From Setoptus koraiensis (Eukaryota; Animalia; Arthropoda): DNA of 64,000 bases. The stretch lies in contig CM106585.1 of assembly GCA_048013815.1 (NCBI GenBank), positions 5,022,001-5,086,000 on the forward strand. The letters run 5' to 3'. The translations under genes were made by a program, and so were the position numbers. Within the stretch, counting starts at the first letter, position 1. Each line of letters begins with the position of its first letter. Positions 1 to 64,000 of this stretch are shown one piece after another. Below the pieces are notes generated by a model, which made no database searches, was not told where the DNA came from, and was given only the letters and a program-made list of their open reading frames with translations.

Positions 1-69
1 TCCATTTAGAGACGCCATGCCAAGTGCGACCAGCAATGGCGATAACACGAGAGTGGCGATAGCATGAGA

Positions 70-225
70 ATACGAGAATGCGCAACTGCGAAACTACGAA
101 ACTACGAAACTGCGAAACTGGGAAACTACGAAATCACGAAAACGCGAAAATACCAAAATACGAAAACGCGAAAACGCGAAAATACGAAAATACGAAAATG
201 CCAAAATATGAAAATATGCGAATAT
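70..225. repeat. Degenerate 8-9-nt tandem array (ACGAAA/ATACGAAA)
   Basis: Repeated ACTACGAA / AATACGAA units. Confidence 0.8.
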
Positions 226-639
226 GAGAGCGAACACGAACGAGTGCGTTGCCATTGTTTTGATTCTCAATGAAAAAGCGATTAGTTTTGGCGAATTGAA
301 TCAAATTGCCGCTGCCGCCGCTGTTACGTAATATGTGTTTGCTGGCATGGCGTGCCATAACCATTGCAACGACACCAACACACACGAGGCTCACTCACGA
401 ATGGGCAAGCCTTTCAATAAAGAAATCATTTTGTCTCTGGCGTGTCTAGAGCGATCGCTCGATTGAGTTGATTCGAGTTGAGTGGCAGCGCAAACGAGCG
501 CCAGGCAAGCGGAGGCAACTTTCAAGAGCAACAGCTCGCCTGTTATTTATTATGTAAGATGTAAGGATTATTTACGATTATTTGCGCGCATCACGCAACA
601 GTCGCGACTGTTTGCTCATGTGCGTCGGCCGACTTTCTG

Positions 640-790
640 GCGGCCACGAGCGGCCGAACTCGGGCGGCCGAAAACGAGAGGCCGAAATCGAGAGGCCCAA
701 ATCGGGCGGCCCAAACCGAGATGCCGAAACCGAGAGGCCGAAATCGGGCGGCCGAAAACGAGAGGCCGAAATAGAGCGGCCGAAAGGGAG
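640..790. repeat. Degenerate CGGCCGAAA tandem array in the FGF intron
   Basis: Repeated GGGCGGCCGAAAACGAGAGGCCGAAAT units. Confidence 0.8.
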
Positions 791-831
791 CGGAAATGAT
801 GAGAAATGGTGCGTTGGGAGCGAGCACTTAC

Positions 832-1836
832 TTTGTTGGTGGTGAGGTGGCCCTTTGCGTTGAAACAAATATAATCGTTTGTGTGGATGCTCCTGAGACG
901 AATAGCGACGCCAATATCATCGAGCACCTCAGTCTCCATTTTTAATTTTGATATTGAGACGTCTGCTGTGAGTGGCGCGGGCCTCTTGGCGCGCACGAGC
1001 GCCCTCCTCTCGACGCTGGCGGGTGTCGGCTCTGAATTGGGGCCGTTGCTGGCTTGCTTGCTAACTTGCTTTTCGGGCACCGTTGGCCCGTCTGACACCG
1101 TTGACCTGTCTGACATTGTGGGCCCAGCCGATATCGTATTATTATTCATATTGTTGTTGTGCTCTGCGGTGGCCGCTCTGTCGAGCACACTGACGTAATC
1201 CGACGAGCACCTATTATATAATACTATTTCGTTTTTCGCTAGCTTTACAGAGGTTCTGTTCAGTGTGGCCAGTGTGACATTGTTTGCCAACAACACGATT
1301 GGTGGCGCTTGCGAGGTGGTTGTTGTCACCGTGACCGTGAGGCTGTGATTCGTGTGCACCGCCGCTTGACTCGACATTGAGCGATGCAACAGGTCGCCCA
1401 GTGTCTGAGCAGGGGCCCCTGTCGCGGGCTCGCTTGCCTCTGGCCCGTGCGGCTTGCATTTGGGTGCGGGCGCCGCTGCCACGCTCACCTGGGCCGGGTC
1501 GGGCGGCCTCACTTCCGGTCCGGGGGCAGCGGCATTTGGCTGCGTTTGGGCGGCAAGCGTGGCGTTGGTCTGTTGTGACGAGACTTGCATTTCATAACTA
1601 TTACTAATATTATTATTAATTTGATTATTGTGATTATTGTGATTGTTGTGATTGTTGTGATTGTTGTGATTATTGTGATTATTGTTGTGATTATGCGATT
1701 GTGGTTGGTGCTGGGCCGAGCTGACGTAATGGGCGCTCTTGTGGCTACAAATATAACGGGACGACACTGCTAGTATTACTAATAGAAATGATGTGATGAT
1801 CACCAGAGCCGCACATTTCACGACCACCGATTGCAT
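832..1836 (-). CDS. FGF8/17/18-like fibroblast growth factor, first coding exon (remainder unresolved or outside the window)
   Basis: ATG at 1836; N-terminal hydrophobic signal (CAALVIITSFLLVILAVSS). FGF core motifs IVLYNRCSSDYVSVL and SKLKMETEVLDDIGVAIRLRSIHTNDYICFNAKGHL align by eye with FGF8 YQLYSRTSGKHVQVL and [33 protein letters not shown]. The exon ends at AAA|GTAAGT (phase 0), matching the conserved FGF core intron position. The ORF-track tail below 832 is intronic repeat. Confidence 0.8.
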
Positions 1837-4591
1837 CGCCTGTTGAATGGGCGCATTTCGGCTTGCAGGGCGCGCTGTAGAATGTAGATTTTGCAGCCAA
1901 CACTTTGCGCTAAATATTCAAAATTATAATTAACTATTCGATATTCGATATTCGAAGCTCGATGTTTGATTTGATCGACGCCTTGTCTTGCTTTGTGATT
2001 GTATTCGTCGACTGACTTGTTTTTCTTTTTTGGCCACTTTTCGCTGTTGTTGTTCACTCTGGACACTGTTTGTCGATGTGGCGACGCTTGTCGATGCGAC
2101 AATTAGACATTCGCTTGTGAGAGGCGCTTGTGATAAATTGCCGAGATTTGTTCGCGGTCGATATTGGGCGATATTCGCTGACGACGAGCTTGACTTGTCA
2201 CTTGTAGGTGTTGATTGGGGCGACGACGAAACACAAATGATGGACGAGATAAATGAACAGCAACAGCCACGGCAACGGCAACAAGTGGTCGCCGTCTTCC
2301 GCACATCCCCCCGGCGCGCATGCGCCCACGGTGCCAAGTATATTGGCCGGCTGCGGCGGCGGCGGCGGCAGCAAGATTTGCGCAAATCGCGAATCTCGCA
2401 AATCGTTTATACACACACTTTCAGCGATTGTGCATGTATAATAAACGTAAATAAGAGATAACGAGACGGCCCAATTTGTTGCTGGCCGCCGCTGACCATC
2501 GGCGCAAGTGGCCGAAGCGGCCGGAGTGGCTCGAGCCGCTCGAGTCGAGCGGGCGAGAACGGCCGGTTCGGCCACTTCGAACGCTCGAACGCTCCGAACG
2601 CTCCGAACTTCGAAGCTCGAAGCCGATGCGGCGCGGCCGAGTGACCAGTGGTCAAGCGCAGTCACAGTGCAACGTGAGCGGCACAGGTGAGCTGGCTGCC
2701 GATGACGGCGCCGCCGATGATGATGAGGAGAATTTCATTCAGTCGTATAGACGGCGAGCGGCGAGCGAGATCGCGGCGCTCATTAATGCGGCTCGTCCAT
2801 GCAGCCATTAGGGCCATGTGGCCATAAAGTGGACAACAGCGCCGGCCACTATCGCCCTATCAAGGTTAGGCGAGCTCATCGACACTGATCGACATCTCGT
2901 GACTCTGGCCGGCTCTTAGCCAGCCCACTGACTGACTTGCGAGTCGAGCTGCCCACTGAGTCAGTTTTTCGCTGAGCGGCCGATTTATCCGCCGAGTTTT
3001 TTTCGCAATTTCCCATTTGTGCGCTTCTGCGAGCGATTTTTCGGGATGCGTCGCCGAACAAACCGGAGGCTTCGCTGGATAAATCACCAGAGGCTAGAGA
3101 CCGAACACGGAGACCGGGTGCGCAGAGTGCGGAATGCGCGCACTGATTCCAGGTGAATGATGATGAACAGCAATGAATAATAATTATTGCGCAATGGCTA
3201 ATTACAATCAATTATCGTCGGTTGCTGCAGTGCGACCGTCTCGAGCCGCCTGCACAATGTGCACCACACAGAATAGCGATACAACGACGGCGCTGTCGTC
3301 GAGTTAGTTAGCAAATTGCCGGATGGGCGCTACGATCGCAAATGCAACTGGTGCCGCTGGAAACAATTTTCGCAATTACACCACAAGCAACAAGTGGAGG
3401 CAACAAGCGAGGGCGTCAGCTGCAGCTCGGGCTTGCGACAATTAGAGTGACCGGCCAACGTTCAAATGAGTATTCAAATGAGCGCACAATCTCAACAGAC
3501 GCAGTTGTCAAAGTCAGCTGAGCTCAGGTGAGCTCAATGTTGGCTCAGGTGAGCAGTCGATTGTAAACTGAAAATTTTGATGCGGCCAGACGAACGGCGA
3601 TCAATCGACGGCAAATTCATTTGCTCATTGCGCCGGTTGGTCCGATGTTGCCAAAAAGAAACAAAACCGCTGGCTGTCATCGGGCCGCCACTGACAGTTC
3701 GTCGGCTGCGATTAAAAAAGATAAATTAAAAAATCAGCGACCCATTAGAACTGGCCACTGTCACAATAAGTGCCGCACAATCGACTGTGATTCTGGCCGC
3801 TCGGCTGACCACAACAAGCTCGCCGGCCGCCAGCGCCTTCACCTGTGCCAGCGCCTTTACCTGAGCCAGCGACTTTACCTGGTCAGCGCCTTCACCTGAG
3901 CCAGTGGTCGCCGTCTCGCAAGCATGTCGCTGGTATGTTGTCGCCGTTGAACAGCAACAACAAATTTGTTCGGCTGTTTGGCCGTTTATCGTGCTGCTGT
4001 CGCATGCAATATAAATAATTATAAATGTTGTTGTTCGCGGCCTCTGGCCGCGCCAATCAGCGGGCCGGCGCGGCCGACGCCGGCCAACAGCGAGCATCGA
4101 CAGCGGGCATCAATGGTCAGCTGTTGTTAATAGATTGATTGTTTCACGGGCGCCCCTGAAACGGACACGCGGCCAACATTTTAAATTACTGTCGGCCGTG
4201 AATCGGCGCTCAATCGGCGCTCAATCGGCAGTGTATCGGTGGTGAATTGGCAGTATATCGACGGCGAACGGGCAGTATATCGACGGCGAACGGGCAGTAT
4301 ATATTGGCCGAAGCCAAACGACGGCAGCAGCGCCCTTTCGGGCACCTAAGCCATCATGCGCCATTTAGTGCCATCACTGGAACATACAAATCGACACGTT
4401 GGAGTCGCGGCCAGCGCTTCGAAGCACTGAGCGGGCCTTCGAACGTTCCAATTGGAATTTCGAGCGTTCGCTCGCAGCCAGCCTGCCGGTCGGCGTGCCG
4501 CCGGCACCGCAGAGCTGCCATTTTTGTTGCACGCTGCCGGTCGCCGGTTCTGACTCGGCGCTTCTGAGTTCTCGGCCGCCGAGAGCCGCGC

Positions 4592-4665
4592 GACTCGCGG
4601 CCGAAAACTCGCGGCCGAAAACTCGCGACCGAAAACTCGCGACCGAAAACTCGCGACCGAAAATC
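4592..4665. repeat. 14-nt tandem repeat TCGCG(G/A)CCGAAAAC, about 5 copies
   Basis: Directly visible. Confidence 0.85.
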
Positions 4666-6739
4666 CGCGCCCGCGAACCGAGACCGAGAACGGGCACCAC
4701 GAGCGGCCTTTGGCACCCGCGGCCACTAACTCAATGGTGGGCGTGTCACGTGCGAACACGAGGTGAGCAATTCAGTTCACAATGGCCGCTCAATGGCGGC
4801 CAACGCGATTCTTGGCAGTTCTTTCGGGCGGTTCTTCTCGGACAGTTCTTTTCGGGCAGTGCGCACGGCCACTCGAACTGGCCCGAGCGACCGAATTTGC
4901 ACTGCACTCTGTGTGTATGTGCTCAGGTGAGTTCGGCCGAAGCGGTGCCTGCGTTGGCCGGCCGCGCCAACACTGACGTGCGTCTAATTAGCATCGGCCG
5001 CGTCGAGACTTCATTAACTATTCATCGAGTGTGACCAACGGACACTAACCGATCATTGTTGCATTGTTCCGCTATCGGACACGGCGAAAGGATGGCGCGG
5101 CCAATAACGGGAGTCAAGTGGTCACTTTTGGCTGGCTGGTCAGTGCAAAAGCGGGCGCCTTCACCCGTTTCGGCCGTGAGCCGTTCAGCGGCCAGCGGGT
5201 TTATTGAAGCCGAGCTTGGCCGAATTGCCCGCATTAAATTGCCGCGTCAATGTTAAACAAACAACCCGCGCTGACCGGACGGACAGTTGGGCGGCGCTCG
5301 GGGGGGGGGGGTGTCACGAGCGTGCCGCTTGATCAATCACGGCATCAACCGAACACTGTTCGCAGTTGTGCGTTTGTGTCATAATTAATTTGCAACCTGT
5401 CCGCGCGGCGCCCGTTATTTTTGAGTGGCCGGTGGCGCGTCGTTTATGGGCTGCGCTCTGATGCTGGCCACAACCACCAATCAATTGCTAAATCGACCGG
5501 TTTGTTTGATCAACTCAAAAATCAATCAGTTTTCGCTAATCAACTTGAAATCAGTTTGCGCTAATCAACTCGAAATCAATTAGCGCAACTCGCTCGCTTC
5601 AACACTGCACCTCAGCACTGCCGTGATTTCGGCCGCATCGGCGCGTTTAAAATCACGGCTACACGTTGTAAACTGCATGGCCGCAGCGCCCAGTCGGCCG
5701 CAATATCCATCAACTATCCACTATCAACATATCGCAACGCGAAATCTAATCTGGCGGTCAATCTCGGCAACCAGCGGTGCTCTCGGACCTCGACTCGAGG
5801 CCCTTGAGTGAGCCATCACTCGGCCGAATTGTCGAGTGGGGCGAGTCAGCCGAGTCAGCCGAGTGAGACGAGTGAGACGAGTCAGCTGAGTCAGCGCCAA
5901 CATCTGAGCGGGTCACCGGCCCGCCGAGGTCAGTTTGGCCCCGGTGGGGCACCGTTTATCCGTTCGCCGGTATCAAGCAAATGCAAACGCGCATCAGACA
6001 AAACGCGCCCGTGTTGCGTGTCAAAAGATGCTCAGAAAAAGTAAATAAAGACAAATAAATCGTTTCGCGTGTCGCCGGCTTGCTGTTTACATAGACGTTT
6101 CATTTGGGTGTAGCCAGTGTGGTGGCGTTGCAATAATAAAGGAGAGCGATAGAGGGTAGAGGCAATTTTAATTGTAATCACAATCACAATGATAATTATA
6201 ATTAGCGACACGCGTTCAACGGCAACTGCGAGCGCCGCTCCAATCGAGCGCCGCACTCCAATGTTGTCTGCTGGGCGAGAAATTTGATCTGACATTTATA
6301 TTTATATTTATATATATATATTTATATATTTGCAAATTGCGTCTAGTGAGATTTGCCGGGTGATTTGTCTGACTAATGGGTGGCTTGTGTCGCAAACCAT
6401 CGAGTGCCATTAGTGGTGACTAATCGCTTAATTAGTGGCCAAACTTATAATTAAGTGTCATATAAGTGTCCGTAAGGCAAGGCTAAGTGAGAGATGGGCA
6501 GAGATGGGGAGAGAGAGATGCAAATTAGCTGAGATGAGATGCCACATTATTCCGTTATGCTGGCAGCGATGATTGCATCGATGTCTAAGTGAGCTTGCCT
6601 TGTGTCCATGTCACCATTGAGTGGCTTGTGTGTCCCCAGGCGCTTGATTAAGGCAGTGATGAGTGATGCCGCGGTGATACTAATATACCGATACTGATAT
6701 ACTGATGCTAATGCTGATACGCCAAGTGTGTCTGGTCTA

Positions 6740-6850
6740 ATTAGTCGTCTAGTTGTTGTTGTGGTTGTTGTTGTTGCTGTCGTTTTAGTTGTGGTTGCTG
6801 TTGTTGTTGCTGTTGTTGTTGCTGTTGTTGCCGTTGTTGTTGCTGCTGGC
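6740..6850. repeat. (GTT/GCT)n-rich microsatellite
   Basis: Produces the poly-T and poly-V ORFs in the track. Confidence 0.8.
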
Positions 6851-7384
6851 GCTGTGGCGATCATATTGTGCCGGCTAGACGTGTGGTTGGCGCTCGATTG
6901 TCGCCCATTCCAACAAGACGATGTTGTTGTTACATGCAATTAAGACGATGATGATTATGTAATAATGTTATGTTGTTATCATAAGCCACATGAGAGCCGC
7001 TTGTTGGCTGGTTGGCCTGTTAGCTTGTTAGCTTGCTGGCTTGTTGGCGCCACTTGCAGCGTCTGGCCAGACTAGACAGTTGACGTTTTGCGCGCTTATT
7101 TGCGCCATTTGCTGCAAGTGCCTTAAATTGCAAATCGTCGCTGGCCCGGCGATAGCGCCAAATATGATATGATGAGCATGAAAATAACAGCATAATATGT
7201 AAGCGAAATATCAGCACAATATGCAGCCAGATATCAGCCAGATATCAATGCCAATTGTAGCGAAATGCTGCTAGTAATCTAATAACAGTGATGTAATATG
7301 ATGACGGCCAATGAATGGGTTATGCCCGGCGATCGTGATGAATGTGTGCTGTATGGTTGTTGTTGTGTCGTGTTGTGTCGCTGC

Positions 7385-7600
7385 CTATATCGAAGTGTTG
7401 CTCAATGCAATGGCCGTGGTTGATTCGGCAACAACGCTGTTGTTGATGCTAGCGACGACCGTGCTGGCGACACTTGCGGCCGTTGTCGCGGCTGTGGTTG
7501 CCGCGCCGGTTGCATTAGACACTTGTTGCGATGTTGTAAACACGGCCGAACGACTGAAATCGGCCACAATCAAGAAATATGATGCACAAGCGGCTGCAGT
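7385..7600 (-). CDS. Gustatory-receptor-like gene, exon 4 (TAAACASYFLIVADF..., stop)
   Basis: TTTAG acceptor; SYFLIVADF corresponds to the TYhhhhhQF TM7 signature; TAG stop at 7385. The joined CDS is about 764 aa. Confidence 0.8.
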   Translation of the reverse strand, partial: TAAACASYFLIVADFSRSAVFTTSQQVSNATGAATTAATTAASVASTVVASINNSVVAESTTAIALSNTSI

Positions 7601-9051
7601 CTAAACACCAATAATTGTATGCGTTTGTCGTCGGAGATAATGCGGAGATAATTTGGAGAAACAGAATCAATAGAATGGGCACAATCAGAGAGAGAGGCAA
7701 ATATCGACAGAAATCGATATTTGCGATGCATACGATCGCAGAAACGATCGACGAGAGCAGAAAAGTTTTGCCTTTTTTGTTTGGCTGTCAGCTGGCGTCG
7801 GCTGTCAGTTGAGCGGCCGGCCGAAAATGAGAAAATGCGATGAAAATGCGATGAAAATGTGAGCCCAACACTTGCCAGAGTCAGAACGTGATCGCTTGCC
7901 GGTTGCTAGGCGAAAAACAAACCGCCAGCCAGCGCTCGTCGAGGCACATCCGGCCGACTCATGCCCGCTGACACCATGGCAACCTGGCCAGACCGGCCGT
8001 CGACTGGCCATCAACGGGCCGGTTGTCAGTCTCACGCGGCACGCACGCCGAGCGGCAAATCGGCAATTAAGCGGCCATAAATAAGTAAACTCGTAAGTCA
8101 ATTGACTCGTTAATTAATAAATTGCTTATCGATGACACTACTGTCACCATTGTCGCGACGGCCAACAACCGCTGTCAAAAACCACCAACAACCGCTGTCA
8201 AAAACGGCCAACAACCGCTGTCAACGACGAGTCAGCTGACGGCCGGTCAGCAGGCCAAAGTTCGTGTGTCAGTGTAACTCACAATTGTTCGTTTCGGGCC
8301 GTTATGTTTCCCCTCCAATCGTCTCCAATAGTGATCACGAGCGAAATAACTGCGCCTTGGCAAAATTACTTGGAAATAAGTGGTCGCTCAACACGCTCAA
8401 TAATATGTATATAAATGAATTGTTTGTCGCCCGCGATAGAAAGCACATATATGCGCGTATATGGACGGCAATCGGCTCAATCGACGAGCCTCTCGATGGA
8501 AACTGTTGTCGCCGATTTAGAAAAATCGCATGTTTGCAGCGAGTGAGCGGGTGAGCAAACAATCCGACCAAGCCAACAGGCTACAAAGGCGACAAACAAA
8601 CAGAAACTCGCTCTGACGCTGCCGTGGCTGTTTGTTGTCGCTGTTCATTTCATCGACACTTGGCGTCCGTTCCTCTGTTCGCGACGCTCTTTTTCGCGGC
8701 CTGCTGGCGCACCAGATCGCCGGCCACTCGAGCTCAGGTGGTCCGCTGGCCGGCTAGCGATCAACCCTACGCACACTCGACGATACACTGCAAAGAACGC
8801 GCTGCAAAGAACGAGAAGCGCCGAAGCAGAAAAGTCACGCCGAATAACACACTTGAATGGCAGCAGCAGCAGCAGCGACCGTCAACAGGTAGCCTCTTCA
8901 CTCTCGCCTATTCGGCCCGCTCCGACAACAATAACAACTCGCCAGCCAACAGCAACAAATGGGCGCATTATTCGGCCAATGGGGTTAGTTTCTGGGCTGC
9001 CAGTCGGCCAGCCGGTCGGCCGGCCGACTGAACAGTGCCGCTCGTACTTAC

Positions 9052-9141
9052 ATTTGACATCGAAGCGTTTGTTACGGCAAACAAATCGTAGCAAGAGTAG
9101 CCGATGGTGAGTCCGCGCACTCGGTGCAAGAATGTTGAGAT
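9052..9141 (-). CDS. Gustatory-receptor-like gene, exon 3 (ISTFLHRVRGLTIGYSCYDLFAVTNASMSN)
   Basis: AAG acceptor and AAT|GTAAGT donor, 90 nt, phase 0/0; the IGYSCYDLFAVT pre-TM7 motif is typical of the GR superfamily. Confidence 0.85.
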
Positions 9142-9230
9142 CTTCGGTGCAAGCCACGGCGCGTCCGAGCGGCCAGTTCGAGAGCGGTCAAAGAGAAAAG
9201 CAAACAATTAGAATGCATCAATATGGTCAA

Positions 9231-9310
9231 TAGTGGTCAGTAGTGGTCAGTAGTGGTCAGTAGTGGTCAGTAGTGGTCAGTAGTAGTCGGTAGTGGTCAG
9301 TAGTGGTCAA
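9231..9310. repeat. 10-nt tandem repeat TAGTGGTCAG, 8 copies (GR intron 2)
   Basis: Directly visible; one variant unit. Confidence 0.92.
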
Positions 9311-9574
9311 TAGCTCAATAGTGGCGGACAGTGGTCGACGGTGGCGCGCACTGCCGGCTCGCACGGTGCGCCTCGCATCAGCAAACAACCAAACAACAAA
9401 TAACAACTCTCCACTAATTAGTTTTCGTGGTATTTATAACTTGCCAGCGCGCACTCGCCAGCTAGCACAAACAACCACAATTAATTGTTGTTAACGGCCG
9501 CTCGCTAACTGCGGCCCACTTGCGGTTTAATTGTCATTGGATAGCGAATAGTTGGCGAAATTCTAAATACTCAC

Positions 9575-9643
9575 ATTCACTTCCACCTCCACGGGCAGTT
9601 GTATGAGCGACAGGGTATGCAGCGAGCTGTAGGGCGCGTGGGC
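9575..9643 (-). CDS. Gustatory-receptor-like gene, exon 2 (AHAPYSSLHTLSLIQLPVEVEVN)
   Basis: CCCAG acceptor and AAT|GTGAGT donor, 69 nt, phase 0/0; the AHxPYxxLH motif follows TM6 in arachnid GR-like proteins. Confidence 0.8.
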
Positions 9644-11075
9644 CTGGGTTGCAAACAGTCGCGGCGGAAGGCATCGAGTTTTCGGGTCGTCCGTTCGGGT
9701 TTTTGTCGTTAGGTTTGTCATTTTTTCCAGTTTCGCCGGTTTCGCGCATTCGTCCCGAGATTTTCGCGCGTTTCGGCACGTTTCCACACATTTCGGCACG
9801 TTTCCACAAATTTCCAGCGCATTTTCAGCGCATTTTCAGCACATTTTCGGCACATTTTTTCGACACATTTTTCGGGCGCGTTTTTCGGGCGCATTTTCGG
9901 CGATTCCGAAAAATACGCCGATGTGCCCGAAAGGAGCGATTTTTTCGCCCGAGCGGCCCGAAATGGCATCAATGGGGCCGAAATGTAGGCAGCGACACGG
10001 TCGGCGGAAAAATGCACAATCCATTGCGGCCAGTGGAAATTTCGGCCCGGCGAGGTGGGCCGAGAGTTGGGCGCGTTTTCGGTGCATCGGCATCGATCCG
10101 GGCGGCAAAAGAGAGAGAGAGAGAGAGACGTTTAGGTGGTTAGTTTTCGGCAAGTGACACAATGAAAGAAACAATGAAAAAATGATCGCCGGTGAATTAT
10201 CGCCGGCCATAGATCACTTGTCATGCTCGCTCCATTGAGCGGTCATTCTTGGGCGCTTGTCGAGGTGTCACTCAGTGGATCATTTTCGCCGGGGCCAGTT
10301 GTCGCGCATAAATCATATCTGGCAACCAGAATGGCTATGGTCACTTGATATAATTTATGCGCGGCATTTATGAGATGCGGCGTTGGTTGGTTGCTCGGAC
10401 ACTCGCGGCCGCTCTGTGGGCCGGTGATTGATGGCGGCCTCATTGTGTTTAATAGGCGATCGCACCCAGTGGAAGCGCATGAAACAACAACACGACGAAA
10501 AAACACGATACGAGTATATCGTGGGCGCTAAGTAGCGCCGTTATTGATTCCGTTATTGACTTGGCCGTCGCTTTGATCATTGTCGCCTGTCGATCATGCA
10601 TAATAACATGACAATGGCCCGCTACCCGACAATGGGGTCAGCGGTGGCAATAACGGGCCGCCGATGGGCACCGTCACTAACTAGCGCTCACGACTTTCTC
10701 GCCGGCGCGTCTCATTAGTGGTCAATGAGCGGCCACAGTCGGCGCGGTGCGGTGCGGTGCGGTGCGGCACGGCCTGGCCGCGTCTTGTGCTGGCTGACCA
10801 GTGGCCGAACAGTGGACCGCGGACAGTAGGGCCCGTGACAGGTAACGACAGTGTCGGCGAGCGTTTCGCTTTACTTTGCGCCCGATTTCCAGCTGGCGGC
10901 GGCCCAAGTCGTGTGTTTCGGAGTGGCCGACTCGACAGCGACACCAACATCAAAGCCGGCCGAACCGACACCCGTTGTCCGGCTGCTCGTGGTGGCCCGC
11001 GCGGCGCGGGTATTTTTCGGCGCTGACAGTGGCGCCCTCGGGTATTTTTGGCGCTGACACGGGCCGGGTACTCAC

Positions 11076-12995
11076 CTCCGTGGACACGCCCGAGGCCGAA
11101 AACGAGTTGAGGCAAATGATGAAGCCCGTGTAGAGATACATGGTCCAAGTGGCGAAATTGAGCCAAAAGTCAAAGTCAACAAAGAACAAATTGTACATGC
11201 AATAACAGTGGCCAGGTATGTAGGTGAAGTAGGTGAAAAAGATGAGATATTGCCAAAAGTCGTTGCTTTCGTCCAGCAGCTCGCACGCCTCGTTGTGCTC
11301 CAAATAGAGCGCGGTAATCTTGCGCGATTGATTAGAAGATTTTGTGGTTTCACTCTCGGCCAGACTCTCTATGATCTTGGCGATCCTCTGAAAGCGAGCG
11401 CGCATTATCGAGCAGATAACGTTGAAATATAGCGACGCGTACACGCACGTGCACGTCGAAAACAGGGCCCACAGCATGTTGTAAATGATCCAAATGATGA
11501 TGTAAATGCGCTCGGTTTGGGCCGCGTCCGCGTCCAGCTCTATGCCCATCATGGCAAAGTAAATGTGACACCCCAGGCCCCCTGTGACGGCCATGCTGAC
11601 CAGTGTGGCAATGGCGCAGTTGACGTTTAGCCGGCGCGAATGATCGGCCACCGACGGCTTAAAGGCGTTCTTTAGCTGTATCAAATAGTCCTTGCTGGAA
11701 TAGAAGGGCACCAGCCAATTGGTGCTGGCCGCATTTCTAATGAACACCATCGATATGGCGGCCGACTGGATGCTCAAGCAAAGCGCCGGTATCAGGTAAT
11801 AGAGGCGACTCTTGCCCAAATAGTAAAAGTCCAGCAGTATCATGGATTTTTCGTTTGCCAAAAAAATGGCCGAGCCCGTGCGAAACACCGCCGACCACAG
11901 GAACAGGCACACCAGCCGGCAGTATATTTGTTTTATGATGAGAAACAATCGCGATCCGTACTGATAATAATGATTGTCAATGATCAATTTCGCCTGGCTG
12001 CCCGCGCTCTTCGAAATGTCGCTGCCCTGCGAGCTCGACTCCACCGAATCGTCATTTTTGCCGCCCCCGCCCCCGCTTATGGTGCTGATGCCCGCCTGCT
12101 CCGTACCCCCGCCAAACTGGTGCGCTGTGAGCGGGTTGAGCGGGTTGCTGTTCTTGGCGCTCGTGCCCGTGCTGCCCGGCGACGTTATGATGTTGTAGGG
12201 CGAGCCTGGCGTTGCGCTCTTTATGTTGATGGGGTCCTCTTCGAACTCCTCGGTGTTCTTTTTGAGCGTTCGCTCCGCTTGCATTGTGCGCGAATCTGAC
12301 GGTATCATGCCGAACAGCATGAAGGGATAATCGAAGGGCATCACATTTTGTCTCGTTATGAGCGACCACTCCTCGTTGGTGACGTCCTCATAGGTGGGCA
12401 GTTCGTCCTTGTTGCCGGCGCCCGCGCCGCTTATGTACGGGCCGCCGTCCGCTTTGCCCGCCTGAGCGCCCGTCATCTTTTTGCCGCCGGCCGTTTGCTT
12501 CAGCTGGCCAACCGCTTGGCCGCCCGGGCCCGTTTCCGTTTGCGGCAAGCGGGACATCGAATTGAAAATGTTGTCGCTAGAGAAGGTTGAATCGTTTCCG
12601 GGCGAATCAGTGCCATCGTTTGACATGTACAAATTGTAACTGGCCAGCTTGCGCTGATTGAGCTGCTTGCCGTTGTTGTTGTTGTCTGCGCCAATAATGT
12701 TGTTGCTGGCAACATTTGAATTATCTTGCTGATTGCCCGATTGTTGTGTTCTGTTAAATTGATAATGCTGATAACCGCTCAAATTCATGGTCTGCAATTG
12801 GTCTTGCTGCTGCTGCGCGGGTTGCTTGCCGTTCATTAGCGAGGCCAGGGTGCCCTGGGCGGTGGGCTGTCGGGCCGTCTGGTCGGTGACGGGCGACACC
12901 AGTTTGCCCGACTGGCTGCTAGAGTCGGGGCCCGTCGACGAGCCGCTCGACGAGCTCGACCTGAATGTGTAGTTCACTTTGTCGTCGCCCTTCAT
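11076..12995 (-). CDS. Gustatory-receptor-like 7TM chemoreceptor, exon 1 of 4
   Basis: First ATG at 12995 (the track ORF starts at GTG 13013). Long low-complexity N-terminus, then several TM segments and the GR-type pattern LYLEHNEACELLDESNDFWQYLIFFTY. Ends GAG|GTGAGT, phase 0. Confidence 0.85.
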
Positions 12996-15900
12996 TACGT
13001 CTGCTACGTTCACTATTTTGTCGGATGCGACCGATACTCGGTGCGGATACTCGGTGCGGACACTCGGTGCGGATACTCGGTGCGGGTGCGGGTGCGGATG
13101 CGGATAGTTGGTGCTGCGCGGGCTGCGGTCAGGCTAAAACTGGGCCCGGCACATTGTTGCCAGAGTCACAAATGCGCGATTGATGAGCACTGTCAGCGGT
13201 GAAAATCTGCGAAAGTCTGCGAAAGTCTGCGAAAATCTGTGAAAGTCTGTGAAAATCTGTGAGAATTGTCGCGGAATGTTTCGGATTGTTTCGGGTTTTT
13301 CCAGCTTTTCGTCTCCGCGCGGAGATTTTATTTCGGTGAGGTTCGGAAATTTCTATGATGAACGATGTTTTGCTTGGTGTTGTGTTGCTGCGATTTTCGT
13401 ATTGCTATGCCGACTAGTATCGCTGCGGTTATGCTGACGTGAGTTATATTGTGAGATATATCGAGCGAGCTATGTGCTAATGAGCGCTAATGAGCGGATA
13501 TTCGAGGCCCGCGGGATCAATGCTGCTTCAAGATTTCGCTCGTCCGCTTGTTGGCATGACGACCCCAGAGGCCCGAACAAGACACGCTAGCTGCACCGGC
13601 TAACCGTTGGCGGACACCAACGGCAAACAAGCTGGCGAATAAATAAGTTTTGTAATGATCGCGTGTGTAAATATTGGCCACCAATATAGCAGTTTTATCC
13701 AAATATACATGTAGCTTTATGCGACGCTCGCAGCGACGTTATGAGTGCGCTGGGGTCAGTGATTAACAATGAGGAGCAGCCACAAAAATTGGCAAGCTTC
13801 GTTTCGGGCCAATGGCGTACGATGGCCAACAAGTCACGAGACGAATCTTCCCTGTGTGTGTTGCGCAAATTTTCAAATTTGTTCAAATTCGAATGTGGGG
13901 CCCATCCGGCCCAGATCCCCTAACTCGCCGCTGGCTCGTATATCCGCCGTGTGTGTGTGTGTGTGTGCGATATTGGCCGATGTTTAATTTATGCCACTGT
14001 CGTGACCGTGATCATTTGGGCTGCTCACTCAGGGCCCCCACTCGCTGCCAATATCTTTTTGCCAATATCTGCTGTACGGCAATTGGCGTTGTTGCAAACG
14101 CTTATCTTGTCACGTGTCTCACTTGACACGCGCACCTTCGTGAAGACACAACTTGGCCAAGTGAACAGCCAACGGGAGACAAAATAGAGGCCCGTCGAGC
14201 CAGTTTCCATAGTGACCAGCGCATTTGCGAGTCGTTTGCAATTGTTTGAAATTAGCTCAACGCAACAGCCACATAGCCTATGTCACATAGCCTATGTGAC
14301 TGCCCTTGTGAAAATACTCACAAGTGCGCAGTGAGTATTTTCTTGGAATATTTCTCACCATATCCGATATGGCGTATCGCAGCGCGGATAAACAGATAGT
14401 TGTGGTGCCCCCTGTCTGAGGGCACAGCAAACTATCAAACTGCAAACTGTTCAGTGCGACTTTTTGGTGGCCACAAGGGCACCATGAGGGTATTGCGTCG
14501 CCAGTATACAAATGTGAGCAAGTTTACAAGTGAGCTATTCGACGAGTGGGGCGCTTGCGTGAGCTCGCATATGTTGCTAAATTTACATTTTCCACAGTTT
14601 CACTGGCAAACAATTTCAACGGGCCTCTCCGGTTTTCCGGCCGAAATTGATTTTCGTGCCGAAAATGGCGCCGCGATGCGCACGTCGCGGTCAGTGTGCG
14701 CCGCTACGATTTAAGTTAGTCGCCGATAAGTTATCGGCGATAACACGACAACATGACAATGTTGCCAGACCTTAATTGCCTCACTGCCAGACATAACGGC
14801 ATCGTCGGACATTGAGATATCACGATTGAGATGCGACGCGCCGGGCATTGAGATGTGCCCGTTGGCGCACTCATCTTCATAATGTTCTCATGTTCATTAT
14901 GCTCATCGTGTTCATCATGTTCATCGTGTTCATTATGGTCATCGCGTTCGGCCGACGGCCACAGGCAAACGGCTGAAAATTAAACAGAAAATTAAACAGA
15001 AAATTAAGCCAAAAATTAAACAGAAAATCAAACCGAAAATGGAGACAAACAAAACTGAGACAGTGCGAGCGGCCGGGCGAGTTGCTTGAATGAACCCTCG
15101 GCGGCTTTCATTCATTCGGCGGCGACGCCGGTGAATGGGCGCTCGCGAGTTGCAACGGGCCGAAGTGTCCTATGCGAGCGGCTCTTCGGGCCTTTCGGAC
15201 ATTCCCACATCCAGCGAACGGCGCGGCGAGCAAGCGAAAGATTTATGCATCGCCGTCCAGTGGCTGCCATTCTCAATGGCGCCCATTGTGGAATTGCGCT
15301 CGAGCTGCGGCGCTGAGCACGGCGATTTCGAGCCGGCGTTAGATCGAGAGCGCCGAGCAGGAATAATCATTAGTGGCATCATTAGCAGTATTGTCGTCTG
15401 TGGGCAGCAAGTGCCGCTCACCTGAGCGGCCGCACAGAAAACAAGTTGTTATTAGCAGCGCTCGCTTCGAAGGGTGTCGGGGTGTTCGAATTCGAAGTTC
15501 GCAGACCAAAGTTCGCGGATGGCGGTTCGCAGTTCGCAATTCGGACGGCGCGGTCGGCTCACAACAAAGCGCACCAATCGGCGGCCTGCACAGAACGGAA
15601 CAACGGAAACTGCCCTCTAATGATTGTGTTGACTAATAAAATATAATAATTCATATCAACCGCCGCTGACCATAGTGCGCCACCGCGGCCCGTGGCGCGG
15701 CCGCAGCGGTCAGCTGCAACTAGGCCGCTGTGGCCACTGCAACTAAGGCCACTGCAACTCAGGCCGCTGCGGCCACTATGGTCAGCCGCGGCACTGCTAG
15801 GGCTGCTGATTAGGGCCAGAGTTGACGGCGGCCGCGGCTTCTCCTTTGTCGGTAATGCGCCTCGGCCAGCGGCTGACCAGTGGCCGAAGTGGCCACTGGC

Positions 15901-16533
15901 CGGCCAGCGACGACGCCTAATGGCGATGCGCCGGCCGAGCCGACGACCAAGCACCCACGACTCGTCCGCCGCTCACTTAACAACAATTGAGATTGATGGG
16001 CGCCCGTGTCTCACGTGTCCCGAGCGCGGCTTCTTGTGCCGGCCGGCGGCCGGCCGGCGATCACCGGCGATTAGCGCTGACGGGCCGCCAGTCCGTATGC
16101 CAGTTCATATGCCAGTTCATATGCCAGTTCATATGCAATGTTCATAATTACCGGCCGGTGCCGATGCAACTGGCCGCTGGCCGCATAAAATAATGGCGAA
16201 ATACCGGTAATTTCGTGTCGCCCGTCGCCCAATGCTGCCAGGCTAAGCGCCGCTCGGCGACGAGTGGCACAATAATAATAAAAAGCGGACGATTGTTGCG
16301 CCGTCGCAACATAATTGCATCAAGTGTCTATGCGAGCCGGCGAGCAAATTAATTGAGCCGCTCGCATAATAATCGCCGGCCCACTCACTGGCCGCTGGCA
16401 GTGGGCCAATTAGGCACAGAGCCGATGCCTAATTAGTTATTGATTATCATCTCGGCCGAGAGAGCGACAGTCACGACGCTGACCGGCGCACCGAATGCCG
16501 CAAATATCTGCAGCAAATATGCGCATAATGCCA

Positions 16534-16593
16534 GTCATTTCGGCCGTCATTTCGGCCGTCATTTCGGCCGTCATTTCGGCCGTCATTTCGGCC
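16534..16593. repeat. 12-nt tandem repeat GTCATTTCGGCC, 5 copies
   Basis: Directly visible. Confidence 0.92.
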
Positions 16594-18644
16594 AGCGCAA
16601 CTTGAGTGATTTACCGTTACCGCTTGCGGCCGCATAACTGAAAACATGATACAGTTTTCGGTGCATATGCTGCTGTCGTGCGCATACAAACATCGGGCCA
16701 ACAATGCACCGCGACTTGCGACAACTTTGGCGACAAGAGACGCAACAGAACACACTTGTCGTTTCTGGGATAATCCTGGCCGCCGTGCTCAGACGCAAGC
16801 GACGATTTCGGCCGTCCCGTCGATTTCGACGATTTCGGCCACTGCGGCCACTGCGGCTGTCTCGACGATTTCGGCGATTTCGGCCACTTGGACGATCTCG
16901 ACGATTCGGCCGCTTCGAGGATTCGGCCACTGCGGCCACTGCGGCCGCTGCCGCAAATGGCGCATTCGAGCGGCGGCGTGCATATCGATCGGTGGCATGC
17001 ACTTATGCCACTCATGACAGCGCCAGCGACGATGCGCCAGATAAGAGAGTGACAGTCTGAGAATGTGAGCCGGTAAGTGGCCGCAAGTGGACAAATAATG
17101 CACATAATGATATGATAATAATGGCATGCTAATTGAGCGCCTCCACTGAGACACTTGTTGCGCCTGCTTGTTGAGCTCTGGCCGCTCGGCTCGACGGCCG
17201 ACGAGTCTCAACATGATGCTGCTGTCAAATGTTGATCCCACCAGTCGCAGCATTATTTTTAGATACTATTAGACTTCGGCGATAATGATCTCGTCGGGTT
17301 TGTTGGCTCGGCCTGCGCCGTGTCGCGCCAGTGAGTGAGTATATCCAATAATAGTTATCCAATAGTGTATAATTTTAATATACTGATTCTCGCCTAGATA
17401 CAGCCCATACATTCGGGCTGCTTGTGGCGCTGCATCCAAGTGGCACAATAAACTGGCGCGACACTTGTGGCCAGCGATTAGCTGGCAGCGTCCATTGGCA
17501 TTAGTAGGCACTGGTGGCACAGTATGCGACGTTTTGACAAGATCATTTAGACAAACATAAGTTATTTCGGCCAGTGTTAGTGTCTGCGAATGATGAATAT
17601 ATGGACTCTATTTGTGTCAACTCGGTCGAAATCGGAGTCTCATAATTAGCGCGACACACACACCGAGTCTGACGGCCTGTGGCGACCGGCCAAACAAACG
17701 GGCAGCGATTTTCCGCGACGATTTTTCGCGATTTTCCGCGACGATTTTCTACGAAAAACCGCAATTTTCCGCGACAATTTTCCACGAAAACTTTCCACGA
17801 AAAACCGCAAATTTGCGCGACAAATCGCGAACTGGCCACAATGTGCGCGCAATTGTGCCCAGTTTGCGATTTGTCGTGCAAATTTGCAATTTGCAATTTC
17901 CATTTCCGATTGACATCCGAGCGCATCACTCATACAGCATGAGTCATGCTGCATGATTCGTACCGACGCTAATAGCGCAGTTATCGGACGCACATCACCT
18001 GTTATGTGTCACCTGAGTTGCGTCACCATTACATAACCGCATACACACTTTGCTAGTATATACTAGTGTATAAATGCAACGCAGATGCCCGCTGTGAGTG
18101 GCTTCGTACGTTTATTTGGTGCGTCGTTTAGTGCGCTGCGTCGAACGCCACATCAGGCAACAACAACAAGTGGCCTGTCATCGCTGTTATCTTGCGCAAC
18201 CATTTTATCCACATGTGGCCGCAACAAGTTGTTGCGATAATAATAATACTATCACTACGACGCCGCCGGAATGTATGGCGCTGACCGAGCTGTCGGACGC
18301 TGGAGACGCTGCCGTTGCCGTGCCGGCGCTGGGCGAGCGTTGAACAAACATGCGCTATGTCGTTGCATCTTGCAACTAGTCGGAGGCGAGAGTTTGCGGC
18401 CACTTTCGAGCGCCGACCGGCCCTTCGGACAACCGGCCCTTCGGAGAACCGGCCCGCGTGGGTCGGCGTCGGCCGGCTACGGCCGGCGACCCCTGCGACA
18501 GGGCTCTCGTTTGGGCCGGCACGGCCGCTCCGAACGCTCCGAAAAGCGCGGCCCGTTCGCCGGACAGCACGAGCGCGCAACATGGCGCGCCGGGCGCGCC
18601 TGAGCACGGGAGCCCCGCATGTTCGAGAGCTCTCCACGACTCTC

Positions 18645-18716
18645 CGGTCGAAATTCGCTGTCCAGTCGAAATTCGCTGTCCAGTCGGGATTCGCTGTCCA
18701 GTCGGGATTCGCTGCC
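18645..18716. repeat. 18-nt tandem repeat CCAGTCG(AA/GG)ATTCGCTGT, about 4 copies
   Basis: Directly visible. Confidence 0.85.
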
Positions 18717-21700
18717 AAAATGAACACAAGTCAGGCGGGTTCACCTGTGAGAGCGCAAGTCGAGTGGCCGCCCACTGGTTCCGCCGCAGCACCGATCATA
18801 TATCACGGGCAGCGCACAGTTGTGTCTATTCGTCAAGTTCGTTCAATCGTCTGCTCGTGCAAAACGCCGCCGCTGGCCACTTGATGATTTCGATGAAATT
18901 CGATATGCGAATAGTGGGCGCAATTGTGTTTCGCGTTCGAATTTTGTCGAGTAATATTCGACGTTCGAATATTCGACGAATATGCACACTTCGAACGCGA
19001 GAACGCGAAAATATTCGCGTCCAAGTCATCGTGTAAAAGTGTGCGAATATTCAAATGGAGGGCATGTAAGACATGCCTCATAATGTTGTTCTCTTGTACT
19101 TGTGATAATGTTCTCGCGATCGCAAGAACACACGAGCGCTCGTGCCCAGCAGACGGCCGACGAGTATGATATTCGCCTCATCGTTGCCAAGTGGAGCTCA
19201 TTAATTGTTTAAACCAGAAATCAGAAACGAGAAACGAGCAGCAGTGTAAAAGTCAACACTTATCACGGCCGTCGACTGTTGCTCATGTTGCTCGCTGTTA
19301 TTTCTGGCTGACCGACGCGACTCACCAGCCGTCGCTCGTGCCCCCCGATGCACATCTCATATGCATCGCATGTACGCATCCCTCTGGAGCCCGCAACAAT
19401 CAACGGGTGGTCACCAATGCGCCACTAATCTGCCGCCGCAAGTCACCTTGATTTAATGCATGTTAAATCAACCGCTCACTGCAGCGCCGAACTCGAACCG
19501 TGGGTGCACGCCACCCAAATCAGATCCGAGTCAGACCCGAATCAGACCCGAATCAGACCGAAACCGGAGCGAGCAACAACAACAACAACACGTCGCAATT
19601 GTGTTGTGGCGCCACCGATCGCCCCATGTATGCAAACACTGTGACTGGCGATGTTTCCATTGGGGCCTGACGCTGAGCAGCCGACACCGGACAACCGACA
19701 CCGCACAACTGACAACTGACACTGGTCAGCTGACGCCGACAACTGGCACTGGACAACTGACATCGGACAACTGACATCGGACAACTGACAGGACGAGCGC
19801 GCGCTTTGTCGCGATCGCAACTGAGGTTGCGGGCCGAAATTGCGGCCCGATTGAGAGATTTATTGTCGTGTGTTGTTTTGTGCGATAGAGTCAAGTCAAA
19901 TCAGATCAGATCAAGCTGAGCCAAACGAAACCAGGTCACACCGATCATTGTTGTTTGTTAATGAAGTCAGTGGGCAAAGTTGTCGCTGTCGATGGGCCCA
20001 TCGACAGCGACAAACACACAAAAGCGTTAAATAATAGACTCTTCAAACACTTCAAATGATGCGCTTAATGTCTCGGTAGCACCCATTTGAGCAAACAACA
20101 AATGCAACCTATTTTATCCGCTGACAATCTTGTATCTTGTCATGTTGGTCGTTTGTGTTGGTGCTGCTGTCGTGGTTGCTGTGGTCACTCGTAAATGGAG
20201 CCCATTGTTTGTTAATGAGTGCCGGATTCCTGCCACGGCCACAACACCGACAACAACACCGACAACAACGCCGACAACAACATCGCCGCTTGTGCGCCAA
20301 ATTAAGGGTGTTCCAATGTCCACCAATGGTCGCTGTTGGTCATCATTTATCTTGTCACGTTGGCAACATTCAATGGCATGTTGCAACAGCAACAACAACA
20401 GCAACAGCAACAACAACGACGGCAACGATACCACAGGATACGCCAATGCCCCTCGTGTTATTATTCGCTTCTTCGGACGATCATGATTTTTCATTTTATA
20501 CCAAATAAACCGAATAAATAAACAGTCTGCAAATAATATCATCTGATATAGATATTTACTACTTCCTCGATATATCAGTGACAAGTAGGTAAACAAACAC
20601 ACTTTGGCATTGTGTCGCTGAATTCCGGCATTTGCATTTCGCAAACTCTTCAACTCGAGAGGCGATTTCTCTCGCTCGCAGCTCGCTTCCATTCGAGCTT
20701 CCACGGACAAAACAAATAATCAACGGACGACACTCATGTGTCGAAGCTGAATATATCCGCCGATATATTCAGCTTCGATATATATATTCGCTTTATAGTG
20801 TCTGTCACCAGAGAAACAGAAACGTTTCGTTTCGTTTTTAGCTCATTCATTGATGCTTTCATAATACACAATAATACACAATTATAATATGCGCGTGGCG
20901 CAGCTTCAAACTGCACTATGCAAACAACGACCTCAAATGATTAAACTATTTGGTTATCTGCTGATTATTTGATCAACATTGAATATATCCAATTATGTGC
21001 GCGCGCCGGTGCCAGCAAAATAGTATTGATTACACACTATTTTGCCTGCGAATCGAGTCAATCGAGCTCCAAGAAACGCACCGAGAGTTTGAAATAACTC
21101 TCGAGCAAACAATAACTGCTTGATGGCTGCAATTGGTTAACTTCATTCTGGGTGCCTCTATTTCAACCTTCATAGCTGCAACGAAATTTTGATGGACAGC
21201 GGCTAGAAATTGTTGAAATGCTGCTTTTATTATTATATTATGATGCAGCAGTGAACGGAGCCGTCGATGAAAGAAGCAGCAAAGAATTTGATTGATGCAT
21301 TCTAATCGCGCATCAGGTCGCTAAATAAACATCAAAATAGTTAGCTATTCTAATTAGATTTCTTCTTTATTTTTCAAGCGGTCCTCCGCGCCCGTACACG
21401 ACGCGCTGCCCGACAACAATAAATATGGTCCACAATCTGGTTCAATTATAACTGGTAATAGTTAAGTGGGTGGCCTCTCGCTATTGTGTTCGCAAGTTGG
21501 CACAATGGCAACACTCGAACTCGCTTTCCATTCGAAACTAATTTGAATATATGCACATTATTGTATGTATTATTCAGCAATCATGAATGTAACACTGCCA
21601 TAATCTGTGCTCTATGACCATGTTGCCATTATTTCAGTGCCAGGTATCCACGCTCAAACACTCGGTGTGGTTTGGGCCGAAAAAAGAAGAAGAATAACCT

Positions 21701-24307
21701 TTTTGTGAACAGTTTAGTCTTTGATGACAGACAAAAAAGTTTTTTTCACAAAAATGTTCACAAAAAACCTTTCAAGAGACGCGCCAGAGCACAAGTGGGG
21801 CGACTGTCGAGCAACTTTCGCTCCACGAGCGAAAGTTTTGGCGCCGCTGATGAGGTCAGCAAGACCTCAGTCATCTGTATTGATCTGGACAAACAAACAA
21901 ATTTCGGCGATCAATGAATGAATTGATTTGAATTTCAATTGTATTCACTTTATTCCTTTGCCGGCCGCCACTAGGTAATATATTGCTAGAGCCACTATGA
22001 AGTTCATAGTATGAAGTGAAGCCACTGAACGATGGGAAAGTTACTGTGGTGATTATGATTGATCAACTAGTTGAGAACATTATTCAAATAGGATTTGCAA
22101 AAGGAAGAAATCAATCATTGTTGGAGGTGGAGAGGACCACCTCGGTGACGAGCATCATCACAGTATCATAGCGATCACCATGTGATGTGACCGATCACAC
22201 GTTACGAAAGAGGCTTCGTCGATGCGATAAAGAGCTGTTTAGGGGACGACGAAAAGGTCATAAACTACCTGAGATTGCGAGAAAAAACAATTAACTTTCG
22301 CATGGAATTTCTCTCTCTCTCTCTCTCTCTGCCTCTCTGCTCGCAGCTTCATGGCTACCAAGCGGCCACAGTTGAAATGGATCAGCAGACATAAGGATAA
22401 ATACATAATCAAGGAACAAGAGTCAGCGAACACACGCAGCCAGTTCATTAGCATGCTGCTTAATCATTAATTTTGACGAGAATGGTGATGATAGCAATCA
22501 ATAAAAAGATGCTTCATTACTTCACAGCGAGAATGTTGTTTGCCCGTTGCTATTGCCGTTGTTGTTGCTGCCGTTGTTGTTGTTGTTGTTGCTGCCGTTG
22601 TTGTCGTTGTCGTTGTTGCTGAAGGCTGAAGGCTGAGATTTGCCCGGTGCGATGGTTAATTATACGTTTTTTCTCGCACTGCCGCTGTCCATCGGTGCGC
22701 CATGCAACGAGAGTGCCGGGCAACTGTTGTTATTATTTATCATTATAATAGGTCACAGAGTGGCGACGGTCCGATATGGCGATGCCAGTGTGAGTGTAGT
22801 TGTACTAAAATATATTGGGAATAAACTAAGCTTGCATATTAAAACGAGGCTTGAATAAATAGCGCGAAGAGCGCTCTTTTTGCAACGAAAACAAGCGCCG
22901 GACCACCGGCCAATCAGTGATAGTGGACATAACAATTATCGATGATGGCTCAATCTTGTGATGATTCAATCAACAATTAATTAGCCAATGACGTTCCGTA
23001 AGACATGTTACATGTCTTACGAAACGGAGTTTACACTGCCGAGTAGCAGCGTAAATTCCGAGGCAACTTCCACAGCCAGGTGAGGCGGTGAACATTGTGG
23101 AAATTCTGCCGGCGACGATTAGACGAAGGCGGGTGCGTGGCCTATTGGCCGGCATTACCAACTTATCGTAAAATTTCGCACAACCAAACTGCCCTCTAAA
23201 ACAAGTGATAAGTCCTTGTTATCGGCACAACCAACTGCCTGTTGCGTCAACGCCAATAAACGCAATAAACGCTAGGTTATTGTTGTTATTTTTACACTGT
23301 TACGTATACACTGTTACGTACTGCCAGCACGGTGCTGGTGCGTATGGCCGACGGTCAAGCACGCGCTATCGTATCGCTCCGAGAAGGACTACTGTTAATT
23401 AATTAATTTATAGAATCCAAGAGTCGGCCGCCTCGGGCCGCGCAACAGTTCGAGTGCACTTACGAGCCAATATCCGTGCGGACGTGCGCATCTCTCGGGC
23501 CCCAATCTGTTCGAAGCGAGTGATTGCAACGATTCGTTCGACTGGCATTCATGCAATCATTCATCCGGCATTGAACCAACTGGCCAGCGACTTTTAACGA
23601 ATGTTGTGACTTATCTCAACTGTGGCATCGCGGACACAAACAACGTCGCCTCGCATGCATTCATTGGGGGTACCTACGCTGCTCGATGGGTATCCACAAC
23701 CACACAATAAAACGAAACTGCAATCAATGGCACCGGCTGCACCAGTGACAGCCCCCCCCACGCAATTTGCACTGTGGACACGGAGTAAAACAAATGAATT
23801 TGCAAACGGTCGGACACGACGCGCCGATGGCGCGCCAAAGATAATAAAAAAACAATTACTCAGCCTGAACGACTATAATGACACATTCTGTTGTGTAGTC
23901 CAAATCACGGTGTACGTACATATGCAAATAATCACCATGAGTGGCGTTCTTTAAGGATTCGTCTGCTGCGTTGTTGTCACGACGGTGTTGACGCCATACA
24001 TAACATGGACACAAGATAATATGATCCAGTCATAGAAAGTCATTTACGAATTTATAATGGAGAGAGAAAAAGATGCTCGCATAGGATCGGATCTAAAACC
24101 GAGCTTTCAGACGACGCCCACTTGTGTCTTGTTAAGTCAGTTGCACCTTTGTTGGACTACACACTTTTGCGCCACCAACACCAACAGTTGGTTGTTTTTG
24201 TTGTGGTCCTGTAGGTTTTGGATGGATTTACCTGTTCAAGATCAAAGAGAATCATCAATCATTAGGCATACACCATACACAGGTATGGGTATATATACAC
24301 GCGCGCG

Positions 24308-24338
<31 letters not shown>

Positions 24339-25098
24339 TCATACACAGGTAAATACTGCATATAAACAATGTAACTGATGTGGTACTCGGGAAACCACAC
24401 GAAAATAAATAATCATTGTTATTATTGTTTCTATCTTCATGTCGACCCATGTTGTGGCCCATTACTTTTATTTCCACTATTAGACTTTCGAGTCGTTCGA
24501 GCTCATGTTATTATGGGTTTCAGTTGGGTATTGTAAACTGAATGTGTTTTGTATACCGTACCAGCACTGGTGCCGGCTACAACCGCAGACAGCGAGAGAG
24601 AATGAGTAGATGAAAACGGCAATTAGTCGTGCCCAATGATTATCTTTTGTCTACCATAGGGTGCCGTTGTTGTGGTCAGTTATTCGGCGGTCGGGCTCTC
24701 TCAACAGGTAATGCACCACACCGAGCATTGAGTATTCGCGATTCACATGAATCCGAGGCGAGCAGCACTTTTGTTTTCCAGCCAGCATACAAATGATGAG
24801 AATAAGAGGAAAGAAAACATCACCGTAACTATCTAATAATGACCAATGTAACCAATACCGATAATATTGGTGCTTCTATGAACGTGAACGAAATCGTGAT
24901 TATGCAATTGTTTATCCGTACGATTATTATTATTATTTTATTTTATGGTAGTTTTTATTCATTCATATTACTTGGCCGAATGAAACGAAGAGCAAAAATC
25001 ATCTAGTGGCGCCTTATCATCCGTAGGATAGTAGTCGAGGCAATCTATCTCTGTTGCTGCTGTTGTTGCTGTTTGTGTTATCTCCATATATTAAATCT

Positions 25099-26178
25099 CT
25101 ATTCTTCTGCAACTTGTTGTGCATTGGCTGCAGTGGCCTTGCTATTCTTCAGCTGGGCTTTCTTAGCCAACGCGTGGGGACCCAAACCCCATTTCCTCGG
25201 ATATAGATCCCTTTCCATAACTACCCTTTTGATTTTGGCTATAATACCATGATCACAACATTTCATTGTGGATGAGGTCATGTAGGAGATGGCTAAGCAA
25301 ACTGCCTCGCCCTTAGTAGTAACTATTACAATCTCTTCGGCCATCTCTATGTTGTCCTCGAATTTTAACACTCCTGGCAACATAATTTTCGCCCCGTAAC
25401 ACACGGCATTGATGGCACTGTCTTTGATTATTATTCTCTTGTGGCCAACTAAAAGTGATTCCAACGGTTTTATGACTTTCCTGAGATATGTCTCGTCCTT
25501 GTAGTTATCATATAACCATTGTGCGTCTAATACATCATGCATGGTGCATAGTCCGTCCTTTTCCGACTGAATACCAGATCGAACGCGTCTAAGTTCTTGC
25601 ATCACTCCACCAGAGCCCAATAAAAGACCTAAATGTACGCACAGAGTTCTTATGTAGGTACCGGCCTCACAAGACACCCAAAACACTCCCAGACCTCTGT
25701 CTGGATGATATTCATGTAGTTTAAGATCGTATATTGTCCTAACTCGCAATTGTCTCTTTACGGCACATATTAGCGGAGGCCTCTGAAAGCAGGCGCCTGT
25801 GAGCTTCTCCAAAGCTCTGGCAACTTTGGATTCCTTGTCGATATGTGAGTTTAGTTTGAATATGCAAACATATTCCTTACCGGCGCCCTGTTGTGACTTG
25901 ACCAATCTAGTTGCTCGTTCTATACACACTATCAGGCATCCTGTCACTTTCGGGTCCAATGTTCCCGAATGTCCTGTCTTCTCCACACGCAATATTCTCT
26001 TTAGCCATGCGACAATTTCATGGGAAGACGGATTGGCCGGCTTGTCGAGATTAATTACGCCCGCTCTGATGTATTCACGGATGTCCCGTTTGCATGGCGA
26101 ACATCCGAATGGCAATGGAGTGAAATGGTCCGTTCGAGTGATCAGCTTCTCTATGTTTTTGTTGAGATAATTTTCCAT
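25099..26178 (-). CDS. DKC1: Dyskerin / Cbf5 H/ACA pseudouridine synthase, intronless
   Basis: [13 protein letters not shown], catalytic [35 protein letters not shown] domain ([18 protein letters not shown]) and [12 protein letters not shown]. Confidence 0.97.
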
Positions 26179-26811
26179 TTTTAATTAGGAATTTTGTTAA
26201 TAGTTTTGGTTATTTGGTAATTGGTAATTGGTACCGTTATATGCACCAGAAGAAGGAGTCGCGGTTGTCGCATTTCGTTGGCAAACACCAACACACACAT
26301 GTGGAAACACACGTGTTGAATGAAAATTGCGGCATATTTGAATCGGGTAAAATCATCTGATATGTATAACCTGGGAGGATAAGTCAAACTGTTATTAATC
26401 AGTATAAGAGAAAAGAAACTATTGCCAAAATCAAAATTTCATGAAATACCCTTTAGAAACAGAAATCGAGGATAAGATTTTCAATAAACTACTACCAACA
26501 ACAAGAGAAACAAGGAAAACTTCGTCGCCACATTGGCACCTCTGTCGCCGTTCTCATACAAACTAGCAATGCTGCTCCATCTTATTACAACAGTCACTAT
26601 AGTGATAGCACCAGATCTAGACAAGAAAGTCTCACATGTCTGATCAACAATTCAGGGGTTAAGATCAAAGAAGAAATTGGCCGTATTGTGCATGTAGTCG
26701 CCAGGAGAGGATTGTGTCCAGTTGCGAACGAATGGAAAGGGCTTTGGAAATTCTCGAAAATGATTTAATAATACGACCATCAGGGCCGTACACTTCATCT
26801 CACTTCACTCA

Positions 26812-29718
26812 TCTGATGAGTTCGTCAAAGATATAAACATCATGCACAAGCTCTATGATTCAAACCTTATCTAGTATCACGGTGCGGCAATGCTAGTCAC
26901 AGGATCATGGTTATTGTTACCTTTTAGAAATTTATGTGACAAATTCCTCTGGTACGGGATACCTAGAGACAAAACAACTAGTCCACCGATATCCCACAGA
27001 ATATAAACGAAGAATATATTTATTAGCTCTAATGAGTGAATTAAATTAAATTGGCGATTTCGGCCTGATGAGAGCATCACCACAGCACATTGAGCATGCT
27101 TAACTTTCTTCTAACTTTGAGATTATCAGATTATTCATTCCGTAGAACCGAATTCAACGTTTTGTGAGGAGCATCAGAAAGCTATCATATCTATGAGTCC
27201 TTTTGTATAAGGAAGCGGTGTGAGGGATTTTGTCCAGCTGTTATGGGTGAGGAGATAAGCAGATTGAGATTAAATTCACTATCGATCCGGGAAACAGTCG
27301 ACTGCTTCACAGTACACAACCTCGACGTGCTAGATCTAGACAAAGTTGTATTCTGATCTGTGATTAATGGCGATATGTCAGGGATATTTTGGAGAAATTC
27401 GAACAGATCTCAGGTGAGTAGGGTTGTTAATTTCCGTTTCTGAGGCATGGTTTGTTGGGTTGGTTAGTTACTTGTTGGTTTTCCGGTTGGTCCGGTTGCT
27501 TCGTCAGTCAGTTATCTGATACAACATATACAGGCGGATGCATTGTTTGAACACGGCTTTGCCGAGATTTCGCACCGTCGGGATAGCGTACTTTCGAGAT
27601 CCCAAGCGTCTAGATTGTGTACTGCCGAGATTTTGTAAGTCGAGATATCGACCCAAACCAATCGATGTGTGGATCAAGGTCTGCAGATAGAAATCGACGA
27701 TCAATTTTGACGAGCCGAATATACTTACGTGTCAGAGTCAGGATTGTATGTAAATAGTTGCGAATAGTGAGTTCCTCGCTTGCTAGCAACGACAATTGCG
27801 TGAAGCATACCATTTAAAGGGGCCAGAGCGCCGATGTGAGAACCATTTTTGAATGAAAAAGATGATATTGATGTCCAAGTGTTCGTACATGGATCGTACC
27901 TTTCTCCGATAAAATCAGTGGCACGCGCATCTTTAGATGTGCCTATAACGTAGATGTGTCCTTGTGATACTGAGACTTTCATAGAAGTCGTCAAATTTTG
28001 GCATGACCTATGTTCCAGCGTTTGCCATAGATCAAGGGAAGGATCATAGCGCTCGACAGTTATTGTGGTATAAAGTTTTTTTCCCGTTTTGTCGAGATCT
28101 GGGACTATTCCTACGCAGTAGATGTGATTGTCCAAGCTAATCAATCGTATGCTCCATGGTGCAGTTGACATAGCTCTACAATGAGTCCACTCTTCATCCA
28201 AGAAAGAATATTTAAGCATTATACTGTCGGTCTCCCAATTTTCTTCAGGGGTGCCGTAGAAATACAGCGAACCTAGGTGAAAGACCAAACTACAAACATT
28301 TGTATACTTGTCGTCACATACAGGAGGTGGTGGTTCTGCATAATTGTAGCTTGTTTCAGGGTGGTATATTCTGAAGAGATTACAATCTTTATCGAAGATG
28401 TAAACTACATCACGTCCGGGCACAATAATTGAATTGGATCCCATCTCTTCTGCTATCGGCTGTCTTACTTCTTTCCAATCATTTGTGGTGGCATTGTATT
28501 TATGGACGCGAACGGATTCGTAATGAGTGAACAGGTACAATGCGACATCCCGGCATCGCTCTGAGGACTGTACTGTAGCCGATTGTTCGGTAGTGCTAGT
28601 TTGTTTGTTGACGAGCAATTCAATCATAGCATGTCTAATATACTCACGACATCGTTTGTCATTGTCAATCAACGGATCATTGGCAATGTCGGCAAGATAA
28701 TTCGGCTCTATTTGAGAAAAACGAACATGTTCCAACAAATCAGGAAGTAGCCCCCGACGATCGATGGCAGAATCTTGTTCAGCTTGACGGCACCATCTCA
28801 TGACAGCCTCGTATACAGTTGCTGCTGTTGATCTCAAATTGTCACATTTGATGATTTCAATCAATTGACGAAACTCCAAAGTCAGAAAATCGTCTCGTTT
28901 GGCAACATCGTCGAAGTTCTCCACAATGAATTCCTTTGTTGATTTTGACAATTCCTCAGACGGAAACCTTTCAGCAATATTCAGCAAGATGATGCAATTC
29001 GAGCCATTCAAAATTTGCTTCGCATCGAGTTGACGTAGTCGCTGAGCAATATCCTGGCGAGATCTCTCCCAATCGACGAGAATGGAACTTTGCGTGTCAG
29101 AATTTTTGTGCTGTCCGAGCTTTATTTTCTTTGTTGCCAGTCCATTCAAACTTGTTTTGAATTGTTCGTCTGTTTCACTCTGAAACAAACGCTTTCTTAT
29201 ATTAGATATGACGTCGATTTCCAAATCCGAAGGATCTTCTTTTTTCACTGTCACTGGCAATTCAACTGTTGCGCCCAAAATTTCCTGGGCCATCTTGCTT
29301 ATCATTGGTTTATCAGAATACCTGACAAGTAAATCGATTGCTTGAGCTTTGGCGATAGCCAGTTTTTCTTCTTTTATATTTTTCTTGATTATTAATGAGC
29401 CGTTGAGATTCTCAAATAAATATGAGGACCACTCGGCGGCTATCTTAAATATGTAGTCGATTTCGGGATTCGCCATAGTTTCGAATCTCACCTAATTATG
29501 TTAATTATGTGTAATTGTGTGTAAAGTATGGAATGCGTTTCAGCTATGTAGCATAAGTTTGAGACGCATATATATATATATATGCGTCATAATATATATA
29601 TATTATATACATATATACATGTAATATAATATGACGGAGACAGCTGGATGGTTTGCAGTTAGTGTTGCGGAGCGAACGCTCGCTCCGAGCTGCGCAGTTT
29701 CACTCCGCAGCACTATTT
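26812..29718 (-). repeat. Left arm of a ~2.9-kb inverted segmental duplication
   Basis: Reverse complement matches 32996-35800, from TCTGATGAGTTCGTCAAAG at 26812 to CACTATTT at 29718. Confidence 0.92.
27725..29476 (-). CDS. BACK-Kelch protein lacking a recognisable BTB domain, copy A
   Basis: BACK motifs (NCIILLNIAERF, FIVENFDDV, FLTL, VYEAVMRW, LLEHVRF) and Kelch repeats (VERYDPSLDLW, GERYDPCTNTW, LNGMLHAI). First ATG is 29476 (the track start 29491 is GTG). The stop lies inside AC|GTAAGT, so a small 3' intron is possible. Confidence 0.85.
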   Translation of the reverse strand: MANPEIDYIFKIAAEWSSYLFENLNGSLIIKKNIKEEKLAIAKAQAIDLLVRYSDKPMISKMAQEILGATVELPVTVKKEDPSDLEIDVISNIRKRLFQSETDEQFKTSLNGLATKKIKLGQHKNSDTQSSILVDWERSRQDIAQRLRQLDAKQILNGSNCIILLNIAERFPSEELSKSTKEFIVENFDDVAKRDDFLTLEFRQLIEIIKCDNLRSTAATVYEAVMRWCRQAEQDSAIDRRGLLPDLLEHVRFSQIEPNYLADIANDPLIDNDKRCREYIRHAMIELLVNKQTSTTEQSATVQSSERCRDVALYLFTHYESVRVHKYNATTNDWKEVRQPIAEEMGSNSIIVPGRDVVYIFDKDCNLFRIYHPETSYNYAEPPPPVCDDKYTNVCSLVFHLGSLYFYGTPEENWETDSIMLKYSFLDEEWTHCRAMSTAPWSIRLISLDNHIYCVGIVPDLDKTGKKLYTTITVERYDPSLDLWQTLEHRSCQNLTTSMKVSVSQGHIYVIGTSKDARATDFIGERYDPCTNTWTSISSFSFKNGSHIGALAPLNGMLHAIVVASKRGTHYSQLFTYNPDSDT

Positions 29719-29980
29719 GCAATATCAGATTCAATCCGACAATCTCAATAAACCGAGTCAGTCGACTATCAAGCGCAACACAATGTTGGTAGATTGAAAA
29801 AACGTGTTGCTGTTATTACAGCCAAAACCTGGTTTATTTTTCGATAATTGACAAAAGCACCGTGTGCTAGAAGCTGGACAGTGTGTTTTAAAGATGTCCG
29901 CTCTGTTTGGGACACCCTTTACGATAAACCGATAACTTTTGAGTATTTCATACGATATCATCACCATCACGTAGTTTGAT

Positions 29981-31302
29981 TCAAGAGGAAAGTTGACTCT
30001 CTTGTCTTTCCTTTTCGTAGCTTGTTCTCACATCACGCGTCATATCTCCAACACCCAACCAGTTTTGGATATAGTTGAGGAAATCTCTATTGAAATACCT
30101 AACAAAATTAAATGCGGGGTGAGATAAGAGATTGAGATTTCGATCATAGTATCGCGAAAATTGATTTGATTTACATTTTAACAATTTAGGGACATTGGCG
30201 AAAACTTACCGATATATGAAAAGAGGCTGATGCCTTGGTACGACAACCAATGACTCGTTGCAAAGTATGGACTTCATAGTCTCTCGAGTCACCGATTCCA
30301 GGCTGAGTAACGGTGCGAATGGTCTGTGAAATGTGAAATGAAGAAGAAAATCATCAGTCGATTGAAAAAGTAGACTATAATATATTCTCAGATTAGTATA
30401 GATGGGCATCCACTCACATTGGGTGGTATCCAGTGAATAGGCTTGAACTGAAAAACGAGGGACATACACAGGTAGTCTTGATAAATTCATTCAAGCCCTG
30501 ATAACTGAGTTCAGAACTCAAGCACGCTTCTAGGCCAACTGTCCGATAGAATCAGCATTAGTATGTACATTTGAAGAAGCAAAATAGATGATGATGATAA
30601 TTATACAGACATCACAGCCACTGAGTTGTCACAATTATCTTGACAGGTTTTCTTACCCACTGCATGTTTGCTAGAATTGTAGCAGACAACATTTGGTGCA
30701 GAGGCTAGTCCAGCTATCGAAGCTATTTCAACTATATGACCTCTTTTGTGTTGAATCATTTCCGGCAGCAGTAGTTTTATCAGCCAAAAATGAGAGAAAA
30801 CGTTAACTTTAAACATCTTCTCTATGGTACTCGGTTCTATGTCTAATATGGGCTTTGTTGAGAAGATGCCAGCGTTGTTTATCAACATTGATATGTGTCT
30901 CTTGGGAAATGTGGCACTTAGATCGGTTTTCATTTGTTTTACTGTATCGACAACCTGTTCGTAATTTGATACGTCCGCTGAATACGTCAAACAGACAGGC
31001 TCTGGCTCATTTTCCATCTTGAGTCCCTCATTGACTCGATTTTTCTCAACCAATTTTTTCGTTTCTTCAAGCGTCTCTTTATTGACGTCCCACAATACCA
31101 ACGATGAGCCTAGCTTGGCAAATTCCATCGCAAGCGCTCGGCCAAGACCTGCGCCAGCACCCGTAATGAGCACTGTGTCTTTTGAAACATCTTTGATGAA
31201 CAATTTTCTTGGCAGGACCCACAGCAACAAGTTTCGTACAATGGATGATAGAGCTCCGAAGAGGCCTGTCCTCCTGGGATGATTCTTGAAATCTGGTTGC
31301 AT
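29981..31302 (-). CDS. Short-chain dehydrogenase/reductase, SDR16C (epidermal retinol dehydrogenase 2-like); exons 30657-31302, 30418-30538, 30210-30323, 29981-30098; 332 aa
   Basis: TGAGAGLG Rossmann motif, INNAG, GHIVEIASIAG, catalytic YNSSK. Three GT-AG introns (118, 94, 111 nt) join in frame to HAVVGLEACLSSEL...IKTTCVCPSFF, giving a 999-nt CDS. Confidence 0.92.
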
Positions 31303-31559
31303 CGCAGTATAAATATCGGCGCGAATTTATAATTGAAAAACTGTTTTTCCTCTTTTTTTTTCTTCATGTAAAACTGTAACTGTACTGTTCGTGTAAAACT
31401 GATGCGACACAAAAATGACAATGATGATTATTGATAGAAGATGTTAAAATGGCTGTGCACCAGAAAAATGGCAGGCCACAATCATGATTTCAGCAGTTTG
31501 TATCGACTCTGAGACTTGACGCAAAGCTGATTTGCTGAAGATAAGTTATGTGTTGCTAG

Positions 31560-32115
31560 TCACGTGATAAATTTTGTATAGCCACTAATGCTCGTAGAGA
31601 CATCGAGGAATCTTGAAAAAGATCGACAGGGGTTACGTTTCCAATACACAACTGCATTAATACACTGTTGGTGCATTCTAGATGCAAGCAAATCTGATGA
31701 AAATAATCTGTTTATGTGACTAGGCAAGCTCGAAAAATCACCCTGCGGCGTCATTTCCTCGAACTGTGAGATAATCGCATAAATCGCAAGAACAACGTCA
31801 TGACACCTGTTGTAACCATTAGGACGTGCTTGACACCTCACTTACTTGTTAGTGCACATGTACTGCATAAGGCAATCAATTTTCACCTTCGGAAAAATAT
31901 GTTCTCGTGTCGCAAACGTTCCGTAGATCAGATACAAACTTGTGATAGCCGTCGGTACATCGATATTGCTGTTCAAACACCGAAATTGTTGGCTTCTTTG
32001 GGTGCTCACTTTGCCAACATTTGTTGTCCTTCGACAAAAAATTGTATCTGTATTTGCTGAACTCATCCCCGTAGAAGCATCTTTTTCCGGCAGCCGGTAC
32101 CGGTATATCGTCCCA
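31560..32115 (-). pseudogene. Possible degenerate trypsin-fold (serine protease homolog) C-terminal remnant
   Basis: Fragments PAAGKRC, ISVFEQQYRCTDGYHKFVSDLRNVC, PQGDFSSLP and VVYWKRNPC...SISGYTKFI occur in the order of the trypsin C-terminal lobe. Catalytic GDSGG is absent, frames are discontinuous and no N-terminal half was found. Confidence 0.3.
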
Positions 32116-32416
32116 TCTTAGTCAGTTGAACTTGTGTTCGTGACCTCGCGAATGTGGTTAAAAATCAGTCTTAGCTGCTGAACTAAGATACTTCAAAGTA
32201 TCGCTCATCAACAATCACCCCCCCCCCCCCACCAATGCCGGAACTAGAGTAATACCTGAAAAGCTACTAGCTCCCATCACAACTGATTCGTCGCTCTTGC
32301 ACTCATCGGGCAGTCTAAAGTCAGATATAGAGAGTGAGGAGTCGGGCGATGACGAACTAATCAATGACACCAGTTTGGATGGCCATCACTACTTCTGCTT
32401 ACAAGACAATAATTGA

Positions 32417-32465
32417 ACTATAAAAAGACTGATCAACGAATCGCGTTGATCAGTCTTTTTATAGT
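32417..32465. repeat. Perfect 22-bp inverted repeat with a 5-nt loop
   Basis: ACTATAAAAAGACTGATCAACG-AATCG-CGTTGATCAGTCTTTTTATAGT. Confidence 0.9.
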
Positions 32466-32847
32466 CTATCAGCCATTGAAGCCAAGGGAAAAAAGATAGA
32501 AAAATGGAAGATCCAAAAGGAAAACAAAAAGTAATAGAAGACAGACTTGGTATTCCCTCAGTCAAGGGACTGAGGCAGGGAGATCGGGAAGGTTCTATTG
32601 ATTTTCTACTCCCCTGTTCTCCCTCACTCTCTCAAATCTCCAGAAAACTGAAGAAAAAGAAAATTTTCAGCTGACGAGAAAAAAAGTGTGAACAATATTG
32701 TGACAAATATCGTGACCAATATCGTGACATTTCTCGTTATTAAAGTTTAAAAGATCTACGATCGTAACCTCCCTACGATCTAATAATAGTTTGGACATTA
32801 TAAAGATTTTGTTGGCTGTGCTGACTTGAACTTTGACTTAACTTTGG

Positions 32848-32998
32848 TTGATTTTGATCGGAGAGTGTGTGAGTGTGTCAAGTAGTGCTGAGGGCAACTA
32901 TGGGCGGTGGGGCATGCCCGTGTGCGGCACAGGGGCAGTGGGCAGCATAGGGGCAGCAAAGGGGCAGCAAAGGGGCAGCAAAGGGGCTATTTAAAAAA
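32848..32998 (+). repeat. G-rich direct repeat, copy 1 (three GGGGCAGCAAA units)
   Basis: Matches 35929-36057 apart from two extra 11-nt units. Confidence 0.9.
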
Positions 32999-35800
32999 TA
33001 GTGTTGCAATAGTGCAACTGCGCCGCACGGAGCGAGCGTTCGCTCCGCAACACTAACTGCAAACCATCCAGCTGTCTCCGTCATATTATATTATATAATA
33101 TATATATATTATATAATGCGTCTCAAACTCATGCTACATAGCTGGAACGTATGCTACTTTACACACAATGACACATAATTATATGAGATTCGAAACTATG
33201 GCGAGTTCCGAAATCGACTACATATTAAGGATAGGCGAAGAGTGGTCCTCAATCAAGAAAAATATAAAAGAAGGAAATCTGGCTATCGCCAAAGCTCAAG
33301 CAATCGATTTACTTGTCAGGTATCCTGATAAACAAATGATAAGCAGGATGGCCCAGGAAATTTTGGGCGCAACAGTTGAATTGCCAGTGACAGTGAAATT
33401 TCAGAGTGAAATAGACGAACAAGTTAAAACAAGTTTGAATGGACTGGCAACAGAGAAAATAAAGCTCGGACAGCACAAAAATTCTGACACGCTAAGCTCT
33501 ATTCTCGTCGATTGGGAGAGATCTCGCCAGGATATTGCACAGCGACTACGTCAACTCGATGCGAAGCAAATTTTGAATGGCTCTAATTGCATCATCTTGC
33601 TGAATATTGCTGAAAGGTTTCCGTCTGAGGAATTGTCAAAATCAACAAAGGAATTCATTGTGGAGAACTTCGACGATGTTGCCAAACGAGACGATTTTCT
33701 GACTTTGGAGTTTCGTCAATTGATTGAAATCATCAAATGTGACAATTTGAGATCAACTGCACCAACTGTATACGAGGCCGTCATGAGATGGTGCCGTCAA
33801 GCCGACCAAGATTTTGCAATCAATCGTCGGGGGCTACTTCCTGATTTGTTGGAACATGTTCGTTTTTCTCAAATGGAGCCGAATTATCTTGCCAACATTG
33901 CCAATGATCCGTTGATTGACGATGACAAACGATGTCGTGAGTATGTTAGACATGCTATGATTGAATTGCTCGTTAACAAACAAACTAGCACTACCGAACA
34001 ATCGGCTACAGTACAGTCCTCAGAGCGATGCCGGGATGTCACATTGTACCTGTTCACTTATTACCTATCCGCTAGCGTCCATAAATACAATGCCACCACA
34101 AATGATTGGGAGGAAGTAAGACAGCCGATAGCAGAAGAGATGGGACCCCATTCAATTATTGTGCCCGGACGTGATGCAGTTTATATCGTCGATAGAAAGT
34201 GTAATCTCGTCAGAATCTACCACCCTGAAACAAGCTACAATTATGCAGAACCACCACCTCCTGCATGTGACGACAAGTATGCATATGTTTGTAGTTTGGT
34301 CTTTCACCTAGGTTCGCTGTATTCCTACGGCTACCCTAAAACAAATTGCCAGAAGGACAGTACAATGCTTAAATATTCTTTCTCGGATGAAAGGTGGACT
34401 CATTGTAGAGCTATGTCAACTGCACCATTGAGCATGCAATTGATTAGCTTGGACAATCACATCTACTGCGTAGGAATAGTCTCAGATCTCGACAAAACGG
34501 GAAAATTTTATGCCACAATAACTGTCGAGCGCTATGATCCTTCCCTTGATCTATGGCAAACGCTGGAACATAGGCCATGGCAAAATTCGACGATTTCTAT
34601 GAAAGTTTCAGTATCACAAGGACACATCTACGTTATAGGCACATCTAAAGATGTGCCTATAACGTTTATAAATCAGTGGCAGCTTACGCATGCCACTAAA
34701 TTTATCGGAGAAAGGTACGATCCGTGTACGAACACTTGGACATCAATATCGTCTTTTTCATTCGAACATGTTAATGCTCGCATCGGCGCTCTGGCCCCTT
34801 TAAATGGTATGCTTCACGCAATTGTCGTTGCTAGCAAGCGAGGAACTGACTATTCGCAACTATTCACATACAATCCTGACTCTGACACGTAAGTATATTC
34901 GGCTCGTCAAAATTGATCGTCGATTTCTATCTGCAGACCTTGATCCACACATCGATTGGTTTGGGTCGATATCTCGACTTACAAAATCTCGGCAGTACAC
35001 AATCTAGACGCTTGAGATCTCGAAAGTACGCTATCCCGACGGTGCGAAATCTCGGCAAAGCTGTGTTCAAACAATGCATCCGCCTGTATATGTTGTATCA
35101 GATAACTGACTGACGAAGCAACCGGACCAACCGGAAAACCAACAAGTAACTAACCAACCCAACAAACCATGCCTCAGAAACGGAAATCAACAACCCTACT
35201 CACCCGAGATCTGTTCGAATTTCTCCCAAATTTCCCTGACATATCGCCATTAATCACAGATCAGAATACAACCTTGTCTAGATCTAGCACGTCGAGGTTG
35301 TGTACTGTAGAGCAGTCGACTGTTTCCCGGATCAATAGTGAATTTAATCTCAATCTGCTTCTCTCCTCACCCATAACAGCTGGACAAAATCCCTCATACC
35401 GCTTCCTCATACAAAAGGACTCATAGATATGATAGCTTTCTGATGCTCCTTACAAAACGTTGAAATCGGTTATACGGAATGAATAATCTGATAATCTCAA
35501 AGTTAGAAGAAAGTTAAGCATGCTCAATGTGCTGTGGTGATGCTCTCATCAGGCCGAAATCGCCAATTCAGTTCACTCATTAGAGCTAATAAATATATTC
35601 TTCGTTTATATTCTGTGGGATATCAGTAGACTAGTTGTTTTGTCTCTAGGTATCCCTTACCAGAGGAATTTGTCACATAAATTTCTAAAAGGTAACAATA
35701 ACCATGATCCTGTGACTAGCATTACCGCACCGTGATACTAGATAAGGTTTGAATCATAGAGCTTGTGCATGATGTTTATATCTTTGACGAACTCATCAGA
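32996..35800 (+). repeat. Right arm of the inverted segmental duplication
   Basis: Matches 26812-29718 inverted, including the Kelch gene and about 0.9 kb of downstream sequence. Confidence 0.92.
33168..34892 (+). CDS. BACK-Kelch protein lacking a recognisable BTB domain, copy B
   Basis: Inverted paralog of 27725-29476; intact ORF with in-frame indels; the ATG shared with copy A is at 33198. Confidence 0.85.
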   Translation: MTHNYMRFETMASSEIDYILRIGEEWSSIKKNIKEGNLAIAKAQAIDLLVRYPDKQMISRMAQEILGATVELPVTVKFQSEIDEQVKTSLNGLATEKIKLGQHKNSDTLSSILVDWERSRQDIAQRLRQLDAKQILNGSNCIILLNIAERFPSEELSKSTKEFIVENFDDVAKRDDFLTLEFRQLIEIIKCDNLRSTAPTVYEAVMRWCRQADQDFAINRRGLLPDLLEHVRFSQMEPNYLANIANDPLIDDDKRCREYVRHAMIELLVNKQTSTTEQSATVQSSERCRDVTLYLFTYYLSASVHKYNATTNDWEEVRQPIAEEMGPHSIIVPGRDAVYIVDRKCNLVRIYHPETSYNYAEPPPPACDDKYAYVCSLVFHLGSLYSYGYPKTNCQKDSTMLKYSFSDERWTHCRAMSTAPLSMQLISLDNHIYCVGIVSDLDKTGKFYATITVERYDPSLDLWQTLEHRPWQNSTISMKVSVSQGHIYVIGTSKDVPITFINQWQLTHATKFIGERYDPCTNTWTSISSFSFEHVNARIGALAPLNGMLHAIVVASKRGTDYSQLFTYNPDSDT

Positions 35801-35930
35801 CTGTCCAATGTGAAGCCGACAGCGATGCTGGCGAAAGACTTTTTAGCTGCTGTTACAGCACGATAAATCTCATCACTGGGATATGAGTGAATTTCATCGC
35901 AGACAGTTCTTCCCGTTCGTGGACAGTCTT
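35799..35930 (-). pseudogene. ~130-bp duplicated fragment of the Spaetzle-like gene
   Basis: Matches 43417-43548 with about 5 substitutions by eye. Confidence 0.9.
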
Positions 35931-36151
35931 GATTTTGATCGGAGAGTGTGTGAGTGTGTCAAGTAGTGCTGAGGGCAACTATGGGCGGTGGGGCATGCCC
36001 GTGTGCGGCACAGGGGCAGTGGGCAGCATAGGGGCAGCAAAGGGGCTATTTAAAAAAAAATAAAAAAAAAAAATGTAAATAGCCCCTTTGCTGCCCCTAT
36101 GCTGCCCGCTGCCCGCCCGCTGCCCATCTCGCCCAAAAGCTGCCCGCAAAA
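35929..36151. repeat. G-rich direct repeat, copy 2, extending into a foldback palindrome (39-bp arms 36014-36052 and 36076-36114, A-rich loop)
   Basis: GGGCAGTGGGCAGCATAGGGGCAGCAAAGGGGCTATTTA pairs with TAAATAGCCCCTTTGCTGCCCCTATGCTGCCCGCTGCCC with one G-T mismatch; imperfect symmetry continues outward. Confidence 0.88.
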
Positions 36152-36326
36152 TGTTGAAATAATGTTCAGCACATTCGACTCACTCAAATTATCTGATCTG
36201 TGCACGACAACTGTGCCGTGCACATCTGATCATGTTCACGCGCATCTTACTGTGCAAGACTATAAATATAACCAACATTCAATAATAAACTAGCTTTTGC
36301 TAAACATTCAAATACAAGTTTCAATA
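36152..36326 (+). repeat. 5' LTR (TGTTG...CAATA)
   Basis: Identical to 42741-42915; contains a TATAAATA box and an AATAAA signal. Confidence 0.95.
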
Positions 36327-36340
36327 GGTTAACAGCCAAA
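36327..36340 (+). promoter_or_regulatory. Primer-binding site complementary to the tRNA-Asn(GTT) anticodon arm
   Basis: GGTTAACAGCC(AAA) directly after the LTR is the reverse complement of GGCTGTTAACC, the anticodon stem-loop of eukaryotic tRNA-Asn. Confidence 0.75.
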
Positions 36341-36403
36341 AATATAAAACCTTGTATTTAAAAGTAAAAGTTACAACAAGAAAACAAATCATCAACAAAC
36401 ACA

Positions 36404-39400
36404 ATGTTTCATGAAGATGGTATGCCGGTCGTTGTTGCTGGGAATGGTCCCACGCATCAGAGTCACTCATATAAAGGACACAGCATGCAAGTAATACGAC
36501 TAAATGGTAAAAACTATTCCACATGGAAATTTGTTATTAAGAAGATGGTTACTCAACGAAAATTAGCTGGTGTAGTCTTCGAACAACCAGATACATCTTT
36601 ATCAGAAGAAGAAATCTCAAATAAAGATTACCAAGCTTGGGAGCTTATAACCTCATCGTTGGAGCAACATGTCCTAGAGAAAGTGGTAGTATGTGAAACG
36701 GCCAGAGACATTTGGGACAGATTGAAGAGAGTCTACGAGTTGGAGGGTGACGCCAACTTGAACTCGAATTTCGTAGCATTTTGCACCATGAGCATGACCC
36801 AGTCAGAAGAGATGTCTTCTTACATTGGGAAATTGGACATGCTCGTCGACAAGATCAAAAATCAGGGTGAAACATTAAGTGAAAAATTAATCCAAGCCAA
36901 ATTAGTAAGCAGCCTTACACCAGAATACGACGTTTTCCGTCAGGTATGGGACGCTACTCCAATCAAGACATACAAAATACTAGTTGATCGACTCAGCCAA
37001 GAAGAATCTAATCTAAAAGCGCGTCGACAATCAGATTTGCATGCAACAACATCAGCCTTATACACAAAGAACAATAACAATGATAGAAAGCCAAAGAAAT
37101 TCGGAGATAAAAGCAGTAGAGGCGAAATCTCGAAGAAAGAGAGTAAATGCCATTATTGTGGCAAAACTGGCCATTGGACATCGGATTGCTTCAAAAAGAA
37201 AGCAGACGAATCAAAAAGCAAAGAATCATCAACGTTCAAGCGTCCACCAAAGTATAGAGACGACTCAGACAGTAAGAATATTGCATTCATGGCTAGAACA
37301 ACAAACATCAATTCCAATGAAGGAATGAAATGGTACATCGATAGTGGCGCATCTAGCCACATGTGTAATGACAAGAACTCGTTCGAGTCTCTTGAATTTT
37401 TCGACATTCCGATACGGATTTTAGTAGGTAATGATGACTACATAGAAGCACATGGGAGAGGAACCATACCTTTCCATGCCTCCAATGAAGAAAACCTCAA
37501 ATGCTCACTACGACAAGTTCTGTTCGTACCAAAGATCACCGAAAACCTTATATCCGTTGGTGCTGCGGCTGATAACGGGGTTATAACCCTCTTTTACCCA
37601 CACAAATGCGTCTTGTTCTGCAATGATCAGGACAAGACAATCATAGCATACGGCTCGAGAATCAAATCTAGCGGTCTGTATCTGCTGGACCAACAAGCAC
37701 CTTGCAGAGCCTTGTACAGCAAGGTCAAACGAACATTGTCCCAATGGCATCCGGCCCTTGGACATGTCAACCATGATAGGATAAAAAGATTAGCAGGATC
37801 AAACCTTGTTGATGGTTTTGAATTAGTTGAGGAGAGAAAGCCAGCAGTATGTTCTGCATGCCCAGCAGGCAAGGCACCACGCGTCTCTCACCCCAGCTCT
37901 TCCAGAGAGAAGGCCAAAAGGGTTGGAGAGATAGTTCACCTAGACTTGATAGGTAAATTGCCTGATAGCCTAGGAGGCAGCAAATATCTTCTCGTGCTTG
38001 TCGATGAGGCCAGCAATTACATCACAGTTTATCCCCTAAAATCAAAGGATTTAGTTTATGAGAATCTGCAGGATTACTTTGCCATGGTCGAAAGTCAAAC
38101 CGGCAACAGAGTGAAAACGTTATGGTCCGACTGTGGATCGGAATTCATTAACCAACACGTTAAAACCCTGCTAGCAATTGAACACGCGACGATAATAACA
38201 AGTTCACCCAGGACGCCACAACAAAATGGCAAAGCGGAGCGAACTAACAGATCGATCATAGAATCCGCAAGAACAATGCGACTAGACTCCGGATTAGCTG
38301 AGCCATTATGGGCAGAAGCGTGCTGCACTGCGGCATACATCCTAAATCGCGTATCACTTGCACATGCGAAAGAGGTCACCCCATTCGAAATGTGGTTTTC
38401 AAGAAAACCTAGCCTATCTCACTTGAGAACTTTTGGCGAACCGATACAAATCCTCGATAAGGCAAGAACCGGTTCAAAATGGTCAACAAAAACCAAAAAC
38501 GCTTATTTGGTCGGATACACACAAAGATCCAACACATATCGTTGCTACGTACCAGAGGATAAAATGGTACAAATAACGAGCGACGCTATCTTTCGTCCAC
38601 ATCACCATTCACTCAACAACAATACAGATGATGATTATAACAATGCAGAGACTAGCGTTTCATTGCAAAGTCCACCAACGGATGAACATGGTACAGACAG
38701 AGGTCATCTAAACAATAACACCTCTGCACCTGAAACAATAATTGAGACTCTACAAAATGACACGAGCATTCCAACAGATAGTATTCCTGGTGCCGAGTTT
38801 GATGATAGCACAATAACAAACGCAAACAATGTCACCGTGCGCGAGGTCATGACCTATCGCGAGAATACAGATAATCCATCTGATAATTTCCAATCGACGC
38901 CTAAACAGATATTCACTATAGGCAAAACTGGCATATTAAACAAACCAACGACTCTCGCTGGGTACGTTGGATTGATAGCTAGAGCCGAGCCGCTAACGTA
39001 CAAACAAGCAATGAAAAATGACGATGCGAGCCTGTGGAAAGATGCTATTAAAGATGAGATATCATCTATGGCCAAAAACAAAGTCTGGTCATTTGCAAAC
39101 TTACCAAAGGGAGCGAAAGCAATCACCGCTAAATGGGTATTCCGGATTAAGTCCCTACCCACAGGCGAAGTAGACAAGTACAAGGCTCGCCTCGTCGCCA
39201 GGGGCTTTAACCAAAGACCTGGCCAAGATTATGTAGAAACATTTGCACCAGTAGTGAGACACGAGTCTATAAGACTCTTGTTTGCATTAGCAGCTAAGTA
39301 TCGAATGGAAATAATGCAATTCGATATAACTACTGCATTCCTCAACGGTACGCTTAAGGAGGAACTCTACATGGTTCCACCCGAAGGGCTAGAAAACAAA

Positions 39401-42400
39401 GACAACCAAGTTCTACGTCTACACAAAGCAATATACGGGCTTAAACAAAGTTCACGTTGCTGGTGTGAAAGTTTTACAAATATATTGAAAAATTGCGGCT
39501 TAACACCACTAGTATCTGACTCATGCATCTTCAAAGGCGAAGTAATTGGCGAAATGGTCTATCTAGGGATATACGTGGATGATGGCCTGGCCATATCAAA
39601 GTCGAGAAAGGCATTGGCACATCTGTTATCATCCTTAAACAAACACTTGAATCTCAAGGAAGTACAAACAAACATGTTTGTTGGTTTTGAGTTCAAAAGA
39701 GATGATAAGACAGGAAACATCCTTCTACATCAAAATGCCTATATCAACAAAATGTTAATCGCCTACAACATGAGTGAGTGTGCAACTGTAAAATCACCGA
39801 TGGCTGATGTGAAGAGTCTGATAAACAACAAAGATGCCTCGGTAAGCGTTCCATATCGAGAGCTGGTTGGCAGCCTGCTGTACGCAGCTTGCGCGACACG
39901 CCCTGATATAGCATTCAGCGTGAACACGCTCGCCAAGTTTAATGCAGCACCACAGGACATACACTGGGCTGCAGCTAAACGCGTGCTCCGATATCTGAAG
40001 GGCACAATAAACAGTGGGATTATCATGTTCGCTGAAAATGAAATGAAGGTCAACTGCTATACAGACGCAGACTGGGCAGGCGATGAAGAGACAAGCAAAT
40101 CCACAAGTGGAATTGCAGTATATATAGGCAAATCCCTTATTTGCTTTTCGAGCAAGAAACAGCAAACAGTAGCACTGAGCACAGCTCAGGCCGAATATCA
40201 TGCAGCAAGCTATGGAGTCATGGACCTCATATGGCTAAACACATTTCTCCACGAGCTTCAAATAGAACAATCAAAATGTGCCTTATTCATTGACAACCAA
40301 TCCACAATCGCTATGATTAAAAATCCAGTTCACCACACAAAAACACGACACATCGATATCAAACTACATCACGTGAGAGATCACTTTAAAGACGATCTCT
40401 TTGACATTAACTACGTAGACACTAATAACCAAAAGGCTGACATTCTAACCAAATGCCTAGCACCAAAAGTACACCAGGCAAATGTTAAAACAATGGGATT
40501 ATCCAACGGATTAATGACTTGCTTCGCACTAATGACAATCCTATCAACTGTCATGTGCGGGTTCCATGTCGAAGATTTGGTAGTATGGCGTCCGACTGAC
40601 ATAAAACATATAAGCGGACAGTCAGAAATAGACTTTATCCTAGGATTCCAAAACCCATGCAGTGCCATATTTGGAAATTTAACAACGTCACAAGTTTTAA
40701 ACATTAAACTGAAAACTGTTTGCGACAAGCGCTACGCATCAGAAATAGAAGTCAGCCTCGAAGAACTCACAACTCAACTGCAAAGAGTAAAAAGGGAACT
40801 CATCACAGCAGCAGTTCTTACAGTGACTGGCGTTACCGCAATGGTCATGTCAGCAGCAGCTGCAGTAAACAGTAACAACGCGAATAAGAAAGCTAATGTT
40901 CTGAGGGAGATTACAGATGACCTTAACTCACGGATCAGCTCAAATCAGGAGAAAATCATCATAGCGAATCAAAGAATCAATAAGAAGATAGCTGATATAG
41001 ACGACAGTATAGACATTCTGACCGAGGCATTGAAGTCTCAACCCGAAATCAATGATGTTTTGATCAAAACAATCTTCGATATATTAGAATCAAAGCGAAA
41101 AATCAAGCAACTCAAAGAAAGCCTCAAAGTTGGTTCACAAGCCCCACCGATGATAATTGATATGTTCAATTTGAAAGAGTATGCGTCTGTTACCACTTTG
41201 AGACACTCAACAGTGAAAGAACTAAAATACAACGATGGAGAGCTACAGCTTAAACTCAAAATATTGATGGCCAGCCCAGACATAGAAGTTTATAAAGCTG
41301 ACCCATTCAGTTACGAAGAAATGGACGGTAGAAGAACATGCGTATACAAATACACCGGACCAGCATACACAATGCATAACACAACAAACGACTGCATCCG
41401 ACAAGTATCAGCTGCAGAAGTAGATGTCGACACACTGTTTGGGGAAGGATGCACACAAAGAGAACCCATACATGACAAGCTTTACTATCACAAGACGCTT
41501 TGTCAAGGAGTGAACAAATATAACGTCGCTGCACCAATTGTCCAATACAAGCATGACAGTAAAGTATTGAAAATCAACTGCCAGGGCCATAAAATAATGT
41601 TGGGAGACACAGAACAAGACTGTCCTCCTTATGTATTTTCCGTGGAAGAAAACATTAGCTACAAAATCGACGGGACCACATTCTACAACGAAAATCTGAA
41701 TTTCTCACGTAATGCCATAGAGTACGAGATTCCATCAAAAATTAACTTACACCATAGGACATCAAGAAAGAAATTCGAATCCATGAGCGCTTCTGATATC
41801 ACCGATTTAAAGGCTGAGAAAAGTCAAGGCAAATACAAACATTTGAGCGACGAGTATGACAATATTGGCGATTCAATTAATATCATCAGTGCTCTAATAG
41901 GATACTTACACTTATCCGTTTTAACCACTGGTGCCTACATAGCGTATGGAGTCGGCATTGTATTCGCATGCCTTTACCTGAAAGCTCGACGCAACAGAAA
42001 ACGACAGAAAGTACCGGTAGCAGTAGCTGTCGCACTTCTGTCAATGGGAATGGTGACCGCAGACAGTTTTGATCACACATATTTCACACACACTTCAACA
42101 ATCCAAGAGGCCAACACCATGATTCAGGATTTACAACGTACTATGATCACAAGCAAATGCAATCCATGGAGCATGAACGAAAGCCACCAATTATGGAAGT
42201 CACGAGAAGGCAACTACCCTGTTAGCGTGTCCTGCTCATTAGCAAACACAAAGATTGACTGCCCATGCGAGCCACGCGACACATATGTGCCCATCGTCAG
42301 TGCGAATGAATTAAGAACAATTAAAGGATTCACAACTTTCGATTGCGAGCGTGCATTCCCATCCGGACAGGCCTACCATTACAGAACCGTAAAGGAGAGA

Positions 42401-42718
42401 GAGAAATACAAAATCCTTGAAAAATACCTCTGTGATACGGCCCCTGCGGAATATTGGAAGGAGGAAAGCATTAACGATTATGGCCAACTAGTGGCCTCTG
42501 CATGCCAATTAGCAAGGATGGCGTTAAATTGCCATTGCCCTTGCATACATGACTTCAGACCCCTCTATCGAGACCGTCTAAGTCTAGAGGCAACAAATCA
42601 AATCGTGACCGATATGGAAAGCAGATCGACAAAATGTCAAACTGCAAAAAGCAAGATTGCTCATGAAACAGAAATTCAAAAGAAATCAGTACGTTCGAGA
42701 CTAGAGTTGAGCGAGTAG
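36404..42718 (+). CDS. Gag-Pol-Env polyprotein, 2104 aa, single frame
   Basis: Gag LNGKNYSTW and CCHC knuckle CHYCGKTGHWTSDC (~37148); protease WYIDSGASSHM (37331); WHPALGH...CSAC; integrase HLDL, SDCGSEF, GKAERTNR; RT YKARLVARGF, LHKAIYGLKQS, YVDD (39572); RNase H YTDADWAGD, DNQS, QKADILTK; then about 740 further aa. Confidence 0.96.
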   Translation: MFHEDGMPVVVAGNGPTHQSHSYKGHSMQVIRLNGKNYSTWKFVIKKMVTQRKLAGVVFEQPDTSLSEEEISNKDYQAWELITSSLEQHVLEKVVVCETARDIWDRLKRVYELEGDANLNSNFVAFCTMSMTQSEEMSSYIGKLDMLVDKIKNQGETLSEKLIQAKLVSSLTPEYDVFRQVWDATPIKTYKILVDRLSQEESNLKARRQSDLHATTSALYTKNNNNDRKPKKFGDKSSRGEISKKESKCHYCGKTGHWTSDCFKKKADESKSKESSTFKRPPKYRDDSDSKNIAFMARTTNINSNEGMKWYIDSGASSHMCNDKNSFESLEFFDIPIRILVGNDDYIEAHGRGTIPFHASNEENLKCSLRQVLFVPKITENLISVGAAADNGVITLFYPHKCVLFCNDQDKTIIAYGSRIKSSGLYLLDQQAPCRALYSKVKRTLSQWHPALGHVNHDRIKRLAGSNLVDGFELVEERKPAVCSACPAGKAPRVSHPSSSREKAKRVGEIVHLDLIGKLPDSLGGSKYLLVLVDEASNYITVYPLKSKDLVYENLQDYFAMVESQTGNRVKTLWSDCGSEFINQHVKTLLAIEHATIITSSPRTPQQNGKAERTNRSIIESARTMRLDSGLAEPLWAEACCTAAYILNRVSLAHAKEVTPFEMWFSRKPSLSHLRTFGEPIQILDKARTGSKWSTKTKNAYLVGYTQRSNTYRCYVPEDKMVQITSDAIFRPHHHSLNNNTDDDYNNAETSVSLQSPPTDEHGTDRGHLNNNTSAPETIIETLQNDTSIPTDSIPGAEFDDSTITNANNVTVREVMTYRENTDNPSDNFQSTPKQIFTIGKTGILNKPTTLAGYVGLIARAEPLTYKQAMKNDDASLWKDAIKDEISSMAKNKVWSFANLPKGAKAITAKWVFRIKSLPTGEVDKYKARLVARGFNQRPGQDYVETFAPVVRHESIRLLFALAAKYRMEIMQFDITTAFLNGTLKEELYMVPPEGLENKDNQVLRLHKAIYGLKQSSRCWCESFTNILKNCGLTPLVSDSCIFKGEVIGEMVYLGIYVDDGLAISKSRKALAHLLSSLNKHLNLKEVQTNMFVGFEFKRDDKTGNILLHQNAYINKMLIAYNMSECATVKSPMADVKSLINNKDASVSVPYRELVGSLLYAACATRPDIAFSVNTLAKFNAAPQDIHWAAAKRVLRYLKGTINSGIIMFAENEMKVNCYTDADWAGDEETSKSTSGIAVYIGKSLICFSSKKQQTVALSTAQAEYHAASYGVMDLIWLNTFLHELQIEQSKCALFIDNQSTIAMIKNPVHHTKTRHIDIKLHHVRDHFKDDLFDINYVDTNNQKADILTKCLAPKVHQANVKTMGLSNGLMTCFALMTILSTVMCGFHVEDLVVWRPTDIKHISGQSEIDFILGFQNPCSAIFGNLTTSQVLNIKLKTVCDKRYASEIEVSLEELTTQLQRVKRELITAAVLTVTGVTAMVMSAAAAVNSNNANKKANVLREITDDLNSRISSNQEKIIIANQRINKKIADIDDSIDILTEALKSQPEINDVLIKTIFDILESKRKIKQLKESLKVGSQAPPMIIDMFNLKEYASVTTLRHSTVKELKYNDGELQLKLKILMASPDIEVYKADPFSYEEMDGRRTCVYKYTGPAYTMHNTTNDCIRQVSAAEVDVDTLFGEGCTQREPIHDKLYYHKTLCQGVNKYNVAAPIVQYKHDSKVLKINCQGHKIMLGDTEQDCPPYVFSVEENISYKIDGTTFYNENLNFSRNAIEYEIPSKINLHHRTSRKKFESMSASDITDLKAEKSQGKYKHLSDEYDNIGDSINIISALIGYLHLSVLTTGAYIAYGVGIVFACLYLKARRNRKRQKVPVAVAVALLSMGMVTADSFDHTYFTHTSTIQEANTMIQDLQRTMITSKCNPWSMNESHQLWKSREGNYPVSVSCSLANTKIDCPCEPRDTYVPIVSANELRTIKGFTTFDCERAFPSGQAYHYRTVKEREKYKILEKYLCDTAPAEYWKEESINDYGQLVASACQLARMALNCHCPCIHDFRPLYRDRLSLEATNQIVTDMESRSTKCQTAKSKIAHETEIQKKSVRSRLELSE
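40493..42010 (+). CDS. Env-like class I (F-type) fusion glycoprotein domain within the polyprotein
   Basis: Signal-like MGLSNGLMTCFALMTILSTVMCG; furin RVKR (40784-40795); hydrophobic ELITAAVLTVTGVTAMVMSAAAAV; long heptad-like helix; sequons NLT, NTT, NIS, NFS; 8 ectodomain Cys; TM 41882-41980; basic tail KARRNRKRQK. Confidence 0.8.
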
Positions 42719-42727
42719 AATGCACCG

Positions 42728-42740
42728 AAAATGGGGGGAG
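42728..42740 (+). promoter_or_regulatory. Polypurine tract
   Basis: AAAATGGGGGGAG immediately before the 3' LTR. Confidence 0.85.
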
Positions 42741-42915
42741 TGTTGAAATAATGTTCAGCACATTCGACTCACTCAAATTATCTGATCTGTGCACGACAAC
42801 TGTGCCGTGCACATCTGATCATGTTCACGCGCATCTTACTGTGCAAGACTATAAATATAACCAACATTCAATAATAAACTAGCTTTTGCTAAACATTCAA
42901 ATACAAGTTTCAATA
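42741..42915 (+). repeat. 3' LTR
   Basis: Identical to the 5' LTR; ends exactly at the gap. Confidence 0.95.
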
Positions 42916-43416
42916 NNNNNNNNNNNNNNNNNNNNNNNNNNNNNNNNNNNNNNNNNNNNNNNNNNNNNNNNNNNNNNNNNNNNNNNNNNNNNNNNNNNNN
43001 NNNNNNNNNNNNNNNNNNNNNNNNNNNNNNNNNNNNNNNNNNNNNNNNNNNNNNNNNNNNNNNNNNNNNNNNNNNNNNNNNNNNNNNNNNNNNNNNNNNN
43101 NNNNNNNNNNNNNNNNNNNNNNNNNNNNNNNNNNNNNNNNNNNNNNNNNNNNNNNNNNNNNNNNNNNNNNNNNNNNNNNNNNNNNNNNNNNNNNNNNNNN
43201 NNNNNNNNNNNNNNNNNNNNNNNNNNNNNNNNNNNNNNNNNNNNNNNNNNNNNNNNNNNNNNNNNNNNNNNNNNNNNNNNNNNNNNNNNNNNNNNNNNNN
43301 NNNNNNNNNNNNNNNNNNNNNNNNNNNNNNNNNNNNNNNNNNNNNNNNNNNNNNNNNNNNNNNNNNNNNNNNNNNNNNNNNNNNNNNNNNNNNNNNNNNN
43401 NNNNNNNNNNNNNNNA
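42916..43416. other. Assembly gap (501 N)
   Basis: Run of N; the track ORFs 42836-44338 and 42886-43431 cross it artefactually. Confidence 1.
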
Positions 43417-44017
43417 GACTGTCCAATGTGAAGCCGACAGCGATGCTTGTGAAAGACTTTTTAGCTGCTGTTACAGCACGATAAATCTCATCACTGGGAT
43501 ATGAGTGAATTTGATCACAGACAGTTCTTCCCATTCGTGGACAGTCTTTATTTTGTTTGGGTTTGAAAATCTTTCTTTCAGATGTTATTGGAGCACTTGG
43601 AATTATTGGCTGACCAACAATTAGTATAGTGTCGGGCTCTGGCTCAGCCTCATAAGTTGGCTTGGAGTAAAAAGGATTGTTCATCAATGAAGGAATAGCT
43701 TGTTGTTTGTATCGTCTATGATTATGTTGTTGCTTGAGATTGTCATCAATTAAAGTTCGTAACGGACTCGAATAATTGATGAAAGGACTGATGTTAACCC
43801 TTGATTTTTGTTGTTCATTTAAGCTGTTCGTCGTTGAACAATCAGGGCAATCTTTATTGATATAATCACTATTATTTGGAGGAGCAACTCTTCGATGGTT
43901 GTTGTTATGATGTGCCGATGATGGATGTATAAAAGTCTGATGACCCATGACTATGTTATTGACGGGACTAAGTGTTTCAGCCGACGAATAGATGACTATA
44001 GTAGAAAAAATTAACAT
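43417..44017 (-). CDS. Spaetzle/neurotrophin-family precursor, N-terminal part (cystine knot lost in the gap)
   Basis: Signal peptide MLIFSTIVIYSSA at ATG 44017 (frame open upstream to 44338); pro-domain motif CPRMGRTVCDQIHSYPSDEI resembles the Spz-family C-x-x-G-x-T-x-C-x-x-x-x-x-YP motif. The cystine knot is not visible. Confidence 0.65.
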
Positions 44018-44962
44018 CGTGATTACGGAGGAGATTTTTCTAGTGAAAAACAATTTCTTATTAACACTATTATGTGATGACGACGGTGATATTCTTTTGC
44101 AAATCGATTCGATCAATTGAGATAGCTCGCTAGTGTCGCCGAGTGAAATTACAACACGAGAAAGTTCTCTTAAAGCTTGTCGATTATTATATTGAACATT
44201 GGATAGTGATGACATGGTCATAAATTGCGTCTTCTTCTTATGATTTTCAGATATTGTTGACATTTTTCTTATAGAAGTAATTGATATAATAGATCCATAG
44301 TAATGATATCCACCTGATGCTTCTTTTAATTTTTCCATTGGAAAACTTTCGTTTGGTGCATCATCATCATCTCCACATCGTCATTGTCAACACATTCAAG
44401 AAATCGTTCTTAAGGTGGACACATTATATCTCAGGGTATCATAGAAAGGAATGGATTGTTTGTGCAAAGTGTTGACCATTACAAGTGTTTGTTGAGTTTT
44501 TGTTGTCGCCACAAAACTAAAGAAAAGAGACTAATTTTGAGTCTAATTACAACTAAATATTGCCCTCGCAATCAAGACAAGAGTACATTTTATATTTCTA
44601 AATGGTAAAACCATGCTTAACTAATCAAAGTGATAAGTCACGCAGCCAAACGCAACACCAGGCGAGCATTTTGAATTTAAACTTGTTAGCCAAGTATATT
44701 GATAGAAACAACAACAAGACAAACAACGACTTGAACAGTCATCAACAATTCTGTTAGTTAGAGTGAGGAGTCAGGCGATGGCGAGCTAATCGATGACGCC
44801 AGTTTGGATGATGATGAATTGAATCGTGTGATAGTGGACACCAAATTAATAATAACAGATCGTTTTAAAACACAATAGAACTAAAGAATCGGATCAAGAA
44901 TCTGCACTTGCATCTACAATCATTACAGAAAAATTTATTATCACCGTTATTATTTTATATGT

Positions 44963-46060
44963 ACATGCCAGTCGATCTAAATCAACTTATCCAACCAAGC
45001 TCTCGTCTGTTTGTATTTAGTTGTCACAACCGAGGTAAATGCTTCTGCTACGGCTAGCTGTTAGCCTGTTTGCTGTCCAGATATTCCAAATTGACAGTAT
45101 CACCTAATCTCTCTAGGACCTTGATATTATCATTCGGAGCTGCGACTTTTATGAATGTTTCGAACGGAATATCTTTGCTCAAATTCTTTGCGTACTCCAT
45201 ATCGGTGTGTTCATTCGCGACTGCCACCGGAACACGCACGACATGTTTGTGGCCGCTTTGAGCATAGCCCCTCAGAGCGAGCTCTATCTGTGGTCCTTGC
45301 CAAGCTACAGGTCCTACTTTTGATTGCCACACAAGGCTATAAGGATATTTCCGTTTCAGTCTGTGAATTATCGCTTGAACAGTTGCACCAACTTCACCGG
45401 TATAATCGTCACCCCTTTCTACCATCCAAATGGGTATAGAATAGGCGCTGAATAGGATGATAATTTGATCCCTGATCTCGTCCGTCAGATTTGCCATTTC
45501 TTTTTCGATTCTCTCGGCAAAAACATCAACTATAGCGTCAGCTACGGGCCATCTATCAATAAGAGACCATCTCTGAGTGGGTACGTCATTTCGAGGAATG
45601 TCTTTCTCTATACAATATCGAGCTATTTCATTTAAGCTGCTGCCTGTGGTGCTGCAACTGTATTGGGGATATTTAGATAAAAGAACAACATTTTCTACTT
45701 TATCTTGTTCCAAGCTTGCTACGGCACACTCAATATCTGGACGCGAGTAACGAAAACAGGTGTAGGCTTTGTGTGGACCAGTCGATGGACTTATTTTGTC
45801 TAAATGTTCTACCAGACCTTTACCTTGCTTTTCAGTCCATTCTTTCAGAGGGTCTCCTCCAATTTCATCGAATTTGGCCTTTAACTTGGGTGCTCTAAAC
45901 TTGGAGATCAATGGACCAAGCATTGACTGCATAGGCATCTTTATTATGTCTCTATCATTAAAAAAACTTTCTGACATCATCAACGTGTTCCGACTCTGGC
46001 CCACCCATGTTTAGCATGAGTACTGCAGTTTTTATTTTCGGAGAGTTGCCATTGTCATTG
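44963..46060 (-). pseudogene. Ferrochelatase pseudogene (duplicate of 61769-62986)
   Basis: No transit peptide; 11-nt frameshifting deletion near 45965; catalytic His changed (FSAH to FSAY); IETLHEL with the catalytic Glu deleted; premature stop before the Fe-S cysteines. Confidence 0.9.
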
Positions 46061-46094
46061 AACCAAGATACCCGATGATTGGCGTTAGTGACTG

Positions 46095-46940
46095 TTAGTG
46101 TGGTCGTGGCGACGAGTAGTAGGGCGAATAGTAGAGAAGCGGGTTTGAGATGGCGCCGCTCGACGGGTAGGGCGCGGGTATGGGGCCCATATGGGGCAGG
46201 TGATTACGATTGTATTGTGATATGTAGTTGTAAAATTGTGATTGTAAAAATAAATCGAGATGAGGTATGGAGTATTGTTGTTGGTGGTGTTGTTCTTGTT
46301 GTTTTGCCAGCGCTTGTGTTTGTGTCGGTGTGTGTGGTTGTTGCTGCTGTTGTTGCGGTTGTTGTTGTTGCAGTTGCTGATTGGCCTGACCGTTGCTGGC
46401 TTGCTGATTAAGGCCCTGCGAGGAATGTGTGTTTATGTGAGCTTGCTGAATAGGCAAATGATGATGATGTTGTTGTTGTTCTTGTTGTTTTACTAGAGCT
46501 TGCGTTTGTGACGCCGTCAGTGTTGGTGGTGGCGGCGGTGGTGGTTGCTGTTGTTGTTGTTGCTGATGATGATCCAGTTCGCATTCTTTCAATTTCTTGC
46601 GACATTTCGCCCGTCTGTTCTGGAACCACACCTGTACCCGGGCCTCAGTTAAACGCAGTTCGCTGGCCAGCCGCTCGCGATAATAAACATCCGGATATTG
46701 GGCTTGTTTGAAGGCTTGCTCTAGCTTGTGCAATTGCAGCGTTGTGAACGATGTGCGACAGCGTCTGATTTTTCTCGGCCTGTCAGACGAGTTTAGATAC
46801 AATTCGAAGCTGCTGTCGTTGTAGTAATTGTCTAAATGATGCTGCTGCTGATGATGCTGATGCTGGTGGCTGTTGGTGGCACCGTGGCCGGCCAGACCGC
46901 TGGCGCTGCCCACCAGGTCGCTGTACTTGTATTCGCTCAT
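46095..46940 (-). CDS. Paired-like (Q50) homeobox protein, homeobrain-like, intronless
   Basis: [57 protein letters not shown]; KIRR, QLH and QYPDV best fit Hbn among PRD-class genes; ATG at 46940; polyQ/polyP C-terminus. Confidence 0.85.
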
Positions 46941-49900
46941 TTTCACACTTATTTATCTCGCTGTGGCTCGTCGAATTGCAGCTTCTTTTCTTTCTTCTTT
47001 TGTCTTTTGTATTCTTTGAAAACTGGCCGATTTTGCAAGTTTTTCGCGCTACTTGTGTTCGTCGTAGGGCGATTTTTCTCAGTGTTTGTCGCAATGTTGT
47101 CTTGCTTCGAAATGCAAATTATCTAACTGTGACTTGAGATACCAACGATCGCGAACGAGTGATACACGAAACTGACGATTGTGAGCCACGGTGACATGCA
47201 AATGTTGAATTGAATCCTATATCGGACGATATCGTTGCCAGAGAACCCAAAATGCCTATCCTATACAGTTGGCACCCAATTGGCGCATGCGCACGAGCGA
47301 AACCCATTGGGGCATTGACACGCGCTCGTTGATTCGTTGGTTCGTTTCACGGGGGTGTCACCAATCAAATTATTCAATTCTCTTTGCCGCTCTAGCCACA
47401 CTCAAACTAACAATTGGGCACTTGGGTAGCTGGTGAACGGGACCGGTACTGCGCCGAGTATCATTGTACCATTGTTCGCGCAACTGACAGCCGCAACCGG
47501 CCCCAATCGGCCGCAATCAGAGGTAGCCGGCGGCGGCGGACCCGAGCGCCGCGCCATTGGCTCGCTCAACTGTGGCCCCGGTCGCGCCTAGTTGTCGCTC
47601 GCGAACTGCCGCCATACCTATAGGGTATGATACCATTTAAGACAGCGGGGCACAGCGGCGCCCGTGAGCGGTTGTGGCGGCGGCGGCTGCCCGTTGCGAC
47701 CCTATGCGCCCATTAGTTGCTGTTATTATCCGCTGGTGGTGGGTGCATCGCAGCATCGGTCACCGCTTAAGTAGTTCATTATCGATGCCGTTGCCAGTAT
47801 AATCAAAAATAATTGGCTACCTTTGAGGCCTTTGACGTTTGTAAATTTATATCAGTTTACATCGAGTGGCGCGTACAGCGGCGCCTAATTTGTGCGCGCT
47901 AGTTAACGATGCGCCCGTCGCCCACTCATCGCCATTATACATCATCCATTACATAATATATATTATCTATCATCTATTACATAATATATATCATTGTACA
48001 TTATTGTATAATGGCTGCGCCAGTAACAGGGTCATGTTAATCAGCGCGCCGGTGTATCTGTGTATTTAACTCGATCATGGGCACTGATCGCCGATAATAT
48101 GATACAACCACTGTAACAAGCAATTATATTGAGACTACATCACACAATAATTGGCTGTGTCTAATCTCATCGTGATCGGCACCGTGATCGGTCTATCTAT
48201 ATCCACTGTGTCGTCAATCTCTTTTGGCTGGCATTAGGACATGATGAAACAAGATTTAGCGAGGCCCCGCTCGCCCGCGATACCATCTAGTACCGTCATG
48301 TCAAGTCGAGCCACTAATCCAATACAAGTGTCTATTGAGAATTTCGTTTATTCGATCTAATCAAATTGGCTGCAGCTCGGCTGGTTATTTGATTATGAGA
48401 GCCTAGCAAATAATTGCCTCCAATTGGCCGCCGACTTGCCAGCGCCGCAGACAGCCTTTCGTCGGGGCTGCCGACATGAGGAATCTGGTTGGTCCGACAC
48501 AATTTTTAGCTTGGATATCCGCGCTCCCTGGCGGTCGTATCCAGGCTAAAAATTGTATGTAACAAAAATTGTGTGTATAGTAAAAATTGTGTATGGCGAA
48601 AATTGTGTATGGCGAAAATTGTGTATAGTGAAAATTGGGCGCCAATTGGCCGGCGTGAGATTCACGCTCCGACACACGAGCCGCAAAATGAACTCACATA
48701 TCTTTCAAATCGTAAAGGGATACAAGTACAAAAGTATACAAGTATCGGCTCGTGGTCGTATCGTTTTGTTTAATCGGCATCACTGGCCCTATAAAAGCGC
48801 AAGTACGAGACGGTTTAGGTAGATACTGTGAAATAATGATACTAATCGCTCGCCTCGGGCCCCGTTCGCCTGGTTGTGTGGTGCCCGTTTGGGGCTGTGG
48901 GAACGGTAGTATTTGATGGTATCGGCAAGTTTTTGATTGGCTGTGTATCGCGGATATCAGTGCAGTGTGAAGTGGTTATTTCAAGCGCCAATTCATCGGT
49001 TGTTTCGGCGCGGTGCCGGCAGTTTAATTCAATAAACGGTAATCAATTCAATAGATATAGGTGTCGACGACATTATCGACGAGCAGCAGTTTCGGCTCGG
49101 CAGCTGCATGCAAACACTTGGCGCGACGCTTCATGGATTTCGCATTGATTATAATGGTCATTATTGAAATATTGTCGCACCAATCGCCCACTCCATACCG
49201 GCGATACCGGCGATGCTTCGATACCGGCGATGCTTCGATACCGGCGATGCTGCCGTGCGAGCCAAATGGCCGCTATCTCGCCGGATAATCATTTGTGTCT
49301 GGCAGCGAATTGGCGCTTGGCGATGCAGCAAATTAGTTTTATTTTTTGGCAGCCGAACGGCCGCTCAATCGGCCGGAATGAGCCCATCGGATTTTGGCAG
49401 CACTTACTGAAAATTGATTGATCAATGCGCGAGACAAGATTAGTGGACAGTGTCTGCAATTGGTCAGCTTGTGGCGCGGCTAATGGCCGCAATCGAGCGC
49501 CAAATTGTCGCCAATGCACACGGCCAATGTTCCCATTGGCCGTGTGGATATCCATACGGCCAGTATCGGCCAGTATCGGCCAGTAACGTTGGCCGAGTAT
49601 AATGCCAGAGGATAATCAATGATAAATCTCGCCGCGCCAAGCACTCTAATTGTTGGCGACACACTCAACGCGACACAATGGAGATCAGGTATCGAGATAA
49701 TAATGCTCGACAATAATTACCTGGCGGTGTTGTTGAACACTACTTACCACTACTTGTTAAACGCATTAGTTGCCCGGCCAACAATGACAACAACAACGCC
49801 AACAACAATTGCCGATTTATCCCTTATTATGTCCATCATCATGTTTTATGCGCTGGTGGCCATTGTCTGCCGTTGGGCTCTAGGTCGCCTAGTGGTCGCC

Positions 49901-52900
49901 TATTGGTCGCCTATTGGTCGCCCAGTGGTCGCCTAGTGGTCGGCCAGCAAAGCAACAGATTTAATGGAGCCCGCGACAATGGCTCGCGGATATTCACGGC
50001 CAGGTAAGCGACTGATCGGCCAGCCAGCATGTATGCCAGTCGTCGATTTAATTGGTTAGTAGCCGGAGGTTTATTAGCCATTATTGTGGCCTTTAATAGA
50101 TATTAGACACCATCAGTGGACACCATCAATTGTTCGCACAAGCAACTGTCAGTGAGCAACACTCAATGCTGCCCATAATAACAATAATAACAATAATAAT
50201 AATACAATGACTGGATATCAAATAATCGCTGGATATACCTGATCCGAGCGCGTATAATACGCATGTATAATGCGCGCACAATGAGACAATGTGGGCGCGA
50301 CAAGAGTGGTGACAATTGTAACATGACACAATTGACATTGATTGAGTCGAGTTTCAATTGAATTGCCATTGCCATTGAACGGCCATTGCCATGCCATTTG
50401 CCAACAGCCCCATTGGCAATTGGGGCCCGGCAATTCAAGCTGGCCTGGCCTGTCGCCGCATACAACAACGACCCACTTAACGCTGTTACATGCGTCACCT
50501 ATAACTTTATAATATCGCCGTACTATATTGCAACAATATATTACAGCAACAATACATTGCAAATACTCCATAAGTAGCCCATAAGTAGCCCCAATCGACA
50601 ACGAAAAGGGGCGAGATTTCTGGCGAAATTGTGGCGTACAAATTACATGTACGCGACACGAGTAACCAGTAACCAATAAAGAATAACCAATGTGTGCCGC
50701 CGCGTACACAGATGATGAGTTTACAAATGAATTTACAGGACGTGAGGGGAAACATATAGGCATTATGGACGAGTTGTCACCGAAATCTCTATTGGCTCTA
50801 TTGTTATTAACATAAGTGATTACAATATGATTATGCTAATGATCTCACTCAGTGCCACTCGCGGCCTTTATCCGGCTTTTGTGCCTGGCTGACACTATTG
50901 CTGGCTGGCACTTATAATAATGCCACCAGTAATAACGGCAATAACAATAATAATAATGGTGATAATAGTAACAGCGACACTGCCGATAATAGCCGACGGA
51001 GTGGCAAGTACAAATGCGATCAGTATCACGTTTAATCAAGTCTTTTTGTGGGCCTCCGTCGCTGGCCCGTGTATAATTTTCGGTGATTCCTTTTCTGTTT
51101 CGTTCAACACTTTTCGTTTCCCCCCGTTTCATTGATTCTTTTGCACTCGACGAGGCGAGTTATTGAGTGCTCGCCGGCCAGCACTCAATAAATCGCCGGC
51201 CAGCACCCGATAACTGCAGTCGTCAGTGACAAACACGACACAAGTTGTCAGTGGCGCTGTTGTTGAAAAGTGTTTATAAACTGGCCAGTACCTCAATTAT
51301 GGCCGATTTGCATTTGCTTTTGTCAGCGGTCCGACACCCTGTCTCTCATGACAAGAGTCCGATGGCTCCCATGGTGCCGGCGGCCAGCAGCCAGCCTTTT
51401 CGGCATCACACTTTTTCGGCTTGGCCCGACGGCGGCGGCTGAAATGCGAAAACGAAGCAAACTGACGAACGCAAACGCTCACAATGAGTCTATATGTATG
51501 ATATTTTATTTGGTGCATTTATGCAAATTTTTCGCAAAGCGGCTCACTCTATAATGAGCCGCCAATGGACTTTTCGAGGGCCGCGCTGTTGTTCGCAAAC
51601 AACTGAATGGGGCCACAAGCAGAAGTGGCACGAGAAGAAGGAGCCACCGAACAACAATGAGCTCGATGGCCGCCGCTCAAGGGTCCACTCAAAGCGAAAC
51701 TTTATAACAACTTTAAACAACTGACCCAAATAACTGCGACACATCGGCATAACGGTCGACGAGCCGTCGGTGTCCGAACAGATTCACGCTCGACACTGTC
51801 GAGCGGAGATCTGAACAGTTTGCGGGCCGCCCGAACCAATGGGCAGACCGGTGACAAACGATGCACGAACGGGCTCACTTGCCAACTTGTTGTTCATGCG
51901 ACAAATCAATCAATTTGAGGTCTAATTGAGCTTGATGGACGTTTCGCCAGCGGCCAGCACCAACTTGTGGTGTGTCGATACAAATATGAACGATATATAT
52001 GTATGAATATACGATACGATGAATACACGAGATACATGATCCGCGTGCGAGAGGCAGCGCTGTGTTTGGCGGTCGGCGCGCGGGGGCGGCAGCTTTTCTG
52101 TGATAATTTAGTAAGTGATGCAGCTAATGACAATAACGGTTGGAAATTGAACAGCCCCAATGACAATGATGATGATAATAACAGTTATAATAAGCCCCGA
52201 TTTATTTTGTTTGTGTCAGCCAAATGAAATTTGCCGGGCCCGATGGAGCACAATGTTCTGTGCGTTTTGTGTATCATTGGTCGGCCTGCAAATCGTAGGC
52301 CCCAGCGCCGATTGTGAGCATTCGACAACAATGAAGACGCCAGATTATGGTGGCCATTGTATTTCAACCACTGTTGTTGTTGTTGTTGTTGTTGTTGCTG
52401 CTGAATTGAATGAGTGGTCTCAATTTGTCAGCAGACGCCAAGCAGAGCCAGATAAACAAGACAAAAGATGATGAAAACAAGATACAGCATTTATTTGCAT
52501 GATGCTGCTGCCGTATCAATACTGCAGATATTTTGTGGTGCTGATTTTGTTCTTGCCACTGACGGTGACAGCGAGCACTAACGGTGAGTTTTAAGGTGAG
52601 TTTTGAGGTGAGTTTTAGGGTGAGTATCAAGGTGAGTAGTATTAGCATGAGAGGGACGCAGATTGATATCAGTTAATTCAAGCGACAAAGGGAAATTTGA
52701 TATGCTGATTAGCAGCAGATACAACAGTGCAAAGCGCACGAGCAAACAACAATGGATACATCTTATTATCTCCTATAATGAGGGGCTTACTTGTGAGCCT
52801 CTAATTGTATTGCCATTAGTTGTTGTTGTTGTCGTCTATGACAGACACAACACGTACAAATAAAGAGATAAACTGTCCCCTGTCAACTGCCAATTGTGCC

Positions 52901-55900
52901 AAAGTGCCCCTCTGGCATCACTTTGGCCGAGCGCGACCGACCGAGCCCCGTTTGGTTGTCATTGTCCAGCGAGTCGCTGTTTATCTTGTTGCGCACTAAT
53001 GGAATCTTGTTGCGCTAATTGCGACTAACTGCATTTTATTACAGTTGTGACATGATCAAGTTATTTATTATCAATTTGTCGCCACCTCGCCGGCAGCCGG
53101 GCCACTGATTCACTCGTCCTCTAATGATCAATCCAATTGATTACGGGCCGACGGGATTATTTGGACGGGGGGCCAGGCAAACAAACACAGGATGGCAAAT
53201 TGTTAATCGCTCTGACTGACTGAATTGTGAGGGCAATTAGATACGAAATTAGATACGAAATTTCGGCGGCTCTCACACTCACTCTTGAGCGATCTCGCTG
53301 TCACTTGATTGCGCTCGATTGAGCACGTTTGAGTTGGTGTCGTGTCGATCAGCGATCACACAACAACATGACTGCTAATGACCAGTTAATGTCAGCCGAT
53401 GTCACCGGCACATGACATCCACTGACAGCCACGCCAACATAATACCGGCCACGTAATACCGGCAACGCAATACCGGCAACGCAATACCGGCAACGTAATA
53501 CTGGCACCGTATGACAGGGGGCCGCCTCAGCCGCCGCCAGCAGCGGGGTGTGACAGCGGAACAACAATTATCGATAAGATATGATTTACGATTGGCCGCC
53601 GCGACCCACGGGGGCACAAAAATGGGGCCCGTTAATGGCTCAGCGGCCAGTTGTCAATTGTGGGCCTATGTGAGCCTGTTCTCAAGAGTTCATTCATGTA
53701 GAACAGTGAGTCGTCGAGTGTGTGAGTTGAGCCGGTGACAATTGCAAAAAGAATTGCAGAAGAATGAGAAGCCAAGAAGCTCACTACAAGCAGCCAATAA
53801 TACTTGCCGACTGGCTAATAATAGCAATAGTAATAATAATAGCTATTATTAGCCAGTGTTTAACTTGCTCTAGGGCCTGACATATGAGAGTGCTATTTAC
53901 TTAATAACAATAATAACACACTCTGTGTGTATATATACCTTTGATTTATCGGCCAACCGACCAACAATCCAATTGCTCACATTGTTGTTAGTGCCTCACA
54001 TGCCATCGATTGAGCTGTCTGCCGGTGGCTGGTGGGCGACAATTGGGGCCCCAGCCAGCGGATAACATGAGCCGAGTTATTATTATTGTCATTGTTATAA
54101 GGGGGCGCCTCATATACATGTTATACGCGCTTATAAGACTTGTGAGCGATTGGCTATTGGCCATTGTCATGTTGCGCTTGATTTGGTTATAGTCAGCTGA
54201 CTGGTGGCAATATAGTTTAGTTGAATGAATTTAGATTCAATTTAGTTTATGTACAGGAAATGAATTATCGTGAACTATGAGTAGTGAGTAAACTATTCTT
54301 TATTCATGCTCGTCGTTGTCGGCCATTATTAACTGTGTTGCCAGCGCCTCCGCTCGCAACGCTCAAACTGCAAACCGTATGTGTCACCATAACCTATAAA
54401 CAAAGCGTTATCTTGTATGTGTTTGTATTTAGTGTGAGCATTGAGACAACATTGGGGCCCCAAGAACAATCGCCAGCTCGCTCGGTCGCTCGTCAGTGAC
54501 GAGTCGTCATACATTTATTTGCGCCAGCGATAAGCCAGCCGCCGCCTCGTTTCTTATTGGACTAGACATCTATTGAACGCGAGCCCGAGACACACTGTGG
54601 CCCACTTGCGCAAGCATAAGTCCGCATAATAATAAGCACGGTGGATATTTGAAAGAAGCGCAACGTTTGTTTAGTCATACGCATCAGCTAATTTTACGTC
54701 TCAATGAATAACGTTTAAGTTTTGTTTGACTATATCAATAATATTAAACTATATATAATAGTATTTGTAGTTATTGGTTGTAGCCAACAGAGGGACACTT
54801 GGCGATTATTACAACAACATCAACAACAACAACTGAGCCGACATATTGCCAGTGGGGCCCGCGTCATTCAATGCGTTGCCTCGTCCCATGTCTCATTCAA
54901 TAGGCGGCCCCATTCATGGCGACGCCACCGCGACACGACGACGACGACGACACAAACAACTGGAAATGTCACACTATTAAACGCACGTATATGTACTAGT
55001 GTATTATCGCTTACGATTGAGTGGACACACTTTACTTGATGATGACAATTGATGCTAGTAGCAGTAGTCAATTAAGTGTGTTCGCTCATTAATATTCATT
55101 GTGCCCCAGTGGGCCCAGTTTATTGTACAACTCTCACTCTCAACTGTCACACACTGTGCGACGACGACGACTCGCAAACATCCGCTATGCGACCGCGCCA
55201 CTGCCAACGACAAACGTTATATGCCTATATATTTGTCGTTGGCAGTGTCGTCGACATATAGCGACATCATATAGCGACATATACGATATATATATGAGCA
55301 ATAGACGACACACTAGTGGGCAAATTGCATTAACTTGCCATTGAGCGAACGCTCAATAAACGATGAATGAAAAACGCTCTACATCGGTCAATGTGGGGCC
55401 CATTGTGTGCGGGCGTGTCGACAGTCGCTAAATCAAATCATGTTAATCAATTTCGCGTTTATCGCCCCCAATCGCGGATGCATTGTCACGCTACAGGGGC
55501 CAGTATTGACAATTAGGGCACATTGACTGACGACGCAACAGACAGTGATGGCACGGATTAACAGTTTGCGCTAGTCGCCAGCCTCAAGCGCCTCCAGATT
55601 TCATCGGGCAATATAATAACGATAATGATAATAAATGTATCGCTCGCGCCAACCACTTCTAACTCGACAGCGATTTTCCGGCGGCGAGTAGCGATTTTTT
55701 GCGCTCGCTTCGCTGGTGTTGCAAATTGCACTCTTCGACCGCGCAGTAGTATAAGTGTGTCTTGTCCATTGGAATCTTGTCCGGGTTGCATCGTGTGAAT
55801 ATATTGTGAATCATATGAATTGTATCAGATAAACATATGAATTGTACCGCGAATTTACCGTAATTGCGTGAACCGTTATTGGCACGGCGAGCTCGTTAGT

Positions 55901-58900
55901 GGGTCGGCAGCGATGACCCTAAATGCCACTATTTGCCTATTTGCTCAATCATTCGCGACACTCAGTGCGTGTCCATGGGCGAGATATCCTGTTTTATCGC
56001 CGTCTAGTGGATGTATGAGTGGATATATGAGTGGATATTTGAGTGGATGTATGGGTGGATATGGGTTTGCTAGATGTATGAGTCTGGGGTGTGATATATT
56101 ATTGTGTGTTATTATTCAATTTGGCGCACACGCAGACTTAATTTGCACGTATAATACAATTAGATTTGGTCTGACAACATTACATAAGAGAGAGAGTGAG
56201 ATAGTGAGGCAAATTCGATCAACGTATCAAATCAATCGTATGCCTACTGGCGATGAGCGTCTTCCGATGGCTTCCCCAATCGGACAGCCTCGAGACATTT
56301 GTACAACTGGCAACTTGTGATAGTGTCAACAACACGCCAGCCGCGAGCCGCGTCAAGCCAAGATTATCAACTCTAACACTGCGGGCCCCAGCTACTCTCA
56401 CGCCTAATTCAATCTATCATTTCCGCAATTTAATTTTGGCAGCCCCTTCGAGGCCTCACCTTCTCCGAACTACTATCTTGGCTACTTACTGTTCATTATG
56501 TGTATCGATAAATAAACAAAGCACAAACTAAAATAAAATGCAATAGGAAATAGAATAAAGAGTGCCATCTGATGGCAGCTCACATAATACAGTTAGAGCT
56601 ATTAAATTGCCACCTAAAACACTAAGCCGGTACCTCTATCGGATACATACTACATCAGATACATACTCTATTAGATGCACCAAGAAAACGTCCAGAAATT
56701 GCACAAAACGGCTCCGCTCGGCAAGTGCAAATGTCAGCTATGGCCAAATGTATAAATCTATGAGCGACTTTGGTGAGCGATTTGGCGATTTCGGGAAATA
56801 AAGAGAAAAACATACAAGAGTTGTGGGAGTAGCTACGTAATATTGTTGACAAAATAATGCGATAAATGTGCCCCGCGGTCACGTAACACTGCAACACCGC
56901 AAGTCGTATAGAGGAAGGCGATCTGTGGGCAGTGTATTCAATTGGTTACTTGCTCATCATCGACTTGAAAATAAAGCGAAGAAGCATACCCACTGCAGGC
57001 ATTCATTTACCGGTATTATCATTTACCGGTGATAGAGATTGTGAATCGCGGTGATCATTGTATATATTACCTTTATTTTGTTGCTGGGGCCGTCGACGGT
57101 AACACGATCGACGGCCCTAACAGGTACAAGTCGCACTCAGATTAACATCATAAGCAGAAGTTTATGAAGATTGGCAGCTAGCGAGAGAGAATATCTTGCT
57201 CGAGAATATTCAAGGATAAAAGTGGCCACTTAAATGATTTTTGTCGTTCGTCAATTTGGGCTAGATTAGAATCACTGTCATCTCGCATTGTGGGCGCCCA
57301 GGACTTGTGTTATCTGTCAATTAATTTAATAATCCTACAATCTCGGAGCGAACACCATGAATGCATCGCATGACATTACAACAGTCGTAATCTATATCGT
57401 TCGAAAAGCAAGGCGCAGAACCAATTCGCTCCATTCTCTAGACATCAACAGCCTCACATGATGAGTCTTGATAATGGGTAATATGGGCTCAACAACTGAC
57501 TCTTGCCATTAATTGCACCAACAAATCAACTGACAAATCAACCGACCAACCTATCAAAGTTGCCAAGTGTTGTCCCTCCGTTGTTTCGAGCAATCTCCTG
57601 ACTTGAATCACTTATCGGGACTTGGTTTTCAATCGACGATTCAGATCACCTTTGGCGTTGGCCACCAGGTGATGATCAGTCCAATTGGACCAGCGAACAC
57701 CGCAAACAATCTCGCTTCATTGGGGAGCCTCTGTCTCTCTCTTTGTATCACCATCGAAAAATTCATCCAAACGCCGGATAAATAAGGTGTATTTTGGATC
57801 TATTTTATCAAATGTTGTCCTCGTCGCAAGTTGGCAACTTGGGCTTATTGAAACCGACAAGAAAGTTGTCACAGTTTGCATTTGGGCGCGCATTTAGTTT
57901 TTTTTTTTTTTTCGAAAACTTTTTGGCGAAAGAAAATCTTTCCGACGAAAAGTTATCGTTCGTTTCTTGCACTCATTTTTTGGCGCTGCGAGTGGCGCCA
58001 TCTACAAGCTGGGAAAGCCAACGAAGTGTGCAAAAAGAATTGGTCGACTATTGGCGTGTCGATGTAACAAAACAAAATTAAATGCTGCACGAACGGAAGG
58101 CACGTTTTCATGTCGATGAAGCAGACAGTCGTGCGTGCATACGACGAACAGTACGCGGCAGCACAGTTTGTGTCTTCAGTTGGTTCAGGCCGAATGTCCT
58201 GAAGGAATCGGGTTGCACACGCTAGGCACTCATCAGACTGAGAACGAGCAGCTCACAGGGATTATTTGGAGATCCTGTGCGATTCTGAGTACTTAAAGCT
58301 TCAGTTGTGCTCATGAAAAGCAGCTCAGCTTTGACAATGCATTTGCATGCTGTTGTTGGTGCAGCGGCACTCTAATGTTATAGCTCGTCTGATTAATTAT
58401 ATCTCATCGCAACAATCAGACAGCGCACAAATCTTCTGCCAAATCCTCTGATAAATCATCAGAAGATCCAGTGGATATTGTCCACTTGATACTTACTTGC
58501 ATCACGCATGTAAGCACTGTACTGTATTTAATGTAATACAATCAGTACAATCAGTGCTGCGCAATTGTTGCAGCGGCTTGCAGTACAGTATGTTGCATTT
58601 TGTGTGCGCTCTCTCGCAAAATACTCGCGCTGAGTTTAGTTGCGGCCCTTGGCTAGAGGGAGCCCTTTGGTCGCTGTTACAATAGAAGCGCGCGCACTGG
58701 CAGCACTCCTTCAGGCTAAACCAGCAACTATGCGCCAGAAAGCCTAATGGCCTCCACAGTAGCATATAGCAGTAGCATGTGCACCATGCACTACTGCATC
58801 GAGCACAAAGTTGATCGGTATGAGGATACAGGCTGCTGCAGCAAGCATTTTCTCCCACAACAGTGCACAGAGTGCGCCGCTCCGTCTGCCATTACAACGA

Positions 58901-60499
58901 TTGCCTTGCCTCCCGCCCAGAGAGCACACTGTCTGCCTCGCAGCGTTCAGATATGCTGCCGCTGCTGTGCCACCGAGAAAGAACACAGACACCAACACAA
59001 CTGCGATTGTCAGTGTGCTGGCCACCACGTTCACCAGAGCTTGCGCGCAAGAGCCAAAGAGGGCGCTCAGAACCGTGCCGTGGGACGCACACAAACGGAC
59101 GGCCGGGGTCGTGTCGCGATGATTTCTACACTTTCATGGACACTGAACATTGTTGTGGCCATGCTCGTGGGGCGACTGCCAGCAAGAGCTTGCCAACAAC
59201 AACACAAACTCGTGAGCTGAAAATGAACACAGTTGCACCAGCATCCAATACAGTGCCCTTGTGATGCTGGCTTCACCGATTGATAGCGAGAAGCGCCCCC
59301 GGTAGCAACTCCTCGTAACTAGCTTCCCGCGCACTCACCATAGACACAGCCGTATGGTGGTGCATCTTTTTGTGCATGTTGGACAAACTGTGCGTCACAT
59401 TATATTCATGACCCCTTTCTCAGGAGCGCACCACTCTTTCGGCAGACACGGCACCACTGTGCCTGCACTTTTTACTGGATAGTATCCACTGGTGCACGAT
59501 GCAGAACACTTTTGCACTGTGTTGCACTACCGTCGGCTGCACAGAGAAATGGTCGCCGACGAAAGGGGGCAACGATGGGGGAACGGCCACGTGCGCGCCA
59601 CAGTGATAGGTACATGTACGGCTCAAGGAAATGTTCGATTGTACGTGGATTGACAGGCGCTGAAACGCACTGCTGTGAGACGGCCATTTTTGACGGCGCT
59701 CGAATACCTTCCGCCGCCGCCTCCACAAACACGGCCTGGCTACAGCCGTACTGTTCAGTGTCGTCGAATGGGGCACCATCGGCATCAAAACAGAACGATA
59801 TTGCAACGGCATGCATTTTGAATATTTTGCCGGAGAAAGTTTTATCCCGTGTGCATTGGCTGCAACGCAGTGACTGTATGTGTTGAACTGGACACAAAGT
59901 GATTTTTCGTTTGTTTGAATCTGGCGCGTCGCCAATGGTGCTCAATCTGATTGATGGTCCATGGCCATAAACGTTACTCGCTGCACCACTGTGGAGCAGT
60001 CACTGTTCAACAGTGTGATACAGTGAGTATAGAGTGTGGGGGGGGGGAGGGGGCAACAAATGTATATTTGCGCTTGCATTTTATTGGGCGCGCGGCGCGC
60101 CATACCATTCGGACAGGGGTGCATGCACCACGGCAGAAAGGGAGCTGCCGTTTGCACAAAATGATGCGCCTGGTTGGATTCCAGCAGTGTATGTGTAGCG
60201 CCTGGATAGCGCAACACGCGTGCACCATCACCGCCACCACCGCCACCACCATGGCACACTGCAGCAAGCAGACGAACCAAAACTATACCCGGCGGTATTC
60301 AATATACCGCTCTATGTGGAGACTTGTGTGTGCCTGTCACTTTTCGCGCTTGTGCTTCTGACTCGGTGCTTGTGTACGCATTCACGTTCGCATGTCTGCG
60401 ATGATTGTGCGCTGCCGCCAACGTCTGCCACCAACAGTGGTGTGTTTGTGTAAATGTGTGCGCTTGTCCGTGTGCTTTTGCGATCGGCACTTTGCTTTG

Positions 60500-60552
60500 C
60501 AACACACGCACACACACACTTACACACACACACACACACACACAAACACACA
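60500..60552. repeat. (AC)n microsatellite
   Basis: Directly visible; similar tracts at about 24311-24338 and 13950-13967. Confidence 0.85.
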
Positions 60553-60870
60553 GCGACCGAGCGAATTTGTCCACTGTTGTGCCATTGCTGCTTGAATTGT
60601 ATAGAATTTTGGCCATAATTAGTCGATATAAGCATATAAATTTATAAGCACGCACCTACACACGCATCATTCTATATTGATACACCGATAATCAATATAA
60701 ATCAACATTAATTTAGAAAAGAATACTTATATCCATACATAAATAGATATATATATATATTATTACATATATATATCTTGATCGCTTACTTTCACCGACT
60801 CACACAACAGACTCCTCACTCACACTCATTCGCTCACTTGCAGCAATCAAAACAAAGAATCAAATCAAAC

Positions 60871-61413
60871 ATGTCAACAGTAGCTAGTGAAACGACAACT
60901 ACAACAACGCCGGCAACGACCGCTCCAGATTCTAATGATGCCGCCTCGTTAGATAACAATAACACAAAGGAAACTACCAAAAACAACAACAACACCACCA
61001 CCACCGATAATCACAAAGAAAGCGGCGACAATGTTACCACAACACCCCTAAAAGATGTCAGTGGTCATGAGACCTCCAAAAGGAGTGCGGCCGAATTAAC
61101 GTCCGAGGACTCAAACTCAATATTAGATGGTGACGATTCATCAAAACATTCAGTACAGAGGAATGGTAAAAAGCAAAAAATTGAAAATGGTGATGACTCC
61201 AATGACGTCGAGGGCCATGATGATGTTGATGACGATGTCGATGATGACGAGGAGGATGATGATGACGAAGATTATGATGGACACGATGACGATGGTCAAG
61301 ACGACGGTCCCGATGATGTCTATGACGGCGATGATGGCGATGATGATGGCGATGACGCCGATGATGGAGATGGAGACAATGATGATGATGGGGACGACGA
61401 TGAGGATGCCTAA
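60871..61413 (+). CDS. Small, very acidic, disordered protein, prothymosin-like (180 aa)
   Basis: CAAACATG start; T/N-rich N-terminus; KRSAAE...KKQK; Asp-rich C-terminus with mixed GAT/GAC codons; AT-rich 3' flank. Confidence 0.7.
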   Translation: MSTVASETTTTTTPATTAPDSNDAASLDNNNTKETTKNNNNTTTTDNHKESGDNVTTTPLKDVSGHETSKRSAAELTSEDSNSILDGDDSSKHSVQRNGKKQKIENGDDSNDVEGHDDVDDDVDDDEEDDDDEDYDGHDDDGQDDGPDDVYDGDDGDDDGDDADDGDGDNDDDGDDDEDA

Positions 61414-61768
61414 AACATGACAATACCAACAAGAACAACAACCAATTAATTGCATGATCTTATATGAATGAATTATTAGAAATAGTAACAGAAAATTTCT
61501 AAAAAGATCTAAAAACAACAATGTTTGCGCATCCCTTACTTCAACAAAGACCTCAACATACATTAACACATAACCATTATCATCCATACAATTTTCAACA
61601 TCAACTCTTTATAGAAACTTATCCTGGCTTCCCCTGATGGAAAATATAATAACAATTATAATATAATGTAATAATAATTATAATATAATATAATGTAATA
61701 ATAACATAATATACACAGATACACACAATCAAACGGAAAATGGAATGTAATTTGTGTATAACATGCGT

Positions 61769-62986
61769 TTACCAGTCTATCTCATTTAACTTAGCCAACC
61801 AAGCTCTAGTCTGTTTGCAGTTAGGCTTGTCACAACCGGGGCAGCGCCGTCTCATCTGCTTGGGTACCGCCTGTTTGCTCTCCAGGTGTTCCTTCACAAT
61901 ATTAGCTAATCCTTCCAAGAACTTGGGATGATCGTTCGGTGTTGCAATTCTTATGAATGTTTCGAACGGAACCTCCTTCCTCAAATCATGTGCGTACTCT
62001 ATGTCGAGCTCGTGCAACGTCTCTATGTGTTCATTCACGAATGCAACCGGAACGCACATGAAATGTTTGTGGCCGCTTTGGACATAGCCCCTCAGAGCGA
62101 GCTCTATCTGTGGCCCCTGCCAAGCTACAGGTCCTACTTTTGATTGCCACACAAGGCTATAAGGGTATTTCCGTTTCAGTTTGTGCATTATCGCTTGTAC
62201 AGTTGCACCAACTTCACCGGTATAATCGTCACCCCTTTCTACCATCCAAATAGGTATAGAATGGGCGCTGAATAGGATGATAATTTGATCCCTGATATCG
62301 TCTGTCAGATTTGCCATTTCTTTTTCGATTCTCTCGGCAAAAACATCAACTATAGCGTCAGCTACGGGCCATCTATCAATAAGAGACCATCTCTGAGTGG
62401 GTACGTCATTTCGAGGAATGTCTTTCTCTATACAATATCGAGCTATCTCATTTAAGCTGCTGCCTGTGGTGCTGCAACTGTATTGGGGATATTTAGATAA
62501 AAGAACAACATTTTCTACTTTATCTTGTTCCAAGCTTGCTACGGCACACTCAATATCTGGACGCGAGTAACGAAAACAGGTGTAGGCTTTGTGTGGACCA
62601 GTCGATGGACTTATTTTGTCTAAATGTTCTACCAGACCTTTACCTTGCTTTTCAGTCCATTCTTTCAGGGGGTCTCCTCCAATTTCATCGAACTTGGCCT
62701 TCAACTTGGGTGCTCTAAACTTGGAGATCAATGGACCAAGCATTGACTGCATAGGCATCTTTATTATGTCTCTATCATTAAAAAGGGCAGACAAAAACTT
62801 TCGGACATCATCAACGTGTTCAGACTCTGGCCCACCCATGTTTAGCATGAGTACTGCAGTTTTTATTTTCGGAGAGTTGCCATTGTCATTGGTTGTAGAG
62901 GCCATGGATAATTGTTGGATCTTGATCTTGAAAAATTTCCGTTGAACACCCTTCTCGAATATAGTGCGAGTGAACCTAAGAATCAT
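61769..62986 (-). CDS. FECH: Ferrochelatase, mitochondrial, animal type, intronless (405 aa)
   Basis: LMLNMGGP, QYSCSTTGSS, FSAHSIP, WQSKVGP, NEHIETLHELD and C-terminal 2Fe-2S motif CPGCDKPNC; basic N-terminal transit-like peptide. ATG at 62986 (the track start 63004 is GTG). Confidence 0.97.
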   Translation of the reverse strand: MILRFTRTIFEKGVQRKFFKIKIQQLSMASTTNDNGNSPKIKTAVLMLNMGGPESEHVDDVRKFLSALFNDRDIIKMPMQSMLGPLISKFRAPKLKAKFDEIGGDPLKEWTEKQGKGLVEHLDKISPSTGPHKAYTCFRYSRPDIECAVASLEQDKVENVVLLSKYPQYSCSTTGSSLNEIARYCIEKDIPRNDVPTQRWSLIDRWPVADAIVDVFAERIEKEMANLTDDIRDQIIILFSAHSIPIWMVERGDDYTGEVGATVQAIMHKLKRKYPYSLVWQSKVGPVAWQGPQIELALRGYVQSGHKHFMCVPVAFVNEHIETLHELDIEYAHDLRKEVPFETFIRIATPNDHPKFLEGLANIVKEHLESKQAVPKQMRRRCPGCDKPNCKQTRAWLAKLNEIDW

Positions 62987-63744
62987 AGTTGTATTATAAG
63001 GCACTTCAAATAAAGATACCTACCTACGGGGGGTGTTGAATATACCAATTCATCCAATTGATAATCTAGCTTGATAATCGCATTGCCTTAAGTGACCATT
63101 GCATTAAGCAGTTACAGGATGTCCCTTAGCACTTCCATGTAGCACTTGTGGCAAACTAGTTGAACGGCCAAACGAAGAACGGCCAAAAATGTCTCTATGA
63201 GCATGAGCAGCTGTTGATTTCGCGGCGAATTCGATCCACATGTGATCATCTATTGTTGTTATTTGTTAAATGTGATCAAGATATTTATAAGATTTATAGA
63301 TTTTAAGATATATAATTCCCTCGTTATTTGTTTATTGTGGGTCGTATAGCAATGAACTTATGACAACTACACCCATAGACGTATACATCTATATATGTAC
63401 AGATGTATACCTATAGAGATATTTATTGTGGACATATTGAGTCATCATGAAAGCACAAAACGATTCTATTGACGGGAGCTGAGATTTTTATTATCATGGA
63501 ATCACTGTTATTTTACACAATTCAATCAAAAGAAAAAAAGAAGCGAAATCCATTGGTAACATCATACAGACTAGATTATTAATTGATTCTATGGGTACAA
63601 ACTAGAGCATGCTATAGAATAGTCTCCCTCTACTGGAAGAATTTTCACTGCATCAAAAATTAGACGTCCTCTAATTCATTGATGTTGTGATTATTACAAC
63701 AAGTAGTTTTTGGATTTGGCGACAAAACAATCAGCTAAGCAAAC

Positions 63745-64000
63745 ATGTCTATGTTCAAAAAGATGAAAGAACGAATAACGGACGAGGTCAATTCTGCGAC
63801 CAACAAACTCCAAAGCATGCAACTCATTGACAACCTCGCGTTAAGCCTTGGCCAAACAGGCAGAACTGACCATCTAGTTAGTTTGCCACACATTAATACT
63901 CACCAGCAGCCCTCATCTTCTACTAACTCCACCACCGCCACTACCGCCATCAATAACAAAACCCATCAACCTTTTAGCCTATTAGACGACAATCCGATGG
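63745..64000 (+). CDS. GRIP-domain golgin (golgin-245/golgin-97-like), N-terminus, runs off the window
   Basis: MSMFKKMKERITDEV resembles the N-terminal motif of GOLGA4 (MFKKLKQKISEE) and GOLGA1; the frame is open to the window end. Not in the ORF track. Confidence 0.6.
   Translation, partial: MSMFKKMKERITDEVNSATNKLQSMQLIDNLALSLGQTGRTDHLVSLPHINTHQQPSSSTNSTTATTAINNKTHQPFSLLDDNPM

Follow-up and report, generated by a model that had tools for sequence, protein, structure and literature searches.

An arthropod Ty1/copia element whose Pol reading frame continues into a predicted F-type envelope glycoprotein

Can a Ty1/copia retrotransposon of an animal carry, in the same reading frame as its Gag and Pol, the fusion glycoprotein of an enveloped virus? 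The question is raised by a locus in a 64-kb window (by which the whole stretch of DNA analysed is meant), where a first-pass annotation made from the letters alone had described an intact copia element with Pol fused to a class I fusogen-like Env. A 2025 overview lists the capture of env genes in animals only for Ty3/gypsy elements (errantiviruses) and for BEL/Pao (PMC12440569), and the Pseudoviridae are described in their ICTV profile (PMC8515867) as being without an extracellular phase. The reading that we consider likely is that an envelope-bearing retroelement of the Ty1/copia group (Pseudoviridae-type) is represented here by an endogenous copy, young and apparently complete, the Gag-PR-IN-RT-RNase H polyprotein of which would continue into a class I fusion glycoprotein of the paramyxovirus F type; no published account of an F-type env in the copia elements of animals was found, and the element apparently belongs to a large family that has not yet been described.

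The element, its copia backbone and its genomic context

The element contains a single unbroken ORF placed between two direct repeats (Table 1), and the order of the Pfam domains encoded therein (Gag, PR, IN and RT of the RVT_2 type, followed by RNase H) is that of copia elements; DSGAS, YVDD and DADWAG all occur in the ORF, the RNase H motif at aa 1221, and the rve match of the integrase, at 30.4 bits, lies slightly below the cut-off of 32.6. Judged from sequence, the backbone is Ty1/copia, since the order of Pol, the RVT_2 domain and the type of Gag all agree with the assignment previously made from the order PR-IN-RT-RNaseH; the Pol of errantiviruses, which is of Ty3/gypsy type (RT-RH-IN, RVT_1), is not what is seen here, the RT belonging to RVT_2 and the integrase preceding it.

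The two direct repeats, 175 nt each, open with TGTT, include an AATAAA signal as well as a TATA-like box, and are 100% identical, a figure which extends over these 175 nt only and for which assembly collapse could partly account. The true 3' end of the 5' LTR probably lies within positions 36320-36340; indeed, this block is identical in a relative (L001) which is itself 44% diverged, and thus marks the LTR-end/primer-binding region. No tRNA gene with which the primer-binding site might be compared is present within the 64-kb window. Besides the LTR pair, a polypurine tract is found, and the former description of the retrotransposon as intact holds for the unbroken ORF and the identical LTR pair; it does not hold for the 3' LTR, which is cut by a 500-N gap so that both the end of the LTR and the target-site duplication are hidden. 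This gap was not mentioned in the first-pass annotation.

Table 1: Features of the element and of the adjoining gap (positions in the window; aa numbering along the ORF).
Feature	Position	Strand	Basis or remark
5' LTR (repeated part)	36152-36326	+	100% direct repeat with 42741-42915
Leader, presumed primer-binding site	36327-36403	+	Conserved block common to L001
Gag-Pol-Env ORF, unbroken	36404-42718	+	2104 codons plus stop
Gag	36404-37273	+	Retrotran_gag_2 aa 66-207 (E 7e-22); zf-CCHC knuckle aa 248-263 (Pfam)
Aspartic protease, aa 310-392	37331-37579	+	Pfam Pol_BBD E 3e-22; DSGAS motif
Integrase, aa 424-733	37673-38602	+	Pfam gag_pre-integrs, rve, SH3_retrovirus
Reverse transcriptase, copia type, aa 892-1134	39077-39805	+	RVT_2 E 1.7e-60, full model; YVDD
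RNase H and Pol end, about aa 1190-1363	39971-40492	+	DADWAG, ADILTK; aligns to Pol ends of 39 relatives
Internal signal-like peptide 1, aa 1364-1385	40493-40558	+	Met start, small residues at -1/-3; hydropathy
F2-like segment, 2 conserved Cys, ending in RVKR	40559-40795	+	RVKR at 40784-40795
Hydrophobic fusion peptide (predicted), aa 1465-1489	40796-40870	+	25 residues by hydropathy
HRA-like heptad helix, aa 1499-1573	40898-41122	+	75-residue helix in model
Beta-rich head, six conserved Cys, aa 1603-1760	41210-41683	+	Model pLDDT >90; Foldseek to F ectodomains
Membrane-proximal HRB-like helix, aa 1796-1820	41789-41863	+	Model helix
TM anchor, aa 1837-1859, and basic tail, aa 1860-1869	41912-42010	+	Hydropathy; layout kept in relatives
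Second signal-like hydrophobic segment, aa 1870-1886	42011-42061	+	V-x-A before presumed cut
C-terminal Cys-rich domain, aa 1887-2104	42062-42715	+	Mostly helical, no terminal TM
Polypurine tract	42728-42740	+	Purine run directly 5' of 3' LTR
3' LTR, cut off by assembly gap	42741-42915	+	Direct repeat of 5' LTR
500-N scaffold gap, outside the element	42916-43415		Adjoins 3' LTR

The gap, together with a duplication of 140 nt (one copy on each side of the element plus gap), indicates that the local assembly is imperfect and might be invoked in favour of a chimera, produced during assembly or scaffolding, in which a copia element has been joined to an unrelated env-bearing sequence. We regard this explanation as extremely improbable: the junction is located 2.4 kb inside gap-free sequence; base composition is even across pol and env (GC 0.40-0.43, AT skew 0.20-0.25); env is flanked by the LTRs and closely precedes the polypurine tract; and dozens of divergent relatives, taken from other assemblies, have the same junction, continuity from a copia RNase H end into env within one ORF being found in at least 37 of the 79 diverged representatives that cover the env N-terminus, which come from independent assemblies.

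The neighbouring genes in the window are arthropod genes, in agreement with the host group named by the first-pass annotation; in particular, the ferrochelatase is 68% identical to that of Aceria tosichella, compared to 46-52% for insects, so that the host is more likely an eriophyoid-type mite than an insect. The host genome is apparently streamlined and intron-poor, and a fresh insertion with identical LTRs is of note in such a setting. An insect host, which a 7tm_6 match in the window might suggest, is rejected on account of the ferrochelatase and because that match falls below the gathering cut-off.

The C-terminal extension and its relationship to viral F proteins

Beyond ADILTK, the motif with which copia Pol normally closes, the frame stays open for a further 741 aa, as against the approximately 740 residues originally estimated; in DNA of about 41% GC, 741 stop-free codons would be vanishingly unlikely to occur by chance. 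The first signal-like peptide of this extension, which overlaps a hydrophobic segment at aa 1366-1386 (by hydropathy), is found at the same position in relatives and is a helix in the AlphaFold model; the signal-peptidase sites were assigned by eye, following the -1/-3 rule. Two Cys (1419 and 1440) are found upstream of the RVKR motif at aa 1461-1464, six more in the head at aa 1646-1740, and five N-x-S/T sequons are distributed over the extension. The whole series of elements previously read from the sequence could thus be located by hydropathy, residue checks and the structural model: the signal-like segment, the two Cys, RVKR, the hydrophobic peptide, the heptad-like helix, the sequons, the six Cys, the membrane-proximal helix, the TM segment and the basic tail.

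These features are conserved in an alignment of 57 relatives. At the cleavage site, P1 is Arg in 50 of 51 sequences, P4 is Arg in 42 of 51 and P2 is Lys or Arg in 39 of 51; the two Cys columns of the F2-like segment are retained in 44/46 and 49/50 sequences, and those of the six head Cys are 93-100% conserved. Both the cleavage site and the fusion-peptide region align with their counterparts in henipavirus F; the latter region is hydrophobic in 87% of relatives, and the a/d positions of HRA are hydrophobic in 76% of cases, versus 41% overall.

When the profile of the 57 relatives is compared with the PDB, paramyxo- and pneumovirus F0 chains are matched (best E 3.5e-5) over a region spanning the cleavage site, the fusion peptide and HRA. 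The AlphaFold model of env, computed as a monomer, has a mean pLDDT of 75, exceeding 90 across most of the ectodomain, and returned the fusogen fold that the first-pass annotation had suggested looking for: the best 50 Foldseek matches in the PDB are all F proteins of paramyxo- and pneumoviruses (best E 2.2e-10), with alignments of 417-479 columns; that TM-scores against F structures reach only 0.2-0.4 is due to the setting of a monomer model beside trimers in the pre- or postfusion state. Single-sequence searches of Pfam and of PDB sequences with the env part gave no match, so that it is only through the family profile and the fold search that the relationship to F becomes visible; two of the relatives touch Pfam Fusion_gly, while Baculo_F is matched neither by the window protein in Pfam nor among the top families for the 57 relatives. 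Host membrane proteins, which had been envisaged as a competing best match, were not matched by env.

The features expected of an F-type protein are present, namely the ectodomain fold, a basic (furin-type) cleavage site immediately followed by a hydrophobic fusion peptide, HRA, HRB and a TM anchor, with the signal peptide internal to the ORF rather than N-terminal. Sequence homology and the modelled fold together support the identification of the in-frame C-terminal extension as a class I fusogen of the F type, which would make Env fusogenic.

Beyond the basic tail, a second signal-like segment, seen in all aligned subclade members covering that region, is followed by a C-terminal domain of 218 residues with 10 Cys (shared with the relative P0001), both having been overlooked by the first-pass annotation. 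The domain, modelled with a pLDDT of 73, is carried by 25 representatives and is confined to the subclade of this element; identity in relatives over the second signal-like segment and the domain is 21-33%, with the Cys columns kept. It was matched by nothing in Pfam, PDB sequences, PDB folds or BFVD. Weak matches to four-helix cytokines, with a probability of at most 0.07, were taken as noise. The domain thus appears to be a conserved protein with no detectable relative, a candidate for a new envelope accessory or attachment protein; our guess is that it acts as the partner of F in one of these two roles.

Relatives and the possible routes of Env expression

A phmmer search of 1.84 billion proteins returned 243 relatives at E<=1e-3, 25 of them at E<=1e-30, and full-length copia Gag-Pol-Env relatives in a single ORF (1875-2187 aa) were recovered from Logan, ENA and NCBI assemblies; fusions of full length were not found when region 1364-2104 was used in a word-indexed search, and neither JGI metagenome contigs nor those of IMG/VR yielded relatives in pattern scans. 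Three proteins encoded in the window, looked up as exact sequences, had no entry on record. In 18 of the 79 representatives, the Pol located upstream of env in the same ORF is of the Ty3/gypsy type. The branches of a neighbour-joining tree of the env ectodomains are too long for env swaps to be counted.

If the element is indeed an envelope-bearing copia element, its full-length RNA would be translated into one Gag-Pol-Env polyprotein, and the internal signal-like peptide after RNase H would take the nascent chain into the ER, where signal peptidase would split the cytosolic Gag-Pol from a lumenal F0. Cleavage of F0 at RVKR by a furin-type protease would yield F2 and F1 and expose the fusion peptide, F1 remaining anchored by the TM segment; after the short basic tail, the second signal-like segment would return the last 218 residues to the lumen, to be released there as a separate disulfide-rich glycoprotein. 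Particles would then bud through the F-bearing membrane and, as with errantiviruses, open a route between cells or outside them; according to this scheme, the element may be infectious. Flavivirus C-prM-E, alphavirus E3-E2-6K-E1 and bunyavirus GPC are polyproteins cut by signal peptidase at successive signal/TM segments; the processing proposed here resembles theirs by analogy only, with no homology between them.

Env might instead be produced from a spliced subgenomic mRNA, in which an upstream start codon is joined to an acceptor near the end of RNase H; the open Pol-Env frame would then be a by-product of compaction, and the polyprotein biologically irrelevant. There are precedents, given that the env of errantiviruses and the gag of Drosophila copia are made from spliced RNAs, and a Met directly before the signal-like peptide of this element, a GT a few codons into gag and the 19 of 79 representatives with fewer than 40 residues upstream of env (many being cut contigs) all fit such a scheme. 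We nevertheless consider it rather unlikely. Same-frame continuity into env is observed in at least 60 of the 79 representatives, and the 37 with a copia RNase H end and 18 with a Ty3/gypsy-type Pol upstream are far more than the one third expected if the frame were indifferent; in many relatives the signal-like peptide is not preceded by a Met, which precludes a start of env at that point. Both observations are compatible with splicing alongside read-through. No obvious polypyrimidine/AG acceptor is seen at the junction, either in the window element or in L001.

The copy might also be a dead or domesticated relic, its env being kept for host use or not at all, and unrelated to transmission. 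Only a single copy is present within the window, and close relatives are broken (L001 by two in-frame stops, L005 by at least one frameshift); in this copy, on the contrary, no gene is interrupted, the two LTRs do not differ, and env is enclosed by them, next to the polypurine tract. The conservation of the env features across hundreds of element-borne copies, in addition, fits selection on the element and not on one host locus, and a relic is in our opinion improbable.

Comparison with known envelope-bearing elements and significance

The closest counterparts are the Ty3/gypsy elements with F-type ENV, in which pol is likewise followed by a paramyxovirus-F-like Env that has a head-and-stalk fold, a fusion peptide and a furin site that is conserved (PMC13524379); the survey of F-type and gB-type env that describes them (Chary & Hayashi, eLife 2026, PMC13524379) covered Ty3/gypsy alone, all else being screened out. 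Since Gag-Pol-Env proteins of gypsy type are among those recovered by the same phmmer search, the env described here is truly homologous to theirs; what differs is the Pol, which is of copia type (PR-IN-RT-RH, RVT_2) and not RT-RH-IN, the location of env within the pol ORF and, in the subclade of this element, the addition of the second signal-like peptide and of the Cys-rich domain. By analogy, the element would work like an errantivirus without being one.

With the F proteins of paramyxo- and pneumoviruses the extension shares the fold, the top Foldseek matches being postfusion F of hPIV3, Langya, NDV and RSV, and the layout (signal peptide, F2, furin site, fusion peptide, HRA, head, HRB, TM and short tail); identity is nevertheless only 10-14%, and the extension forms part of a retroelement polyprotein, whereas F is specified by a negative-strand RNA genome. 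Moreover, no partner of the HN/H/G type is found here, an unrelated, soluble-looking domain being present in cis instead.

In its single gag-pol ORF, domain order, copia Gag and short TG-initiated LTRs, the element resembles canonical animal Ty1/copia elements; unlike canonical Pseudoviridae, it contains a fusogen gene, and thereby departs from the description of the family and not from its Pol-based definition. Sireviruses also belong to the copia superfamily and carry an extra gene after pol (PMC3599292); however, they are plant-specific and their env-like ORF is separate and is not known to have the fold of a viral fusogen, whereas the present element is from an arthropod and has its env in the pol ORF. 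No sirevirus-like protein occurs among the 243 matches, an incidental observation rather than a direct comparison. The BEL/Pao elements (Anakin/chuvirus-like and Atlas/phlebovirus-like; PMC12440569, PMC9094657) provide a parallel in that a viral fusogen was captured independently by an LTR retroelement; their Pol belongs to another superfamily and their fusogens to classes III and II.

A wider reading, which we put forward tentatively as a possibility, is that these elements belong to an as yet unnamed lineage of enveloped pseudoviruses ("copia errantiviruses"), widespread in arthropods and other animals and still active, which would produce Gag, Pol, an F-type fusogen and, in the subclade of this element, a novel second glycoprotein from one polyprotein by means of signal peptidase and furin, and could move between cells or hosts. 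The arrangement of Gag, Pol and Env in a single frame implies a strategy that is unusual for retroelements, namely the use of internal signal peptides. If a homologous F-type fusogen is carried by a large lineage of copia elements, this would show the enveloped lifestyle to have arisen in, or to have been exchanged across, the LTR superfamilies, and would draw attention to potential arthropod retroviruses that have been overlooked as a group; if this is true, all three superfamilies of LTR retroelements would have enveloped, virus-like members by way of exchangeable F-type env modules.

The copia backbone and its surroundings

The order protease, integrase, reverse transcriptase (PR-IN-RT) is the defining trait of Ty1/copia, and the element is copia by every Pol and Gag test: in residues 1-1134 of its ORF Pfam recognises Retrotran_gag_2, a CCHC knuckle and Pol_BBD (protease), then gag_pre-integrs, rve and SH3 (integrase), RVT_2 is matched over its full length (E 1.7e-60), and the DSGAS, YVDD and DADWAG motifs are all intact. 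Copia ORFs mostly stop within a few residues of an ADILTK-type motif; here such a motif closes Pol and 741 further residues, the env module, are translated beyond it, so that both the copia domain order and the stop-free extension of about 740 residues described in the first-pass annotation are borne out.

Each LTR repeat opens with TGTT and carries both a TATA-like box and an AATAAA signal, and a purine tract lies immediately 5' of the 3' copy; this copy runs into the gap, which hides where the LTR really ends as well as any target-site duplication. A relative (locus L001) with no more than about 45% protein identity has an identical 21-nt block at 36320-36340, which probably marks the LTR-end/primer-binding region. 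GC content and AT skew are even across the element, from gag to env; across the window GC falls near 20 kb, from about 0.50-0.58 (1-20000) to about 0.40-0.43 (20001-46000), with a minimum of 0.31 at 42-44 kb, in the bin that contains the 500 N.

Coordinates of the features in the window (nt) and in the ORF of the element (aa)
Feature	Position	Strand	Remarks
BTB-BACK-Kelch ORF	27728-29491	-	long, apparently intron-less
BTB-BACK-Kelch ORF	33168-34889	+	long, apparently intron-less
G/C-rich foldback	36014-36114		about 40 nt upstream of 5' LTR; two 39-nt arms, 97% complementary; A-rich 23-nt loop
5' LTR repeat copy	36152-36326	+	175-nt direct repeat, 100% identical to 42741-42915
Gag-Pol-Env ORF	36404-42718	+	single ORF, 2104 codons
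Signal-like peptide	aa 1364-1385		hydropathy/motifs and model
F2-like piece	between signal-like peptide and RVKR		two Cys
RVKR furin-type site	aa 1461-1464		motif search
Hydrophobic peptide	directly after RVKR		25 residues
Heptad-pattern helix			75 residues; a/d positions 76% hydrophobic vs 41% overall
Beta-rich head	C-terminal to 75-residue helix		six Cys
Membrane-proximal helix	between head and TM		hydropathy/model
TM segment	aa 1837-1859		hydropathy/model
Basic tail	after TM		ten residues
Second hydrophobic signal-like segment	aa 1870-1886		after basic tail; ends V-T-A
C-terminal Cys-rich domain	after aa 1886		218 residues; 11 Cys; no terminal TM
3' LTR repeat copy	42741-42915	+	175-nt direct repeat; abuts gap
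N gap	42916-43415		500 N; sole gap in window
Post-gap ORF	43416-44338	-	307 aa; no Pfam family
Ferrochelatase ORF	45057-46004	-	long, apparently intron-less
Ferrochelatase ORF	61772-63004	-	long, apparently intron-less

The neighbouring ORFs are long and poor in introns; among their products are two ferrochelatases and two BTB-BACK-Kelch proteins, together with a dyskerin, a homeodomain protein and a short-chain dehydrogenase (SDR). The best named relative of the window ferrochelatase comes from Aceria tosichella, an eriophyoid mite (68% identity); insect, spider and other mite proteins share 46-52% and a Logan protein 93%. These genes suggest a mite genome that is streamlined and has undergone local gene duplication, and the host is probably an eriophyoid-type mite. 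A 687-aa ORF (10953-13013, minus strand) gives a 7tm_6 (insect odorant receptor) match of 24.2 bits, below the cut-off of 25.8; such a match is odd for a mite, and the product may be a 7TM protein of gustatory type or an unrelated one. A reading of the host as an insect, which had rested on this sub-threshold match, is rejected.

The foldback may be a small foldback/MITE-like insertion, in or beside which the element landed. A 140-nt stretch upstream of it (35798-35937) is repeated directly after the gap (43416-43555, 95.7% identity), both copies encoding the same minus-strand peptide, although only the copy after the gap keeps the frame open. This repeat may be a true local duplication, or it may reflect a scaffold join between the insertion-bearing contig and the other (empty) haplotype, in which case the copia insertion would be polymorphic and might disrupt an ORF of the host.

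The envelope module and its C-terminal domain

The anatomy of the env module was derived from hydropathy and motif search and from an AlphaFold model built on 57 relatives (mean pLDDT 75, above 90 across most of the ectodomain). By these means the first reading of the module, a signal-like segment, two Cys, RVKR, a hydrophobic peptide, a heptad helix, six Cys, a TM segment and a basic tail, holds as far as the tail; the second signal-like segment and the Cys-rich domain were absent from it.

Searched as a single sequence, env matches neither a Pfam family nor a PDB sequence; the family profile matches in the PDB mainly F0, the fusion glycoprotein precursor of paramyxo- and pneumoviruses (top, Langya virus F, E 3.5e-5), the alignment falling exactly on cleavage site, fusion peptide and HRA, and two relatives touch Pfam Fusion_gly. 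When the env model is compared with the PDB by Foldseek, all of the top 50 matches are F glycoproteins, postfusion forms ranking first and hPIV3 F (1ztm) being the best (E 2.2e-10, probability 1.00), in keeping with the class I fusogen likeness already proposed; about 420-480 columns are aligned, with TM-scores that are modest (0.2-0.4) because a monomer model of a two-conformation protein is compared. Among the 57 relatives, 51 rows cover the cleavage site, of which 50 retain P1 Arg, 42 P4 Arg and 39 P2 Lys/Arg; the segment after it is hydrophobic in 87% of rows, and eight ectodomain Cys columns are conserved in 93-100%. Sequence and model together support Env as a predicted F-type fusogen.

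The C-terminal Cys-rich domain is present in 25 representatives, all from the window's subclade, and, in every sequence that reaches far enough, follows a TM, a basic tail and the second hydrophobic segment; ten of its 11 Cys are common to P0001, the closest relative of the module. The domain is modelled as largely helical (pLDDT 73). Neither Pfam nor the PDB sequences yield a match to it, and fold searches gave nothing better than E 1.6 in the PDB and E 1.7 in BFVD.

Relatives and the Pol-Env fusion

Searched with HMMER, 1.84 billion representative proteins yielded 243 relatives at E<=1e-3, of which 25 reach E<=1e-30. P0001, with 45% identity across all 741 residues, derives from a 6.7-kb Logan contig, a collapsed LTR element, and starts within RNase H, continuing in frame into env. 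In at least ten representatives, drawn from assemblies in Logan, ENA and NCBI, a single ORF encodes the complete copia Gag-Pol-Env protein (1875-2187 aa), with precomputed Pfam matches of copia type. Against a misjoin at the junction, 39 of the best 150 hits (243 in total) have one ORF that spans both the end of a copia RNase H and the F part, mostly with no more than 3-40 residues between the two; by these sequence comparisons the fusion is no artefact, the same arrangement being found in relatives. Gene content and its conservation are matters of observation.

In the 79 hits that span the env N-terminus, the same ORF carries a copia RNase H end upstream of env in 37 and at least 150 aa other than copia RNase H in 18; a further five have 40-149 residues with no copia RNase H match, and 19 fewer than 40 (own ORF or cut contig). 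The Pfam-checked members of the class of 18 carry a Ty3/gypsy Pol with RVT_1 and Integrase_H2C2; one env family therefore occurs on two LTR superfamilies, often fused to Pol. Indeed, five proteins (P0107, P0046, P0087, P0060 and P0027) join a Ty3/gypsy-type Gag-Pol (RVT_1, RT_RNaseH, Integrase_H2C2, Integrase_p58_C) to the same F-type env in one ORF, so that the fusion is not copia-specific. A rough NJ tree with very long branches places one gypsy-linked pair beside the window's copia subclade, a hint that the env module may have been exchanged between superfamilies.

Three loci, L001, L004 and L005, all in Logan sample SRR33593474, carry P0001, P0010 and P0008 of the window's env subclade; L001 is damaged by two in-frame stops, with no frameshift, and L005 by at least one frameshift. 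At least three diverged members, two of them broken, therefore coexist as several lineages in one host or sample. The contig of P0004 (Logan SRR18067306) has, 3' of its 2187-aa Gag-Pol-Env ORF, a second ORF of 151 aa that encodes a chromodomain (PF00385), unusual beside a copia element, and in the leader/LTR region of another related element (L003, 847-1071; ENA ERZ27294290) a 68-nt unit occurs three times in tandem.

Proposed working and comparison with known elements

The genomic RNA would be translated into Gag-Pol-Env, the internal signal-like peptide would enter the ER membrane and signal peptidase would separate F0 from Pol, after which a furin-type protease would cleave RVKR; TM, tail and second signal-like segment would form a hairpin, and a second signal-peptidase cut would leave the Cys-rich domain free in the lumen, where it would serve F as a partner glycoprotein. 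The chief alternative, expression of env from a spliced mRNA, perhaps together with read-through, still fits the data; a search for splice signals gave none that were convincing. Two findings support the polyprotein step: the frame is continuous into env in at least 60 of the 79 representatives, and many relatives lack a Met ahead of the signal-like peptide.

By analogy, the element would work like an errantivirus, but by the Pol-based test it is not one. A study that surveyed env of the F and gB types (eLife 2026) retained only Ty3/gypsy-classified elements (PMC13524379), a 2025 overview lists Errantivirus and Anakin as the sole env captures (PMC12440569), and Pseudoviridae are described without an extracellular phase in the ICTV profile (PMC8515867). 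Sireviruses are plant elements whose env-like ORF is separate (PMC3599292), whereas in the window env lies in the Pol frame. The full-text literature searched yielded no account of an F-type env in a copia element from an animal, a result that does not extend to Repbase-type catalogues and is no proof of novelty.

The original observation of an intact copia element with Pol fused in frame to a class-I-fusion-like Env is confirmed, and its interpretation supported. Fusogen capture by an LTR retroelement is already known; the apparent novelty lies in the copia superfamily, the single frame with Pol, and the added Cys-rich domain, a putative glycoprotein.
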